A DNA stretch of 47,128 nt from Deltaproteobacteria bacterium (GTDB taxonomy: Bacteria; Myxococcota; B64-G9): NCBI GenBank assembly GCA_003647095.1, contig QMME01000001.1, forward strand, positions 1 to 47,128, written 5' to 3'. The translations under genes and the position numbers were made by a program. Under the pieces are notes generated by a model. That model ran no database searches and was not told the DNA's origin. It saw only the letters and a list, made by a program, of their open reading frames with translations. Numbering within the stretch: position 1 is the stretch's first letter; each line of letters begins with the position of its first letter. This document shows, one piece after another, positions 1 to 47,128 of this stretch.

Positions 1-1105
1 AGTCGATGTTGAGCAGCAGGTAGTTGTGCTTGTAGAAATGCTCCGCCCAGCCGGCTATTACCCGGTCGCTGGCCTCGCCGCCCCACTCCCAGTGATCGTA
101 GCGGCCGATGACGCTGGAGAGGATCCCGGGCAGCTTGATCTCCACGAAACCCGACCAGCCGAAGGACTCGAGCGCCTGGCCCCGGTCGTCCACCTGGTCT
201 CCCTTCTGGTTGCCCCGGCCCAGGGCCAGCTGGGCGGTGGCCACGAAGTACTCGTGCTCGAAAGACACCATGAAGGCGTTGAGCAACCAGTCGGGTTCGC
301 CGGGCCGGCAAACGCCCTGCTCGTCGCAAATGCGGGCCGGGGAGTTGCCCCGGCCGTAGATGAAAAAGTGGGAAAGCTGCAGGTTGGGCAACCAGGGACC
401 GAGAGGACGCAGGGAAAGCCGCGACTCGAACACCTTGTTCTGGTTGTGTTCGGCAGCGTGGTAGCCGCCGCCGTTGTAAAGACCGAAGGAGACGCTGCCC
501 CAGCGGCCGGGATACTTGCCGCTTACCCGCTGCCGGTAGTCGGCGGGGAGCTTCCGGCCCAGCAAGGCGGTGACGGTGGCACCCAGGTCGGCGGAGTTGA
601 GCACCCGGTTGCGCTCGATGAACATGGTACCCTGGGCGCGGTAGTTGTTGATGTGTTCCTCGTAGTCGAACCAGGGCCCGTGCACCAGTCCGAACTCTAC
701 CGCCGGCTCGGTGATCCAGGCCGTTTCCACCGGCAGCACGAACTTGCCGTAGAGGTACTTGAGGCGGACGTTGAAGTCGCCGCCGTCGTCCTGGTGGGCA
801 TCCAAGGTGATGCGCGGGACGAACCATTCCACCGGCTTGAACTTCAACGTCAGGTAGCCGCGCCCGACGTAGCCCCGGCTGAAGTTTTCACCGTCCTGTT
901 TCCCCCAGCCGTAGCCCAGGTACCACAGGGCGGACGGTTCGATGTACCGCCACAGTCGCGCCCACTTCCCGGACGCGCTCAGGTTACGCTCCTTCTTCTC
1001 TTCCCCGGCCCGAACCGTGGGAGATACCACCAGGCTCAGCCAGGCCAGCAGTGCCAACAGCCGTTGGTACCATCTTCCGCTCGCCTCTCCCGCCACCGTC
1101 GTCAT
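1..1105 (-). CDS. Secreted beta-barrel/porin-like outer-membrane protein (C-terminus lies beyond the left edge)
   Basis: Not in the ORF track because there is no stop in the window. Manual reverse-strand translation from the ATG at 1105-1103 gives MTTVAGEASGRWYQRLLALLAWLSLVVSPTVRA (signal peptide). This is followed by Gly/aromatic-rich alternating segments (GYGWGKQDGENFSRGYVGRGYLTLKFKP..YNGGGYHAAEHNQNKVFESRLSLRP). AGGAGGGAGG lies directly upstream. The listed 26..1243 + ORF is its antisense shadow. Confidence 0.5.
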   Translation of the reverse strand, partial: MTTVAGEASGRWYQRLLALLAWLSLVVSPTVRAGEEKKERNLSASGKWARLWRYIEPSALWYLGYGWGKQDGENFSRGYVGRGYLTLKFKPVEWFVPRITLDAHQDDGGDFNVRLKYLYGKFVLPVETAWITEPAVEFGLVHGPWFDYEEHINNYRAQGTMFIERNRVLNSADLGATVTALLGRKLPADYRQRVSGKYPGRWGSVSFGLYNGGGYHAAEHNQNKVFESRLSLRPLGPWLPNLQLSHFFIYGRGNSPARICDEQGVCRPGEPDWLLNAFMVSFEHEYFVATAQLALGRGNQKGDQVDDRGQALESFGWSGFVEIKLPGILSSVIGRYDHWEWGGEASDRVIAGWAEHFYKHNYLLLNID

Positions 1106-1418
1106 CCTCCCTCCTTGCCGCGGGCCTTCCCGCGTCGCGTCCGAATCGAACCCAGCCTCGGCCGCCATGAGCTGCTTGCTCGATATCGTTGCTCCAGCAT
1201 TCCGGGCAGGGTAATCCAGGAAAGGGCATCCAGACAACTCTGAACGACAGGCCCCGGATTTCCCACCTCGGCCGCAACCTCCGCGTCGCTGCTACGAAAA
1301 TGATCCTCGACGTAGTTGCACTACGACTGCGGCCATTTTCTTGCATCTCCTCGATCTTGCTGGCCGATCTGGGAAATCCGCAAGTCCAGGAGGGGAGATT
1401 CTGGACAGCGCCGCGGCA

Positions 1419-1445
1419 TTGCATTCCCCGCAATTGCGTTATAAT
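1419..1445 (+). promoter_or_regulatory. Candidate sigma70-type promoter for hepT-mntA
   Basis: TTGCAT (1419-1424), 15 nt spacer, TATAAT (1440-1445), 23 nt upstream of the ATG at 1469. The spacer carries the palindrome GCAATTGC (1430-1437). The short spacer makes this tentative. Confidence 0.3.
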
Positions 1446-1468
1446 GAGAAACCAGGCAGGGAGACGGC

Positions 1469-1888
1469 ATGATGGACAACAGAACCCCAATCCGCTGGCG
1501 GCTGCGGCTGGAGAACTTCCGCAGGGCCGTCGAGCGACTGGAATCCGCCTGCCGGCTGGACGAATACAGCGAACTGGAACGAGCCGGGCTGGTACAAACC
1601 TTCGAGTTTTCCTTCGAACTGGGCTGGAAGACGCTCAAGGATCTGCTGGACCACGAGGGTTACGACGACAAGACGCCGCGGGAGGTGATTCGCCGTGCTT
1701 TCCAGGCTGGCTATCTGGACGAGACGGACACCACCACCTGGCTGGATGGACTGGACAAGCGCAACTTGCTCAGTCACATTTACCACGAGGGGATCGCTCG
1801 TGAGGCCGAGCGCCTGATCAAAGAACGCTACCACCCGTTGCTGCGCCGCCTGCTCGACCATCTCGAGGAGAAGGCCGCCAAGCCATGA
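1469..1888 (+). CDS. hepT: HEPN-domain toxin HepT (HI0074-type nucleotidyltransferase substrate-binding protein)
   Basis: 139 aa. RWRLRLENFRRAVERLE..FEFSFELGWKTLKD is typical of the HI0074 family. The Rx4H HEPN motif is present in KRNLLSHIYHE. There is a 4-bp ATGA overlap with the downstream MNT gene. Confidence 0.85.
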   Translation: MMDNRTPIRWRLRLENFRRAVERLESACRLDEYSELERAGLVQTFEFSFELGWKTLKDLLDHEGYDDKTPREVIRRAFQAGYLDETDTTTWLDGLDKRNLLSHIYHEGIAREAERLIKERYHPLLRRLLDHLEEKAAKP

Positions 1889-2220
1889 GCGACGGTCTTC
1901 GGCAAGTGCAGCGCCAACTCATCATCGACACCCTGGCCACCTGCCCTCGGGTCGAAAAGGTCGTGCTCTTCGGCTCGCGGGCCCTGGGCAACCACAAGAC
2001 CGGGTCGGATATCGATATTGCCTTGTTCGGCAGCAAGCTGGACCTCGACGACCTGTCCCAGCTGAGCGCTGCCCTGGAACGGCTACCCATTGCCCAGGTG
2101 GTAGACCTGCTGCTGTACCACCACATCGAGAATCGGCGATTACTCGAACACATCAAACGGGAAGGAGTGGTATGGTACTCCAGGTCCCCGCAGGTGCCGA
2201 ACCAGGAAAAAAGGTCATGA
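1885..2220 (+). CDS. mntA: Minimal nucleotidyltransferase antitoxin MntA
   Basis: 111 aa. Pol-beta-type NTase motif LFGSRALGNHKTGSDIDIALF (GS...DxD). Overlaps hepT by ATGA, which is type VII TA architecture. Confidence 0.85.
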   Translation: MSDGLRQVQRQLIIDTLATCPRVEKVVLFGSRALGNHKTGSDIDIALFGSKLDLDDLSQLSAALERLPIAQVVDLLLYHHIENRRLLEHIKREGVVWYSRSPQVPNQEKRS

Positions 2221-3149
2221 GTACCCGGGTGTTCCGCTTTCCGCAGCTTCCGTTGGTGCTGTTGCCGCTGCTGGCTGCGTGTGCGGGTGCTCCCGGCAGC
2301 TCCGACGGCGGTGACGGTGACGCCGGGCCGGACGAACGACTCACTCCCTACCAGTGCCTGGTCAGCACCGACTGCCCGAGGCGCCTGGTAGCTGCCCACC
2401 GCGGGGATCACCACCAGTACCCGGAAAACTCCCTGGCCGCCATCCGCGCGGCCGCGGAGCTCGGCGCCGACTTCGTCGAGGTGGACGTGCGCCACACGGC
2501 CGATGACCGGCTGGTGCTCATGCACGACGACAGCGTGGACCGCACCACCGATGGCAGCGGCGCCGTTGTGGAGCTCACCCTGCAGCAGCTGCAGCAGCTG
2601 CAGTTGGAGGGGGGCACGCCCGGGGACCCGGAAAGCTCCCAGGTACCCACCTTCCCCGCCGCCCTGGAGCTGGCCCGGCAACTGGGCATCATGCTCTACG
2701 TCGACCAGAAGACGGAGCGCTGGGAGCTGGTGCTGGCCGCCATCCAGGCCGGCGGCTACCACCACACCGCCCTGGTGCGCGATCCCATCGATACCGTGGC
2801 GGCCATGGCGGAGCGGGACGGGGAGCTGCTGGTCATGCCTCCCTGCGACGACCTGTCGCAACTGGGGCAGTTCCAGCAGCGCCTGCCCCGACTGCTCATC
2901 GTGGAACTTGCCGGTACCCCCGCCAGCGACACCGTGGCCGCCTTTCACCAGGCCGGGGTCAAGGTACAGATGGACGCCATGGCCCTGGGAGACAGCAAGG
3001 CGCTGGTGGGTGATTACACCGGTTGGCGAGACTTCGTGCAGGCGGGCGTGGACCTCATCCAGACCGATTTTGCCCACCTGTTCGTCCCCGCCCTGCGGCA
3101 GTGGGAGGAGACCGGGGTATTCCCCGCGGAGGGTCCTCCGGCCCTGTGA
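2217..3149 (+). CDS. Glycerophosphodiester phosphodiesterase-family lipoprotein
   Basis: Start chosen at MSTRVFRFPQLPLVLLPLLAAC (lipobox LLAAC). GDPD motifs AHRGD..PENSLAAIRAAAELGADFVEVDV..LVLMHDDSVDRTT. The ATG at 2217 overlaps the mntA stop (ATGA). Confidence 0.8.
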   Translation: MSTRVFRFPQLPLVLLPLLAACAGAPGSSDGGDGDAGPDERLTPYQCLVSTDCPRRLVAAHRGDHHQYPENSLAAIRAAAELGADFVEVDVRHTADDRLVLMHDDSVDRTTDGSGAVVELTLQQLQQLQLEGGTPGDPESSQVPTFPAALELARQLGIMLYVDQKTERWELVLAAIQAGGYHHTALVRDPIDTVAAMAERDGELLVMPPCDDLSQLGQFQQRLPRLLIVELAGTPASDTVAAFHQAGVKVQMDAMALGDSKALVGDYTGWRDFVQAGVDLIQTDFAHLFVPALRQWEETGVFPAEGPPAL

Positions 3150-3159
3150 AGCCCTACAA

Positions 3160-3173
3160 GCGGGGACAGGCCC
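3160..3173 (+). repeat. Solo copy of the dispersed GGGGACAGGCCC repeat arm
   Basis: GCGGGGACAGGCCC lies 11 nt after the GDPD stop. It is the reverse complement of the GGGCCTGTCCCCGC arm seen at 25121, 25241, 28862 and 31727. Confidence 0.6.
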
Positions 3174-3261
3174 AGATAATTTCCTTGCCGAACAGTATGT
3201 TACACGAGCAGAATGGAAGATAGGCGAAGATCCGGAGGGCGCATGATGCGTAATATTTTAC

Positions 3262-3288
3262 TTGCCATATATATTTATGGCGTATAAT
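3262..3288 (+). promoter_or_regulatory. Candidate promoter in an AT-rich block; would give a near-leaderless AAA ATPase mRNA
   Basis: TTGCCA (3262-3267), 15 nt spacer, TATAAT (3283-3288). The ATG at 3299 is only 10 nt after the -10 box and has no Shine-Dalgarno. The 3240-3300 stretch is strikingly AT-rich for this window. Confidence 0.35.
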
Positions 3289-3298
3289 ATACATCGTA

Positions 3299-4522
3299 AT
3301 GAAATTTAATCGCCATATTTCCTCCGATCTGAGATCTCCCGATTCCCAGGAAAAGGCCAGGTTGGTGCTGGGGGCACGCCAGACCGGCAAGTCCACCCTC
3401 TTTGAGTTGATCAGCGAAAAGGGTGATATCCTTTTCGACCTGCAGGAACGTTCCGAGCGACTGCGCCTGGCGCGGGACCCTGCGGCCTTCACGCGCTCGT
3501 TACTACCGGCAGGCAAAAGCCAGCAGCACGTGCTGGTGGACGAGATCCAACGGGTACCCCAATTGCTGGACGAGATGCAGATGTTGCTGGATCGCTACCC
3601 TGGCAGTTTTACCTTCACCATCACCGGCAGTTCCGCCCGTCGCCTGCGCCGCCGGGATGTCAACCTGCTGCCCGGCCGGATCCATCGTTTCTCCCTGGGA
3701 CCAGTATGCCTGTGGGAACAGGAGGCGACTGGCAAGTCACTGTTGCTGCCGTCACCCCCGCGTTCCGAAGCAATCGCCCCTTTTCCCTCCCGTTCCCTGC
3801 AATCGCTCCTGTTGCTGGGTTCACTGCCGGCGGCGTTCGTCGAGTCCACCGGGAAATACACGCGGACACTTTCGACCTACGCCGAGACCTACATCGAGGA
3901 AGAAGTGCTACGCGAAGCCGCGGCCCGGAACATCGGCGACTACGGCCGCTTCCTGGAGCTGGCGGCCCTGGAATCAGGAAAACCCCTGAACTACACCAAG
4001 CTGTCCCAGGAATCGGGAATCGCTCTCAACACCATCAGGGGATTCTACTCCGTACTGGAAGATACCCTGGTGGGATTTACAATAAGGCCATACAGCGGCT
4101 CCGGTCGGGCTCGCATATTGAAGACTCCGCGCTTCTACATTTTCGATGTCGGTGTTCGCAACGCACTGGCCCGCCTGCCGCTCGACACGGGACTGCTGCG
4201 CCTCCAGGCGGGCCACCTGCTGGAGCACTGGGTGGCCTGCGAACTGCAAGTCAGGATCGGTTACCTGGGACGTAACTGGCGTTTGAGCTACTGGCGTACA
4301 GTAGACGGCGCTGAGGTCGACTTCGTGTTGGAGACGCCGCGGGAAGCCATTCCCCTCAAGGTCAAGTACACCGAAACCCCCCGGCCCACCCATGCCCGGT
4401 CAGTGGAGCACTTCCTGGATCGCTACCCCGATCATGCCCGGCGTGGCTTCGTACTATGCCGCACCAGACGGCCGGAGCAACTCACCCGGCGGGTGCGCGC
4501 CCTGCCCTGGAACCGGCTCTGA
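3299..4522 (+). CDS. AAA+ ATPase with DUF4143-type C-terminal domain (COG1373-like)
   Basis: 407 aa. Walker A LGARQTGKSTL and Walker B HVLVDEIQ. The C-terminal part (RFYIFDVGVRN..HLLEHWV..YWRT..GAEVDFVLE) matches the DUF4143/restriction-endonuclease-like fold family. Confidence 0.8.
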   Translation: MKFNRHISSDLRSPDSQEKARLVLGARQTGKSTLFELISEKGDILFDLQERSERLRLARDPAAFTRSLLPAGKSQQHVLVDEIQRVPQLLDEMQMLLDRYPGSFTFTITGSSARRLRRRDVNLLPGRIHRFSLGPVCLWEQEATGKSLLLPSPPRSEAIAPFPSRSLQSLLLLGSLPAAFVESTGKYTRTLSTYAETYIEEEVLREAAARNIGDYGRFLELAALESGKPLNYTKLSQESGIALNTIRGFYSVLEDTLVGFTIRPYSGSGRARILKTPRFYIFDVGVRNALARLPLDTGLLRLQAGHLLEHWVACELQVRIGYLGRNWRLSYWRTVDGAEVDFVLETPREAIPLKVKYTETPRPTHARSVEHFLDRYPDHARRGFVLCRTRRPEQLTRRVRALPWNRL

Positions 4523-4623
4523 CACCTGCCTGGAGCTTTCCCCGGCAATTGCACCCGCCGTAGAATGTGCTAGGCTTCCAGGCCGGCGGGGTCGCCGGCC
4601 GATCCCGGGGAAGTGAGGTAATC

Positions 4624-5352
4624 ATGTTCAGAAGCACAGGTGCGGCGTTCTCGGTGTTGTTGCTGGCGGGAACCCTCGCCGGCGCCGGCGAGTTGCACTA
4701 CCTGGAGCAGGAACTGGTGGTGGAGGCCCAGCAGGGCCGGCCCGAAAACCGCGGCTTGCAGAAAGTCTGGTGGGACGAACAACGCATTCGCAGCGAGAGC
4801 ACCTACGACGGCCGCACCAGCGTGGCCATCATCGACGACCGGGCCGGCAAGGTCACCCTGCTGTTTCCCGGCGAAAAGACCTGGCTGGGCATCGAACTGG
4901 AGCACTATCGCCAGGTACTGGCCAGGCGCCTCACGGCGGCGGGCCTGAACGATCCCCAGGCGGAGATCAAGCTGGAGCACACCGGTCGTCAGCGCCGCAT
5001 CGGCGACTGGGACTGTCACCTGGACGTCATCACCATGACCGGCAAATGGCCGGTGCGGGCCGAGTTGTGGGTAGCCGACCAGGCCCAGCTGGAACCGGCC
5101 GGCTACCTGCAGCTGCTGCAGCGGCTGGGGTTGGAGCGAGTCTTCGGGCGCCTGGCCGAACAGGTCGAGGCCCTGGGAGGACTGGTTATCGAGTCCCGCA
5201 CCGAGCAGGAGATTCACGGCCAGAAGATCGTCACCCGGCAGCGCATCGTGAAAATCTCCAGCCGGCCGGACCGGGGGAAGACGTTTGCCGTACCCGCCGG
5301 CTGGCAGCAGTTGCAGGACGAAAAGTTCGAACCCGAGAAAGGAGGCGATTGA
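4624..5352 (+). CDS. Secreted hypothetical protein
   Basis: Start moved to MFRSTGAAFSVLLLAGTLAGA (signal peptide) behind GTGAGG. The stop overlaps the next start (TGATG). Family not recognised. Confidence 0.55.
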   Translation: MFRSTGAAFSVLLLAGTLAGAGELHYLEQELVVEAQQGRPENRGLQKVWWDEQRIRSESTYDGRTSVAIIDDRAGKVTLLFPGEKTWLGIELEHYRQVLARRLTAAGLNDPQAEIKLEHTGRQRRIGDWDCHLDVITMTGKWPVRAELWVADQAQLEPAGYLQLLQRLGLERVFGRLAEQVEALGGLVIESRTEQEIHGQKIVTRQRIVKISSRPDRGKTFAVPAGWQQLQDEKFEPEKGGD

Positions 5353-6134
5353 TGGAATACTCCAACATCCTGGTCGAAAAAACCGCGTCCCTGGCCACCG
5401 TCACCGTCAACCGGCCCCAGGTGCTCAACGCGCTCAACCGCCAGACCATCGAGGAGCTGGAATGCGCCTTCTACGAGCTGCGCGCCGACGAGGCCGTACG
5501 CGCGGTGATCCTCACCGGCGCGGGTCCCAAAGCCTTCGTCGCCGGCGCTGACATCAAGGAGCTGTCCCAGCTCGATGCCAGCCAGGGGGTGGAGTTCGCC
5601 AGGCGGGGACAGGCGGTGCTGGAACTGATCGAAAACCTCGGCAAACCGGTCATCGCCGCCATCAACGGCTACGCCCTGGGCGGAGGGTTGGAACTGGCCA
5701 TGGCCTGCCACCTGCGCCTGGCAGCGGAGGGGATCAAGGTGGGCCAGCCGGAGATCAACCTGGGGGTGATTCCCGGCTTCGGCGGCACCCAGCGCCTGGC
5801 GCGGCTGGTGGGCGAGGGCCGGGCCCTGGAGCTGGTGCTGGGGGGTGACCAGATCGATGCCGCCGAGGCCCACCGCCTGGGACTGGTCAACCAGGTGGTG
5901 GCAGCCGACAAGCTGATGGAGCAAGCCCGGGCCCTGGGAGAGAAGCTGGCCGGCAAGCCCGCGCTGGCGGTGCGCTACGCGCTCGAGGCGGTACACCATG
6001 GCCTGCAGTCTTCCCTGGCCGAGGGCCTGAACCTGGAGGCCAAGCTCTTCGGACTGTGCTGTGCCACCGCCGACAAGGCCGAGGGCACTGGCGCCTTCCT
6101 GGAGAAACGCCGGCCGCGGTTCAGCGGACGCTAG
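5352..6134 (+). CDS. Enoyl-CoA hydratase/isomerase (crotonase) family protein
   Basis: The in-frame internal start MEYSNILVEK.. follows GGAGG. Motifs VILTGAGPKAFVAGADIKE and AAINGYALGGGLELAMACH. The longer 4770..6134 ORF is a GC-driven upstream extension. Confidence 0.9.
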   Translation: MEYSNILVEKTASLATVTVNRPQVLNALNRQTIEELECAFYELRADEAVRAVILTGAGPKAFVAGADIKELSQLDASQGVEFARRGQAVLELIENLGKPVIAAINGYALGGGLELAMACHLRLAAEGIKVGQPEINLGVIPGFGGTQRLARLVGEGRALELVLGGDQIDAAEAHRLGLVNQVVAADKLMEQARALGEKLAGKPALAVRYALEAVHHGLQSSLAEGLNLEAKLFGLCCATADKAEGTGAFLEKRRPRFSGR

Positions 6135-6171
6135 GCAGAGATGAAAACAGGCGGGACCGGGACAGGTAGCG

Positions 6172-7149
6172 CTAGCGGGCCGGCGGCAACAAGGTATTGA
6201 GCCGGGCGATCGCCTGCTGGCATTCCTCGACCACTTCCGTGATGATCTGACGCATGGGTTGCAGGCGCTTGATCTGTCCCACTCCCTGGCCGCAGGCCAG
6301 CAGGCCGCCGTCGGAAGCCGAGGCGAACTTCTCCTTGGTGATCATGCCCGAGATGAGCGGCAGCAACTCCTCCAACCCGGCGCCCTTCTCTTCCAGCTCG
6401 GCCACCTTCCGCGAGGTCTCGTTGTCTATGACCCGGTGGGTGTTGCCGATGGAGCGCAGCACCAGGCGGGTGTCCAGCTCCGAGGCCTGGAGCAGGCGTT
6501 GCTTGACATCGGGGTGCAGCGGCGTCTCCTCGGCCGCCAGCAGGCGCGTGCCCATGATCACTCCCTCGGCGCCCAGGGCCAGCACCGCGGCCATGGCCCG
6601 GCCGTCGGAGACACCCCCACCGCCGATAACGGGAATCTTCACCTCGTCGACCACCCGCGGCACCAGGCACAGGGTGGTGATGTCCAGGGTACCGGTGGCG
6701 CCGCCGTTTTCGTAACCCACCACGGTAACGGCATCGGCGCCGATGCTCTCGGCCTTGCGGGCGTAGCGCACCCCCACGCACTTGTGCACCAGCTTCATGC
6801 CGGCGTCCTTGATGCGGCCGATGACATCTTCCGGCGCCCGGTGCCCGGAGGTCTCAACGATCCGAACCCCCTCGTCGATCATCACGTCCAGGTAGAGGTT
6901 GTTGTCGATCTGGTTGAGCGCCGGGAAGAAATTCAGATTCACCGCGAAAGGCTTGCCGGTGAGCTCCTTGACGCGGCGCAGGGCCCGGCGGAACTCGTCC
7001 ATCTCCTTGTAGTTGGCCGAGGCCAGCACTCCCAGCCCGCCGGCCTCGCTGACCGCGGCGGTGTACTCGGACCGCGCCAAGTGCATCATGGTGCCGCCGA
7101 TGACGGGGTACTCGATTCCGAACAGCTCGGTTATCCTGGTCTTGAACAC
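6172..7149 (-). CDS. Nitronate monooxygenase / FabK-like FMN oxidoreductase (NMO family)
   Basis: 325 aa. MFKTRITELFGIEYPVIGGTM..., IPVIGGGGVSDGRAMAAVLALGAEGVIMGTR, typical of the NMO/2-nitropropane dioxygenase fold. Confidence 0.85.
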   Translation of the reverse strand: MFKTRITELFGIEYPVIGGTMMHLARSEYTAAVSEAGGLGVLASANYKEMDEFRRALRRVKELTGKPFAVNLNFFPALNQIDNNLYLDVMIDEGVRIVETSGHRAPEDVIGRIKDAGMKLVHKCVGVRYARKAESIGADAVTVVGYENGGATGTLDITTLCLVPRVVDEVKIPVIGGGGVSDGRAMAAVLALGAEGVIMGTRLLAAEETPLHPDVKQRLLQASELDTRLVLRSIGNTHRVIDNETSRKVAELEEKGAGLEELLPLISGMITKEKFASASDGGLLACGQGVGQIKRLQPMRQIITEVVEECQQAIARLNTLLPPAR

Positions 7150-7197
7150 TGCACACCTCCTGGTCTGGCGGGCGCCGCCGGCGGCCGTCCCGCGGGA

Positions 7198-8106
7198 TCA
7201 CTTCACCCGGGTAACGGTGAATCCGGACCGGCGCAGGCGCTCGACGATGCCGTCTTTTCCCGGCAGGTGTCCGGCCCCGACGGCGAAAAACCACACCTGG
7301 TCTCCATGTTGCCGCAGGCGCTCGGCGATCCTCTCGGCCAGGCGCCGGTTGCGCTCGAAGAATATCTTATCGAGCAGGCGCTTTTCCAGCGGGTCCGACT
7401 GGTCGTACTCCTCCATCACCTTGCGGCGTATGGCCGCGGCGTCGCCGGAACGGTAGACGGCCACCAGCTCGGCAACCGGATCTTTCCCCTGCTTTTTCTT
7501 CTTCCGGTAATATTCCAGCGCCGAGCGCAGCAGCTGTACCTGTTCGGCTGTCTTCAGCGAGTCGAAGATGTCCACCTGCTCGGCGATCTTCTCCAGGGCA
7601 TCCAACCGCTTGCCCGCCGCCTGCGCCTTCTTGTAAAGCATCTGGTCCAGCGGCGGCTTGCTGGCCATCTCCAGCAGGTGATCCACCAGCACCAGTTGCA
7701 CCGCCACCGCCCAGACCTTGAGGCGGTCGACCACCATGGCCGGGATGCCCTTGCTCTGGAACAACTCGCTGACCTGCCGGTAGAGCCCGTCGGGAAGAAC
7801 ATCCGACAGGCTCTTGCCGCCCGACAGCATGGTACGCATGGCCATGGACATCTGGGCGTTGAGATCGAGGGGAACCTCGCTGACGAACACCTGGCATCCG
7901 TCCAGGGCGGAGGCCACCCGGGCATCGAGCCGTTGCAGGCTCTCATCGGGAACGTGGATGGTGCCGAACAGGTAGGAGGTAGCCCCGCCTTTCCCGGTAA
8001 CGCTCCACAGCAAAGGCGGACCGGCCAGGGCCGATCCCGCTGCGGACAGGCAGACGCCCACCAACAGCAGCCGGGACAAGAAATGCACATTCCTTGCTTG
8101 CATCAC
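7198..8106 (-). CDS. TraB/GumN family protein (secreted)
   Basis: 302 aa. Signal peptide, LWSVTGKGGATSYLFGTIHV motif, and C-terminal FFAVGAGHLPG. Confidence 0.8.
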   Translation of the reverse strand: MMQARNVHFLSRLLLVGVCLSAAGSALAGPPLLWSVTGKGGATSYLFGTIHVPDESLQRLDARVASALDGCQVFVSEVPLDLNAQMSMAMRTMLSGGKSLSDVLPDGLYRQVSELFQSKGIPAMVVDRLKVWAVAVQLVLVDHLLEMASKPPLDQMLYKKAQAAGKRLDALEKIAEQVDIFDSLKTAEQVQLLRSALEYYRKKKKQGKDPVAELVAVYRSGDAAAIRRKVMEEYDQSDPLEKRLLDKIFFERNRRLAERIAERLRQHGDQVWFFAVGAGHLPGKDGIVERLRRSGFTVTRVK

Positions 8107-8133
8107 GCCATCCTTTCGACCTTGCGACCGCCG

Positions 8134-8619
8134 TCAGCGGATAGCCAGCAGACAGGCGGTCAGGGCTACATCGAGTACCACCAGCGACAACCCCAGTACC
8201 AGGTAGAAGCGCCCCCCGACCGCGCCGCCGGGCACCAGGTAGCTGGTGGCCGGCTGCTGCGGATCGTACCAGACACGCACTTGTTGTCCGGGCTGGTAGA
8301 TGGCGCAGATGACCTCCGCCTCGGCTGCGTTACGATAGCATATCTGCCGGGCCGCCAGCCGCTCGCAGGTGTACTCCCGTCCGTCGACGGTATAGGAGAC
8401 CCGTACCAACGGCCAGTGCCCCGGTCGTCCCCGGCGGCGTCCCGCCGGGCAGGGGCCGCTTTTTACTTCCACCGTCTTTACCTCGCCGCTGACCGAGGGC
8501 CAGGCATGGCCCCGGCGAGTCAGGGCGTACTGCACCAGGGTGATGATACCGGCCAGCCCGAAGACACCGGGCACCAGCAGCCTGGCGATGAAATCCTGGG
8601 TTTGTGGTTCCAGCAGCAA
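8134..8619 (-). CDS. DUF3592-like membrane protein
   Basis: 161 aa. N- and C-terminal TM helices flank a beta-rich domain (VRVSYTVDGREYTCE..VRVWYDPQQP). Confidence 0.6.
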   Translation of the reverse strand: MLLEPQTQDFIARLLVPGVFGLAGIITLVQYALTRRGHAWPSVSGEVKTVEVKSGPCPAGRRRGRPGHWPLVRVSYTVDGREYTCERLAARQICYRNAAEAEVICAIYQPGQQVRVWYDPQQPATSYLVPGGAVGGRFYLVLGLSLVVLDVALTACLLAIR

Positions 8620-8716
8620 GTCGGGACCTCCCCTCGGCTCCCCGGCATAATAATCAGGGGCCGGCAGGGGAGCAAGATATGTTTGCCAGGCAGATCTTTT
8701 CGGCTAAACTCTCCCC

Positions 8717-9481
8717 ATGACTCGTCGCTCACCCCTGCGCTGGTTTATCTCGCAGGTAGAAGGCACAGGCAACTTCGTACTCAACTCGGCCGAGGCCATC
8801 CTGGCCTGCTTCCTGCCTCCCTACCGGCCCTGGTTGATCCTGCAGCAGGCCGATTTCATCGGCGTGGGCTCCATCTTCATCATCGTCCTGACCGGCATCT
8901 TCACCGGGGCGGTGTTCACCCTGCAAAGCCTGTATGCCTTTTCCATGTTCAACCTGGAGAGCATGGTGGGGGCCACCGTCACCCTGGCGCTGACCCGCGA
9001 GCTGTCTCCGGTGCTGGCCGCGCTCATGCTCACCGGCCGGGCTGGTTCAGCCATGGCCACCGAGCTGGGTACCATGCGCGTGACCGAGCAGATCGATGCC
9101 CTGGGAGCAATGGCCGTCAACCCGGTTCAGTACCTGTTCGTACCGCGCCTGCTGGCGGCGGTGGTGATGTTTCCCATCTTGACCATGGTGTTCAACCTGG
9201 TAGGAGTGCTGGGTTCCTACCTGGTGGCCATCAACATCTGGGGAGTCGATCCAGGCAACTTCCTGGCCAAGATCCGCTGGTACGTGTCCGCCCACGACAT
9301 CACCTCGGGCCTGATCAAGTCGTCCGTCTTCGGTGGCTTCATCGCCCTGGTCAGTTGTTACAAGGGGTTCAATGCCCAGGGCGGCGCCCGGGGCGTGGGC
9401 CTGGCCACCACCCAGGCGGTGGTGGTCGGCTCGGTCAGCGTGCTCATCATCGACTATTTCCTGACCGTGCTGATGTTCTGA
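8717..9481 (+). CDS. mlaE: MlaE-family ABC transporter permease
   Basis: 254 aa. ALTRELSPVLAALMLTGRAGSAMATELGTMRVTEQIDAL is the MlaE/YrbE signature region. No mlaF or mlaD gene is adjacent. Confidence 0.85.
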   Translation: MTRRSPLRWFISQVEGTGNFVLNSAEAILACFLPPYRPWLILQQADFIGVGSIFIIVLTGIFTGAVFTLQSLYAFSMFNLESMVGATVTLALTRELSPVLAALMLTGRAGSAMATELGTMRVTEQIDALGAMAVNPVQYLFVPRLLAAVVMFPILTMVFNLVGVLGSYLVAINIWGVDPGNFLAKIRWYVSAHDITSGLIKSSVFGGFIALVSCYKGFNAQGGARGVGLATTQAVVVGSVSVLIIDYFLTVLMF

Positions 9482-9499
9482 TTCGGCAGGCAGGCGGAC

Positions 9500-9703
9500 T
9501 CACACCAACAGGGCCAGAAGGCCACCCAGCAGGGGAAGCGCCGCCAGGGCCAGGGTTGCCGGCAGCAGGTGCGGCCGTCGCGGTGCAGGGCTGGCGGCAC
9601 GGTCGGCCAGCCAGGCTATGGCCACCAGGTAAGCAGCGGAATAAAGCAGGAAAATCACCACCAGGGATAGCTGCATGAACACTGACATCCGCTCGTACTC
9701 CAA
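9500..9703 (-). CDS. Possible small two-TM membrane protein
   Basis: 67-aa ORF with two hydrophobic helices and no recognisable family. It could be spurious in this GC-rich context. Confidence 0.3.
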   Translation of the reverse strand: MEYERMSVFMQLSLVVIFLLYSAAYLVAIAWLADRAASPAPRRPHLLPATLALAALPLLGGLLALLV

Positions 9704-9786
9704 CCGCCCCGTTGTTTTACCGACACTCCTTGCAAGCCCTGCCCCCCTCTGCTATCCAGAACCCCGGCTACCGGGGCCAGTAAGCA

Positions 9787-10917
9787 TTGTCCAACCGCGG
9801 GAGAGGAATGTCAAGCCCTGACCACAGCACCGTAGACGCCATCGTGCTGGCCGGCACCCACGACTCGCTGGTGGTGGAGTACCAGGGCCGGCGCCTGGGC
9901 AAGGCCTTTCTTCCCCTGGGAGGTTGCTCCCTGGTGGGCAGGGTGGTGCAGGAACTGCTGGTCGCCCGCGGGGTGGGCCGGGTATTCGTGGCCGGGCCGA
10001 CCGAGTTTCTGGAAGAGTCCCTGGCCATTCTGTCCGCACGGCAGCGCGGGCGGGTGGAGATCGTCGCCGAGGGCCCCACCCTGGTGGAAAACGGCTACCG
10101 GGCCTTCTACCGCCACCTGCTGCCGGCCCGGGGCTTGCCGGCACCGGCCACCCCCGACTACGACGCGGCGGCCGTGGCCGAGTACCTGGCCAGCCATCCC
10201 CAGGCCCGAACGGTGCCGGCATTGGTGGTGACCGCCGACTTGCCCTTTCTTGGAGCCGCAGACGTGGAGTCGTTTCTGCAACGCTGCCACCCGCAGGCGG
10301 CACTGGTAATGGGACTGGTGGAGCACGCCAAGCTCCGGCGCCTGGCCCACTACATCGGCCGGCCCGAAGTGCTCGATGCCTGGAAGCTGGGGGCCATTCC
10401 CCTGCACGGTGTCGAGGTCCGTATGACCAACCTGTTCCTGGTTCGCCCGGGCCTGGCCGACCCGCGCATCTACGCCCTGCTCGACGAGATGTACGGTCAC
10501 CGCCGCCTGCTGCACACGGACGGCAAGACCAACGTGCGTTCCTGGCGGGCCCTCGCCCGGGTGACCCTGCGCCACTGCCGCCGGGTGAATCCCTGGTGGC
10601 GTTACGGCCGCGCCTTGCTGAACTTCTTTCCGGCCATGGCCGCCGGCCTGCTGGCGCGTGCCAGCTACCGGCGCTCGCCTCTCCTGGCCCGGCCCTTCCG
10701 GCTGCTGCTGCGACAGCGAGACCTGGAATTCATCGCTTCGCTGCTGCTGGGCACCACCGCGGTCATGACCATCGGCGGCAGCCCGGCCCCGGCCATCGAC
10801 ATCGACGTGGAGGAGAGCTATCGATTCCTGGCCGCCGAGGACGAGGCCGGCTACCGGCAACTGCGGCAAGCACTGGAGCGCCTGGCCGCCGAAACGGCTG
10901 GCCCCCCCGGCGATTGA
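9787..10917 (+). CDS. Nucleotidyltransferase-family (MobA-like NTP-transferase) protein with extended C-terminus
   Basis: 376 aa. N-terminal DAIVLAGT....GKAFLPLGG motif is typical of NTP_transf_3. The C-terminal half is unrecognised. Confidence 0.55.
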
Positions 10918-10990
10918 CTCGTTGTCGCAAACGTGTATCATCCCCTCGCCTGGGTCGACTGGCGGCCGGGCGAGAGCAGGGAGAGCCGCG

Positions 10991-13054
10991 GTGAGCAAGA
11001 AGCCGGGAAGCGCGCAGCAGCGTATTCGCAACATCGGTATCATCGCCCACATCGATGCCGGCAAGACCACCGTCACCGAGCGCTTCCTCTACTATACCGG
11101 CGTCATTCACCGCATGGGCGAGGTACACGACGGCCAGGCCACCATGGACTGGATGCCCCAGGAACAGGAGCGCGGCATCACCATCACCGCCGCGGCCACG
11201 GTGCTGCCCTGGAAGAAGCACGAGGTCCACCTCATCGACACTCCCGGGCACGTCGACTTCACCGTCGAGGTGGAACGCTCGCTGCGGGTGCTGGATGGCG
11301 CGGTGGTGGTGTTCTGCGCCGTGGGTGGGGTGGAACCGCAGTCGGAGACGGTCTGGCACCAGGCCGAGCGCTACGGCGTACCCCGGCTGGCATTCGTCAA
11401 CAAGATGGATCGCCTGGGTGCCGATTTCTTCGGCTGTGTCGAGCAGATGGTGGAGCGGCTGGCCTGCCGGCCGGTCCCGGTGCAGATTCCCATCGGCAAG
11501 GAAAACGATTTCGTGGGGGTGATCGACCTGCTGGCCGGGCAGGCCATCGTCTGGCAGGGCGAGGACCTGGGAGCCACCTACGAGACGGTGGCTATACCGG
11601 CGGACCTGGCCGAGACGGCCGCCCACTGGCGCGAGAAGCTGCTGGAGTCGCTGGCCGACGAGGACGACGAGATCGCCGAAGCCTACCTGGCCGGCGAGGA
11701 GATCCCCGCCGAGCGCCTGCGCCAGACCCTGCGCCGAGCCTGTCTGGACAACCATCTGGTACCGGTACTGTGCGGCTCGGCCCTGCGCAACAAGGGCATC
11801 CAGCCGCTGCTCGATGCCGTGGTCGACTACCTACCGGCCCCGGTCGAGCTGCCGCCCATCGAGGGGATCGATCCCCGCAGCGGCGAGCAGGTGTCGTTCG
11901 AGCGCTCCCGCCAGGCCCCCTTCTCCGGGTTGGCCTTCAAGGTACAGCTCTGGGATGGCCGTAAGCACACCTACCTGCGGGTCTACTCCGGCACCGTGGG
12001 TTCCTCGGACACCGTCTTCAACTCCAGCAAGGGCAAGGACGAGAAGATCGCCCGCCTGCTCAAGCTGCACGCCGACAAGAAGGAGCGCCTGCAGAAGGCC
12101 GTGGCCGGCGATATCGTCGGTGTGGTGGGCCTGAAGCTGGCCACCACCGGCGACACCCTGTGCACCCGGGCCCACCCGGTGATCTTCGAGAAGATGAGCT
12201 TCACCACCCCGGTAATCTCCATCGCCGTGGAGCCGAAATCCGGCCGTGACGAGGAGAAGCTGGGCGAAACCCTGCAGAAGATGATGGACGAGGATCCCAC
12301 TTTCACGGTGAGCCTGGATGCCGACACCGGCCAGACCATCCTCTCCGGAATGGGCGAGCTGCACCTGGAGGTGATCTGCGATCGGCTGCAACGCGAATTC
12401 CACATTCCCGTCAACATCGGCAAGCCCCAGGCCGTTTACCGCGAGACCCTCAAGGGCAGCGCCGAGGCCAGCGAACTCTTCGATCGCAGCTTCGACGAGG
12501 GCGGTGAGTCGCTGCACCTGTTCGCCGGGGTGACCCTGCACGGCGAGCCCGGCCCGCGCGGCAGCGGGGTGGTCTTCGCAAACGGTATCGAGACCGCCCC
12601 CGAGCAGACTCCCCCCGACCCGGCCTGGTTGCGGGAGATCGAACAGGCGATGCGTGAGGCGGCCGGCTCGGGGCCCGAGACCGGCTACCCCATGACCGAC
12701 ATCAAGATCACCCTCAAGCACATCGAGTCCCGCGAGGGACAGACCAACGCCCAGTCCCTGCACGTGGCCACGGCCACCGCTTTCCGCAAGCTCTGCCGCC
12801 AGGCCGGCACCCGTCCATTGTTGCCCATCATGTCGGTGGAGGTGGTCACTCCGGACGAGTTCACCGGTATCGTCATTGGCGATCTCAACGCCCGCAACGG
12901 CAAGGTGGAAGGCGTCGAGAAGCGCCCCATGCGCACGGCGGTGCGGGCCATGGTGCCGGTCACCAAGATGTTCGGCTACTCCACCGATCTGCGCTCGCTG
13001 ACCGAGGGGCGGGCCACTTTCAGCATGCAGTTCGCCAAATTCGACGCCATTTAG
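10991..13054 (+). CDS. fusA: Elongation factor G paralog (EF-G2-like, outside the str operon)
   Basis: [23 protein letters not shown] and NKMD GTPase motifs are present, and all EF-G domains are recognisable. Start set at the GTG at 10991 ([16 protein letters not shown]) behind GGGAGAG. The track ORF begins at 10922. Confidence 0.9.
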
Positions 13055-13152
13055 TAGCAGTCCGGCCCACTGCAGCGGGATGTGCCGGGGTGGTGGTGCG
13101 GGAATGGATAAAGGTGGACCGCTCGTCCGGGCACGCCTATGATAGGCGGGTC

Positions 13153-14019
13153 ATGAGCGGCACCAAGACAGGTCGGTGGCGCCGGCTGCTGCCGGTGCCA
13201 CTGTTACTGTTGCTGGCGGCCGGCGGCGGCTGGCTGCTGGCGCCGGGCTCAGGCGCCGTCTACCTGCAGTTGCAGGCGCGCTCCGACGCCCTGCACCGCG
13301 GGGCGGTGCTGGCCGAACCCATCTTGGCGGTGAGCTTCGTGCTGCTGGGGTTGCTGGCCCTGGTGTTTGCGGACTTCCCCTGGCCGCGGCGCATACTGGC
13401 CGGCCTGACCCTGGCGTCACTGGCAGCGGGACTGGGACTGGGAGCTTACGTACTGCACTTTGATCTCACCATCGAGGAAGCCGGCAGCGCCGGCCAGTTC
13501 ACCAGCGCCCGGCCGGCGAAGATCTCCGGGCAGCAGCGCTGGGCCGGCCCCTGGCAGGAAAGCGACGGCCCGGGCATCGCCAGCCCGCCCCGGGACGACG
13601 GCCACCTGGTGGAACTCGATCGCATATCCCTGACCCTCAAGGACGCCGACGGCCGGCGCATCTGGAACCGGCGCCGTCCCGGGGGCTGGCCGGCTTCCCT
13701 GCTGCTGGGAGAGCGTCACCTGCTGCTGGCCCTGCCTTCCGATCGCTGGGAAGACGACGTGCTGCTGCAGTTGGTGGAGCTCGATTCCGGCCGGCTGGTA
13801 AGCGAGTTCCACGTCCTGGGCCGGCGGATATCCATCCCGCTGGCCCGGGGCCCCCGGGTCGTCCTGGCGACCTGGCGGCCATCGGGAACGGCCTTATACG
13901 TGCTCGACCTGGCCGGGCCCCGGCTACTGTGGCGGCGGCGCCCGGCGGAACGGACGCAATGGCCGCCCCGGCGCTGGCCGGAGGAGTTGCAGCAGCTGCT
14001 GGAAGGAAAACCACCATGA
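13153..14019 (+). CDS. Hypothetical membrane protein
   Basis: Start at MSGTKTGRWRRLLPVPLLLLLAAGGGW. About 3 TM helices followed by a soluble domain. The stop overlaps the next ATG (ATGA). Confidence 0.5.
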   Translation: MSGTKTGRWRRLLPVPLLLLLAAGGGWLLAPGSGAVYLQLQARSDALHRGAVLAEPILAVSFVLLGLLALVFADFPWPRRILAGLTLASLAAGLGLGAYVLHFDLTIEEAGSAGQFTSARPAKISGQQRWAGPWQESDGPGIASPPRDDGHLVELDRISLTLKDADGRRIWNRRRPGGWPASLLLGERHLLLALPSDRWEDDVLLQLVELDSGRLVSEFHVLGRRISIPLARGPRVVLATWRPSGTALYVLDLAGPRLLWRRRPAERTQWPPRRWPEELQQLLEGKPP

Positions 14020-14828
14020 AGGGCCGGCAGCTGGATCTCTTCGAGAACCCCCTGGTCCGGGCCCGGCGCCTCAAGGCCGAACGCCAGTACCGGCAGGCGG
14101 AACTGGTCCTGCGCGGGCTGGTGGAGCGGGAGCCGGAGAACGTCTCCGCCCGGGCCTCACTGGCCGATCTCTACTACCGCAGCGGCCGCCTGCGACAGGC
14201 CCTGGCCCTGGCGGCGGAGATCCTCCGCCGCGATCCCGACGAGCCCCGCGCCCTGGTGGTGACCGGCAACGTGCTGCGCAAGCGGGGCAAGCCGGCGGAC
14301 GCCGCCGAGAACTTCCGCCTGGCCCTGCAGGTGGCGGAAACCGATTACCTGTGGCTGCGCCTGGCCGCCTGCCAGCTCGACCTCAAGCAACCCCGGCAGG
14401 CCCTGGAGTCGCTGCAGCGGGCGGAGCAACTGGCCGCTCCTTCCCTGGAGATGCTGCGCCTGCGCCTGCGGGCGGCCCGCCAGCTCGGCGACGAGGGAAT
14501 TCAGCCCCGTCTCCTCGACGAGGCCGCCCAGCTGCTGCCCGCGGAACCGTCCCGCTTCGCCAGCGGGCTGGTCCCCCTGCTGGCCGAACTGCCGCCCCGG
14601 CGCGCGGCCTTCCTGTCCGAGCGCCTGCGGGCCGATTTCAATCAGGGAGGCAATGCCGACCTGCTGCTGTTCGAGGCCGACAACCTGCTGCGTGCCCGCC
14701 AGCCGCAGCAGGCGGCCCAGCGCCTGCGGTTGCTGGCCGGGCGGGAATTGACTCCCGAGCAGAAGAGCAGACTCGAGAAATTGCTGAAGCGCATCAACCG
14801 CAACCACGCGTCATCGCCGTCCGGGTAG
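14016..14828 (+). CDS. TPR-repeat protein
   Basis: Internal start MKGRQLDLFENP.. gives an ATGA overlap with the upstream gene. Repeated A/L/R-rich TPR-like helices (ASLADLYYRSGRLRQALALAAEILRRDPDEP). Confidence 0.6.
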   Translation: MKGRQLDLFENPLVRARRLKAERQYRQAELVLRGLVEREPENVSARASLADLYYRSGRLRQALALAAEILRRDPDEPRALVVTGNVLRKRGKPADAAENFRLALQVAETDYLWLRLAACQLDLKQPRQALESLQRAEQLAAPSLEMLRLRLRAARQLGDEGIQPRLLDEAAQLLPAEPSRFASGLVPLLAELPPRRAAFLSERLRADFNQGGNADLLLFEADNLLRARQPQQAAQRLRLLAGRELTPEQKSRLEKLLKRINRNHASSPSG

Positions 14829-14876
14829 TCGGCGTTCCCGGGCAGGGGCTCGGCCCTATAGCCCCTCCCACAATCC

Positions 14877-16550
14877 TCATTCCTCCCAGAGCACCGGCTG
14901 GCCCGACTTGAACCACTCCTCGTAGCGCGGTTGGTAACGTTCCTCGAGCCGCTTGCGTTTGATCTTCATGGTGGGGGTGAGTAGCCCCTCGTCCACCGTC
15001 CACTCCCCCCGGGCCACGGCGATGAACTGCAGCCGCTCGAAGGAGGCCAGCTGGGAGTTGACCCGCTTGAGCAGCCCGGCCAGGGTCTCGGTGAGCTGCC
15101 GGCGGACGTTCTCGTCGCCCACCCGGGCGCGGTATTCCTCGGCCAGCATGATCACCGCCACCGGCTGCGGTTGACCCAGCCCCGAGACCATGGACAACTC
15201 CACGTGGTTGTCGGCGTTGAGCAGGTTTTCGATGGGCACCGGGTGGACGTACTTGCCCTTGCTGGTCTTGAACAGCTCCTTGATGCGCCCGGTGATCTTC
15301 AGCCGGCCGTCCTCGTCGATGGAGCCCTGGTCGCCGGTACGCAGGAAGCCGTCTTCGGTGATCACCTCGGCAGTGGCCTCGGGCATCTTGTGGTAGCCCT
15401 TCATGGTGGCCCCGCTCCTGACCAGGATCTCGTCGTTCTCACCGATCTTGCATTCCACCCCGGGGAAGGGATGACCCACGTAGCCGACGCGGGTGCGGCC
15501 GGGCAACGAGCAGTGCGAGTAGGAGAAGTTCTCGGTCATGCCGTAGCCCTCGAGCAGCTCCAGCCCCAGGTCCCGGTACCACTGGATGAGGTGCGGCGGC
15601 ATGGGCGCCGAGCCACTGATGGCGTAACGTACCTGGTCCAGCCCCAGCCCCTCGAGCACCTTGCGACGTACCACCCGCCCCAGCAGGGGGATCTTCAGCA
15701 GTCGTGCCAGCTTGCCCGGGGGCATCTTCTCGAAGACTCCCAGCTGGAACTTGAGCCACAGCCGGGGCACGGAGATGAACAGGGTGGGCTGGGCCCGCTT
15801 GAGATCCTTGACGAAGGTGCTCAGGGCCTCGGCGAAGAAGACGCGGCAGCCGGCGGCCAGCATCAGGTTCAGCCCCACCATGGTCTCGAAGGAGTGGGCC
15901 AGGGGCAGGTAGGACAGGTAACGATCCCGTTCGTCCAGGGGAAAGCGTTCCAGCTCGCCCTTGGCGGCCACGGCCATGTTGGCGAAGGTGTTCTCCACCC
16001 CCTTGGGCCGGCCGGTGCTGCCCGAGGTGTAGAACAGCAGTGATATCTCCCCGGGCTCGCGGGTGGGCCGGCCCTCGATGGGCTCGGTGTCGGCGACGAT
16101 GTCGGCCCACTTGGGATAGTCGGTGGGCGGGGCCAGGCTGAAGGCCACCCGCGGCAACTGCTCGGGTACCGCCGGCGCCACTTTCTCCCAGTTGTCCAGC
16201 TTGCCCACGAACAGCAGGCGCGACTCCGAGTGGGTAAGGATGTAGTTGATGGTCTCCCCGTCCAGGGTGGGATAGATGGGCGAGGCCACGTGTCCGGCCA
16301 TCCAGATGGCGAAGTCGGCGATTATGAACTCGGCGCAGTTCTTGCTGATGATGGAGATGGTGCTGCCTGCCGGCAGGTCCTTCGCCTTGAGGTAGGCGGC
16401 CAGGCGCCGGGCCTCGTCCACGGTACGGGCCCAGGAGTACTGCTCCAGGCGGTCGCCGCCGAGTGGTTGCACCATGTAGATGGCGTCGGGACGCTGCTGC
16501 TCGTGCTGGTAGAGATTCTGCAAGGGCAGGTACTGGGAATCGATACTCAT
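14877..16550 (-). CDS. AMP-dependent acyl-CoA synthetase/ligase (long-chain fatty acid-CoA ligase-like)
   Basis: 557 aa. AMP-binding motif LFYTSGSTGRPKGV. TGDQGSIDEDGRLKITGRIKELFKTSKGKYV. Confidence 0.9.
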   Translation of the reverse strand: MSIDSQYLPLQNLYQHEQQRPDAIYMVQPLGGDRLEQYSWARTVDEARRLAAYLKAKDLPAGSTISIISKNCAEFIIADFAIWMAGHVASPIYPTLDGETINYILTHSESRLLFVGKLDNWEKVAPAVPEQLPRVAFSLAPPTDYPKWADIVADTEPIEGRPTREPGEISLLFYTSGSTGRPKGVENTFANMAVAAKGELERFPLDERDRYLSYLPLAHSFETMVGLNLMLAAGCRVFFAEALSTFVKDLKRAQPTLFISVPRLWLKFQLGVFEKMPPGKLARLLKIPLLGRVVRRKVLEGLGLDQVRYAISGSAPMPPHLIQWYRDLGLELLEGYGMTENFSYSHCSLPGRTRVGYVGHPFPGVECKIGENDEILVRSGATMKGYHKMPEATAEVITEDGFLRTGDQGSIDEDGRLKITGRIKELFKTSKGKYVHPVPIENLLNADNHVELSMVSGLGQPQPVAVIMLAEEYRARVGDENVRRQLTETLAGLLKRVNSQLASFERLQFIAVARGEWTVDEGLLTPTMKIKRKRLEERYQPRYEEWFKSGQPVLWEE

Positions 16551-16714
16551 GTTCCACCTCCTGGGCCGGCGCGCCCGTCTTGATTTCGATGAGCGGCATT
16601 ATCTGCACAGCTGACCGGCGGATACAAGCAGCCTCTGCCATCGCCGGGGGCGGCGGGCAGATCAAATCCAGGCACGATCATCCCGGTCGGCCGCTGCAGC
16701 GGCCTGCCCGCCTG

Positions 16715-18886
16715 TTATCCGGAGCAGCTGCTGGAGCGCCTGCGCTTGAACATCACCAGTGGCAACAGCCAGGAGGGCCAGCCGGCCAGCCCTCCCCTGC
16801 CGCCCGCACCGGCACAGCCACAACCGACGACTTTGGAGACGGTGCCGGGCATTCCCTCCACGTCGCCGCTCTCATCGCCCCCGTCCTCCAACTCACCGTC
16901 GCCGTCACCGTCCACCACGCCGCCGTCATCGTCAACCGCGCCGCCGTCATCGTCAACCGCGCCGCCGTCTTCCTCCGGCCCGGCCGGCAGTACGGTCATG
17001 TCCAGGTCGGCCCGGTCCAGCAGGGAATCAGCGTTGCGGGCGTAGACCGAAAAAGAGAAGACGCCGACCTGCTCGGCCGTGCCCGAGATGGTTCCCTCCG
17101 GCGCCAGCTCCAGTCCCGGGGGCAACGTGCCGGCGATGAGCGTCCAGCGCAGCGGCATGCGCCCTCCGGTCGCCTCGAGCGCGTGGGAGTAGTGTTCGCC
17201 CACCACCGCCGCGGGAGGATCGCCGCCGGTGATCACCGGCGGTCGGCCCGCCTCGAGTCCGAATACCAGGGGATCGCTGCCCGTCTCCTGGGCGCCCAGG
17301 TCGGGAGCGTCACCCAGGAAGTAATCGGCGAAGTCGGGCAGCGGCTCGGCGGCGTCGTGTCCCGGGCTGCCCTCCCGGAGTTGAAAATCACCGCTCGAGG
17401 AATCGGGCCGGTAGCCGGCGCCCGGCACGTAGTCGGGCACTTCCGCCAGGCCGTGGGGTTCCGAGCCCCCAGGTACCTCGGCGCTGTAGAGATCGTAGTC
17501 AAAGTCGTTGTCCACGTTCTCGCTGCGGACGGCGATGGAGCGCGGGGCCGTGGAGCGCACGTGGAGCACGTTGTTGCGCGTGACGCAGTGCTTGATGTAG
17601 CGGCCGGAGCCGCCGATGCCGCTGCAACCCGCGTCGTCGATGTTCCAGACGGTGTTGTGGAACACGTACATGTGGCCGGTCATCCAGTCCACGCTTCCGG
17701 CGTAACCCATCTTGATGAAAGGACCGTAGCTGCCGTACTGGCTGTCGTCCGGGCTGTAGCAGCGGCCGGAGACGTTGCGCCAGAAGTACCAGGGACCGAT
17801 GGATACCGGGGCGTTGGCGTAGGCCAGGTAGGTATTGTCGACGTGGTTGGCCCACACCCGCACGTTGCGACAGCCGCCCTCGGTCTCGATGCCGTCGTCC
17901 CAGCAGTTGGCCAGGTCGTTGCCGTAGATGTCCGAGTCGGGACCGGGAAAGCCCACGAAGCTGCCATTGGAGCCGCCGCCGAAGATGTCGTTGTAGTAGT
18001 GATCGGCGTCGGACCAGACCCGGTTGTAGCGGAACACGTGGTTGCCGGCACTGTTGTAGAAGACGATGGCCTGCGGGCCGGCCGGGTGGTTGGTGCAGCT
18101 CCCTTCCGAGTGACAGTTGTACTCGGCCCAGCTGTTGGAATCGTGGCGGGGATGGTGGATGAGGCAGCGCTGCACCACCACCCGGACGACCGTCTCCTCG
18201 CTGCAGAAGACCGCCGCGTCCATGTTCTGGCCGAAGTCACCGTCGAAGTCGAGCCGGCCCCAGCCGGAGATGTCGCAGTCCTCGATGACGATGTCGTGCC
18301 CGCCGAAGATGCGGATGCCGTCGCGCCGGGCCCCGCGCAGGATCAGGCCGCGGATGATCACGTGGGAGGCATCCACGGTGACGTCGTAATCCTCCCCGCC
18401 GGCCACATCGATGACGGCGCCGGCGCCGTCGTAGAGCAGGTAGCCATCCGGGGTACCCGATTCGGTCACGGCCAAGGTGCTGGTTGACGACGATACCGGG
18501 ATCGTCCGGGCCACGGGAAAGTCCTCCGGCCATGTCGAGGCATTCAGCGTCGCTATCTCGGTACCGCCTTCCAGCGACAGTTCGATCCGGTATTCGGCCC
18601 CGGGACGCAGGTGAACCAGGCTGCCGCGGTAATCGGCCAGGTCCTGGTCAGTGCCGTCGATGGGGTTGTAACGCATGTCCAGCCCGGTAAACCACAGGTC
18701 GGTGCCGGTCTCCCGGTAACGAATATGCACGGGGCGATCGCCCCCCCCGCCCTCCGGCGACCAGTACAGGCCGATGCTGTGAAAGGTGGCCACGGCCCGG
18801 GGCTCGTCGGCACGGGCGGCGGGGGAAGCCAGCAACCAACCGGCTGCCAGCACGAGGAGGGAAAAAGCCGGGCCGTTACGGGGCAT
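16715..18886 (-). CDS. Secreted right-handed beta-helix protein with Ig-like domain, acidic linker and MYXO-CTERM-type tail
   Basis: 723 aa. Signal peptide and a beta-helix region (IIRGLILRGARRDGIRIFGGHDIVIEDCDISGWG). He_PIG-like Ig domain (LPPGLELAPEGTISGT). D/G-rich linker. C-terminal VVGCGCAGAGGRGGLAGWPSWLLPLVMFKRRR. Confidence 0.8.
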   Translation of the reverse strand: MPRNGPAFSLLVLAAGWLLASPAARADEPRAVATFHSIGLYWSPEGGGGDRPVHIRYRETGTDLWFTGLDMRYNPIDGTDQDLADYRGSLVHLRPGAEYRIELSLEGGTEIATLNASTWPEDFPVARTIPVSSSTSTLAVTESGTPDGYLLYDGAGAVIDVAGGEDYDVTVDASHVIIRGLILRGARRDGIRIFGGHDIVIEDCDISGWGRLDFDGDFGQNMDAAVFCSEETVVRVVVQRCLIHHPRHDSNSWAEYNCHSEGSCTNHPAGPQAIVFYNSAGNHVFRYNRVWSDADHYYNDIFGGGSNGSFVGFPGPDSDIYGNDLANCWDDGIETEGGCRNVRVWANHVDNTYLAYANAPVSIGPWYFWRNVSGRCYSPDDSQYGSYGPFIKMGYAGSVDWMTGHMYVFHNTVWNIDDAGCSGIGGSGRYIKHCVTRNNVLHVRSTAPRSIAVRSENVDNDFDYDLYSAEVPGGSEPHGLAEVPDYVPGAGYRPDSSSGDFQLREGSPGHDAAEPLPDFADYFLGDAPDLGAQETGSDPLVFGLEAGRPPVITGGDPPAAVVGEHYSHALEATGGRMPLRWTLIAGTLPPGLELAPEGTISGTAEQVGVFSFSVYARNADSLLDRADLDMTVLPAGPEEDGGAVDDDGGAVDDDGGVVDGDGDGELEDGGDESGDVEGMPGTVSKVVGCGCAGAGGRGGLAGWPSWLLPLVMFKRRRSSSCSG
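16922..16970. repeat. 21-bp perfect tandem repeat (2.3 copies) inside the acidic linker
   Basis: CGCCGTCATCGTCAACCGCGC at 16922-16942 and 16943-16963, plus a 7-nt partial copy. Encodes DDGGAVD DDGGAVD on the minus strand. Confidence 0.9.
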
Positions 18887-18919
18887 CTTCTACACCTCCC
18901 TGGGGTGCGCCGCCGCCCG

Positions 18920-21661
18920 CTAGGGTGTGAGCTGCTGCAACATCTGCAAGATCTCCACCCGCGCCTCGTCGGCGACGGTTCGGTCGAGTGCATCCTGCCA
19001 GTAGATGGAAGTGTCCGGCGGCGGCAGGACTCGGTCCGGCAGGTTCTCCAGGAGGTCCCGGGCCTGTTGAATCACGGCCGGGTCGATGCCGTTGCCCGGT
19101 GCCTGCAGGACGGCCTGTTGCAACAGGTAGAGGTACTCGTAGTCCTCCACCCCCTCGCGGATGGCCTCCATGTGCTTGGCGTCGGTGATCGACGTCTCGT
19201 CCAGGAAGGCAGGCGAGAAGGCCCGGGCACTCATCAGGGCATACTCGTTCCAGGAAGACACGCCGCCGTTGTCGCTGAAGGCCCAGAAGTACATGGCGGT
19301 GGCACCGTGTTGCCATGCGGTCCACGCTTGCAAGCGCAGGTAATAGTACGGATCGAGCAGGCGCAAGGGACCGGAGCAGGAGTAGAACTCGAGGGTCGTT
19401 CCCGCGGCCAGGCGGTCGGCGAAGTACTGCGCGTAGGCGGGGCCGCCGGCGAGGAACATCTGCCGGTTGGGACAGAGGACGTCGCAGGCGGCGATCATCG
19501 CCGGATCGGCATCCTGCATGTCCCGGTAGGTGGGATCTTCCCATACCAGTATGCCGGCCCCCGAGGCGTGAACGGCCTCGGCCCAGGCCAGGATGGTCGC
19601 GTCCTGGTCGGCCTGGTGGGGCTCGTCGACCAGCAGCAAGGCCAGCCGGGAGGGCTCCAGCCCCTTGGCCCGCAGGTGATCCGCCCAGAACGACATCCAT
19701 TGTCCCACGGCCGTGTCGAACTCCGCCGTGCCGGCGGCGTGGCCCGCGAAAGAATCGCCCACAGCCAGAAAGACGCTGTAGCGGTCGGCGCCGGGCCACA
19801 TCTGCAGCCACCGGTCGAACTCGGAGGTGTCGGGATCGCCGATCAGCCGGCCCGTGGCATCGAATTCCCCGCGGGGCATGACGCTGCTGGTGGCCCAGGG
19901 TCGATCCACGAAATGCTCCACCAGGTGTGCGATCACCGCCGGCCGGTTCTGCTCGGTGATGCCACGCGAGGGAACTCGATTGGTATAGTCCCAGCCCCCC
20001 AGGTGCAGGTGCGGCCGGGAGGGAAGAGAGAAGGGATACAGCTGTACGCGCAGCGGAATCGAGCGCGATTGTCGACCGTCATCGAGGAGCATCTCTCCCT
20101 GGTAACGTTCCGCCGGAAGGTCTTCCAGGTGGAAGGTGAGCCACACCTGGCGCGTCATTCCGGACGGAATCTCGATGACCCAGTGGTCATCCTCCCGGCG
20201 GGCGGCAGGGAGGGCCGACGCTACCGGGGTTCCACCAACCGTGTCGGTCCAGGCAACCTCGCTGACGGAAATTCCTGCCAGCATTTCCTCCGGCAACCCC
20301 TCCATTCGCAGGATCAGCCGCCGGGCGCGGGGAGCCGCGTTGGTAATGTTCAGCTGGGCGGAGCGGTATTCGTTGCGCATCAGGTCCACCGCGATGGCTG
20401 CCGCGGGCTGCCCCGGGGGATCGGCCAGGTGGTCCAGAAAATCCCAGGTGGGCGACTGCCAGACGACGAGTTCCGGCATTCCCTGGATGCGCCACAACCT
20501 CGCCTGGACCGAAAAGATCCGCCGGTGGACGGCGTCGAGGGGAAGCACCGCCCGGAAGTCATCACCGGGCCTGAACTCCCGGATCAGCTGCCAGGCCGAG
20601 TCCCACTCGCACAGGATCTCGTCGCGCACTTCCTGGCTGACGGGCAAACCTTCGGCTTTCTCCAGGATGGCGTGCATGTCGGACAGGTAACGACGCACGG
20701 CTCCCTGGCGGACCGCTTCCGCCCGTATGGCGCTGGCGAAGTCGTCCACCACGTCGCCGCTGATGGGCTCGTCCAGCCAGGCCGGCTCACCGGCGAAGAC
20801 CTCGATCTCGTCCACGAAGATGTAGGGGCTCGAGACCACGGCCAGGGCCAGGTACCTGCCGTGAGTGTGCAGCTCGTCGGTCCAGAACTTGTGAACGGCA
20901 TAGCCTTCCGCCGGGGGAACCTGGTGGCGCCGGTGCCAGGTCACCAGGTCTCCGGCCAGGTGAAACACCTCGTCGGGACCGGCGACGAAGACCAGGATAG
21001 CCGTCGGCCAGGACACCCCGGCCGTTCCCGCCGCCGTGTTGTAGGACAGGCCCCTGATGGGGCGATCGGCACCGAGGTCGATGGTTATCAGGGGCGTCTT
21101 TCTGCTCCAGCCCACCGTAGAGGACTGTGTCCAGAAGTATCCCGACGTGTACTGTCCATCGGTCAGCTGGGTGGCATCGCCGGGATCCGTGCAGTAGCCG
21201 TAGTTGGGGGCCGGGTCCAGGGTATAGCTCGCTCCCCGGGCGATGTTCGTCTGGGGGGGCAAGTCACGCGGTTCCACCAAATCGGGCGGCCACAGGCCCG
21301 TGGTGCGACACCGGCATCCGCCCGCTCCATCGCCGCTGTATGGTTCCGGGCACTCCCCGCACTGAGGTCCGCCGGGTGTATCGGTGCAGGTCACCAGGGG
21401 ATCGCAACCACCGTTGTCCGTGCTACAATCGACCACCCCGCCCTCGTCACCGGCTTCGTCTCCGGCTTCTCCCCCACCGCCTTCCCCCCCGCCGTCGTCT
21501 CCGTCACCGTACCCGTCGACAGCGACACCATCACCGGCATCGGCGTCCCCGGCGTCACCACCGTCTATGTGGCCCGACCGGCAACCCGGAAACAAGATGA
21601 CCGCCAGGAACAGCACGCCGGCAACCACCGGGATCACGACCGCTCTCGAGGGGATATTCAT
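18920..21661 (-). CDS. Large lipoprotein: acidic linker, EGF-like Cys-rich module, discoidin-like and DUF4091-like regions
   Basis: 913 aa. Lipobox LFPGC. D/G/E linker. DCSTDNGGCDPLVTCTDTPGGPQCGECPEPYSGDGAGGCRC. The C-terminal two-thirds resembles glycoside-hydrolase-like DUF4091 proteins, but that domain call is tentative. Confidence 0.7.
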   Translation of the reverse strand: MNIPSRAVVIPVVAGVLFLAVILFPGCRSGHIDGGDAGDADAGDGVAVDGYGDGDDGGGEGGGGEAGDEAGDEGGVVDCSTDNGGCDPLVTCTDTPGGPQCGECPEPYSGDGAGGCRCRTTGLWPPDLVEPRDLPPQTNIARGASYTLDPAPNYGYCTDPGDATQLTDGQYTSGYFWTQSSTVGWSRKTPLITIDLGADRPIRGLSYNTAAGTAGVSWPTAILVFVAGPDEVFHLAGDLVTWHRRHQVPPAEGYAVHKFWTDELHTHGRYLALAVVSSPYIFVDEIEVFAGEPAWLDEPISGDVVDDFASAIRAEAVRQGAVRRYLSDMHAILEKAEGLPVSQEVRDEILCEWDSAWQLIREFRPGDDFRAVLPLDAVHRRIFSVQARLWRIQGMPELVVWQSPTWDFLDHLADPPGQPAAAIAVDLMRNEYRSAQLNITNAAPRARRLILRMEGLPEEMLAGISVSEVAWTDTVGGTPVASALPAARREDDHWVIEIPSGMTRQVWLTFHLEDLPAERYQGEMLLDDGRQSRSIPLRVQLYPFSLPSRPHLHLGGWDYTNRVPSRGITEQNRPAVIAHLVEHFVDRPWATSSVMPRGEFDATGRLIGDPDTSEFDRWLQMWPGADRYSVFLAVGDSFAGHAAGTAEFDTAVGQWMSFWADHLRAKGLEPSRLALLLVDEPHQADQDATILAWAEAVHASGAGILVWEDPTYRDMQDADPAMIAACDVLCPNRQMFLAGGPAYAQYFADRLAAGTTLEFYSCSGPLRLLDPYYYLRLQAWTAWQHGATAMYFWAFSDNGGVSSWNEYALMSARAFSPAFLDETSITDAKHMEAIREGVEDYEYLYLLQQAVLQAPGNGIDPAVIQQARDLLENLPDRVLPPPDTSIYWQDALDRTVADEARVEILQMLQQLTP

Positions 21662-21834
21662 GCAACCACTCCTTGCTTCCGGGGAAGCGTTCGCCCGGCC
21701 AGACCGTGTTTTTCATGATGCGGCATCAGCGGTGGGCTGTCAATCACACCCCGGGCGGAAACGGCGGGAGGAACGACACCACGTCTTCCGCGCGGGTGGT
21801 TGCCAGCGGCGGCGGCCGGGGGCAGAATCGGGGC

Positions 21835-22779
21835 ATGATCATCTCGGCCAGCCGGCGTACCGACATTCCCGCTTTCTACAGCGACTGGCTGCGGGAGCGC
21901 CTGCGCCGGGGCTTCTGCCTGGTACCCAATCCCTTCAACCCCCGCCAGGTGGCCCGGGTGTCGCTGCGCCCGGCGGACGTCGACGCCCTGGTGCTGTGGT
22001 CGAAAAACCCCCGGCCCCTGCTCGACCACCTCGAGGAGCTGGTCGCTCCCGGCTACCCCTGCTACTTCCAGTTCACCCTCAACGACTACCCGCGCTGGCT
22101 GGAGCCGGGCGTGCCGGCGCTGGCCGAGCGCCTGGAGACCTTCCGGCGGCTCGCCCGGCACCTGGGACCGGAACGGGTGGTGTGGCGCTACGACCCCCTG
22201 GTCTTCACCAGCGTCACCACCCACGCCTACCACCGCCAGGCCTTCCGGCGCCTGGTCGATGCCCTGGCCGGGCACAGCCGCCGGGTGGTGGTGAGCATCG
22301 TCGATTTCTACCGCAAGACGGAAAGGCGCCTGGGACAGCTCGCCGGCCAGGGCATCGGCGTGGAACGCCGGCCCCGGGACAACCCGCTGACCTGGGAGCT
22401 ACTCGAGGAGATGCGCGTCCTGGCCGCCGGTCGCGACCTGGAGATGTTCTCCTGTGCCGACGATCTTTCCCGTGCCGGCATACCGGCCGGTGCCTGCATC
22501 GACGCCGAGCTGCTCGGCCGTCTGGGCCGGCAGGTGTCCGCCCGCAAGGATCCCGGCCAGCGTCCTACCTGCCGCTGTGCCGTCAGCCGCGACATCGGCA
22601 TGACCGACACCTGCCGGCACGGTTGTCGCTACTGCTACGCCACCCGGGACCCGGCCCTGGCCGCCCGGCGGCACTCCCAGCACCGCCCCCGGGCGCCGGT
22701 GCTGTGGCAGGCATCCCCGGCCGGCTGGCCAGCGGCGGCAAGTGATGCTAGATTGGGGGATGAACCGGGAGGGTGGTAA
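21835..22779 (+). CDS. DUF1848 domain protein
   Basis: Internal start MIISASRRTDIPAFYSDW. C-terminal Cys cluster CRCAVSRDIGMTDTCRHGCRYCYA is typical of DUF1848. Confidence 0.75.
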   Translation: MIISASRRTDIPAFYSDWLRERLRRGFCLVPNPFNPRQVARVSLRPADVDALVLWSKNPRPLLDHLEELVAPGYPCYFQFTLNDYPRWLEPGVPALAERLETFRRLARHLGPERVVWRYDPLVFTSVTTHAYHRQAFRRLVDALAGHSRRVVVSIVDFYRKTERRLGQLAGQGIGVERRPRDNPLTWELLEEMRVLAAGRDLEMFSCADDLSRAGIPAGACIDAELLGRLGRQVSARKDPGQRPTCRCAVSRDIGMTDTCRHGCRYCYATRDPALAARRHSQHRPRAPVLWQASPAGWPAAASDARLGDEPGGW

Positions 22780-23699
22780 TGAGAGTTATTGGCTTGAAGA
22801 TCGCCGTTGCGGCGGCGGGATTGCTGCTGGCCGGCACGACCCCGGCCCAGACGGCCGACCAGCCCGCGGCAACGGGTAAAGAGGAGATCGATGAAGCGCA
22901 GCTGAAAAAGCTGCGCCTGGAGGCCGAGCGGGCCCGCCTGGAAGCCGAGCGGGCCCAGGCCGAGGCCGCCCGCGCCCAGGCCGAGGCCGAACGGGCCCGG
23001 GCCGAAGCCGAACGGGCCCGGGCCGAGGCCGAGCTGCGACGCGCCCGCACGAAAATGCGCCGCCGCCATCGCGCCCGCCGGCGACGGCCGGCTTACCGGC
23101 GCGCTTGGCAGCCCCCGCCTCCCCCCGGCCCCCCACCCGGGGCCTTTACCCACGACGGGTTTTTCCTGCGCCTGGCCCTGGGCCCGGGCTTCGGCGGTTA
23201 TACCAGCAGCGGCCACGTCCTGCTCGAAGGCAGCGGATTGCTGCTGACGGCGCCCGGGGAAAAGAGCATGCTCGGCGGCGGCTCCATCTCCCTGGGAGGC
23301 AGCGTCGGGGGCGGATTCATCATTCACGGAGACCTGTGGGGCACGGTACAGATGGGAGATTCGCGCTACGACAGCCTGCAGCAGGTGTCACTGGGCGTGG
23401 TGGGGGTCGGGGTCACCTATTACTTTATGCCCGCCAACATCTACCTGACCGGCTCACTGGGTTTCGCCACCACCCAGGCCCAGGGAGGGTACGACGACTA
23501 CTACTTCTACTCCCATGACGTCAACCAGCACCTGGGCAGCGGGGTGGCCGTGTCCGTCGGCTGCGGAAAGGAGTGGTGGGTGTCGGCCAACTGGGGGGTG
23601 GGAATGTCACTGACCGGCCACTTCGCCTACAGCGAGGGCGACGACTTCATCCTGCGCCAGGGTGGCTTGCAACTGCTGTTCAGCGCCACTTTCAACTGA
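22779..23699 (+). CDS. Outer-membrane beta-barrel protein with N-terminal EAERA coiled coil and Arg/Pro-rich spacer
   Basis: The ATG at 22779 overlaps the previous TAA (TAATG). Signal peptide MRVIGLKIAVAAAGLLLAGTTPAQT. (EAERARA)n repeat, RRRHRARRRRP..PPPPPGPPPG, then Gly/aromatic beta strands ending LLFSATFN. Confidence 0.65.
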   Translation: MRVIGLKIAVAAAGLLLAGTTPAQTADQPAATGKEEIDEAQLKKLRLEAERARLEAERAQAEAARAQAEAERARAEAERARAEAELRRARTKMRRRHRARRRRPAYRRAWQPPPPPGPPPGAFTHDGFFLRLALGPGFGGYTSSGHVLLEGSGLLLTAPGEKSMLGGGSISLGGSVGGGFIIHGDLWGTVQMGDSRYDSLQQVSLGVVGVGVTYYFMPANIYLTGSLGFATTQAQGGYDDYYFYSHDVNQHLGSGVAVSVGCGKEWWVSANWGVGMSLTGHFAYSEGDDFILRQGGLQLLFSATFN

Positions 23700-23728
23700 T
23701 TACGCAGGCGGCGGGCGGCGCGGCCGCT

Positions 23729-24835
23729 TCAGGGTGCCGGGCCGTTGACCTGGAGATCGAGCAGCTCGGCCTCGAAATAAGCATACTCGCCCTGCCGGTC
23801 ATGCCACAGGCCCCGTCCCCGGGAGAACAAGCGCCAGGGACCGAACCGGCGATAGGCTTCGACCGGGGTGGACCAGCGCTTGGGCGTGAACCGCCGGCCG
23901 TCGGCCGACGCGGCCAGGCGGTCATCGGAGACGAAGTCCACCAATTCGCAGCGCTCGTTGAAGTGGAGCACCGCGCTGATGGTGTTGGCGCCAACCGTGT
24001 AGCGGCCCCGGACCGAGCGTTCGTCCAGTTCCTCCCAGTTGATGCCGGGGTCGAGCAGCGCCGCCGGCGCCAGCAGACACAGGTCGTTGAACAGGGTCAC
24101 CGTCTCGGCGCGGGTCAGCTCCGGGCCGGAGGCGTCGACCAGGGGGATCGAGGCCAGCAACCTCACTCGCATGATGGCGGCCCCGCCCGAGAAGGCGTGC
24201 AGGACCTCAACCGGCAGGCCGCCGCGGCGCGCCCGCATGAAGAAGAAGCGCGCCGGCTCGGCGACGAAGTTGTACTGCTCCGCGGTGAACTCCATCCAGG
24301 GCTGGTCCGGCCCGCCCCGGATGCGTCCCCGCCAGCGGGCCCGGAAGTGGTGCACCCGCTCCCGGCCTACCACGCCAGCCTGCTCCAGGTAGCAGCGCAG
24401 CGGCCGGGGCAGCGCGGACAGTTCGCCGGCGGCGACCGGTGTCGCGATCGCCGGCCGCGCCAGCCGCCCGCGCACCTGCCGCAGATACTCGGCCCGGAAA
24501 CCCCACGGCCCCAGGGAGGCCAAACCGTAAAGCAGGATCGGCAGCAGCAGCAGGTTGGCGACGGTGCCGAAGCGGGCATCCCGCCAGGTGGAGAATATCA
24601 ATCCCTGGGAGAGCACCACCCCGGCCAACCCCGGCAGCCACCAGGCACGTTGCCCGGCGGCCAGCAGCCCGGCCGCGGCCAGCAGCAGCAGCCCGGCCGC
24701 CATCCAGAGCAGCCCCTGCGGCCGGGAGACGGCCTGGGTGAACTGGGGCAGCCGGCCCGGCGCCAGCGCCTTGGCCAGGCCGAGAAAGTGGATGAGGCCG
24801 TGCAGGGCCAGGAGACCAGCGCAAAGCCACTTCAT
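23729..24835 (-). CDS. Membrane-anchored conserved hypothetical protein (DUF6544-like)
   Basis: Start at MKWLCAGLLALHG behind GGAGAGGAG. About 4 N-terminal TM helices, then a soluble domain (FRARWRGRIRGGPDQPWMEFTAEQYNF..RFFFMRA). The family call is from memory. Confidence 0.65.
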   Translation of the reverse strand: MKWLCAGLLALHGLIHFLGLAKALAPGRLPQFTQAVSRPQGLLWMAAGLLLLAAAGLLAAGQRAWWLPGLAGVVLSQGLIFSTWRDARFGTVANLLLLPILLYGLASLGPWGFRAEYLRQVRGRLARPAIATPVAAGELSALPRPLRCYLEQAGVVGRERVHHFRARWRGRIRGGPDQPWMEFTAEQYNFVAEPARFFFMRARRGGLPVEVLHAFSGGAAIMRVRLLASIPLVDASGPELTRAETVTLFNDLCLLAPAALLDPGINWEELDERSVRGRYTVGANTISAVLHFNERCELVDFVSDDRLAASADGRRFTPKRWSTPVEAYRRFGPWRLFSRGRGLWHDRQGEYAYFEAELLDLQVNGPAP

Positions 24836-24969
24836 GTCATCAACTCCTCTCCGCAAGCGGCGTGGCCGGCACCCGTCAGAGAGCCCGGCGCGCGGGACCG
24901 TCCGTCGCCGGCCCGGACCCCCGACAGTACACCGGCCGCGTCCGCTCTTCAACGCGGCGACACAACCAC

Positions 24970-25133
24970 GGGGACAGGCACGGGAAAAAGTTTTTACGGA
25001 TCAGTCGGTTATTGCACCCGACAGGGATGAACCCCGGGCAACCACTTGATATTGAAGGCGAACCCCGGAAAGACGGGCTTCTCTTCTCTGACATCTCCTT
25101 GAACTACAAGGATTTTCCCGTGGGCCTGTCCCC
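24970..25133. repeat. MITE-like element bounded by about 21-bp imperfect inverted repeats of the GGGGACAGGC family
   Basis: The left end is GGGGACAGGCACGGGAAAAAG (24970-24990). The right end is TTTTCCCGTGGGCCTGTCCCC (25113-25133), whose reverse complement is GGGGACAGGCCCACGGGAAAA. The element is 164 bp and non-coding. Confidence 0.5.
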
Positions 25134-25207
25134 GCCATCGCCCATTTCCGAAGTCGGAAAGACATTGACGGGGAAGGTCACGGTAAATCGGCTCCGAGGG
25201 AAACCAT

Positions 25208-25252
25208 GGGGACAGGCACGGAACCAGGTTTTCCCCCCGCGGGCCTGTCCCC
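25208..25252. repeat. Minimal palindromic copy of the same repeat (both arms, short loop)
   Basis: GGGGACAGGCACGGAACCAGGTTTTCCCCCCGCGGGCCTGTCCCC. The 10-bp perfect arms GGGGACAGGC/GCCTGTCCCC lie at 25208-25217 and 25243-25252. Confidence 0.7.
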
Positions 25253-25422
25253 GCTATCCGCTGGGCGTTCCCGGGGCGGTCTCATGAGAGGAGCGGATGA
25301 CCCCGATGGGTCGCAACCTCAATTCCTTCCCTGCGGCCATGGCAGCTCTCCTTCGCGTGACCGGGCCGGGTCTCGACCCCGGGCCGATCGATGCTTCCGG
25401 GACGCGGCGGGCCGGCCGGCTC

Positions 25423-25971
25423 CTACCCGCGGGAGCCGGCGCTCACGTCCTGCCCCACCAGCCCGAGCAGCTCCCTTCTCACCAGGGCGGTCTTCCTCCT
25501 GACGTCGGAGGACTTGAAGAAACCCGCCGCCACCAGCACCGCCGCCGCCCCGGCCAGGACGAGCGGGGCGCCGGCCAGCGACCGGCCGCCGGAGATCCCC
25601 AGGGCCAGGCCGGCCGCGCAGCAGGCCACGGCCACGGGAACCGACCAGCGGGGCCGCCGCAGCTCGGAGTCGAGATCGCCCAGGTCGGCGTCCATGATCT
25701 GGCCGAGCATCTCCACGTCGCGCACGCCGTTCCGGTAGGCCTCCAGGAACGACAGCGCCGCTCGTCCCGCCGGGGCGTGGGGAATGAACCGGGCCAGCCT
25801 CGTGGCCCGGTCGATGTTGTCGGCCCGCACCAGCTTCTTCACCTGGGAGATGAACGCCTCCGCGTTCAGATCCAGCAGGAAGGCCAGGCGCGCCGGCCGG
25901 ACGGCGGCCGCCAGCACGCCGGCTCCCAGCAACGTGTACACCAGCCACTGCATCGTCTCCACCTCGGGCAT
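25423..25971 (-). CDS. Hypothetical membrane protein
   Basis: Start chosen at MPEVETMQWLVYTLLGAGVL behind GGAGG. There is one N-terminal and about two C-terminal TM helices around a helical soluble segment. Family unknown. Confidence 0.45.
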   Translation of the reverse strand: MPEVETMQWLVYTLLGAGVLAAAVRPARLAFLLDLNAEAFISQVKKLVRADNIDRATRLARFIPHAPAGRAALSFLEAYRNGVRDVEMLGQIMDADLGDLDSELRRPRWSVPVAVACCAAGLALGISGGRSLAGAPLVLAGAAAVLVAAGFFKSSDVRRKTALVRRELLGLVGQDVSAGSRG

Positions 25972-26060
25972 GCCGGCCTCCGGTCGTTCCCTGCAGTCCC
26001 CGTGTGTCCGGGTTCCACTATCCGACAGCACCGCCGAGGTTTCAACCGGGCGCGACACCC

Positions 26061-26071
26061 GGCCTGTCCCC
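26061..26071. repeat. Partial copy of the repeat arm (GGCCTGTCCCC)
   Basis: Lies in the 120-bp gap between the two minus-strand membrane-protein genes. Confidence 0.4.
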
Positions 26072-26091
26072 GGCCGCGGCCGCGTAGCCGG

Positions 26092-26277
26092 TCAGCTCCC
26101 CGACCGTCCCTTCATGACGGCCGCGCCCACGAAGAAGCCCGACGCCAGCACGGCCAGCGAGATGGCGCCGGCGAGCTCGGGCGAGACGTTGTTCGGCGAC
26201 ACCGCGCAGAAGAACAGGGAGAGCCCCCCGCAGATGACGCCGAGAACACCGTAGACACCGCTCGTGAACATCTCCAT
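26092..26277 (-). CDS. Small (61 aa) two-TM membrane protein
   Basis: MEMFTSGVYGVLGVICGGLSLFFCAV...FFVGAAVMKGRSGS. A strong GGAAGGAG sits immediately upstream of the ATG at 26277. The track ORF is extended upstream to 26445. Confidence 0.45.
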   Translation of the reverse strand: MEMFTSGVYGVLGVICGGLSLFFCAVSPNNVSPELAGAISLAVLASGFFVGAAVMKGRSGS

Positions 26278-26447
26278 CTCCTTCCCGGCCGGCGCTGCCG
26301 CCGCCCGCGTGGTGATCCGTCGTGACAGTGCAATACGATGTGCGGCCATTCTTCTCAAGAGATTTTCCCGGCCGCCGGTGCGGGTGCGGCGCTGGCCTCT
26401 CCCCTTCCCCCTTCTCTCCGCAGGCGCAAGGTGGTACCGTGGCACCC

Positions 26448-26945
26448 ATGTCCGGGCGAATCATCCAGGTCCTGGTCCTGCCGGCCCTGCTGGCCTGCCT
26501 CTCCTGCGATCGCTGCGGGGAGCAGACCCCGGACGAGGAGCTGATCACCAGGCTCGTCGACCGGGCGGTGGAGCTGGCCGAGAAGCATGACATCGGCGGG
26601 CTGATGGACCTTGCCAGCTCGGATTTCCTGGCCCGGCCGGGCAACCACGACGGCCGCGAGACCAGGCGGCTGCTTTTTCTCATCTTCCGGCGCTACCGCA
26701 GCATCGAGATCCTCCATCCCCGCCCGCGGGTGGAGCTGGACCCCTCCGGCGAGCGGGCCACGGCGCGGGTGGTGTTTCTCATGCTGCGCCGGGGCCAGGA
26801 GCGCCCCGACCTCGAGGGGCTGGGCGACGACCTGGACAGGTGGGTGGAGCGGGCGGCCGACTTCGCGCGGCTGTACCGGCTGGACCTGGACCTGGTGAAG
26901 ATCGACGGCGACTGGCTGGTGCAGCAGGCGCGGCTGGAAAGGTAA
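26448..26945 (+). CDS. Lipoprotein of unknown function (possibly NTF2-like fold)
   Basis: Start at MSGRIIQVLVLPALLACLSC (lipobox LLAC). The C-terminal 65 aa are identical to the C-terminus of the 30820..31125 product. Confidence 0.6.
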   Translation: MSGRIIQVLVLPALLACLSCDRCGEQTPDEELITRLVDRAVELAEKHDIGGLMDLASSDFLARPGNHDGRETRRLLFLIFRRYRSIEILHPRPRVELDPSGERATARVVFLMLRRGQERPDLEGLGDDLDRWVERAADFARLYRLDLDLVKIDGDWLVQQARLER

Positions 26946-26947
26946 CC
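26746..26947 (+). repeat. Copy A of a 202-bp direct repeat (96% identical to 30926..31127)
   Basis: Base-by-base comparison finds 8 mismatches, at 26762, 26777, 26810, 26828, 26831, 26921, 26939 and 26942. All are third codon positions and synonymous. Confidence 0.95.
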
Positions 26948-26992
26948 ACGGGCAACCACGGTTGGGGGCAACCACGGTTTCGGGCAACCACG
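26941..26992. repeat. Short tandem array of G(C/T)AACCACGG (4 copies; spacing 10, 16, 16 nt)
   Basis: GTAACCACGG GCAACCACGG ttgggg GCAACCACGG tttcgg GCAACCACGG. The last copy pairs with GTTGC at 26996-27000. CAACCAC also flanks the MITE-like element (24964) and occurs inside it (25038). Confidence 0.8.
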
Positions 26993-27048
26993 GGGGGTTG
27001 CCCCTACGGCATCGTCGCACGACACGTCGGCGTTCGTAGGGGCGGGCC

Positions 27049-27070
27049 CCCGTGCCCGCCCTGAAACAGG
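27049..27070 (+). terminator. GC-rich hairpin between the lipoprotein gene and the arsR promoter
   Basis: GGGCGGGC (27049-27056), loop CCCCGT, GCCCGCCC (27063-27070). There is no U-tract, so an intrinsic terminator role is uncertain. Confidence 0.3.
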
Positions 27071-27086
27071 CACCCGGGGCAGGACA

Positions 27087-27115
27087 GTTGCAATTAACCG
27101 CGTAACCGGGTATAT
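27087..27115 (+). promoter_or_regulatory. Candidate arsR-acr3 promoter/operator
   Basis: TTGCAA (27087-27092), 17 nt spacer, TATATG (27110-27115). TTGCA...TGCAA inverted ends bracket the promoter. AAGGAGG precedes the ATG at 27145. Confidence 0.45.
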
Positions 27116-27144
27116 GCAAACACCGAAAGGAGGACGAAGCCACC

Positions 27145-27540
27145 ATGCGCACCCTGACAAGAGTGTTCAAGGCCCTTGCGGACCAGACCCGGCTGCAGAT
27201 GCTGGGGCTGCTGCTCGAGGCCGGCGAGCTGTGCGTCTGCGACTTCGTCGCGGTGCTGCAGATAACCCAGTCCAAGGCGTCGCGACACCTGCGCCACCTG
27301 GTCGACGCCGGGCTGCTCGACGACCGGCGCGAGGCCGTCTGGGTGTACTTCCGCATCAGCGCCGAGCCGGGGCCGGCCCAGGCCCGGGTACTGGAAGTGC
27401 TGCCCGCGGTGCTTGCCGGCAGGATGCCCGCCGGGCTGTTCGAGCGGTTGGCCGCCTGGCGAGAGAGCAAGGAGCGCCCCGGCAGCGGCTGCCGGGTGTC
27501 GGCCGCCACCGGGGCGGCCGGGCGCGGGGGCGGGCGATGA
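27145..27540 (+). CDS. arsR: ArsR/SmtB-family arsenite-responsive repressor
   Basis: 131 aa. [29 protein letters not shown] carries the ELCVCD As(III)-binding motif and an HTH. Confidence 0.9.
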
Positions 27541-28649
27541 CCGGCCCGGGCGGCGGCGTCGCCGGGAGGCTCGCGGTCCTGGACCGCTTCCTCACCGTCT
27601 GGATATTCCTGGCCATGGGCATCGGCATCGGGGCCGGGTATCTCCTTCCCGGCGCCGTCTCCCTGCTGGAGGAGTTGAGCGTGGGCACGACGTCGATCCC
27701 CATCGCCGTCGGGCTGGTGCTGATGATGTACCCGCCGCTCGCCAGGGTCAGGTACGAACGGCTGGGTTCGGTCTTCCGCAACTTCCGGGTGCTGGGGCTC
27801 TCGCTGGTGCAGAACTGGCTGGTGGGCCCGGTGCTGATGTTCGGGCTGGCAGTGGTCTTCCTGCACGACCGGCCCGAGTACATGGTGGGGCTGATCCTGA
27901 TCGGCCTGGCGCGCTGCATCGCCATGGTCATCGTTTGGAACGACCTGGCCGGGGGCGACACCGAGTACTGCGCCGGGCTGGTGGCCTTCAACTCCATCTT
28001 CCAGGTGCTGTTCTACTCGCTGTACGCCTACCTGTTCATAACCGTCCTGCCCACCTGGCTGGGTCTGGAGGGTGCGGTGGTCGACATCACCATCGGCGAG
28101 ATCGCCGGCAGCGTCTTCATCTACCTGGGCATCCCCTTCATCGCCGGCCTGCTCACCCGCGTCTCGCTGGTGAGGCTCAGGGGCATCGACTGGTACCACA
28201 CGAAATTCATCCCCAGGATAAGCCCCATCACCCTGGTGGCGCTGCTGTTCACCATCGTGGTGATGTTCTCGCTCAAGGGCGGCACCATCGTCCAGCTTCC
28301 CCTCGACGTGGTGCGCATCGCCCTGCCCCTGCTGGTGTACTTCGTGCTGATGTTCTTCATCTCCTTCTTCATGTCCCGGCTGGTGGGCGCCACCCGGGGG
28401 CAGACGGTCACCCTGTCGTTCACCGCCGCTTCCAACAACTTCGAGCTGGCCATCGCCGTGGCCGTGGCCACCTTCGGCATCCAGCACGGGGCGGCCTTCG
28501 CCGCGGTGATCGGTCCCCTGGTGGAGGTGCCGGTGCTGATCGGCCTGGTCAACGTGGCCCTGTGGCTGGGCCGGAGGTACTTCCCGGCCGCCGCCGCGGC
28601 AGCTCCGGCCGGGGAGCGGGCCGGAGCGGTCGAGAGGAGATCCCCGTGA
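27537..28649 (+). CDS. acr3: ACR3-family arsenite efflux transporter
   Basis: The internal ATG overlaps the arsR stop (ATGA). [55 protein letters not shown] are ACR3 hallmarks. Confidence 0.9.
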
Positions 28650-28805
28650 CCGAGCAAGGTGTTCGCCTGCAGGTGCTGGTATTCGACGACTGTCTTCACG
28701 CCGAGGCGGCGCTCGCGGTCGCAACAGAAGGAGGCAGATCATGAGCAAGCAAGATGACGTGCGCCGGGAGGTGTCCCGCGCCTATGCGCGCAACCTCTTG
28801 GTGAT

Positions 28806-28841
28806 GGCCGCGGTGCTGGTGGCCGCGGTGCTGGTGGCCGC
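28806..28841. repeat. 15-bp perfect tandem duplication (GGCCGCGGTGCTGGT x2 plus a partial copy)
   Basis: Units at 28806-28820 and 28821-28835, with partial GGCCGC following. Confidence 0.9.
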
Positions 28842-28861
28842 CGGGGTCTTGGGCCTTTCCT

Positions 28862-28882
28862 GCGGGCCTGTCCCCGCTGTCT
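28862..28882 (+). repeat. Solo repeat arm GCGGGCCTGTCCCCGCTGTCT (identical 21-mer at 31727)
   Basis: Exact 21-nt match to 31727-31747 in the same orientation. Confidence 0.9.
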
Positions 28883-29041
28883 CCCACGAGAGTCTTGTAA
28901 GTGATGGTCTTCTGACGTAACGTTCATTATCCTTACGGGGGAGGCCTCGCGGAACACCGCCGGGGTTCAACGATTCGCCCCGCCGAGCTTCACCCGGCAA
29001 CTGCTTTCGCGACCGCAAGGCAAGAAAGAAAGGGGGCCGAT

Positions 29042-29338
29042 GTGAAATACGAGAAGAAGAGAGCCAGGAAGCAGTGGATCACCGACTGGTGGCCGAACAG
29101 GTTTAACCTGAGGCTCCTGCGACAGCACTGCTCGAGTTCCAACCCTTATGGCCCCGACTTCGACTATGCCGCCGAGTGCAGGCACCTGGATCTCGCCGCG
29201 GTGAAAAAAGACCTGCAGCAGATCATGACGAACACCGAAGAGTGGTGGCCGGCCGACTTCGGCCACTATGACCTGCTGTTCGTCCGACTGGCCTGGCATA
29301 GCGCGGGCAGCTACCGAATCTACGACGGCAGGGGCTGA
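29042..29338 (+). pseudogene. katG: Internal fragment of catalase-peroxidase KatG (about 100 of about 730 aa)
   Basis: [71 protein letters not shown] matches the KatG N-terminal haem-pocket region. It is cut at both ends and nhaA starts 85 nt later. Confidence 0.8.
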
Positions 29339-29422
29339 TCGACCGCGGCTCAGGAGACTGGCGGGCACCGCCGGATCGCGCTGGACATGGTCAGCCTGCC
29401 CAACTGACACAAGGAGCTCCGG

Positions 29423-30796
29423 ATGTCGAGCCAACTGCCACCAGGAGTCTCCCCGAGAATCCACCGGCTGGCCAGAAGGTTCTTCCGGCCGGTGGAGAGA
29501 TTTCTTCGTATCGAAGCGTCCAGTGGTATACTTCTTCTGGCCGCCGCGGCGACAGCCGTCTTCTGGGCCAACTCCCCTTGGGCGTCGGCGTACCACCACT
29601 TGCTGCACCTCGAGTTGTTCGTCGGATTCAGTCAACACACCCTGAGATTTTCGCTGCATTTCCTCATCAACGAAGTACTCATGGTCGTTTTTTTCTTCGT
29701 AGTGGGGTTGGAGATCAGGAGGGAGATCCTCGAGGGTGAGCTCTCTTCGCTGCGCCGGGCGGCCTTGCCCCTGGCTGCCGCTCTCGGAGGCATGGCGGTT
29801 CCTGCGATCATTTACCTGATGTTCAACCACGGCACCACCGCCGCGGGGGGGTGGGGGGTGCCCATGGCCACGGACATCGCCTTCGCCGTGGGCGTCCTCA
29901 CCTTGCTCGGAAGCCGCGTACCGCATTCGCTGCGAATGTTGCTGCTCGCCCTGGCCATAATCGACGACGTCGGAGCGATTCTCGTCATCGCCCTATTCTA
30001 CTCCGGAGCCCTGTCCTGGATCGGGCTGGCCGTGGCAGGCGTGGGACTTGCGATGACAGTGGTGATGCAATGGAGCGGGATACGTAACGCCCTGGCGTTC
30101 TTCGTACCGGGGGCGGTGGTGTGGGCAGGGCTGTTACAGGCGGGCATACACCCGACCTTGGCCGGCGTGCTGCTCGGCCTGCTCACACCTGCTCGAGCCT
30201 GGTACGGCCGAGAGGGGTTTGCGGCCGAGATTCGGCGTGCCTCCGCCGAGTTACAACGAGGCAACGGCACCGACGTCGAGCAATCCCTTCTGATCACCGG
30301 CGTCGCACGGGCCTGCCGGGAGGCTGTCGCACCGGCCGCCCGCATCCAGGCGGCCCTTCATCCCTGGGTCGCCTTCGTGATCATGCCGTTGTTCGCCTTG
30401 GCCAATGCAGGTGTAAATATCTCCACGGGCGAAGGTGCTTTCTCGGGTGACGGCAGGCTGGTGTGGGGAATATCGCTGGGATTGCTGCTCGGAAAACCTC
30501 TCGGTATCGTGTCGTTCACCTGGCTGGCCGTCCGGGCTGGACTGACATCGCTGCCGACGAGTGTCCGCTGGAGAGGGATACTGGTGGTCGGTTGTGTATC
30601 CGGCATCGGTTTCACCATGTCGCTGTTCATCGGAGCCCTGGCCTTCAGCGACTCCAGCCGGCACGCGGTGGCGAAGCTGTCGATCCTGGCCGCCTCGGTG
30701 GCGGCGGCAGCGATCGGCTTGCTGATCGGCAGATTCGCGCTGCATCCGAGAAAGTCCCGGTGTTGCCAAACTGCAGCCGGTGAGGTAGAGAGGTAA
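29423..30796 (+). CDS. nhaA: Na+/H+ antiporter NhaA
   Basis: 457 aa. ERFLRIEASSGILLL, GGWGVPMATDIAFA, LALAIIDDVGAILVIALFY signatures. Confidence 0.9.
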   Translation: MSSQLPPGVSPRIHRLARRFFRPVERFLRIEASSGILLLAAAATAVFWANSPWASAYHHLLHLELFVGFSQHTLRFSLHFLINEVLMVVFFFVVGLEIRREILEGELSSLRRAALPLAAALGGMAVPAIIYLMFNHGTTAAGGWGVPMATDIAFAVGVLTLLGSRVPHSLRMLLLALAIIDDVGAILVIALFYSGALSWIGLAVAGVGLAMTVVMQWSGIRNALAFFVPGAVVWAGLLQAGIHPTLAGVLLGLLTPARAWYGREGFAAEIRRASAELQRGNGTDVEQSLLITGVARACREAVAPAARIQAALHPWVAFVIMPLFALANAGVNISTGEGAFSGDGRLVWGISLGLLLGKPLGIVSFTWLAVRAGLTSLPTSVRWRGILVVGCVSGIGFTMSLFIGALAFSDSSRHAVAKLSILAASVAAAAIGLLIGRFALHPRKSRCCQTAAGEVER

Positions 30797-30819
30797 CAAT
30801 CAGGGGAGAGAGACGGCAC

Positions 30820-31125
30820 TTGAAGTGTCCCAGTTGCGGTGTGGAAAACCAGGGTTCGTTCAGGTTCTGCAGCAACTGCGGTGCCGGGTTGCCGGCGGCG
30901 CCGGTGCAGACCGGCCAATCCAGCGCCGGCGAGCGGGCCACCGCGCGGGTGGTGTTCCTCATGCTGCGCCGGGGCCAGGAGCGCCCCGATCTCGAGGGGC
31001 TGGGCGATGATCTGGACAGGTGGGTGGAGCGGGCGGCCGACTTCGCGCGGCTGTACCGGCTGGACCTGGACCTGGTGAAGATCGACGGCGACTGGCTGGT
31101 ACAGCAGGCGCGGCTGGAGAGATAA
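30820..31125 (+). CDS. Zinc-ribbon protein whose C-terminal 65 aa duplicate the end of the 26448..26945 lipoprotein (chimeric)
   Basis: MKCPSCGVENQGSFRFCSNCGAGL (zinc ribbon), a linker, then ERATARVVFLMLRRGQ...DWLVQQARLER identical to the other copy. Confidence 0.5.
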   Translation: MKCPSCGVENQGSFRFCSNCGAGLPAAPVQTGQSSAGERATARVVFLMLRRGQERPDLEGLGDDLDRWVERAADFARLYRLDLDLVKIDGDWLVQQARLER

Positions 31126-31127
31126 CC
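30926..31127 (+). repeat. Copy B of the 202-bp direct repeat
   Basis: See 26746..26947. The offset is exactly 4180 bp. Confidence 0.95.
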
Positions 31128-31175
31128 TCGGTATATTTTCCGCTTGTGGCGGGCGGGAAGAAGAGAACGACGAAC

Positions 31176-31553
31176 ATGGAGGACGACATGTTGAGCAATA
31201 AGCTGGAGGGGTTCATTCCTTTCATCCTGCAGGAGTGCGAATCGCAGTTTCCGACGACGTGCAAGAGCTGCGGCCGTGGCTTCGCCGACTTTCTCGACTA
31301 CGTTCGGGCAACGAGACCCATAGGCCTGATACCCGACATGGACCCCGACGACGATCCGCTGGGTCTGCTGTCGCTGGCGAACTGCAACTGCGGTAACACG
31401 TTGGCCCTGAAGTGCGAGAGTCTCGAGATGCACACGAGGTTTATCGACGCGCTCGAGAAAGAGAGCGCCGCATCCGGCCGCTCACTCGCTGACATCCTCG
31501 TCGAGATCCGCAGCAGGATTCGAGCGGCCGCTCTGGCCGAGCACGCATCTTGA
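31176..31553 (+). CDS. Hypothetical 125-aa Cys-containing protein
   Basis: MEDDMLSNKLEGFIPFILQECESQFPTTCKSCGRGF...LANCNCGN. The composition is natural. The family is not recognised. Confidence 0.45.
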   Translation: MEDDMLSNKLEGFIPFILQECESQFPTTCKSCGRGFADFLDYVRATRPIGLIPDMDPDDDPLGLLSLANCNCGNTLALKCESLEMHTRFIDALEKESAASGRSLADILVEIRSRIRAAALAEHAS

Positions 31554-31726
31554 GACGCGAATGACCACCGACGGCAGGTTCGAACTCCGCGGGCGGCACC
31601 TTCATCCGCCCCCGCTGAGCCGCGGCGGCGGCCGCGCTCTCCCCAACACGCGGCAGCGAAATCCGTGGCCATCGAGATAGTTGTTGACGGTGTAGAAAGA
31701 GAGCCCCAGGCTTTGCCCCGGTTGCA

Positions 31727-31747
31727 GCGGGCCTGTCCCCGCTGTCT
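31727..31747 (+). repeat. Solo repeat arm GCGGGCCTGTCCCCGCTGTCT
   Basis: Exact 21-mer shared with 28862-28882. Lies upstream of the ankyrin gene. Confidence 0.9.
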
Positions 31748-31818
31748 TCCGTTACCCTCCCGGATCGCCGGCATTGTCGGGGGGGCCTGGTAGGATGGCT
31801 TCAGGAAGATATCGATGA

Positions 31819-32922
31819 TTGCTCGACGGTACGAGGACGAGGTGCTCGATGACCTGGGTGATGACGGAATGCCAAAGCATAAAAAGAGGAAGTCTATGCA
31901 GCAAGCTGGCCGAGCTGATACCCCGTGACTTTCCCGGCGGCTTCACCGTGGACCAGCTGCTGGACCACCCTGCCCTGGACGACGAGGATCGCGAAGAGAT
32001 CCGCTGGCACGCGGCCAACGGCGCCCTGGTGTATGGATTCGGCAACGGCATCTACTGCCGGCGTAGCGGCAGCCGCTGGGAGATCGTGGACTACCGCTCG
32101 CAACGTGCCCTGTGGTTCGGCGCCCTGCTGAAGGAGCTCGGCCTCGATCCCGGGGCCGCCGTGCGAACGGATGACGCCCGCTTCCTGCGGGCGCTCGACG
32201 CCGCCGACCTCAAGGTCCGCCGGGAGGTGGGGCCACCCGGCTATCCGCCCGGGTGCAACGGGAGGATGACGGAGCCGGACAGCGAGGCGGTCTTCGCCTC
32301 GGCCGCCGAGAAGCTGCAAGAGCGGTTCGGTCCCACCCCCTTGCTAACCTTCGATCTGGCCACGTGGATCACCACCGAGATCGACATCGCCAGGGTGCAG
32401 GAGAACTCGCGGCTGCAGTCCGGCGACGACGAGCCGCTCCCTCCTCTCTCCCGGGCGGCGTGGAACGGCGACCTCGACCTGGTCCGGAAGTTGATAGCCG
32501 AGGGTGCCGATGTGGACCGGCGTGACGAAACCGACAACCGGGCCCTCGACTATGCAGCCATTCGCGGCGACCTGCCCATCGTCGAGTTGCTGGTCTCCGC
32601 CGGGGCGGACGTACGGGCCGCCGGTCCCGATGGCTCGACGGTGCTTCACAGCGCGATGGAGTCCTGCAACCTGGACGTCGTTCGCTACCTGGTGGAGCAG
32701 GGCGCGGAAGTCAACGCCAGGATGGACGACACCACGCCCCTGCACCTGGCGGGCTACGGCTCACCGCCGGAGCTGATCGACTACCTGGTCGCGCAGGGTG
32801 CCGATGTCAACGCGGTCGATGGCGCTTACACGCCGCTGGACAACGCCATGTTTACGGGAAACCGGGAAATCGTTCGATTGCTGAAGAAGCATGGTGGGCG
32901 GTTTCGGATGGACCTGACGTAG
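31819..32922 (+). CDS. Ankyrin-repeat protein with unrecognised N-terminal domain
   Basis: The C-terminal part has about 5 ANK repeats (GDLDLVRKLIAEGADVDRRDETDNRALDYAA, GDLPIVELLVSAGADV, LDVVRYLVEQGAEVNA, ..). The true start may be an internal Met. Confidence 0.7.
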   Translation: MLDGTRTRCSMTWVMTECQSIKRGSLCSKLAELIPRDFPGGFTVDQLLDHPALDDEDREEIRWHAANGALVYGFGNGIYCRRSGSRWEIVDYRSQRALWFGALLKELGLDPGAAVRTDDARFLRALDAADLKVRREVGPPGYPPGCNGRMTEPDSEAVFASAAEKLQERFGPTPLLTFDLATWITTEIDIARVQENSRLQSGDDEPLPPLSRAAWNGDLDLVRKLIAEGADVDRRDETDNRALDYAAIRGDLPIVELLVSAGADVRAAGPDGSTVLHSAMESCNLDVVRYLVEQGAEVNARMDDTTPLHLAGYGSPPELIDYLVAQGADVNAVDGAYTPLDNAMFTGNREIVRLLKKHGGRFRMDLT

Positions 32923-32941
32923 GAGCGGCATCCCGCGCTCC
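32906..32941 (+). repeat. Copy 1 of a 36-bp direct repeat (35/36 identical to 34248..34283)
   Basis: GGATGGACCTGACGTAGGAGCGGCATCCCGC(G/T)CTCC. Covers the last codons and stop of the ankyrin gene. Confidence 0.9.
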
Positions 32942-32950
32942 CCCAACCAA

Positions 32951-32971
32951 GGGAACAGGCACGGGAAAAAG
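32951..32971 (+). repeat. Solo left-arm copy GGGAACAGGCACGGGAAAAAG
   Basis: 20/21 identical to 24970-24990. Confidence 0.85.
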
Positions 32972-33141
32972 TCAGCTATCGCCGAACCCAACCATTGGTC
33001 GCAGCAGCTGGTGTTTTTTTTCTTCTCTTTCCCGGTCACGACTACTACACTGTTGCCACATGCAAGCGTTCTTTCTGATGCGAGTGGTTTTTCCCTCACG
33101 GCATCCGTTCCACCGTCTCACCCCCAGGCAGTACGCCACTG

Positions 33142-33804
33142 ATGATCCGGCTCGAGATGCAACCGCTTGAGGTGCCGCTCGAACCTCGTGTGTGCTGCGC
33201 CTGGGCGAGCGCCCGCACCGAGCTCGCTCCCGGCTGGCAGGAGCTGTTTCCCGTGAGGAAGCTCGGCGTTGTGTTCGCCGGCGAGACGTTGCCGTGTTTC
33301 GGTATCTGGAAAGACACCCGTGGCGCCCGTTCTCGAGTGGCCGGGTTGCTGCGCGCCTGGCGCCACCGCGGACCGGGCGACTTCGTGGTGGAGCTACCCC
33401 GCCAGGGGCTCGATCCTCCGCTGCGCCTGGCCGTGGCCCGGCTCGACGGCGTGGCCACCCTCGGCAAGGCGAGCGAGTCGATCGCATCCATTATGCGCCG
33501 GCGCGGAGGCTTCTGGTGGCGCCTGCGCGGCCGCCACCTCCTCGGTCCCACTGACGTTCTCAAGGTGCCGCTGCTCGAGGCGAGCGGCCCGGGGCGGAAT
33601 CCTTTGGTCGTGATACGCCTCGGCCCGAGCGGCGGCGACTATGAACGACCCACCGAGCTCGCCCTCGGTCGCGGCGAGACGTACCGGCGCTATTTCGTGT
33701 GCGACGCACCGTTCTTTCTGTGGCTCGGCGAGCCCCGTTCCCGGCGACCGCGCCTGATTGCCAGATTCGCGGGCCCGCTCGGACAAGACTCGACACGGAG
33801 GTGA
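33142..33804 (+). CDS. Hypothetical protein, paralog A of an unrecognised family
   Basis: 220 aa. It shares the blocks PLEPR..W, LPCFG(I/L)W and L(A/V)LGRG..Y.R.FVCDAPF.LWLG.PR...P.LIA.F..P with the 34957..35430 product, and has an extra insertion of about 65 aa. Confidence 0.55.
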   Translation: MIRLEMQPLEVPLEPRVCCAWASARTELAPGWQELFPVRKLGVVFAGETLPCFGIWKDTRGARSRVAGLLRAWRHRGPGDFVVELPRQGLDPPLRLAVARLDGVATLGKASESIASIMRRRGGFWWRLRGRHLLGPTDVLKVPLLEASGPGRNPLVVIRLGPSGGDYERPTELALGRGETYRRYFVCDAPFFLWLGEPRSRRPRLIARFAGPLGQDSTRR

Positions 33805-33808
33805 TACC

Positions 33809-34048
33809 ATGACGAAAGAACTTTGGAGCCCCCTGCAGGCCACACAATGGGCTACACTCACGCCTCGAGAGCGCGCCGCTGCGCTCGAAGCGCTGGCGGA
33901 CGCGCTGGGCCTGCGCGCCCGCTTGCCAGCGAAGGCCAGGTGGTGCGGGGAGGGGCGGCGCAGTGCTGGCCCTGGCAGGGAGGCGGCGAGTGGACAACAC
34001 TGCTTTCCGCCAACCGCTCGCCCGCCGTCGAGCACGAGGGGTTTGTGA
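33809..34048 (+). pseudogene. Possible gene remnant
   Basis: GGAGGTGA precedes the ATG at 33809. The first ~35 aa (MTKELWSPLQATQWATLTPRERAAALEALADALGL) look protein-like, then the sequence degenerates into R/G/P-rich text. Confidence 0.25.
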
Positions 34049-34100
34049 TCCTGCGACCGGCACTGGGAGGGTGACAGGTACCCGTTGCGGCGAGGCGTTC

Positions 34101-34238
34101 TCACGGCAGGGGATGGGCGGCGAAGAAGCGCAGCATCTCGACGTTGGCGGAGATCTCGAAGCTCACCATCCCGACCATGCTCTCCGGCAGGGCGTCCGAG
34201 CCGCCTGGCCAGGTGTGGCCGCCGGCCGGGTGCGGAGG
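34101..34238 (-). pseudogene. C-terminal stub of a PHB-depolymerase-family esterase (COG3509-like)
   Basis: Manual translation gives PPHPAGGHTWPGGSDALPESMVGMVSFEISANVEMLRFFAAHPLP*. The GGHxWPGG and ...FF..HP ending are typical of this family. An in-frame stop lies immediately upstream, next to repeat copy 2. Confidence 0.4.
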
Positions 34239-34247
34239 TCAATGCCG

Positions 34248-34283
34248 GGATGGACCTGACGTAGGAGCGGCATCCCGCTCTCC
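34248..34283 (+). repeat. Copy 2 of the 36-bp direct repeat
   Basis: It is preceded by ..PGAEVNAGMDLT*, which looks like the last codons of another ankyrin gene. Confidence 0.9.
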
Positions 34284-34360
34284 TGGTATTGCCTGCCGGC
34301 GAGCCACGATGTTATTGTGGGTGCGTTCCCCTAGAGTCGATCATGAAGGCGGAAAGGAGG

Positions 34361-34543
34361 ATGTCTCCCATGGACGGTGCGATTATGGGAATGGTTGCGG
34401 TCATTATCCCCGTGGTCAGCGTTACCGCGGGGTTGGTGGTCGTGATCCGGGACCAGCTGAAAAAGATCGGCAAGAGGCTCGACGAGATCGAACGTGCTCT
34501 CGCACGGGACGGGAGTTCCGATCGGCGCAGTCGCCCTTGCTAG
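34361..34543 (+). CDS. Small (60 aa) single-TM protein
   Basis: AGGAGG precedes the ATG at 34361. MSPMDGAIMGMVAVIIPVVSVTAGLVVVIRDQLKKIGKRLDEIERAL. It is followed by the hairpin CTATCT-cgatcgt-AGATAG. Confidence 0.4.
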   Translation: MSPMDGAIMGMVAVIIPVVSVTAGLVVVIRDQLKKIGKRLDEIERALARDGSSDRRSRPC

Positions 34544-34566
34544 ATTGTCTATCTCGATCGTAGATA

Positions 34567-34960
34567 GTGGGCAAGGAGACTAGCGGTGGATTTCCTGACC
34601 CCCCTGAAAGAGCTGGCGGACGACTCGTAGATGGAGGCGCTGGAGGAGGTCTTCGCCGACCTGAACAAGGCGCCCGCCCGATTTGTCAAAAATCGCAGAG
34701 GCCTTCGACCGTTGCGTCGCCGATCATTCCAACGGAGATGCCTTCGCCGTCCTTTCACTGACGGTCGAGGGCTTCCGAGCCCTTCTGCGGCGGCTCGTTG
34801 AGAAAGGGCAACAGCCCCAACAGGAGGTTCTGCGCTATGACGCCGATCCTCGGGTGTCGGCGCCTCAAGTGGTGTCTGCCGTCCAGGCTACGCTGGATCT
34901 CCCCGAGGATGCGGCGACGCTCTATCTCCAAACACTGGCGCTGGCCCGGCCGGCGGTCAG
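34567..34960 (+). pseudogene. Decayed ORF (in-frame stop plus frameshift), 3'-truncated by the convergent paralog B gene
   Basis: Protein-like text continues across a TAG (..FLTPLKELADDS*MEALEEVFADLNKAP) and a frame change (..SKIAEAFDRCVADHSNGDAFAVLSLTVEGFRALLRRL...LDLPEDAATLYLQTLAL). Family not identified. Confidence 0.3.
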
Positions 34961-35430
34961 GGCGCCGGGTCGCCGAACCAGGCGATCAGCAGTGGTCGTG
35001 GTGCACGGGGGGTCCCCAGCCAGAGGGCAAAGGGGGCGTCACAGACAAAGTTGCGGAGGTAGGCATCACCTCTGCCGAGGACGAGTTCCTCGTCGGGACC
35101 CTGCTCGCCGCTCCCGTCCAGGGAGAGCACCACCTCGGGCCCGGGGCCGGCGCTCCGGGCCGCGATTGGCGGTATCTTGAGCGCATCCTCGCGGCCGAGC
35201 CGCTCCCGCCGCCGCGGCTCGATGCCATTCCAGAGCCCGAAGCAGGGCAGCACCTTGTCACCGAACCACACGCCGAGTTGCCGCCACGGGAACGACTCGG
35301 ACCAGCGTGGGGTCAGGTGGACGGCGGCCGCCGCCCAGAAGCAGTTGCGGGCTCGTGGTTCGAGCGGGGTGGTCAGCTGTACCTGGTCCAGTTCGATGAT
35401 GGTCTGCTCCCGTTTTCCTGGCTGAAGCAA
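34957..35430 (-). CDS. Hypothetical protein, paralog B of the 33142..33804 family
   Basis: 157 aa with a TTG start, 7 nt downstream of the Fic remnant stop. For the conserved blocks see paralog A. Confidence 0.55.
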   Translation of the reverse strand: MLQPGKREQTIIELDQVQLTTPLEPRARNCFWAAAAVHLTPRWSESFPWRQLGVWFGDKVLPCFGLWNGIEPRRRERLGREDALKIPPIAARSAGPGPEVVLSLDGSGEQGPDEELVLGRGDAYLRNFVCDAPFALWLGTPRAPRPLLIAWFGDPAP

Positions 35431-35436
35431 TTTTTT

Positions 35437-36006
35437 TCAAACCTCCGGCGTATCAGTCTCATAGAAGTTCTGGACCACCTGCTCCATTTGGGCGACTTCC
35501 TCGTCGGATAAGAAGTTGAAGAGAGCCTCTGCTTGAGGCGTCATGTCGATATACCTGTACCAAAGAGCAGTCTCGTTGTGAACGGTCATGCGGTCGTTTT
35601 CGTCGAGCGTGTATTCCACCAACGACATAAGAGGGCGAGAGAAGGCTTCCAGGGAAGCATCATAGTCGGCAAGGCTTTTCAGCATGGCCGCTGACACGGG
35701 GAACATGATTCCTTCGGGAATAAAGCCACGACGAGCGAGGATATTGTAGACCAGGAACCGGTGGATTCGACCGTTGCCATCTTCGAACGGATGTAGAAGC
35801 ACGAATCCGAATGCTACAACCGCGGATCTTCGATGAAGCACCGGTTCAACGCTACCTGCCAATCATCTCGATTGGGATTTCATCTGCGCTTTCACATTCA
35901 TGATGTCTCTTCTCGGGACATAGCGAAAAAACCACGAATTCGACCACGCTCGAAGAAGGTACCCGGTACACTGGAGAGGACGCGTGGCAGGAAGGACCGA
36001 CCTGAG
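35437..36006 (-). pseudogene. Fic/DOC-family gene remnant (5'-truncated, with an in-frame TGA)
   Basis: The Fic motif HPFEDGNGRIHRF is present. The same frame continues upstream (..YVPRRDIMNVKAQMKSQSR*LAGSVEPVLHRRSAVVAFGFVLLHPF) through a TGA at 35863-35865, then ends against the tauE stop at 36007. It is much shorter than typical Fic proteins of about 350-400 aa. Confidence 0.75.
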
Positions 36007-36813
36007 TTATTTCAAATTGGTACTGTGAAACGCATTGTACACCATGATAACTGCAGCCAACCAGTTGGTGTAGGCAAAGAGCTTCTTCAGATTCTTCGGC
36101 TTCGTTTTCAGCGCGAAGCGTCCTCCAAGGAGTCCCCCAACGATGGTCACAAATGCCAATGGGACGGCGACTTCGGGGTGAAAATCTCCGCGCGCCGCAT
36201 GTCCGGCAAAGCCCATCAGGGCGGTACCGGCGACGAGTACGGATGCAGTTCCCACGGCCACGCGCATGGGCACCGCGCACGCCAGCACCATCAACGGTAC
36301 CAAGAACGAGCCGCCAGAAACCCCCACCATGCCGGCGGCAAAACCGACCAGCAGGGTCACGGGCAGCGCCACCAGCAGGTTCACGCCGATTGTGGTGTCA
36401 CCGACTTTGACAGTGACAACGCCAAGTTTCTTGTCGCCAAGCGCCTTCTTGCCTTCCGATACGGGTATCAGCATCGCGGCCCCGGACACAAACAGCATCA
36501 CAGCGAAGATTAGCTTCAGGGAAAAGCCACTGAACACGTGGGAAAAATATCCGCCGGCCAAGGCGGAAAGAGCGGTGGAAACGCCAATGAGCAGCGCCAG
36601 CGGCCAGGAGACGGACTTGTTCTTGTGGAAAACGACCATGGCCGCCACCGCGGCGGAGAAGAGGATGAACTGGCCAGTCGTGGCCGCCTGATGTATCGGG
36701 ATTCCGGACATCGCCAGAATCAGTACATAGAAATTCCCGCCGCCTTTGCCCACCATGGTCATCAACACCGCGACCGCGAAGATGAGACCACCCACTATGA
36801 TGGTTGTCCACAT
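36007..36813 (-). CDS. TauE/SafE (DUF81) family anion exporter, copy 1
   Basis: 268 aa, about 8 TM helices, GKGGGNF and VSGGSFLVPLM motifs. Confidence 0.85.
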   Translation of the reverse strand: MWTTIIVGGLIFAVAVLMTMVGKGGGNFYVLILAMSGIPIHQAATTGQFILFSAAVAAMVVFHKNKSVSWPLALLIGVSTALSALAGGYFSHVFSGFSLKLIFAVMLFVSGAAMLIPVSEGKKALGDKKLGVVTVKVGDTTIGVNLLVALPVTLLVGFAAGMVGVSGGSFLVPLMVLACAVPMRVAVGTASVLVAGTALMGFAGHAARGDFHPEVAVPLAFVTIVGGLLGGRFALKTKPKNLKKLFAYTNWLAAVIMVYNAFHSTNLK

Positions 36814-36825
36814 CGATTAGTACTC

Positions 36826-37218
36826 CTAATGTTCGGCCTCGAGCACATCGACAACTTTCCCCGGCTTGAGCGCCTCTGCAAGAACAGTGTACCCACCCTC
36901 GATGATGCGAGCTTCTGAAAAACCCTGCTGCAACAGATAGACGAAGGCAATGGCCGATCTGACCACCGCGGAACAAAACACTGCAATAGGCTTGTCCCTC
37001 GGGATCTCGTCTATCCTTGCGGGCAATTGGTCGAGCGGGATGTTCAAGACCTCGATGTTGCAATGATGCTTCAACCCGAACGACAGTGTGGCCACCTCCT
37101 TTTCCGAGCGAACATCTAGAAGCACTGCCTTGTCCATGGCCAGGAACTTCTCGGGCGTGATTTTATGCTTTCCCCTGCCGAAGAACGACAAAGTCAGTCG
37201 TTTGAGCACTTTCTCCAT
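36826..37218 (-). CDS. Rhodanese-domain sulfurtransferase
   Basis: Start at MEKVLKRL behind AGGAGA. AVLLDVRSEKE..IAVFCSAVVRSAIA contains a CxxxxR(S) active-site loop. Confidence 0.8.
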   Translation of the reverse strand: MEKVLKRLTLSFFGRGKHKITPEKFLAMDKAVLLDVRSEKEVATLSFGLKHHCNIEVLNIPLDQLPARIDEIPRDKPIAVFCSAVVRSAIAFVYLLQQGFSEARIIEGGYTVLAEALKPGKVVDVLEAEH

Positions 37219-37256
37219 GTCTATTCTCCTTTCGCAAGTCGAAACCTTCGCGCTGT

Positions 37257-37964
37257 TCACCAGGCAGGCCCACCTTTGGGTCCGGCGTGATGCGGTGCAG
37301 GGGCTTTTCCGAAGCGCACGATGAGCATAAGTTGCACAACGTGCGTGTTCAACCATCTATCGGAGGATCGGCGCTTCGACTCCAGATCGTAGTAGGTGCG
37401 CAAGGCAAGGTGCCTGTCGACAACAAAGTCCATTCCCACCTTAAGGTCGTTCATGTTCAGGCGTGCCTGGTCGCTGTCAAAACGCACCTCGTCGGCGACG
37501 AACAATCGTAGCCAGTCAAGACCCGGTTTCAGGTGGATGTCGAGGTTGTTTCGGTACCTGTAGAACCCGGGTGTGCTGTGCCACTCGTTGCCGTTGCGAT
37601 CCGATATCTTGAGCGGGCCGAACTTGCAATGAAGAATGGCGTCCAGCACCAGCATGTGTATCACATGGTGATCGCCGTCCAGCTTGTCCTTGTGGGCGTA
37701 GTAGGTCTGCAGCGTAAGCCAGGGGAGCAGGTCGGTCCGAACGCCCGCAAAAACCTTCAGTAGCACAAGCCCCTGATCGCGGAATCGCTGCTCGGTGCGG
37801 ATCATCGGGCGCAAGGTGAACCTGTCGCTCACGTCCCCCAGGACATTGTAGTCCATGTCCAGCTTGAACCGGACCTCCTTTGCGGCCATGGCGTTCGTCG
37901 CCGTTGCCAGCGCGACGCAGAAAACGGCCAGGGACGCCCACGTATGACCCGAAAATCTCTTCAT
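37257..37964 (-). CDS. DUF2490-like outer-membrane protein
   Basis: Start at MKRFSGHTWASLAVFCVALATATNAMA (signal peptide), with an ATGA overlap with the upstream tauE. The Y/R/D-rich strands are typical of DUF2490. The 509-aa track ORF is an out-of-frame extension into tauE. Confidence 0.65.
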   Translation of the reverse strand: MKRFSGHTWASLAVFCVALATATNAMAAKEVRFKLDMDYNVLGDVSDRFTLRPMIRTEQRFRDQGLVLLKVFAGVRTDLLPWLTLQTYYAHKDKLDGDHHVIHMLVLDAILHCKFGPLKISDRNGNEWHSTPGFYRYRNNLDIHLKPGLDWLRLFVADEVRFDSDQARLNMNDLKVGMDFVVDRHLALRTYYDLESKRRSSDRWLNTHVVQLMLIVRFGKAPAPHHAGPKGGPAW

Positions 37965-38707
37965 GCAACCAGGCCCCAGATCATCTTCGCCGCGATTCCC
38001 AGAAGGACGATTCCGATGATCAGCTTGACCTGCTCCCGCTTGAGCTTGTCTGTCATCAGCCAGGCGCCGACTATTGCGCCCAGCGCCGACCCGACGGCGG
38101 TGAACCCCAGGATGGTGTAGTCCATCGAGCCGAGGGTTGCATGTCCCAGGAAGCCCGACAGGGACGAGAAGATGACGATGAAAGATGTCGTCGCCGAGGC
38201 TTTCTTGGGATTGATACCGAGCCAAACCAAGACCGGCACGATGAAGTTGCCGCCGCCGACCCCGAGCAGGCCGCCGAGGAACCCGGCGAAGCCGCCTATG
38301 GCCACGCCGAAAACGACCTGCTTGCCGTGGGATTGCTCGACCTGCCGCTCCTTCGGCTTGTAGAACAGCATCATAGCGGCGGCGAACAGTAAAAAGCCTA
38401 CGAAGCCCCAGAGCAGTACATTGCGCTGCAACCCCTGACTGACCCAGGCTCCCAGGGGCGATAACGCGGTGGCAACCATCAGGATCGGTATCGCAACCTT
38501 CCACAGCACCAGCTTGGCGCGGATGAAGCGATACGATGCGAAGCACATGGCGATGGCGTTGAGCAACAGCGCCGTGGCCATGGCCACGTGGATGTCTATC
38601 CCCAGGGCGACGAAAACCGGAATGAGAATGAAGGCCGCACCGACGCCGGCGATGGTCAACAGAGCGGTAAACAGAAATGTCACCAGTCCGGCGATCAATG
38701 AAGTCAT
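37961..38707 (-). CDS. TauE/SafE (DUF81) family anion exporter, copy 2
   Basis: 248 aa, multi-TM, GVGGGNFIVPVLV motif. Confidence 0.85.
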   Translation of the reverse strand: MTSLIAGLVTFLFTALLTIAGVGAAFILIPVFVALGIDIHVAMATALLLNAIAMCFASYRFIRAKLVLWKVAIPILMVATALSPLGAWVSQGLQRNVLLWGFVGFLLFAAAMMLFYKPKERQVEQSHGKQVVFGVAIGGFAGFLGGLLGVGGGNFIVPVLVWLGINPKKASATTSFIVIFSSLSGFLGHATLGSMDYTILGFTAVGSALGAIVGAWLMTDKLKREQVKLIIGIVLLGIAAKMIWGLVA

Positions 38708-38724
38708 GATAATAACCCCCAGTT

Positions 38725-39351
38725 TCAGCTTCTGGAGAGTTCTTGGAGCAGCTCCTGCTGACAGGGGATGCAGACCTTGCGATCACCGATTACCCGGCCA
38801 TACTTCTCCACGACCATGTCGCCACACCGCTCGCACACGAACGAGTCGAAAGTCTCTACCGGTTTGGGCAGCTCTATCGTCTCTATCTCGCCGATCTTGA
38901 GGATCTTTTCGTCTGGCGCGTTCATCACTTGCTCTATTAGAGGCTCGACGATTTCCGGCGGCACCTGTGACGCCGGGATACCCTTTTCGCGGTACTCCTT
39001 GAAGAAGGGTGTCTGCTTGGTTGCCGCCTGCACCTCGGCCCTGGGGACCACACGCACCGACCGACCCGATGCCCGCTCGACCAGGGTCAAGCCGAACTTG
39101 CCGTAACCGAGCTGCTGGATGTTGCCCTTGCCGAAGGTGCAGCCGGTGATCATCTGGATGCCATCGGCGAAGCAGTGGGCGCAGTGGCCTTCCCCCAGCT
39201 CCAGCAGAGCGACCAGCTGGCCGTCCTTGGCACGCTCGACGCCCAGCTTGTTCATCGCCGCCGCTCCCGCGCGCAACCCGAGCGGCATGGCCGGGCACTT
39301 GTGCCCGTGCAGTTTCTGGCCTGCTTCCAGGTATTTTTGGGGCTCGATCAT
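38725..39351 (-). CDS. FmdE-family protein with C-terminal zinc ribbon, copy 1
   Basis: 208 aa. LHGHKCPAMPLGLRAG..CFADGIQMITGCTFGKGN. C-terminal CERCG...CIPC. Confidence 0.8.
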   Translation of the reverse strand: MIEPQKYLEAGQKLHGHKCPAMPLGLRAGAAAMNKLGVERAKDGQLVALLELGEGHCAHCFADGIQMITGCTFGKGNIQQLGYGKFGLTLVERASGRSVRVVPRAEVQAATKQTPFFKEYREKGIPASQVPPEIVEPLIEQVMNAPDEKILKIGEIETIELPKPVETFDSFVCERCGDMVVEKYGRVIGDRKVCIPCQQELLQELSRS

Positions 39352-39442
39352 GTCTTACCTCCCTGAGTTTTAGTTCGTGTCCTCTTCCCGCCGTCCAATC
39401 GGCGGTTACGGTTCATACGATAAGCAAGCCTTGGCCCGGATC

Positions 39443-39459
39443 CTTGATCCGGGATCAAG
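39443..39459. promoter_or_regulatory. FNR/CRP-box-like palindrome CTTGATCC-G-GGATCAAG
   Basis: Perfect 8-1-8 palindrome (TTGAT-N5-ATCAA), 24 nt downstream of the crp stop and about 100 nt upstream of the fmdE-1 ATG. A TATCGT hexamer on the minus strand (39422-39417) would centre the site near -41. It overlaps an alternative palindrome CCCGGATC-CTT-GATCCGGG (39435-39453). Confidence 0.35.
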
Positions 39460-39482
39460 ACGCGATGCTTTTCCGGCCCCGC

Positions 39483-40148
39483 CTACTCGTCCCTTTGTCC
39501 AGAGGCAATCTGCCGCAGGCGTCGCGCATCAAGCACCTGAAGCTTCGGACGGGCGAGCCTCTTCAGCACCCCGGTTTCCACCAGCCGGGTGACGGCTCGA
39601 GAGAAGGTCTCCGGGGTCACTCCGACGTCGGCGGCGAACTCGTGGATCGGTGATGGAACGTCGATGATGGTGGGGTGGGCCTCACCGTCCCCTTCGGGAA
39701 GCAGGAGCGACAAGGCCGCCGCAACGTGCGCAACCGAGCTGCGGTTCGCTTGATTGCCGAGACGCGAGAAGGCCTGCCTCAGACGTTTGCCCAGCGCTTC
39801 GAGCAGGACCATTGCCACCTGTGGATCTTGACGGACGGCCCGGCGCAACGTCGAGCGGGACATCACGCGCGCCTCGACATCGTCCACGGCAATGGCCGTC
39901 GCTGGATAGGGTCCGCCGTCGACAAAGGGCAGGAAGCCAAATACGTCCCCCTCCGAGAACACGTAGAGCAGCACCGACGAACCGTCTGGCAGTACGCGTA
40001 CGGCCTTCACGCGGCCTTTGTCGAGCAGGACCAGACGCCCGGAGACCTCGCCTTCCGTCCACAGCACCTGTCCCGCCCTGTAGCGACGGGGCAGCAGGTA
40101 CGGTTCGAGAACCTTGATGGTCTCGATGTCTTCGATGATCCCGGTCAT
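39483..40148 (-). CDS. Crp/Fnr-family transcriptional regulator
   Basis: 221 aa. cNMP-binding-like beta-roll (YRAGQVLWTEGEVSGRLVLLDKGRVK) and C-terminal HTH (FAADVGVTPETFSRAVTRLVETGVL). There is no N-terminal FNR Cys cluster. Confidence 0.85.
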   Translation of the reverse strand: MTGIIEDIETIKVLEPYLLPRRYRAGQVLWTEGEVSGRLVLLDKGRVKAVRVLPDGSSVLLYVFSEGDVFGFLPFVDGGPYPATAIAVDDVEARVMSRSTLRRAVRQDPQVAMVLLEALGKRLRQAFSRLGNQANRSSVAHVAAALSLLLPEGDGEAHPTIIDVPSPIHEFAADVGVTPETFSRAVTRLVETGVLKRLARPKLQVLDARRLRQIASGQRDE

Positions 40149-40245
40149 CCGAGTCGTTCAGATTCCGTTCTCGTTCGACGAGACGTCGGTGGTAAGCGGA
40201 GGCACAAAGCACCACACCGGTGATGATCCAGAGGCATATCGCCGC

Positions 40246-40851
40246 TCACTCTTCGTAGCCGGAACACGGGATGCAAACGTGCCGATCTCCAACAACCCGA
40301 AGGTACGCCACGGCCACCAGCTCACCGCACTCGGCGCAGGGGTGCAGCCCCATGATCTCGCCGTACTCCTCCCAGGGGTGGGGCTTCACATCACCGATGC
40401 TCAACACCTCTTCCTCGGGGGCATCCCACAGCACGTTCACCATCTCCCAGACCTCCTCCTCGGGGATCTCGGTGGGGGGGATCCCCTGGCCGCGCTTGCG
40501 CATGAAGGCCGACTCGGCCACTTGTTTATGGCGCGTGGGCCGATACGAGACTCGGACCGAGCGCTCGGCCTTCTTGTCAACCAGGGTGAAGGCGAGCTTG
40601 CCCCAACCCGTCTTTTCGATACAGAACTTGCCGAGCGTGCAGCCCGTGGCGTACTGCACGCCGTCGGCGAAGCACTGGGCTCCGTGGTTGTCGCCGATCT
40701 CCAAGATGCAGTGCAGTTCCCCGGACGAGCCGGCCCGCTCGACACCGAGCGCCCTGAGCGCCGCCAGGCCCGCGCGCACGCCGATGGTGCTGGCCCAGCA
40801 CTTGTGACCGTGGAACTTGAACGCATCAATCAGTACATCTCTTTCCGACAT
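40246..40851 (-). CDS. FmdE-family protein with C-terminal zinc ribbon, copy 2
   Basis: Start at MSERDVLIDAFKFHGHKCWAS behind AAGGAG. CFADGVQYATGCTLGK. C-terminal CAECG...CIPC. Confidence 0.8.
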   Translation of the reverse strand: MSERDVLIDAFKFHGHKCWASTIGVRAGLAALRALGVERAGSSGELHCILEIGDNHGAQCFADGVQYATGCTLGKFCIEKTGWGKLAFTLVDKKAERSVRVSYRPTRHKQVAESAFMRKRGQGIPPTEIPEEEVWEMVNVLWDAPEEEVLSIGDVKPHPWEEYGEIMGLHPCAECGELVAVAYLRVVGDRHVCIPCSGYEE

Positions 40852-40919
40852 GGGTTGCACTCCTTTCTCCGTAACATCGTTCAATACTTGACCTCAGGCT
40901 GCAAATGTACTGCCTTCCG

Positions 40920-41225
40920 TCACCCGGCGATCTTGCCCTCACGGATTAGTTCATCTTTCACCGCATCCCAGACGCCCCTCTCCTCGTAGAACTTCCTCAA
41001 CCTGTTCGCGGACGGGAAGCGGATGGCGTTGCCGCGGCACAGTGTGCGACAGGTGCTGCAGCCGACGACGCACTGCAGGGGACGGGCAACCACGGGACCT
41101 CTGTCGGTCCAGTCGAACACATTCTTGCCGCAGTTCATGCACATACCGCACTGAAGGCACCGCGAGAGATCAACCGTGGGATTCCAACCGATCTCTTGAC
41201 GATCGATTGCAGCAAACCACGCCAT
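40920..41225 (-). CDS. Ferredoxin-like protein with two atypical Cys clusters
   Basis: Start at MAWFAAIDRQ behind GGGAGG. CLQCGMCMNCGKN and CVVGCSTCRTLC. It starts 1 nt after the upstream stop. Confidence 0.65.
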   Translation of the reverse strand: MAWFAAIDRQEIGWNPTVDLSRCLQCGMCMNCGKNVFDWTDRGPVVARPLQCVVGCSTCRTLCRGNAIRFPSANRLRKFYEERGVWDAVKDELIREGKIAG

Positions 41226-41226
41226 G

Positions 41227-42045
41227 TCAAACCTCCCTAAAACTCGATCCAACTGGAATGCCCATGCCGGCGCAGGCCTCGAGCAAGGCACGCCTCGAGG
41301 CCGAATCCGTCGACTCGAAGGCCGGCTTGCACTCAACAATTGCAGCTTTTCCGCTGCAGACCTTGACCGCGAAGGCCATGCAAGTCATCTCGCCACACAT
41401 GCCGCAGTTTGTGCCGGGAAGACGGCGTATCAACTCTATTACGTTCGGTTTGGATCTGGCCTCGAAGCTCGGCTCTATCCCGGCCCTGCGGCTCCATGTG
41501 TCGTTGATCGTCTGACGGTAGCGTTCGAGGCACAGCCAGGCGTCCACGATTTCGTCGGCCTTGGCTATGCTGATGGAGCGGGGACGAAGGACGATCATCC
41601 TCTCTCCGTCCATGAAGGACAGTGATGGTCCGTTCCCGCTGTAGGAGGCATTGTCCACCACGGCGTTGAGGTAGGGGATCACGGGTCCGATGTCGTTGGA
41701 CAGGTCCGCGATGACGCGGATCTTGGTGTCGTCCGCCACACACGGCTGTAAGGTGACTATCCGCGCGGTGCCGAATATGTCCTCGGAGAACTCCTGCGCC
41801 TCTCCGGACGGCATTTCGCGACGAGTCGGTCGGTACTCGACCCAGCCCGCGCACGGATAATCATCCCCCAGACACTCCTCCAGTACCGCGCGCTCTTCCC
41901 TCCCCATGACCAGCGCAGGCAGGGCAACCCTGGCCAATGCCGGCACGGGCCGAATCATCCGGCAGACCAGATCTCGCTGGACAAGCACGGCAAGCGCCGC
42001 TTCCAGGCCATCCTCACGTGCAAGGGTGGTGACCATGAGGTCCAT
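41227..42045 (-). CDS. Fe-S cluster domain protein (RnfB/CdhD-type N-terminal FeS motif at its C-terminus)
   Basis: 272 aa. LPGTNCGMCGEMTCMAFAVKV matches the putative Fe-S cluster domain. The N-terminal 200 aa are unrecognised. Confidence 0.6.
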   Translation of the reverse strand: MDLMVTTLAREDGLEAALAVLVQRDLVCRMIRPVPALARVALPALVMGREERAVLEECLGDDYPCAGWVEYRPTRREMPSGEAQEFSEDIFGTARIVTLQPCVADDTKIRVIADLSNDIGPVIPYLNAVVDNASYSGNGPSLSFMDGERMIVLRPRSISIAKADEIVDAWLCLERYRQTINDTWSRRAGIEPSFEARSKPNVIELIRRLPGTNCGMCGEMTCMAFAVKVCSGKAAIVECKPAFESTDSASRRALLEACAGMGIPVGSSFREV

Positions 42046-42096
42046 CCGTATTCCCCTCCATCAGCGGCTCCTGGGCCGGAGCTCGAATACCGGCAT

Positions 42097-42321
42097 TCAC
42101 CCGGGGCTCGAGAGAATCTTTTTCACCTTGGGGCCAAGTCGCTCGACAACGAATCTGTGCGACTCCTCGCGATCCCCGTCCATGAGTATCTGCAGCAGGT
42201 GCAGAACGTCCTCGCGGGATAGGCGTACCAGAATGTCCCGATCCAGCCGCGAGACGAGACCCGAGATTGACTCCGACCAGGCGGGCTTTTCCTTTGACGC
42301 AGTCGATTTCGAGGCTTTCAC
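42097..42321 (-). CDS. Small hypothetical protein (74 aa)
   Basis: GTG start behind GGAGGTGA. Helical, charged composition. It lacks the CPxP motif, so it is not a TusA/YeeD homolog. Confidence 0.45.
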   Translation of the reverse strand: MKASKSTASKEKPAWSESISGLVSRLDRDILVRLSREDVLHLLQILMDGDREESHRFVVERLGPKVKKILSSPG

Positions 42322-42439
42322 GTTTCACCTCCGAACAGGTTTGCCGACCACGGCACATCGATGAGCAGCACGGTCGCTATGAGCCGAACCGGTTGCACTC
42401 CGCGTCGTGCCGTACCTGCGGGCCGAGCATTGCGTTCTA

Positions 42440-43696
42440 CTAGCGGCCGAACCCGACCATGTACAACCTGGTCGTAGCCCAGTTTGCCAGCACCACGGTG
42501 ATAAAGAAGAGCATGTTGCCCACGCTCATCAGGGCCACGCCGCTCATGATGTTGCCGACCACACACCCCCCGGCGATGGCCGCTCCAGCGCCGGTCAGAA
42601 TGCCCCCGAAGAAGGCCACGATGATCTCATCAGGCGGCTTGGGCTTCAGAGAAAACCGGCCGCGCAGACGCGCAGACACATGGGAACCGAGAACCAGACA
42701 AACCACCAGGATGACGAGCCACCACACTACGTGTTTCCGGGGCTTGTGAGTAGCCTGCTTATGCCCCCTGCTGTCTTTCTCGACGGCTTTCGCGGGCTGC
42801 TTCTTGTACACGGAATGTACCGGGTAATCGGTGGCCAGAACCAGCACGTCCAGCACGCCGTGTGTTACGCCCAGGGGATAGTTGCGACCGCTCTCGGCAG
42901 AGGAGACATAGGCGGCGAGCGCAAGCACACCGATGGCGATGCCCGAGTGCCAGGGTTTCCAGGGCCGGGTGAGAACCCGCTTTACTATCGGCTTGCTCTC
43001 TTTCTCGTCTCCGGCGTGCGGGGCCAACCTCGCACGGTGGCGCCGACGGATGAACAGAGCGATTGCGAGCGTCGCACCGGCTATGATGACGGCGAGCAGC
43101 CAGTAGGGCAGGCCGGTGAGCGAGGCCAGCGTCACCGACTTGCCGTCTGCCGACGTGATCACGTGCTGTTTGAGCGACTTGGCAAAGCCGTTCAGCGGCC
43201 CATAGGCGACGGCCGAAACACCGATGGGAATGCCGACCAGGGCGGCCATGGAGTTCAAGTTCCCCTGGCCCGACTTGAACAGCGTGCCGCTGACGCAGCC
43301 GCCGGCCAGGACGATACCGACACCGAAGATCGCCCCGCCGACCAGGTCATTGGCCCAGATGAAAGGCTTCGGCGCCAGCCGAATCCATCCCAGTTCGGAG
43401 CCGATTGCGAACATGACCATGCTGGTGGCGATGACGACCCAGAGCCCCTCGAGCTTGCGCGTGTCTTTCATCATGATCACTTCGCTGAAGGCCGATGAGC
43501 CGCACAGATCGGATTTTTCCAGGAAGAAGCCGAACAGGAACCCGATCGGCGCGGCGGTCAGCACCCAGAGACCGGTCGCGGCGGCGATAACCACCGCCGC
43601 GACAACACCCAGGATGCCGACGATCAAGGTAGCCCGCCAGGGACCGGCGGATACGTGATCATCGTGATTGCCCGTTGGAACCTGATCTTTGCCCAT
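42440..43696 (-). CDS. YeeE/YedE-family sulfur(selenium)-compound transporter (two fused halves)
   Basis: 418 aa. SDLCGSSAF, GGCVSGTLFKSGQG and IAGGCVVGNIMSG conserved-Cys loops. GAAAGGAG precedes the ATG. Confidence 0.85.
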   Translation of the reverse strand: MGKDQVPTGNHDDHVSAGPWRATLIVGILGVVAAVVIAAATGLWVLTAAPIGFLFGFFLEKSDLCGSSAFSEVIMMKDTRKLEGLWVVIATSMVMFAIGSELGWIRLAPKPFIWANDLVGGAIFGVGIVLAGGCVSGTLFKSGQGNLNSMAALVGIPIGVSAVAYGPLNGFAKSLKQHVITSADGKSVTLASLTGLPYWLLAVIIAGATLAIALFIRRRHRARLAPHAGDEKESKPIVKRVLTRPWKPWHSGIAIGVLALAAYVSSAESGRNYPLGVTHGVLDVLVLATDYPVHSVYKKQPAKAVEKDSRGHKQATHKPRKHVVWWLVILVVCLVLGSHVSARLRGRFSLKPKPPDEIIVAFFGGILTGAGAAIAGGCVVGNIMSGVALMSVGNMLFFITVVLANWATTRLYMVGFGR

Positions 43697-43794
43697 CTTT
43701 CACTCCTTTCACGATTTTGACGAGTCGGCATGGACAGGAAGGGCTCCGGCCGGCAGCAGCCAGTCCAACACGAAGCCCAGAGCGATGAACACGT

Positions 43795-43962
43795 TACGCC
43801 CGGGGCGACGACGAGCGTCTTGTCTCCTTCAGAGCGGAAGGTTACTCGCCCGACGAGAACTACGAACACCACGTCCTCCTGCATCCGGTACGGCGGAATC
43901 TGGGCACCGGCGGCGAGCTCGATGCGACGGACCTTCATCTGGTCGTGCCCGAACAATAAGGA
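43795..43962 (-). pseudogene. Cupin-domain fragment
   Basis: SLLFGHDQMKVRRIELAAGAQIPPYRMQEDVVFVVLVGRVTFRSEGDKTLVVAPG is cupin-like. The expected C-terminal His-containing strand is absent. It abuts the permease stub. Confidence 0.4.
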
Positions 43963-43970
43963 CGCTCCGG

Positions 43971-44231
43971 GCCGAGGTACTTCATGACTGAGCCCTGGCT
44001 GACAAAGACACTGATGGCGCCGGCGATGAAGAAGGCCGGCACCAGGCAGAGCAGCACGTGCTCCCGGGCGTACCATTTGAGGAGCTTCAGGCCCTCGCCG
44101 ACGGCGGACATGAAGCGCTCGCTGCCTGCGGGCAGAAACCAGCAGGCGGCGAAAACCGCCAGCATGATCGATAGCCTGGTGCGCTCTTTCACCGCCGCCT
44201 TCCGAGATCCGCAGCGTGGCAACATGGCCAT
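43971..44231 (-). pseudogene. N-terminal stub of a COG0701/ArsP-type permease
   Basis: LKWYAREHVLLCLVPAFFIAGAISVFVSQGSVMKYLG matches the first ~87 aa of this ~330-aa permease family. The similarity stops at 43971. Confidence 0.5.
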
Positions 44232-44265
44232 ATTGGCAACATTGATTCAAAAAAAACCGGCCCAT

Positions 44266-44562
44266 TCATGCCCGCTCCTTGATTACCTGCATGGCGCAGG
44301 AAAAGAAGTCCATCACGCATGGGGTAAGCAGCCTGTAGTAGACCACGTTGCCTTCGCGCCGGTCCTCTACGATGCCGTGGCTGCGAAGCACGGCCAGGTG
44401 CTTGGACACGGTAGAGCGATCCAGGCCCACCAGATCGGTCAGTTCTCCCACCGAGCACTCGCCGCGGGAGAGCCGGTCGACTATCTTCAGGCGCGACTCG
44501 TTGGCCAGGGCCTTGAGCACCCGCGCCTGCATCTTGAAAACACTGTCATCGGCCCGTGGCAT
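44266..44562 (-). CDS. ArsR/SmtB-family regulator lacking the CVC arsenite site (candidate thiol/persulfide sensor)
   Basis: Start at MPRADDSVFKMQARVLKALANESRLKIVDRL behind GGAGGAG. It has ECSVGEL in place of ELCVCD, plus C-terminal Cys residues (TPCVMDFFSCAM). Confidence 0.85.
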   Translation of the reverse strand: MPRADDSVFKMQARVLKALANESRLKIVDRLSRGECSVGELTDLVGLDRSTVSKHLAVLRSHGIVEDRREGNVVYYRLLTPCVMDFFSCAMQVIKERA

Positions 44563-44586
44563 GGCTCCTCCAGCACTGCCGCGGAA

Positions 44587-44615
44587 AGTGTGTGGCATGT
44601 TGGCCAAGTTGTCAA
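44587..44615 (-). promoter_or_regulatory. Candidate promoter/operator of the arsR-led cluster
   Basis: On the minus strand: TTGACA (44615-44610), 17 nt spacer, CACACT (44592-44587). It overlaps the imperfect palindrome CATGTTGG/CCAAGTTG (44596-44611), whose core is TTGGCCAA. Confidence 0.35.
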
Positions 44616-44699
44616 GGTTGCCGTTTCCTTCATGTCCCACCGACGGCTCTTCCATTCGTGAACGGTGTCGCGGAGCGAAAAATAGAATCCGAAAAAGCA

Positions 44700-44712
44700 C
44701 GGGGACAGGCCC
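44700..44712 (+). repeat. Solo copy CGGGGACAGGCCC of the dispersed repeat
   Basis: Lies upstream of the arsR cluster at the edge of the next module. Confidence 0.6.
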
Positions 44713-45044
44713 AAGAAGAACTCGTCCGACAACTACCCTGACACTCACCGGAATCGACGCGGCTCGATTTCGGTGTACCGCTGCGCCTGGCCACCGAAGA
44801 GATCTGTATCTTTGCGTCATGCCCGAAGACAGCCACGCGATTCTCCTTGATTGCCGCGCCCAAAGCCGCAAAGATCAACCCATGAACTTATTCGTTTGGA
44901 ATGAAACCCAACAAGATCCCCGCATACAGGCGGAACCGAAAGGGCCTTTTTGGGGCCTACACGTACTTTATAGATTGTTCGCGACACACTTGATGCCATA
45001 AGGCGGTTAGACCACGTGAGCGGTCACGAAATATCAAAGGAGAG

Positions 45045-45647
45045 TTGTCCATGGCATTTTTGGGAGAATTGATCATCCCTGTGGCCACAATCATCGTTGG
45101 ACTCCTGTTTTTTTGGGGTCTGTCTGAATTGTTTTTTCTCGATATTTTAGGACTGGGACGTAGAAAAGCGATTCATCAATTACCAAAGGCGGCAAAAAAA
45201 TTCGGCTTCAAAGAAGACAAAAGCAAAACATCCCACAACTACGGCAAATACACCGGAACATATGGCGGGTATAATTTTGTGGTTAACCCGGAGAGCAGTG
45301 CCACCATCGAGTTGCACATGGACCCTGTTCCAGGCCTTGAGGAGATCGCCACATACAGGAAACAAACAAATTTCGATAGTGGAAATAATGGGTTTGATGG
45401 TTTTCTCAAAACACGTCTTGCATCCGATGACCTTGGGAGAAAACTGCGGGATGCCACCCCTTTTCTGGAGCATACCGTGCAGTTCGTCAAGCGCTGGAAG
45501 CGACCGTGCAACTATTTCCAGATTTACAAAGACACCATTTATTTCTCCTTCAAGTACGGCATGGGCCATTATATTCCGGCCTCTGTTCTGGAGGAAATTG
45601 TCCCGGATCTGGTTAAACTTGCCGATCTATTGCAGGCTATACCTTAA
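45045..45647 (+). CDS. Hypothetical membrane-anchored protein in a low-GC segment
   Basis: 200 aa. AAGGAGAG RBS and an N-terminal TM helix. K/N/F/Y-rich composition and roughly 40-45% GC by eye, against about 65-70% for the flanks. Confidence 0.6.
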   Translation: MSMAFLGELIIPVATIIVGLLFFWGLSELFFLDILGLGRRKAIHQLPKAAKKFGFKEDKSKTSHNYGKYTGTYGGYNFVVNPESSATIELHMDPVPGLEEIATYRKQTNFDSGNNGFDGFLKTRLASDDLGRKLRDATPFLEHTVQFVKRWKRPCNYFQIYKDTIYFSFKYGMGHYIPASVLEEIVPDLVKLADLLQAIP

Positions 45648-45714
45648 TGCGGCCTGACGTGCTCTCGCCCAATACGCAAGGAGCCAGGCCCCGAGGGCGA
45701 TCAGCCCAAAGCGC

Positions 45715-46119
45715 TTACTTTTTCTTGAGCAACGCATTCTGCGTGACGCTGATAAAGGCCGTGCCCGCCTGGTTGAAGCGGTCCATGACCTGGGCGAAGT
45801 CGAGCAGCGAGCGCGACAGGCGGTCGACCTCGTTGACCACCACGATGTCGATCTTGCCAGCCTCGATGTCGGCCAGTAGGCGCTGGAACGCGGGCCGCTC
45901 CAGGTTGGCGCCGGTGAAGCCGCCGTCGTCGTACTGCTCCTTGATCAGCTTCCAGCCGTCGTGCGCCTGGGACTTGATGTACCGCTCGCAGGACTCGCGC
46001 TGGGCGTCCAAGGTGTTGAAGTCTTGATCGAGCCCGATGGAGGTCGACTTGCGAGTGTAGATCGCACACCGCCTGGTCTCCGGCGGCGGGCCGGCGTTGC
46101 CGTTTCGGCGCTTCCTCAT
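45715..46119 (-). pseudogene. Large serine recombinase, catalytic N-terminal domain only (3'-truncated)
   Basis: [11 protein letters not shown] (catalytic Ser), [28 protein letters not shown]. Homology ends at FISVTQ, followed by NALLKKK*, where full-length proteins continue for more than 350 aa. Confidence 0.8.
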
Positions 46120-46667
46120 TGTTCCGCTCCCGCCCTGGCTCTCCGCGTCCGCTGCTTCAAACGGAAGAAGAGGAAGCCGTTCCACCGCGTCCCGGTGATC
46201 TCCAGGGCGATCTTCGAGAGGCTCTTGTACCGGCTGCCCTGGTACTCGAAGCCGTCATCGAGCACGGTGACCCGGTGTTCGACGCCCTTGTGCTCGCGGG
46301 TCAAGACCGTGCCCGGCGGCGGCAGGGCCGGATCGCGCTGCGGTTCTTCCAGCGCTGGTGCTGGCGGTGCTTTCCGTGAGCCCCCGTTGCTCGCCCGCCA
46401 TCGGACCGGCGCGTCGGGCGCCAGCTCCTGGATGCGCTTTTGGGCATGGTCCGAGAGCCCGCCCTCGGCCAGCTCCTGGATGCGCCAGGCGACCTTCTTC
46501 TTGAGGTAGGGCTTGTTGCCGCTGCGGGTGGGCTCGCCAAAGACCTCGCGGTACCTGTCCTTGAGCTGGCCCACGGTCATTTCGTGGAGCGCGGCGAGCT
46601 GCCCGGCGACGTCGGCGACCGCCGCCCGCCCGCGCCTGTCCTTCTTGCGTTTTCGGGTTGTCATCAT
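46116..46667 (-). CDS. DUF2924 domain protein (recombinase-associated)
   Basis: 183 aa. [60 protein letters not shown] overlap with the recombinase start. Confidence 0.8.
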
Positions 46668-46865
46668 CGTCCTCCTCGGCTCGTGGTCTCGTCGCCGGGG
46701 CCCCTGTAGACCCGGCTCTCGAGAGCCATGGAGGCGTTCTCCGGGCCGTTTAGCAACTCAATAAGCAGAGCAAATTCAAGCATTTGAACTGCTCTCGCGG
46801 GCTGTGTTCTCGTCGATGTCATCGGGGGATGTGGCGGCGTCCTGGAGCGCGTGTGTAAACGGCGA

Positions 46866-47128
46866 TCACAAACCGCGGGATTTTGGCGGAGAGGCCGCGG
46901 TTTTGGAGTTTTCGATGACGGGTTCATTGACGAGCTGCTGGAATTTGGAGCTGATGTAGGCGATGAAGAAGGGTTCGAGTTCTTCGTTCGTGAGTCGGGT
47001 GGCGACCAAGCGGAAGTAGGCGAGCGAGGAAATCGGCCCGAGGTTGCCGGAATCCCGGCGCCTGAGGGTTGCGAGGCGGATGGCGTGCAGGACGTTTTCG
47101 AGTGGGATCTGCCGGCTGAAGAGATTCG
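46866..47128 (-). CDS. Hypothetical protein, C-terminal part (N-terminus beyond the right edge)
   Basis: Not in the track because there is no start in the window. Manual translation gives NLFSRQIPLENVLHAIRLATLRRRDSGNLGPISSLAYFRLVATRLTNEELEPFFIAYISSKFQQLVNEPVIENSK..*, which has a natural composition. Confidence 0.4.
   Translation of the reverse strand, partial: NLFSRQIPLENVLHAIRLATLRRRDSGNLGPISSLAYFRLVATRLTNEELEPFFIAYISSKFQQLVNEPVIENSKTAASPPKSRGL

Follow-up and report, generated by a model that had tools for sequence, protein, structure and literature searches.

The icd/icdC duplication of Escherichia coli K-12, connected with e14 (and phage 21), was reportedly described by Hill et al. in 1989. 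Homology-facilitated illegitimate recombination is likewise said to have been described in naturally transformable bacteria by de Vries and Wackernagel and by Prudhomme et al., both in 2002. The classical products of the latter process replace or delete recipient DNA, and the anchor is not duplicated in them. In E. coli K-12, the icd/icdC duplication flanks the cryptic prophage e14 (PMC13626634). A further class, called 'insertion with long target duplication' (Nobusato et al. 2000, Gene 259:99; Furuta, Abe & Kobayashi 2010, PMC2853133), comprises recombinase-free insertions with imperfect target duplications of 46-423 bp (PMC2853133). The mechanism behind this class, which was described in 2000, is still unexplained.

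Here, we examine a direct repeat of a gene end that brackets 3.97 kb of unique DNA in the window, i.e. the whole stretch of 47,128 nucleotides that was analysed, from a Deltaproteobacteria bacterium, an uncultured myxobacterium (contig QMME01000001.1). We consider it probable that this repeat is the scar of DNA that was inserted by recombination inside the end of a lipoprotein gene, importing a divergent allele of that end and carrying no recombinase of its own.

Results and Discussion

A repeat search of the window gave a gap-free direct repeat of 206 nt at 26746-26951 (copy A) and 30926-31131 (copy B), with an offset of 4180 and 197 of 206 positions identical (95.6%). Both copies are on the forward strand, as are all the genes described below. 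Copy A consists of 2 nt of the preceding codon, 65 codons, the stop codon and 6 nt more, while copy B is read in frame from a Zn-ribbon gene stub, and the two encode the same 65 residues (GERATARVV...QQARLER) followed by TAA. The nine mismatches comprise eight coding ones (26762, 26777, 26810, 26828, 26831, 26921, 26939 and 26942) and a non-coding one (26948), located inside the 6 nt of homology past the stop codon. Base-by-base comparison places all eight coding mismatches at third codon positions, and all are synonymous. This agrees with an earlier note on this DNA, which had given the repeat as 26746-26947 and 30926-31127 at the same offset with 194/202 identity, each copy being the last 65 codons and the stop, and its eight mismatches as third-position changes that leave the amino acid unaltered.

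Both boundaries of the repeat are sharp, since neither blastn (word size 7) nor tblastx finds residual similarity in the flanks. A Nei-Gojobori comparison of the copies (52.3 synonymous and 142.7 non-synonymous sites) yields a dS of 0.17 and a dN of 0, and under neutrality eight out of eight changes would be synonymous with a probability of 2.7e-5 to 1e-4, according to the transition bias. The divergence of 4% is about ten times the strain-to-strain divergence in the region (0.1-0.7%). Taken together with the exclusively synonymous differences, this indicates that the divergence of A and B is older than the present population and built up while selection was acting. The gene ends thus diverged before the event, which means that one of them is foreign. 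Copy B is read as the 3' end of another allele of the lipoprotein gene, moved out of place.

Copy A forms the last 65 codons of a complete gene at 26448..26945, as had been noted earlier, although the encoded protein is 165 aa long and not 166. The protein is a putative lipoprotein, judging from an N-terminal hydrophobic stretch and an LLAC motif, and an identical 165-aa protein is called on contigs of other assemblies. Its sequence matches no Pfam family. The AlphaFold model (pLDDT 85.6) is matched by Foldseek to SgcJ, NTF2 and SnoaL-like chains at a probability of 1.0, with TM-scores normalised to the target of up to 0.81 (for SgcJ 4ovm and NTF2 1gy6), and shows the alpha+beta cone of the NTF2-like (SnoaL / SgcJ-like) fold, with three helices on a curved antiparallel sheet. 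Homologs are found in full length in 9 of 17 family genomes, and are widespread in Myxococcota, where they are always full-length. The first gene past copy B encodes a hypothetical protein of 121 aa (31188..31553) with no Pfam match; it is called in all related contigs and is presumed to be the original downstream neighbour of the lipoprotein gene.

We now turn to the block between the copies. A tandem array with a unit of ca 16 nt (GCAACCACGGTTNNGG) begins on the stop codon of copy A and runs from 26941 to 27012, where it terminates in a GGGCAACC/GGTTGCCC hairpin. The number of units differs among strains, and arsR starts 184, 200 or 217 nt past the stop codon, depending on the assembly. Next come an arsR-family repressor gene (27145..27540; Pfam HTH_5, E 5.7e-14) and an acr3-type arsenite efflux permease gene (27537..28649; SBF, E 1.2e-59), followed by a stub region with a 59-codon ORF (28741..28920) that holds a solo arm of a dispersed palindromic repeat (28856-28886). 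Then follows an N-terminal fragment of katG, a catalase-peroxidase pseudogene stub (29042..29338), residues 11-98 of which correspond to residues ~20-108 of the ~730 of KatG (phmmer against the PDB, E 1.4e-33). An nhaA gene for a Na+/H+ antiporter (29423..30796; Na_H_antiport_1, E 6.5e-139) completes the set. The Pfam and phmmer matches bear out the arsR-acr3, katG-fragment and nhaA content given previously. The block genes are all on the same strand, with palindromic repeats between them.

By its gene content, the block reads as a patchwork of arsR-acr3, stubs, the N-terminal piece of katG, and nhaA. The GC3 of nhaA is 0.75, compared with 0.83-0.92 for the lipoprotein and ars genes. The best relatives of acr3 are ca 80% identical and occur in Myxococcales and other MAGs. 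Of 80 related loci, 44 have arsR next to acr3, and none shows a link of the acr3 relative to the lipoprotein gene or to nhaA. The nearest relatives of nhaA are at most 56% identical, and none of them is followed by a Zn-ribbon gene.

Pfam scans of all block genes and their neighbours revealed no integrase, excisionase or transposase between or beside the copies. There is no tyrosine recombinase (PF00589) on the window contig, the genome having one on contig C192 only. An integron cassette array (IntI, attI and attC cassettes) was considered too, and the lack of a tyrosine recombinase on the contig speaks against it. The sole recombinase gene on the contig is a truncated one of the resolvase type, 14.6 kb downstream of copy B. 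This truncated serine recombinase gene and a DUF2924 gene are located at 45.7-46.7 kb.

These observations bear on the possibility that the block is a decayed site-specific element, similar to e14 or phage 21, which would have targeted the 3' end of the lipoprotein gene and brought a replacement end. On this view, copies A and B would represent attL and attR, the integrase having since been lost by deletion or acting in trans. The anatomy is indeed close to that of icd/icdC at e14, with a sharp 5' edge, direct repeats of a gene 3' end with homology running to the stop codon, and mostly synonymous differences. The block is also full of gene stubs, from which it follows that deletions have occurred in it, and the truncated serine recombinase gene and the DUF2924 gene lie on the same contig. 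On the other hand, no integrase lies within or beside the block, which is moreover not recurrent, relatives of acr3 and nhaA elsewhere never showing linkage, be it with one another or with the lipoprotein gene, and the other repeat-flanked blocks in this genome are likewise recombinase-free. We thus find a site-specific origin unlikely.

Two further stranded gene-end repeats exist in this genome. One is a 36-nt repeat of an ankyrin gene end around a 1.34-kb block at 32906-34283, for which sister strains have an empty-site allele (L023). The other is a 173-nt repeat that ends at the stop codon and surrounds a 3.3-kb low-GC block on contig C87. In addition, L023 carries a 6.3-kb block between 175-nt repeats that is absent from the window. 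It is tempting to see here a recurrent and specific route of island gain in this lineage, in which recombinase-free insertion duplicates the last codons of a gene. The three cases, one with an empty site, all end at or just past a stop codon and are found beside members of a palindromic repeat family, and this route could depend on the repeats or on an unrecognised factor in trans and not on generic recombination, with in-frame chimeras, maybe expressed, as a by-product. We regard this generalisation as speculative and rather doubtful.

Immediately upstream of copy B is the Zn-ribbon gene stub (30820..30925, MKCPSCGVENQGSFRFCSNCGAGLPAAPVQTGQSS), which consists of 35 codons and the first base of the junction codon and has its own GGAGAG ribosome-binding site. 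Its product has two CxxC knuckles and scores above the Pfam gathering thresholds of DUF7577 (PF24463, 36.3 bits vs 28) and Zn_Ribbon_1 (PF13240, 30.0 vs 25), so that the zinc-ribbon N-terminus onto which copy B was said to be grafted is recovered. The resulting chimeric ORF of 101 codons (30820..31125) can be read as an in-frame junction of the stub with the displaced gene end, i.e. with the C-terminal half of the NTF2-like domain. It is intact in every assembly, and its start codon is TTG in the window; of eight other assemblies that were compared here, five have ATG instead.

This raises the question of whether the chimera is a real, selected new gene, formed when a Zn-ribbon gene captured a partially duplicated end of the lipoprotein gene, with both copies since maintained by purifying selection in one genome. 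Such an origin would be consistent with a dN of zero across 65 codons at the observed dS. An intact ORF with a good ribosome-binding site in all assemblies, and an ATG in several, is also what one would expect of a selected gene, and to this extent speaks against a mere scar. The same holds for the five GC to AT changes of copy B relative to copy A, which are all synonymous; if they came after the truncation, they would be an argument for selection on B. Furthermore, if L022 preserves the earlier version of copy B, this copy has undergone three more changes, again all synonymous.

The structural and population data point in the other direction. Copy B spans only strand 103-114, helix 129-136 and hairpin 142-164 of the NTF2-like cone, which is half of a single-domain fold, without the cone-forming helices. 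The signal peptide is lost, which would put the chimera in a different compartment from the parent protein. The predicted structure of the chimera has a pLDDT of 68.6, with values below 50 for the Zn-ribbon part. This part has four polymorphic sites in 106 nt, all of which alter the start codon or an amino acid, the conserved proline of CPxCG included. An in-situ duplication would, in addition, copy flanking non-coding DNA, whereas the homology ends 6 nt past the stop codon. The architecture, finally, has no match elsewhere among 1.84 billion representative proteins and occurs in this population only. A native, widespread module of this composition is thereby ruled out, and the full-length lipoprotein is the widespread form. 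A selected chimera is in our view improbable; judged from the structural models and the polymorphism, a non-functional remnant stub is the most likely nature of the Zn-ribbon "fusion gene". The earlier note had left the choice between a non-functional chimera and a self-sufficient module; the half fold and the excess of non-synonymous and start-codon changes among the polymorphisms of the Zn-ribbon part lean towards the former and disfavour the latter.

The same arrangement, with the same two haplotypes, is fixed across at least 10 other metagenome assemblies that have overlapping contigs, which makes a one-off mis-join unlikely. In these, every copy A is followed by the ars side and every copy B is preceded by the Zn-ribbon stub, bearing in mind that contigs drop rare variants. 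At the nine variable sites, 9 of the 10 A copies on other contigs have the haplotype GTCCCGAGA, with the one in L032 differing at the non-coding site 26948 only, and with L039 covering only the last four sites (last 120 nt). Copy B reads CCTTTAGAT in all other assemblies except L022, where it is CCCCCAGAT.

One might nevertheless suspect that the assembler joined copies from different strains or loci. The genome is a 70%-complete MAG in 325 contigs, several assemblies break in the block near the stub region (contigs end or start at 28787-29025 in L020, L024, L025 and L038), and the mixed haplotype of the short contig L022 could be a low-k graph artefact. Against this, each copy has unique sequence on both sides, and each junction has been recovered from several samples by different assemblers. 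The interior of the block is spanned by five contigs, each from another sample; three of these have both copies, in one case with only the last 120 nt of copy A. Both copies are present on the window, L019/L023 and, within the limit just given, L039, while L021 and L037 span the break point at 28.8-29.0 kb. The longest exact run common to the two copies is just 89 nt, which is less than the final k, given as 141 by the 'k141_' in the names of the MEGAHIT-style contigs. A mis-join of strains, which the earlier note had named as speaking against its reading, is hence unlikely at the contig level, and we assign an assembly artefact only a very small probability.

Returning to insertion by recombination, the following sequence of events can be proposed. 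In the ancestor, the lipoprotein gene would have been followed directly by the 121-aa gene. DNA of a related lineage, ca 17% synonymously diverged and thus roughly at the species boundary, would have recombined within the last ~200 bp of the lipoprotein gene, importing its own allele of the gene end, the genes from arsR-acr3 to nhaA, and the first 35 codons of the Zn-ribbon gene. Copy A would be the incoming end, which now completes the working gene, and copy B the resident end, moved 4.18 kb downstream and placed by chance in frame with the Zn-ribbon stub. The eight differences would all be synonymous because they arose while both ends belonged to full-length selected genes in separate lineages, and copy B would have been a stub for too short a time to decay. 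A circular intermediate may have been integrated through one crossover, or else homology may have anchored the imported DNA on one side while its far end was joined illegitimately. We infer the direction and the insertional nature of the event, and likewise the donor and the type of recombination, since neither an empty-site allele (the lipoprotein gene directly followed by the 121-aa gene) nor a donor allele was found in the assemblies and relatives examined; nor did the relatives and metagenomes searched contain an uninterrupted single-repeat target for the arsR-nhaA block. The view put forward in the earlier note, namely that two alleles diverged while under purifying selection and were brought together when recombination inserted the block, is thus the favoured one, given the 4% divergence, the zero non-synonymous changes and the end of homology past the stop codon.

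The locus would be a natural example of arsenite efflux and Na+/H+ antiporter genes entering a chromosome without a mobility gene and leaving the target gene intact, and would show that such insertions also throw up in-frame chimeric ORFs. For this one locus, the result explains more than it surprises. With the two more cases and the strain-level presence and absence, the population could be used to study the origin of 'long target duplication' insertions.

Comparison with Known Systems

The repeat is real and well explained, and it is probably a new case of an already known kind of insertion scar. As at icd/icdC and e14, an intact gene obtains its last codons from the insert and the original end is stranded across the block, with a sharp 5' edge and homology that ends at the stop codon. 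In MG1655, we measured 12 differences over 165 nt for icd/icdC, with nine synonymous and two conservative codon changes, against eight synonymous and no non-synonymous changes over 202 nt here, and the homology stops 2 nt past the stop codon, compared with 6 nt at the lipoprotein repeat. However, e14 is a 15-kb prophage that encodes an integrase and an excisionase and is known to excise, whereas the present block is 4.2 kb long, without a recombinase, phage genes or an observed empty site, and a Zn-ribbon gene stub runs in frame into its stranded end.

With homology-facilitated illegitimate recombination, the locus shares a feature in that a one-sided anchor of ~200 bp combined with an illegitimate join would yield the sharp junction between the Zn-ribbon stub and copy B. 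It differs from the classical products in that the anchor is duplicated.

The proposed join falls into the class of insertions with long target duplication. The block is shorter than 20 kb, lacks mobility genes such as an integrase or transposase, and is flanked by a long imperfect direct repeat of the target (well over 30 bp), which in that class often overlaps a gene 3' end; the mechanism there is ascribed to recombination and not to a dedicated enzyme. Two differences should be pointed out. The class is known for restriction-modification systems, while the present block carries arsR-acr3, nhaA and gene stubs. Its cases are, furthermore, defined by a genome with a single-copy empty site, which was found for the neighbouring 1.34-kb block at the ankyrin gene end but not for the arsR-nhaA block.

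Results and Discussion

A repeat search of the window returned a single outstanding direct repeat of 206 nt, with copy A at 26746-26951 and copy B at 30926-31131, at an offset of 4180. Copy A ends a putative lipoprotein gene (165 aa, 26448-26945), and copy B, preceded by a Zn-ribbon stub, forms the 3' part of a chimeric 101-codon ORF (30820-31125, plus strand). The two copies encode the same 65 residues, GERATARVV...QQARLER. The earlier note had described a repeat with exclusively synonymous differences, and the base-by-base comparison confirms this: the coding part contains eight mismatches, each at a third codon position and each synonymous, and a ninth mismatch lies within the 6 nt that are still homologous 3' of the TAA stop. 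Counted over 52.3 synonymous and 142.7 non-synonymous sites, this corresponds to a dS of 0.17 and a dN of 0, and the probability that eight random substitutions would all be synonymous is 2.7e-5 to 1e-4. Both edges of the repeat are sharp, since short-word blastn and tblastx detect no similarity beyond its ends on either side. A 16-nt tandem array (26941-27012) begins on the stop codon of copy A; its copy number varies among strains, and the distance from this stop to arsR is 184, 200 or 217 nt.

The window is the entire contig C1 of a metagenome-assembled genome (MAG) of 325 contigs that is 70% complete. Contigs of at least ten further assemblies, taken from ENA, JGI and NCBI records and named in MEGAHIT, SPAdes or JGI style, encode the exact proteins. 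Both copies are found in the same order on a 75,956-bp contig (L019/L023), while contig L039 begins within copy A and extends through copy B, and L021 and L037 span the interior of the block between the copies. The nine variable sites read GTCCCGAGA in the A copies, with an additional change in L032 at the non-coding position 26948, and CCTTTAGAT in the B copies, the sole exception being one 1.5-kb contig. It is unlikely that an assembler joined the two copies wrongly, because the arrangement is recovered in multiple assemblies with constant haplotypes, the flanks are unique for each copy, and the longest exact run shared between the copies is 89 nt. Copy B of L022 carries a cluster of three A-type bases, which may stem from gene conversion or an older haplotype, or from low-k graph mixing, the contig being short and of low coverage; with three possible sources for these bases, gene conversion was dropped as evidence.

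We now turn to the lipoprotein gene. Of 17 genomes of the same family, 9 carry full-length homologs with 40-60% identity, as do other Myxococcota MAGs. The structural model, calculated from an alignment of 14 homologs, has a pLDDT of 85.6 and is matched by Foldseek with a probability of 1.0 to SgcJ, NTF2, SnoaL-like and ketosteroid-isomerase-like chains; the predicted fold is an NTF2-like cone. Homologs P0002-P0008 have a conserved FKGLGFGQ tail after ...LER, and both window copies end at LER.

In the closest relatives (50-60% identical), the gene is located between HDAC/HAD genes and convergent PilZ-FHA, gpsA, AAA and T2SS-ATPase genes. This context differs from that of the window and is uninformative as a guide to the insertion, and the corresponding HDAC/HAD-PilZ-FHA/GpsA cluster was not recovered from the 70%-complete MAG. 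An empty site would join copy A directly to TATATTTTCC..., and a circle or tandem form would join copy B to GCAACCACGG.... In six regions of 13-20 kb and three short loci from nine family genomes, no neighbour from the window is conserved near the homologs, and the empty site was not found there. When JGI metagenomes and GTDB genomes were scanned with degenerate patterns for donor or sister alleles, nothing closer than 53% turned up.

The N-terminus of the chimera scores as a Zn-ribbon above the Pfam gathering thresholds. Copy B supplies residues 101-165 of the lipoprotein and with them roughly half of its single domain: a long strand, a helix and the terminal hairpin. Zn-ribbon proteins and NTF2-type homologs were returned separately when 5.8 billion proteins were searched by word index and 1.84 billion representatives exhaustively by HMMER; the short matches were truncated fragments without a Zn-ribbon. 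Because no other protein joins the two parts, the chimera is private to this population. As to which architecture is ancestral, a question raised in the earlier note, the full-length lipoprotein is widespread and the fusion was found only in this population.

Comparison of nine assemblies, including the window, reveals four polymorphic positions in the 106-nt Zn-ribbon part: an ATG/TTG start codon, a Pro/Arg change in the CPxCG knuckle, and a GC to AT dinucleotide change that converts Ala to Met. The variants at 30820 and 30830 are linked, TTG with CPSCG in the window and L037-L039 versus ATG with CRSCG in L019-L022 and L036, the last also carrying Ala27Met. Adjacent coding DNA has about 0.6% variable sites, and copy B shows no amino-acid variant among the compared assemblies, its sole variation being the three-base cluster of L022. 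When the chimera is modelled, its C-terminal part resembles the parent (pLDDT 72-88) and the Zn-ribbon part is below 50; the alignment was built on full-length homologs, and the model is therefore uninformative on independent folding. In 80 nhaA relatives, no Zn-ribbon gene lies 3' of nhaA, and the best paralog of the stub in the MAG, on contig C8, is 51% identical over 35 aa. Most probably, the fusion represents a stranded stub, and that it would be a working chimera is rather improbable.

Strains of this population diverge by 0.1-0.7% in this region, compared to 4% between copies A and B. If a duplication had arisen in place and been left to drift, non-synonymous changes would be expected in the stub. 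An internal example of such drift is found on contig C87 of the same MAG, where a 173-nt direct repeat (4785-4957 and 8121-8293, 95.4% identical) has three non-synonymous codon changes and one synonymous. The repeat is the 3' terminus of a nuclease-like gene (298 aa) and ends at the stop codon; its copies bracket 3.3 kb of DNA with a lower GC content, in which an ERCC4-like and a PIN-like ORF were named by eye. The sequences of copies A and B are explained most simply if the differences accumulated in two lineages, at a time when each end was still part of a full-length gene, and the ends were brought together recently. This supports the core of the earlier reading, in which alleles diverged under purifying selection and were then juxtaposed.

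The block contains arsR, acr3 and nhaA, all confirmed by Pfam, and a katG stub, a 98-codon ORF starting at 29042 that corresponds to the N-terminal ~90 residues of the ~730-aa KatG. It is composite, with arsR-acr3 (GC3 0.83-0.92) followed by stubs and then by the katG stub and nhaA (GC3 0.75-0.83). Among the stubs, a dispersed palindromic repeat is represented by a solo arm, near which several assemblies break. The parts of the block are unlinked in other genomes, and the block was rejected as a recurrent unit: acr3 relatives retain arsR, never the lipoprotein, the katG fragment or nhaA.

No integrase, transposase or phage gene was found in the block, and no tyrosine recombinase, tRNA gene or Rfam family on the contig; a promoter and terminator scan gave nothing exceeding the shuffled expectation. 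Two minus-strand genes, one for a truncated resolvase-type serine recombinase (45715-46185) and one for a DUF2924 protein (46116-46667), are situated 14.6 kb downstream of copy B. The contig end (43935-46667) also has an ArsP fragment, a second ArsR-like ORF (named by eye) and a low-GC ORF of 200 aa; these genes are remnants of another mobile element. Homologous recombination, illegitimate recombination and a now-lost site-specific system are the candidate routes for the join.

Other repeat-flanked blocks are found nearby. A MITE-like element of 175 nt with inverted ends CGGGGACAGGCACGGGAAAA and TTTTCCCGTGGGCCTGTCCCCG has one copy in the window (24961-25135). In L023, L024 and L025, two copies with 93% identity (2060-2234 and 8514-8688 in L023) bracket a 6.3-kb GerE-DUF4832-PQQ-FGE-sulfatase block. 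A 36-nt direct repeat (32906-32941 and 34248-34283, 35/36 identical) comprises the last five codons of an ankyrin gene, its stop and a GGAGCG/CGCTCC hairpin; the 1.34-kb block between its copies is absent from L023, where the ankyrin gene joins the sequence 3' of the second copy. Since the 6.3-kb and 1.34-kb blocks differ between the window and L023, this neighbourhood is a hotspot in which repeat-flanked, recombinase-free blocks come and go. The core of the MITE-like element, GGCCTGTCCCCGC, which marks a palindromic repeat family, occurs ~48 times in the 3.4-Mb MAG versus ~1 expected. Strains also differ downstream of the ankyrin gene (32933-35899 in the window, 16485-18341 in L023): other assemblies have an intact Fic gene of 509 aa, where the window has ~3 kb of different DNA with a 314-nt piece in common.

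The locus is most likely an insertion scar of a known kind. Its anatomy is the same as that of icd and icdC around the prophage e14 in Escherichia coli MG1655 (see also PMC13626634), where a 165-nt repeat has 12 differences, with nine synonymous and two conservative codon changes, a sharp 5' edge, and homology ending 2 nt after the stop. However, e14 carries intE and xisE, and the present block has nothing comparable. Insertions with long target duplication have no mobility genes and are flanked by imperfect repeats of 46-423 bp that often overlap the 3' end of a gene (PMC2853133). While that class was defined by comparison with the empty site, which is missing here, it fits the block better than the e14 type does.

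Follow-up and report, generated by a model that had tools for sequence, protein, structure and literature searches.

Organization and integrity of the locus

The window considered here, a 47,128-nt stretch of a deltaproteobacterial contig (QMME01000001.1), carries between positions 36007 and 44562 a minus-strand cluster in which 11 genes are intact and three survive only as remnants. Gene calls and profile matches bore out the order given in an earlier note made from the sequence alone, which runs from an ArsR-type repressor through permease and cupin-like pieces, a YeeE/YedE transporter, a 74-aa ORF, an Fe-S protein, a ferredoxin, FmdE-2, Crp, FmdE-1, TauE, a DUF2490-like protein and a rhodanese to a second TauE. 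Of the two ATGA overlaps reported there, that between the TauE stop codon and the DUF2490-like start codon (37961/37964) is present, whereas the Fe-S protein and ferredoxin genes (41225/41227) are separated by a 1-nt spacer (TGAcATG); the other gaps measure 12-131 nt. A resolvase and a DUF2924 gene adjoin the cluster. A canonical arsR and acr3 arsenite-efflux operon, detected by gene calls and tblastn, is located on the plus strand at 27145..28649, 7.4 kb from the cluster and outside it; its ArsR contains an ELCVCDF motif and its Acr3 scores 433 bits against TIGR00832 (cut-off 283).

Contigs from other samples match the cluster at 99.5-99.98% identity, also across the remnants, and an assembly artefact was therefore rejected. 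Chance juxtaposition was rejected because the same parts are found together again in unrelated genomes, so that the neighbourhood is conserved and not random. A rival proposal is that the region is a decaying mosaic, produced by rearrangements in a mobile island, in which the current gene order has no joint function. Such a proposal can draw on the ArsP, DUF169 and cupin-like remnants described below, on near-identical haplotypes that differ by a crp indel and the replacement of a Fic gene, on the neighbouring resolvase and DUF2924 gene, and on a GC content of 60.6% compared with 66.8% across the contig's initial 26 kb. It is nevertheless improbable, since the 11 genes are intact, tightly spaced and provided with ribosome-binding sites, dN/dS values for Crp, FmdE and TauE in comparison with orthologues are 0.05-0.22, and distant genomes share its sub-cassettes crp-fmdE-tauE, Fe-S protein-ferredoxin and TauE-rhodanese-barrel-FmdE. 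The intact genes are under purifying selection, although the remnants leave room for decay in part of the cluster.

The ArsR-headed segment

At the head of the cluster is a 98-aa ArsR/SmtB-family repressor (44266..44562; Pfam HTH_5), which scores 92 bits against NCBIfam NF033788 (cut-off 55) and whose orthologues are the ArsRs found upstream of arsP-FeS operons. The canonical CVC arsenite site, present in 82-86% of these orthologues, is absent from the cluster protein, which has a variant cysteine pattern (GECSVGEL and TPCVMDFFSC), and its effector may therefore differ. The repressor is followed directly by an ArsP_1-family permease remnant (43965..44204, within an ORF at 43935-44231), recognized by tblastn and Pfam, that corresponds to residues 1-82 of ∼395, the 3′ four-fifths of the gene having been lost. 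The remnant covers positions 8-51 of the 294-position Pfam profile, is 71% identical in tblastn to the N-termini only of the ArsP_1 proteins of two other loci (L005 and L006), and is carried in the same form (99.8% identity) by a third (L008). Between it and yeeE is a possible cupin-like gene fragment (∼43700..43935) with a sub-threshold Cupin_2 match (E 0.01, 16 bits, cut-off 27.2); its whole ORF has no Pfam match at E ≤ 0.01. The 74-aa ORF (42097..42321) belongs to no Pfam family but aligns in tblastn with residues 265-325 of the L006 DUF169 protein (39% identity, E 9e-9), which identifies it as the surviving C-terminal part of a DUF169 gene. Retention of only 82 ArsP residues and a DUF169 tail indicates that an ars-type operon was rearranged in the window, and the two remnants show descent of the cluster from such an operon.

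The YeeE/YedE-family membrane transporter (418 aa, 42440..43696; Pfam Sulf_transp, E 3e-66) resembles the thiosulfate uptake protein YeeE (TsuA), which acts with YeeD (TsuB; 6LEO, 8J4C), in its fold and in the three relay cysteines, C22, C91 and C293 of StYeeE (6LEO), all of which are kept. It differs in its additional loops and N-terminal extension, in having no YeeD/TusA partner, and in a score of 176 bits, far under the TsuA equivalog cut-off of 400. The subfamily was found not in cysteine-synthesis or sulfur-oxidation loci but in metal(loid) islands, in all five contexts: four were arsR-arsP-arsE operons, two of these also containing acr3, and the fifth was DGC-RND-YeeE-porin-Crp.

The next intact gene encodes the 272-aa Fe-S protein (41227..42045). 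Its C-terminal 33-55 residues, a [4Fe-4S] domain (PF04060), have in common with the [4Fe-4S] entry domain found in RnfB and in the large subunit of the corrinoid iron-sulfur protein its four conserved cysteines, and are 29% identical to chain 9fzy_F; in contrast to those proteins the domain is C-terminal here, and no corrinoid or Rnf partner is present. The preceding ∼200 residues form a double ferredoxin-like/ACT-like domain which has no model in Pfam and gave no significant match to a known structure. The family was surveyed at 80 loci, one per species and spread over more than 12 phyla, where its neighbours included ArsR (62 of 80), Acr3 (54), an ArsE-type thioredoxin (48), ArsP_1 (47), DsbD (36), ArsC (29), ArsM (24) and DGC (21), the majority of them lying within 2-5 kb on the same strand. 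NCBIfam models identified the neighbouring transporters as Acr3 in 49 of 49 cases, the phosphatase-fold proteins as ArsC in 24 of 28 and the methyltransferases as arsenite methyltransferase in 22 of 25, and unbiased clustering of the neighbours added ArsD and ArsA. The gene is followed by that for a 101-aa two-cluster ferredoxin-like protein (40920..41225) with two cysteine motifs and weak Fer4-family matches, homologues of which occur at 8/80 of the Fe-S loci and 9/80 of the FmdE loci described below.

The crp-fmdE-tauE segment and downstream genes

FmdE-2 (40246..40884, likely start 40851; Pfam FmdE, E 5e-28) and FmdE-1 (38725..39351; E 4e-31) each consist of an FmdE core and a zinc ribbon, with four cysteines in FmdE-2, and each has a His2Cys2 metal site, the ligand residues of which are invariant in A2 for FmdE-2. 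In this they are like the structural-genomics PF02663 proteins 2GVI, 3D00 and 2GLZ (PMC2954224), in which the core is joined to a treble-clef zinc ribbon and with which the cluster proteins share the metal ligands (FHGHxC and Cys); 2GVI is the best structural match of FmdE-1 (E 1e-32, FHGHKCP conserved). FmdE-2 shares 76% identity with the FmdE of L006, which has Crp as its neighbour. Here the Crp/Fnr-family regulator (39483..40148; 221 aa, no cysteines; Pfam cNMP_binding and HTH_Crp_2) lies between the two fmdE genes, on an 892-bp segment that is missing in some 99.5%-identical haplotypes. FmdE-1 is the partner of the downstream TauE/SafE (TSUP) inner-membrane anion permease (37961..38707; Pfam TauE, E 1e-44), which is 87% identical to its orthologue at L090 (dN/dS 0.05).

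Among 80 metagenome loci of the FmdE subfamily, TauE was encoded at 54 and directly after FmdE at 36, and Crp at 21, in nine of them upstream of FmdE-TauE; this conserved gene pair, often behind Crp, does not appear in the published description of the family (PMC2954224). ArsR (24/80), cation-efflux proteins (18/80), RND/OEP components (11-12/80) and porins of the phosphate (14/80) and alginate (7/80) types were also found, and Syntrophus has a fusion of FmdE with a cation-efflux transporter. A rival reading has the cluster balance or export divalent soft-metal cations (Zn, Cd, Ni, Co), with FmdE as a cytosolic metal-binding chaperone or sensor and the ArsR/SmtB protein sensing the cation. The metal ligands of the FmdE N-domain bound Zn/Ni in crystals, and not arsenic, and the majority of family members adjoin metal-ion transporters (PMC2954224). 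The cluster, however, includes no cation transporter, the FmdE partners are anion-type permeases here and anion-selective porins occur in relatives, and the Fe-S and YeeE subfamilies are tied specifically to arsenic genes, so that cation handling is rather improbable.

Still less credible, at the level of a very small chance, is the idea that the cluster takes up or processes molybdate or tungstate, or thio-forms of these, on behalf of Mo/W enzymes. FmdE was named for its co-transcription with such enzymes in methanogens (PMC2954224), oxyanion-type permeases are present in the cluster alongside the anion porins of relatives, and an NCBIfam MobB/Fe-S fusion model gives one partial match to the 272-aa protein. 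Yet mod, tup, moa, moe and fwd were not found among the recurrent neighbours at 160 loci, which were resistance and efflux genes, and in the published survey formylmethanofuran dehydrogenase adjoined only 13 of 208 FmdE genes (PMC2954224); the cluster FmdE genes are likewise unlinked to it.

The DUF2490-like protein (37257..37964) begins with a signal-peptide-like sequence and is possibly located in the outer membrane, its DUF2490 match being sub-threshold (26.1 bits, cut-off 29.8); homologues come after FmdE/TauE at five other loci (L006, L090, L091, L092 and L144). It is followed by a single-domain rhodanese (36826..37218; Pfam Rhodanese) with the catalytic cysteine in FCSAVVRS, for which gene callers offer an alternative start giving 144 aa, and whose nearest counterparts among solved structures are rhodanese domains from CoA-persulfide/disulfide reductases. 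A second TauE/SafE-family permease (36007..36813; Pfam TauE, E 1e-35) completes the cluster. At two further loci (L156 and L160), TauE-rhodanese-porin-FmdE adjoins arsR-arsC-acr3.

Sulfur trafficking or metal(loid) resistance

The earlier note had read the region as a free-standing system that traffics thiosulfate, sulfite, persulfide or the selenium counterparts of these. As an assembly unrelated to metal(loid)s and controlled by a persulfide-sensing ArsR-type repressor, this can draw on several features: relay cysteines kept in YeeE, two TauE permeases, a rhodanese akin to persulfide-carrier domains, and a repressor lacking the CVC motif, from a family that includes persulfide sensors and with BigR as its second-best NCBIfam match. 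Sulfur-handling parts are indeed present, and a small repressor over a TauE-type permease and rhodanese-type sulfurtransferases recalls the BigR/SqrR/CstR operons (S. aureus cst, Xylella bigR). The BigR match is nonetheless far under its cut-off (58 versus 155 bits), and the sensing cysteine pair is missing at the BigR/SqrR positions, RLKIVDRL occupying the place of the alpha-2 cysteine. As the note had itself stated, no persulfide dioxygenase, SQR, Sox, Dsr or TusA domain was called within the cluster, and the companions are metal(loid)-resistance genes. The Fe-S protein seldom co-occurs with YeeE or with rhodanese, each being encoded beside it in only 2 of 80 species, compared with Acr3 or ArsC within 10 kb in 57 of 80. 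Since both the Fe-S and the FmdE genes, like the YeeE subfamily, turn up consistently in arsenic/metal(loid) resistance islands, and the window retains ArsP and DUF169 remnants, the trafficking reading is not supported and now seems unlikely. The outcome that the note had named as refuting it, association with another characterized pathway, holds in substance for the largely characterized ars/metal(loid) island but not for Mo/W maturation.

The cluster is built from cassettes that uncultured anaerobes repeatedly carry in their arsenic/metal resistance islands. The first of these (cassette A) comprises arsR-(arsP_1)-(DUF169)-Fe-S protein-ferredoxin together with YeeE and represents a degraded version of an operon that is widespread, arsR-arsP-arsE(-YeeE)-Fe-S. 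In cassette B, crp-fmdE-tauE precedes the secreted DUF2490-like protein, the rhodanese and the second TauE, and the second FmdE lies upstream. The region is best interpreted, with a probability of roughly 60%, as a rearranged, ArsR-headed variant of an ars-type metal(loid)-stress island in an anaerobic, sulfidic-sediment deltaproteobacterium. As in the ArsR-ArsP-ArsE(PF13192)-DGC operon of Pseudodesulfovibrio mercurii ND132, an ArsR stands at the head with an ArsP_1 gene directly downstream, here a mere remnant; the arsenic induction of that operon provides experimental support for the core (10.1101/2022.10.17.512643). In relatives this operon also contains ArsE-type thioredoxin, DGC, DsbD, Acr3, ArsC and ArsM, whereas in the window ArsP and ArsE have been lost. 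The YeeE, Fe-S protein, ferredoxin, two FmdE, Crp, two TauE, rhodanese and DUF2490-like protein set the cluster apart from any described ars system and, as the note had supposed, the combination matched no described pathway in the literature searched.

In the proposed scheme, ArsR would be released by a thiophilic metalloid signal, arsenic being the likeliest, with Crp as a second input. YeeE, the two TauE permeases and the DUF2490-like protein would carry an oxyanion or thio-oxyanion across the envelope, while the rhodanese would accept or donate sulfane sulfur. FmdE dimers might hold a soft metal(loid) at the His2Cys2 site and so serve the neighbouring permease as its carrier or sensor, and the Fe-S protein and ferredoxin may supply or drain electrons. 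Thiol-relay transporters, a persulfide-type rhodanese, metal-binding FmdE and two Fe-S proteins probably act on a thiophilic oxyanion, for which arsenic is the likeliest candidate; that the actual substrate is an arsenic-sulfur species such as thioarsenate is a tentative suggestion, with the odds against it.

Several observations count against this arsenic interpretation. The cluster contains no intact arsenic-specific gene, ArsP being broken and acr3 lying outside, and judged by homology YeeE, TauE and rhodanese are handlers of sulfur compounds. The variant cysteine pattern of the ArsR and the Zn/Ni found in FmdE crystals weigh in the same direction. With RND, cation-efflux and chromate-transporter genes as neighbours, several metals are indicated and not arsenic alone, and association in resistance islands can reflect co-selection instead of a shared pathway. 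The genes of the cluster belong to arsenic/metal resistance islands, and several of them have never been studied before; the ars-linked YeeE, the pairing of FmdE with TauE and the family of the Fe-S protein appear to be undescribed so far.

Gene content and organization of the cluster

Every gene named in the earlier note was recovered by ORF listing and profile searches between 36007 and 44562, on the minus strand and in the order that had been given. The ArsR-type regulator is followed by an ArsP_1 stub, YeeE, a 74-aa ORF, a 272-aa Fe-S protein with a C-terminal PF04060 domain (41227–42045) and a 101-aa two-cluster ferredoxin, and then by an FmdE-like protein with a zinc ribbon (FmdE-2; 40246–40851/40884), Crp (39483–40148), a second FmdE with a zinc ribbon (FmdE-1; 38725–39351), TauE, a DUF2490-like protein, rhodanese and a second TauE. 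GGAGG-like ribosome-binding sites precede most of these genes. Of the two ATGA overlaps previously claimed, that between TauE and the DUF2490-like gene (37961/37964) is genuine, but the Fe-S protein and ferredoxin genes (41225/41227) are separated by a 1-nt spacer (TGAcATG); spacing is tight elsewhere too, the other gaps measuring 12–131 nt. A promoter scan returned no promoter-like sites and Rfam no RNA families in the window, while terminator-like sites numbered 14 against 7.6 expected from shuffles, several of them within coding sequence and none judged informative.

Both TauE proteins carry the full-length TauE Pfam domain (153 and 124 bits; cut-off 32.6) and belong to the TauE/SafE (TSUP) family, and the nearest solved relatives of the rhodanese are persulfide-carrier domains of CoA-persulfide reductases. 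Two other labels proved weaker than had been implied: the 'cupin stub' matches at E 0.01 at best and the DUF2490 match lies below the Pfam cut-off (26.1 versus 29.8 bits). Since the single-sequence structure model of the latter protein failed (pLDDT 33), its assignment to the outer membrane rests on the sub-threshold match and a signal-like N-terminus.

The GenBank record is a MAG contig ('Deltaproteobacteria bacterium', locus tags DRI34_002xx) in which the Fe-S protein, YeeE and Crp are 'hypothetical'. Contigs of other samples agree with the window at 99.5–99.98% identity, even across the stubs, and the arrangement is therefore no assembly artefact. Values of dN/dS between 0.05 and 0.22 against orthologues of Crp, FmdE and TauE indicate that the intact genes have been kept by selection. 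This selection, together with the recurrence of the cassettes elsewhere, contradicts an explanation by decay pure and simple, although the cluster is clearly rearranged and, in this copy, partly degraded.

Ancestry and genomic setting

The regulator at the head of the cluster has the character of an ars operon repressor (HTH_5, E 5e-13; NF033788, 92.4 bits versus 55) and carries GECSVGEL in place of the arsenite cysteine motif (ELCVCDL type). Among orthologous ArsRs heading arsP-Fe-S operons, 82–86% have the canonical CVC and 73% a C-terminal PCx6C pair; the window ArsR and those of two related loci (L005 and L012) keep the PCx6C pair and have GEC[ST][VA]G instead of CVC. The window protein falls well short of the BigR/SqrR-type sensor model (NF040642, 57.9 versus 155), and its helix alpha-2 reads RLKIVDRL where HlyU has ILCML at the same alignment place, which we take to be the location of the sensing cysteine of BigR and SqrR.

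The cluster contains no intact transporter for arsenic efflux, whether Acr3, ArsB or ArsP. Searches by tblastn with proteins of related loci showed that the ArsP_1 remnant (44204–43965) retains residues 1–82 of ∼395 at 71% identity and that the 74-aa ORF is the final 61 residues of a DUF169 protein, which in the related locus L006 is encoded between ArsP_1 and the Fe-S gene. As judged from these sequences, the window cluster descends from an ars-type operon, the more likely ancestral order being arsR-arsP-(arsE)-YeeE...DUF169-Fe-S, from which deletions would have taken arsE, the 3′ portion of arsP and the bulk of the DUF169 gene. A separate, canonical arsR-acr3 operon, with its own ArsR (ELCVCDF) overlapping acr3 (TIGR00832, 433 bits versus 283), lies 7.4 kb from the cluster on the opposite strand (27145–28649, plus). 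The genes between the two encode NhaA, a zinc-ribbon protein and an ankyrin-repeat protein.

The cluster has a GC content of 60.6%, compared with 66.8% in the first 26 kb of the contig, and a resolvase and a DUF2924 gene are found at 45.7–46.7 kb; this GC drop and the neighbouring resolvase hint that the cluster is located at the edge of a mobile element. The serine-recombinase (Resolvase) N-terminal ORF and the DUF2924 gene lie just past ArsR (45715–46667, minus), beside a 200-aa ORF that matches no family (45045–45647, plus) and where the GC content is 52%. Neither a tRNA gene nor convincing direct or inverted repeats were found flanking the cluster. On the other side, at 32934–35898, the related haplotypes L170–L172 have an intact 509-aa Fic gene; in the window, L007 and L173 the sequence differs over ∼3 kb and contains only a Fic fragment (residues ∼302–450) at 35422–35883. 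The high-GC region 1–26000 is chromosomal and housekeeping-like in appearance (an EF-G paralogue, enoyl-CoA hydratase, acyl-CoA synthetase and a DUF4143 ATPase), and also contains long predicted ORFs that match no Pfam family, such as 6259–9678 (1139 aa) and 18920–21661 (913 aa).

The 272-aa Fe-S protein and its neighbourhoods

The C-terminal PF04060 domain of the 272-aa protein scores above the gathering threshold (45.8 bits versus 23), and its [4Fe-4S] cysteines (C214, C217, C222 and C239) are invariant; so are another cysteine, the fifth, within a PCVAD motif, and the helix AKADEIVDAW. The four-cysteine motif is shared with the large subunit of the corrinoid iron-sulfur protein (CFeSP) and with RnfB, but the protein is not a full-length member of either family, every NCBIfam equivalog scoring far below cut-off (e.g., 42.5 versus 306). 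Its N-terminal 199 residues match no Pfam family even at E ≤ 10. In an AlphaFold model (pLDDT 87) the first ∼190 residues are predicted to form two ferredoxin-like halves, and the last ∼55 residues match the [4Fe-4S] domain of CFeSP. A Foldseek search of the PDB with the model gave no match at E < 1e-3, with weak resemblance to ACT regulatory domains and TATA-binding protein. The predicted fold is suggestive of a ligand-binding module linked to a cluster through which electrons would enter.

More than 400 close homologues (46–54% identity) are known under names such as 'ArsR family metal-binding transcriptional regulator' (JGI) and '(Fe-S)-binding protein' (NCBI), and a profile search of 1.84 billion representative proteins returned 136 clusters at E ≤ 1e-30. 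The family comprises a long (∼270 aa) and a short (∼180 aa) size class. Neighbourhoods were sampled by a scan of one genome per species, giving 80 loci, all from MAGs, in Brocadiia, Phycisphaerae, Syntrophales, Myxococcales, Acidobacteriota, Thermoleophilia, Actinomycetes, Victivallales, Verrucomicrobiota, Spirochaetota, Leptospirales, Aminicenantes and Omnitrophota. Flanks were annotated with profiles built from seed proteins, and a family was counted when found within 10 kb of the Fe-S gene. By this measure ArsR accompanies the Fe-S gene in 62 of the 80 loci, Acr3 in 54, an ArsE-type thioredoxin (TIGR00412) in 48 at a median distance of 362 nt, ArsP_1 in 47 at a median of 1.1 kb (immediately upstream in 21), DsbD in 36, an ArsC-type phosphatase in 29, arsenite methyltransferase in 24 and DGC in 21, most such neighbours being on the strand of the Fe-S gene. 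When the neighbour names were independently re-tested against NCBIfam, 49/49 transporters were confirmed as acr3, 24/28 phosphatase-fold proteins as ArsC and 22/25 methyltransferases as arsenite methyltransferase; unbiased clustering of the leftover ORFs brought in ArsD and ArsA, together with a metallophosphoesterase, DUF6951 and components of heavy-metal efflux.

Genomes usually hold one or a few copies of acr3, from which we estimate the chance of finding it in a random 20-kb window at ∼1%; against this the observed 68% represents a strong association. The 272-aa Fe-S protein serves as a marker for arsenic islands. The ArsR-ArsP-ArsE-DGC core of such islands is arsenic-induced in Pseudodesulfovibrio mercurii ND132 (10.1101/2022.10.17.512643). 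By contrast with the ars genes, sulfur-type parts are rare near the Fe-S gene, YeeE and rhodanese each occurring in 2 of the 80 loci and TauE in 7. FmdE is near the Fe-S gene in five loci, and six more match a cation-efflux/FmdE profile.

Three Syntrophus MAGs (L002, L003 and L024; 5335–9579) have a long Fe-S gene opposite a divergent operon, whose products are a cation-efflux-FmdE fusion, a sigma-54 activator bearing an ArsE-like thioredoxin domain at its N-terminus, a CMAS-type methyltransferase and a short (173-aa) form of the Fe-S protein. In L005, an ars island also holding the Fe-S protein and YeeE, an ArsC-type reductase (6772–7488) carries, fused at its N-terminus, a domain of the 'DF family (seleno)protein' type (NF049942, 77 bits versus 70).

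A YeeE subfamily linked to ars operons

The window YeeE is a clear Sulf_transp member (Pfam, E 3e-66). It has in common with the thiosulfate transporter YeeE/TsuA the fold and the three relay cysteines of the solved structure 6LEO (C22, C91 and C293), which all align to cysteines, but differs in scoring far below the TsuA equivalog cut-offs (NF052577, 175.7 versus 400; NF041049, 118.7 versus 645) and in having no adjacent YeeD/TusA-type partner, either in the ORFs of the cluster or in the genes called on identical contigs. The same searches bore out the earlier statement that the usual sulfur partners are missing, with neither a sulfur-oxidation enzyme nor a TusA-like domain found.

The subfamily (∼408 aa, 55–67% identical) gave 822 matches, and its context was available from five long contigs. 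In four of these a single operon combines ArsR and ArsP_1 with YeeE and an ArsE-type thioredoxin, and two of the four carry Acr3 as well; one of the four, from Desulfobacterales, continues with a short Fe-S protein, Acr3, rhodanese and DGC. The fifth context reads DGC-OEP-RND-YeeE-porin-Crp. By its sequence relationships, then, the window YeeE is drawn from the same gene pool as ars operons, and since its relatives are regular members of arsR-arsP-arsE operons, the idea of YeeE as an intruder that split an arsP-DUF169 operon was dropped.

Corrinoid-related genes adjoin several arsR-arsP-arsE-YeeE operons (L175, 9232–10941; L174, 9241–9507; L177, 1–2132), the set comprising a B12-binding/URO-D methyltransferase, a B12-binding_2 fragment, a CFeSP large subunit, a pterin-binding methyltransferase and DUF3786. 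These genes may have a connection with corrinoid-dependent methylation of metalloids and with the CFeSP-type Fe-S domain found in the 272-aa protein.

The FmdE-TauE pair and Crp

Both window FmdEs have the FmdE core (PF02663; 98 and 108 bits versus a gathering score of 22.9) and retain the metal ligands (FHGHxC and Cys) as well as the four-cysteine ribbon, the ligands being invariant or nearly so in the family alignment. The best structural match of FmdE-1 is Thermoplasma 2GVI (E 1e-32). In published crystals Zn or Ni is bound at the FmdE ligand site, and most family members adjoin metal-ion transporters (PMC2954224). No genetic link to formylmethanofuran dehydrogenase, the original FmdE role, was seen: the window cluster has no fmd or fwd gene, and none recurs in the neighbourhoods of 160 loci. 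FmdE-1 (38725–39351, minus; RLB59981.1) and many close relatives are named 'tRNA CCA-pyrophosphorylase' in GenBank, which looks like a propagated mis-annotation.

Scanning metagenomes with the FmdE alignment gave 80 loci, most of them short (median length 4.6 kb); TauE is present in 54 and lies directly 3′ of FmdE in 36. Crp is present in 21, and in nine precedes FmdE-TauE. Metal(loid) neighbours in these loci include ArsR (24), cation-efflux proteins (18), RND/OEP (11–12), ArsP_1 (12), Acr3 (8) and ArsC (8), and porins are of phosphate type (14) or alginate type (7). Two loci (L156 and L160) have the order TauE-rhodanese-(porin)-FmdE-ArsR-ArsC-Acr3, and FmdE is fused to a cation-efflux transporter in Syntrophus. 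A close homologue in a cultured species, Mesoterricola silvestris, shows 71% FmdE identity. Thermoleophilia copies encoded ahead of TauE share 57% identity with FmdE-1, and FmdE-2 is 76% identical to the FmdE beside Crp in L006, a locus with a near-complete parts list (TauE, OEP, RND, rhodanese, ArsR, ArsP_1, DUF169, Fe-S protein, thioredoxin, DsbD, YeeE, a DUF2490-like fragment, FmdE and Crp). The locus L090, with 75% DNA identity to the window, reads Crp-FmdE-TauE-TauE followed by a DUF2490-like gene.

An 892-bp segment containing crp (39331–40222) is missing from the otherwise 99.5%-identical contigs L007 and L172 and present in L171 and L173. In the crp-less form the N-terminus of FmdE-1 is different and longer (224 aa) and overlaps the end of FmdE-2.

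Proposed function and alternatives

The cluster is probably a variant of the ars-type metal(loid) island (roughly 60%). The working proposed here is drawn from domain content, conserved ligands and relay cysteines, recurrent neighbourhoods, remnants and purifying selection. ArsR would be relieved by a thiophilic metalloid, most likely arsenic, with Crp contributing a second signal. An oxyanion or thio-oxyanion could cross the envelope via the YeeE and TauE permeases, with the DUF2490-like secreted protein (porins in relatives) taking part; rhodanese would handle sulfane sulfur, FmdE would bind the soft centre and act with the adjacent permease, and the Fe-S protein and ferredoxin would carry out a redox step.

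The earlier note correctly took the combination to be undescribed and conserved, and misjudged the system of which it is part. It had proposed a free-standing system for sulfur or selenium trafficking, a reading that is disfavoured, as the neighbourhoods are ars islands and the ArsR cysteine pattern is not of the persulfide type. Selenium was rejected, there being no selenium-specific marker and no in-frame TGA pattern, with YedE selenium-type models far below cut-off. Homeostasis of divalent metals would suit the FmdE crystals and the links to cation efflux, but is improbable given the anion-type permeases and the arsenic-specific neighbours. Handling of molybdate or tungstate is more improbable still, as no Mo/W genes recur among the neighbours.

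Within the island reading, thio-arsenic is an attractive substrate because carriers of sulfur type overlap with neighbours of arsenic type, and such species are possible, though unlikely, substrates of the cluster. It is slightly more doubtful that the Fe-S protein, the ars-linked YeeE, rhodanese and FmdE-TauE-porin form an unrecognised pathway for thiolated arsenic in anaerobes of sulfidic habitats. Its substrates would be thioarsenate, thioarsenite or methylated thioarsenicals: a YeeE-type cysteine relay would move the thiosulfate-like thio-oxyanion, rhodanese would strip or add sulfane sulfur, the Fe-S protein and ferredoxin would provide redox chemistry, and FmdE would pass the metalloid to TauE for export. 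Arsenic in sulfidic sediments is largely present as thio-species. Monothioarsenate has been likened to thiosulfate, and the uptake and enzymology of thioarsenates described as an open question (PMC6620896).

Implications for anaerobic arsenic biology

Arsenic islands and their ArsR-ArsP-ArsE-DGC core are already known. Neither the 272-aa Fe-S family, nor the ars-linked YeeE subfamily, nor the Crp-FmdE-TauE(-porin-rhodanese) module was found described in the searchable literature, which leaves most subscription journals outside; that literature yielded nothing linking FmdE-like proteins to metals or TauE relevantly to arsenic, and mentions PF04060 in one unrelated paper. Most of what is known of arsenic resistance comes from aerobes and a few cultured anaerobes. 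Broad and clean, the genomic signal points to an open question in anaerobic arsenic biology, each mechanistic step being inferred. Three uncharacterised families, namely the 272-aa Fe-S protein with its unmodelled N-terminal domain, the YeeE subfamily and the FmdE-TauE pair, are found in or beside arsenic and metal(loid) islands in more than a dozen phyla of uncultured anaerobes, and even if their association were mere co-selection in islands, annotation would gain. FmdE-like proteins, whose structures were solved in 2010 and which to our knowledge still have no assigned function, gain a role that can be tested, that of partnering anion permeases in the handling of metal(loid)s, and the occurrence of cysteine-relay transporters, persulfide-type rhodanese and redox proteins in ars operons could fill the thio-arsenic gap.
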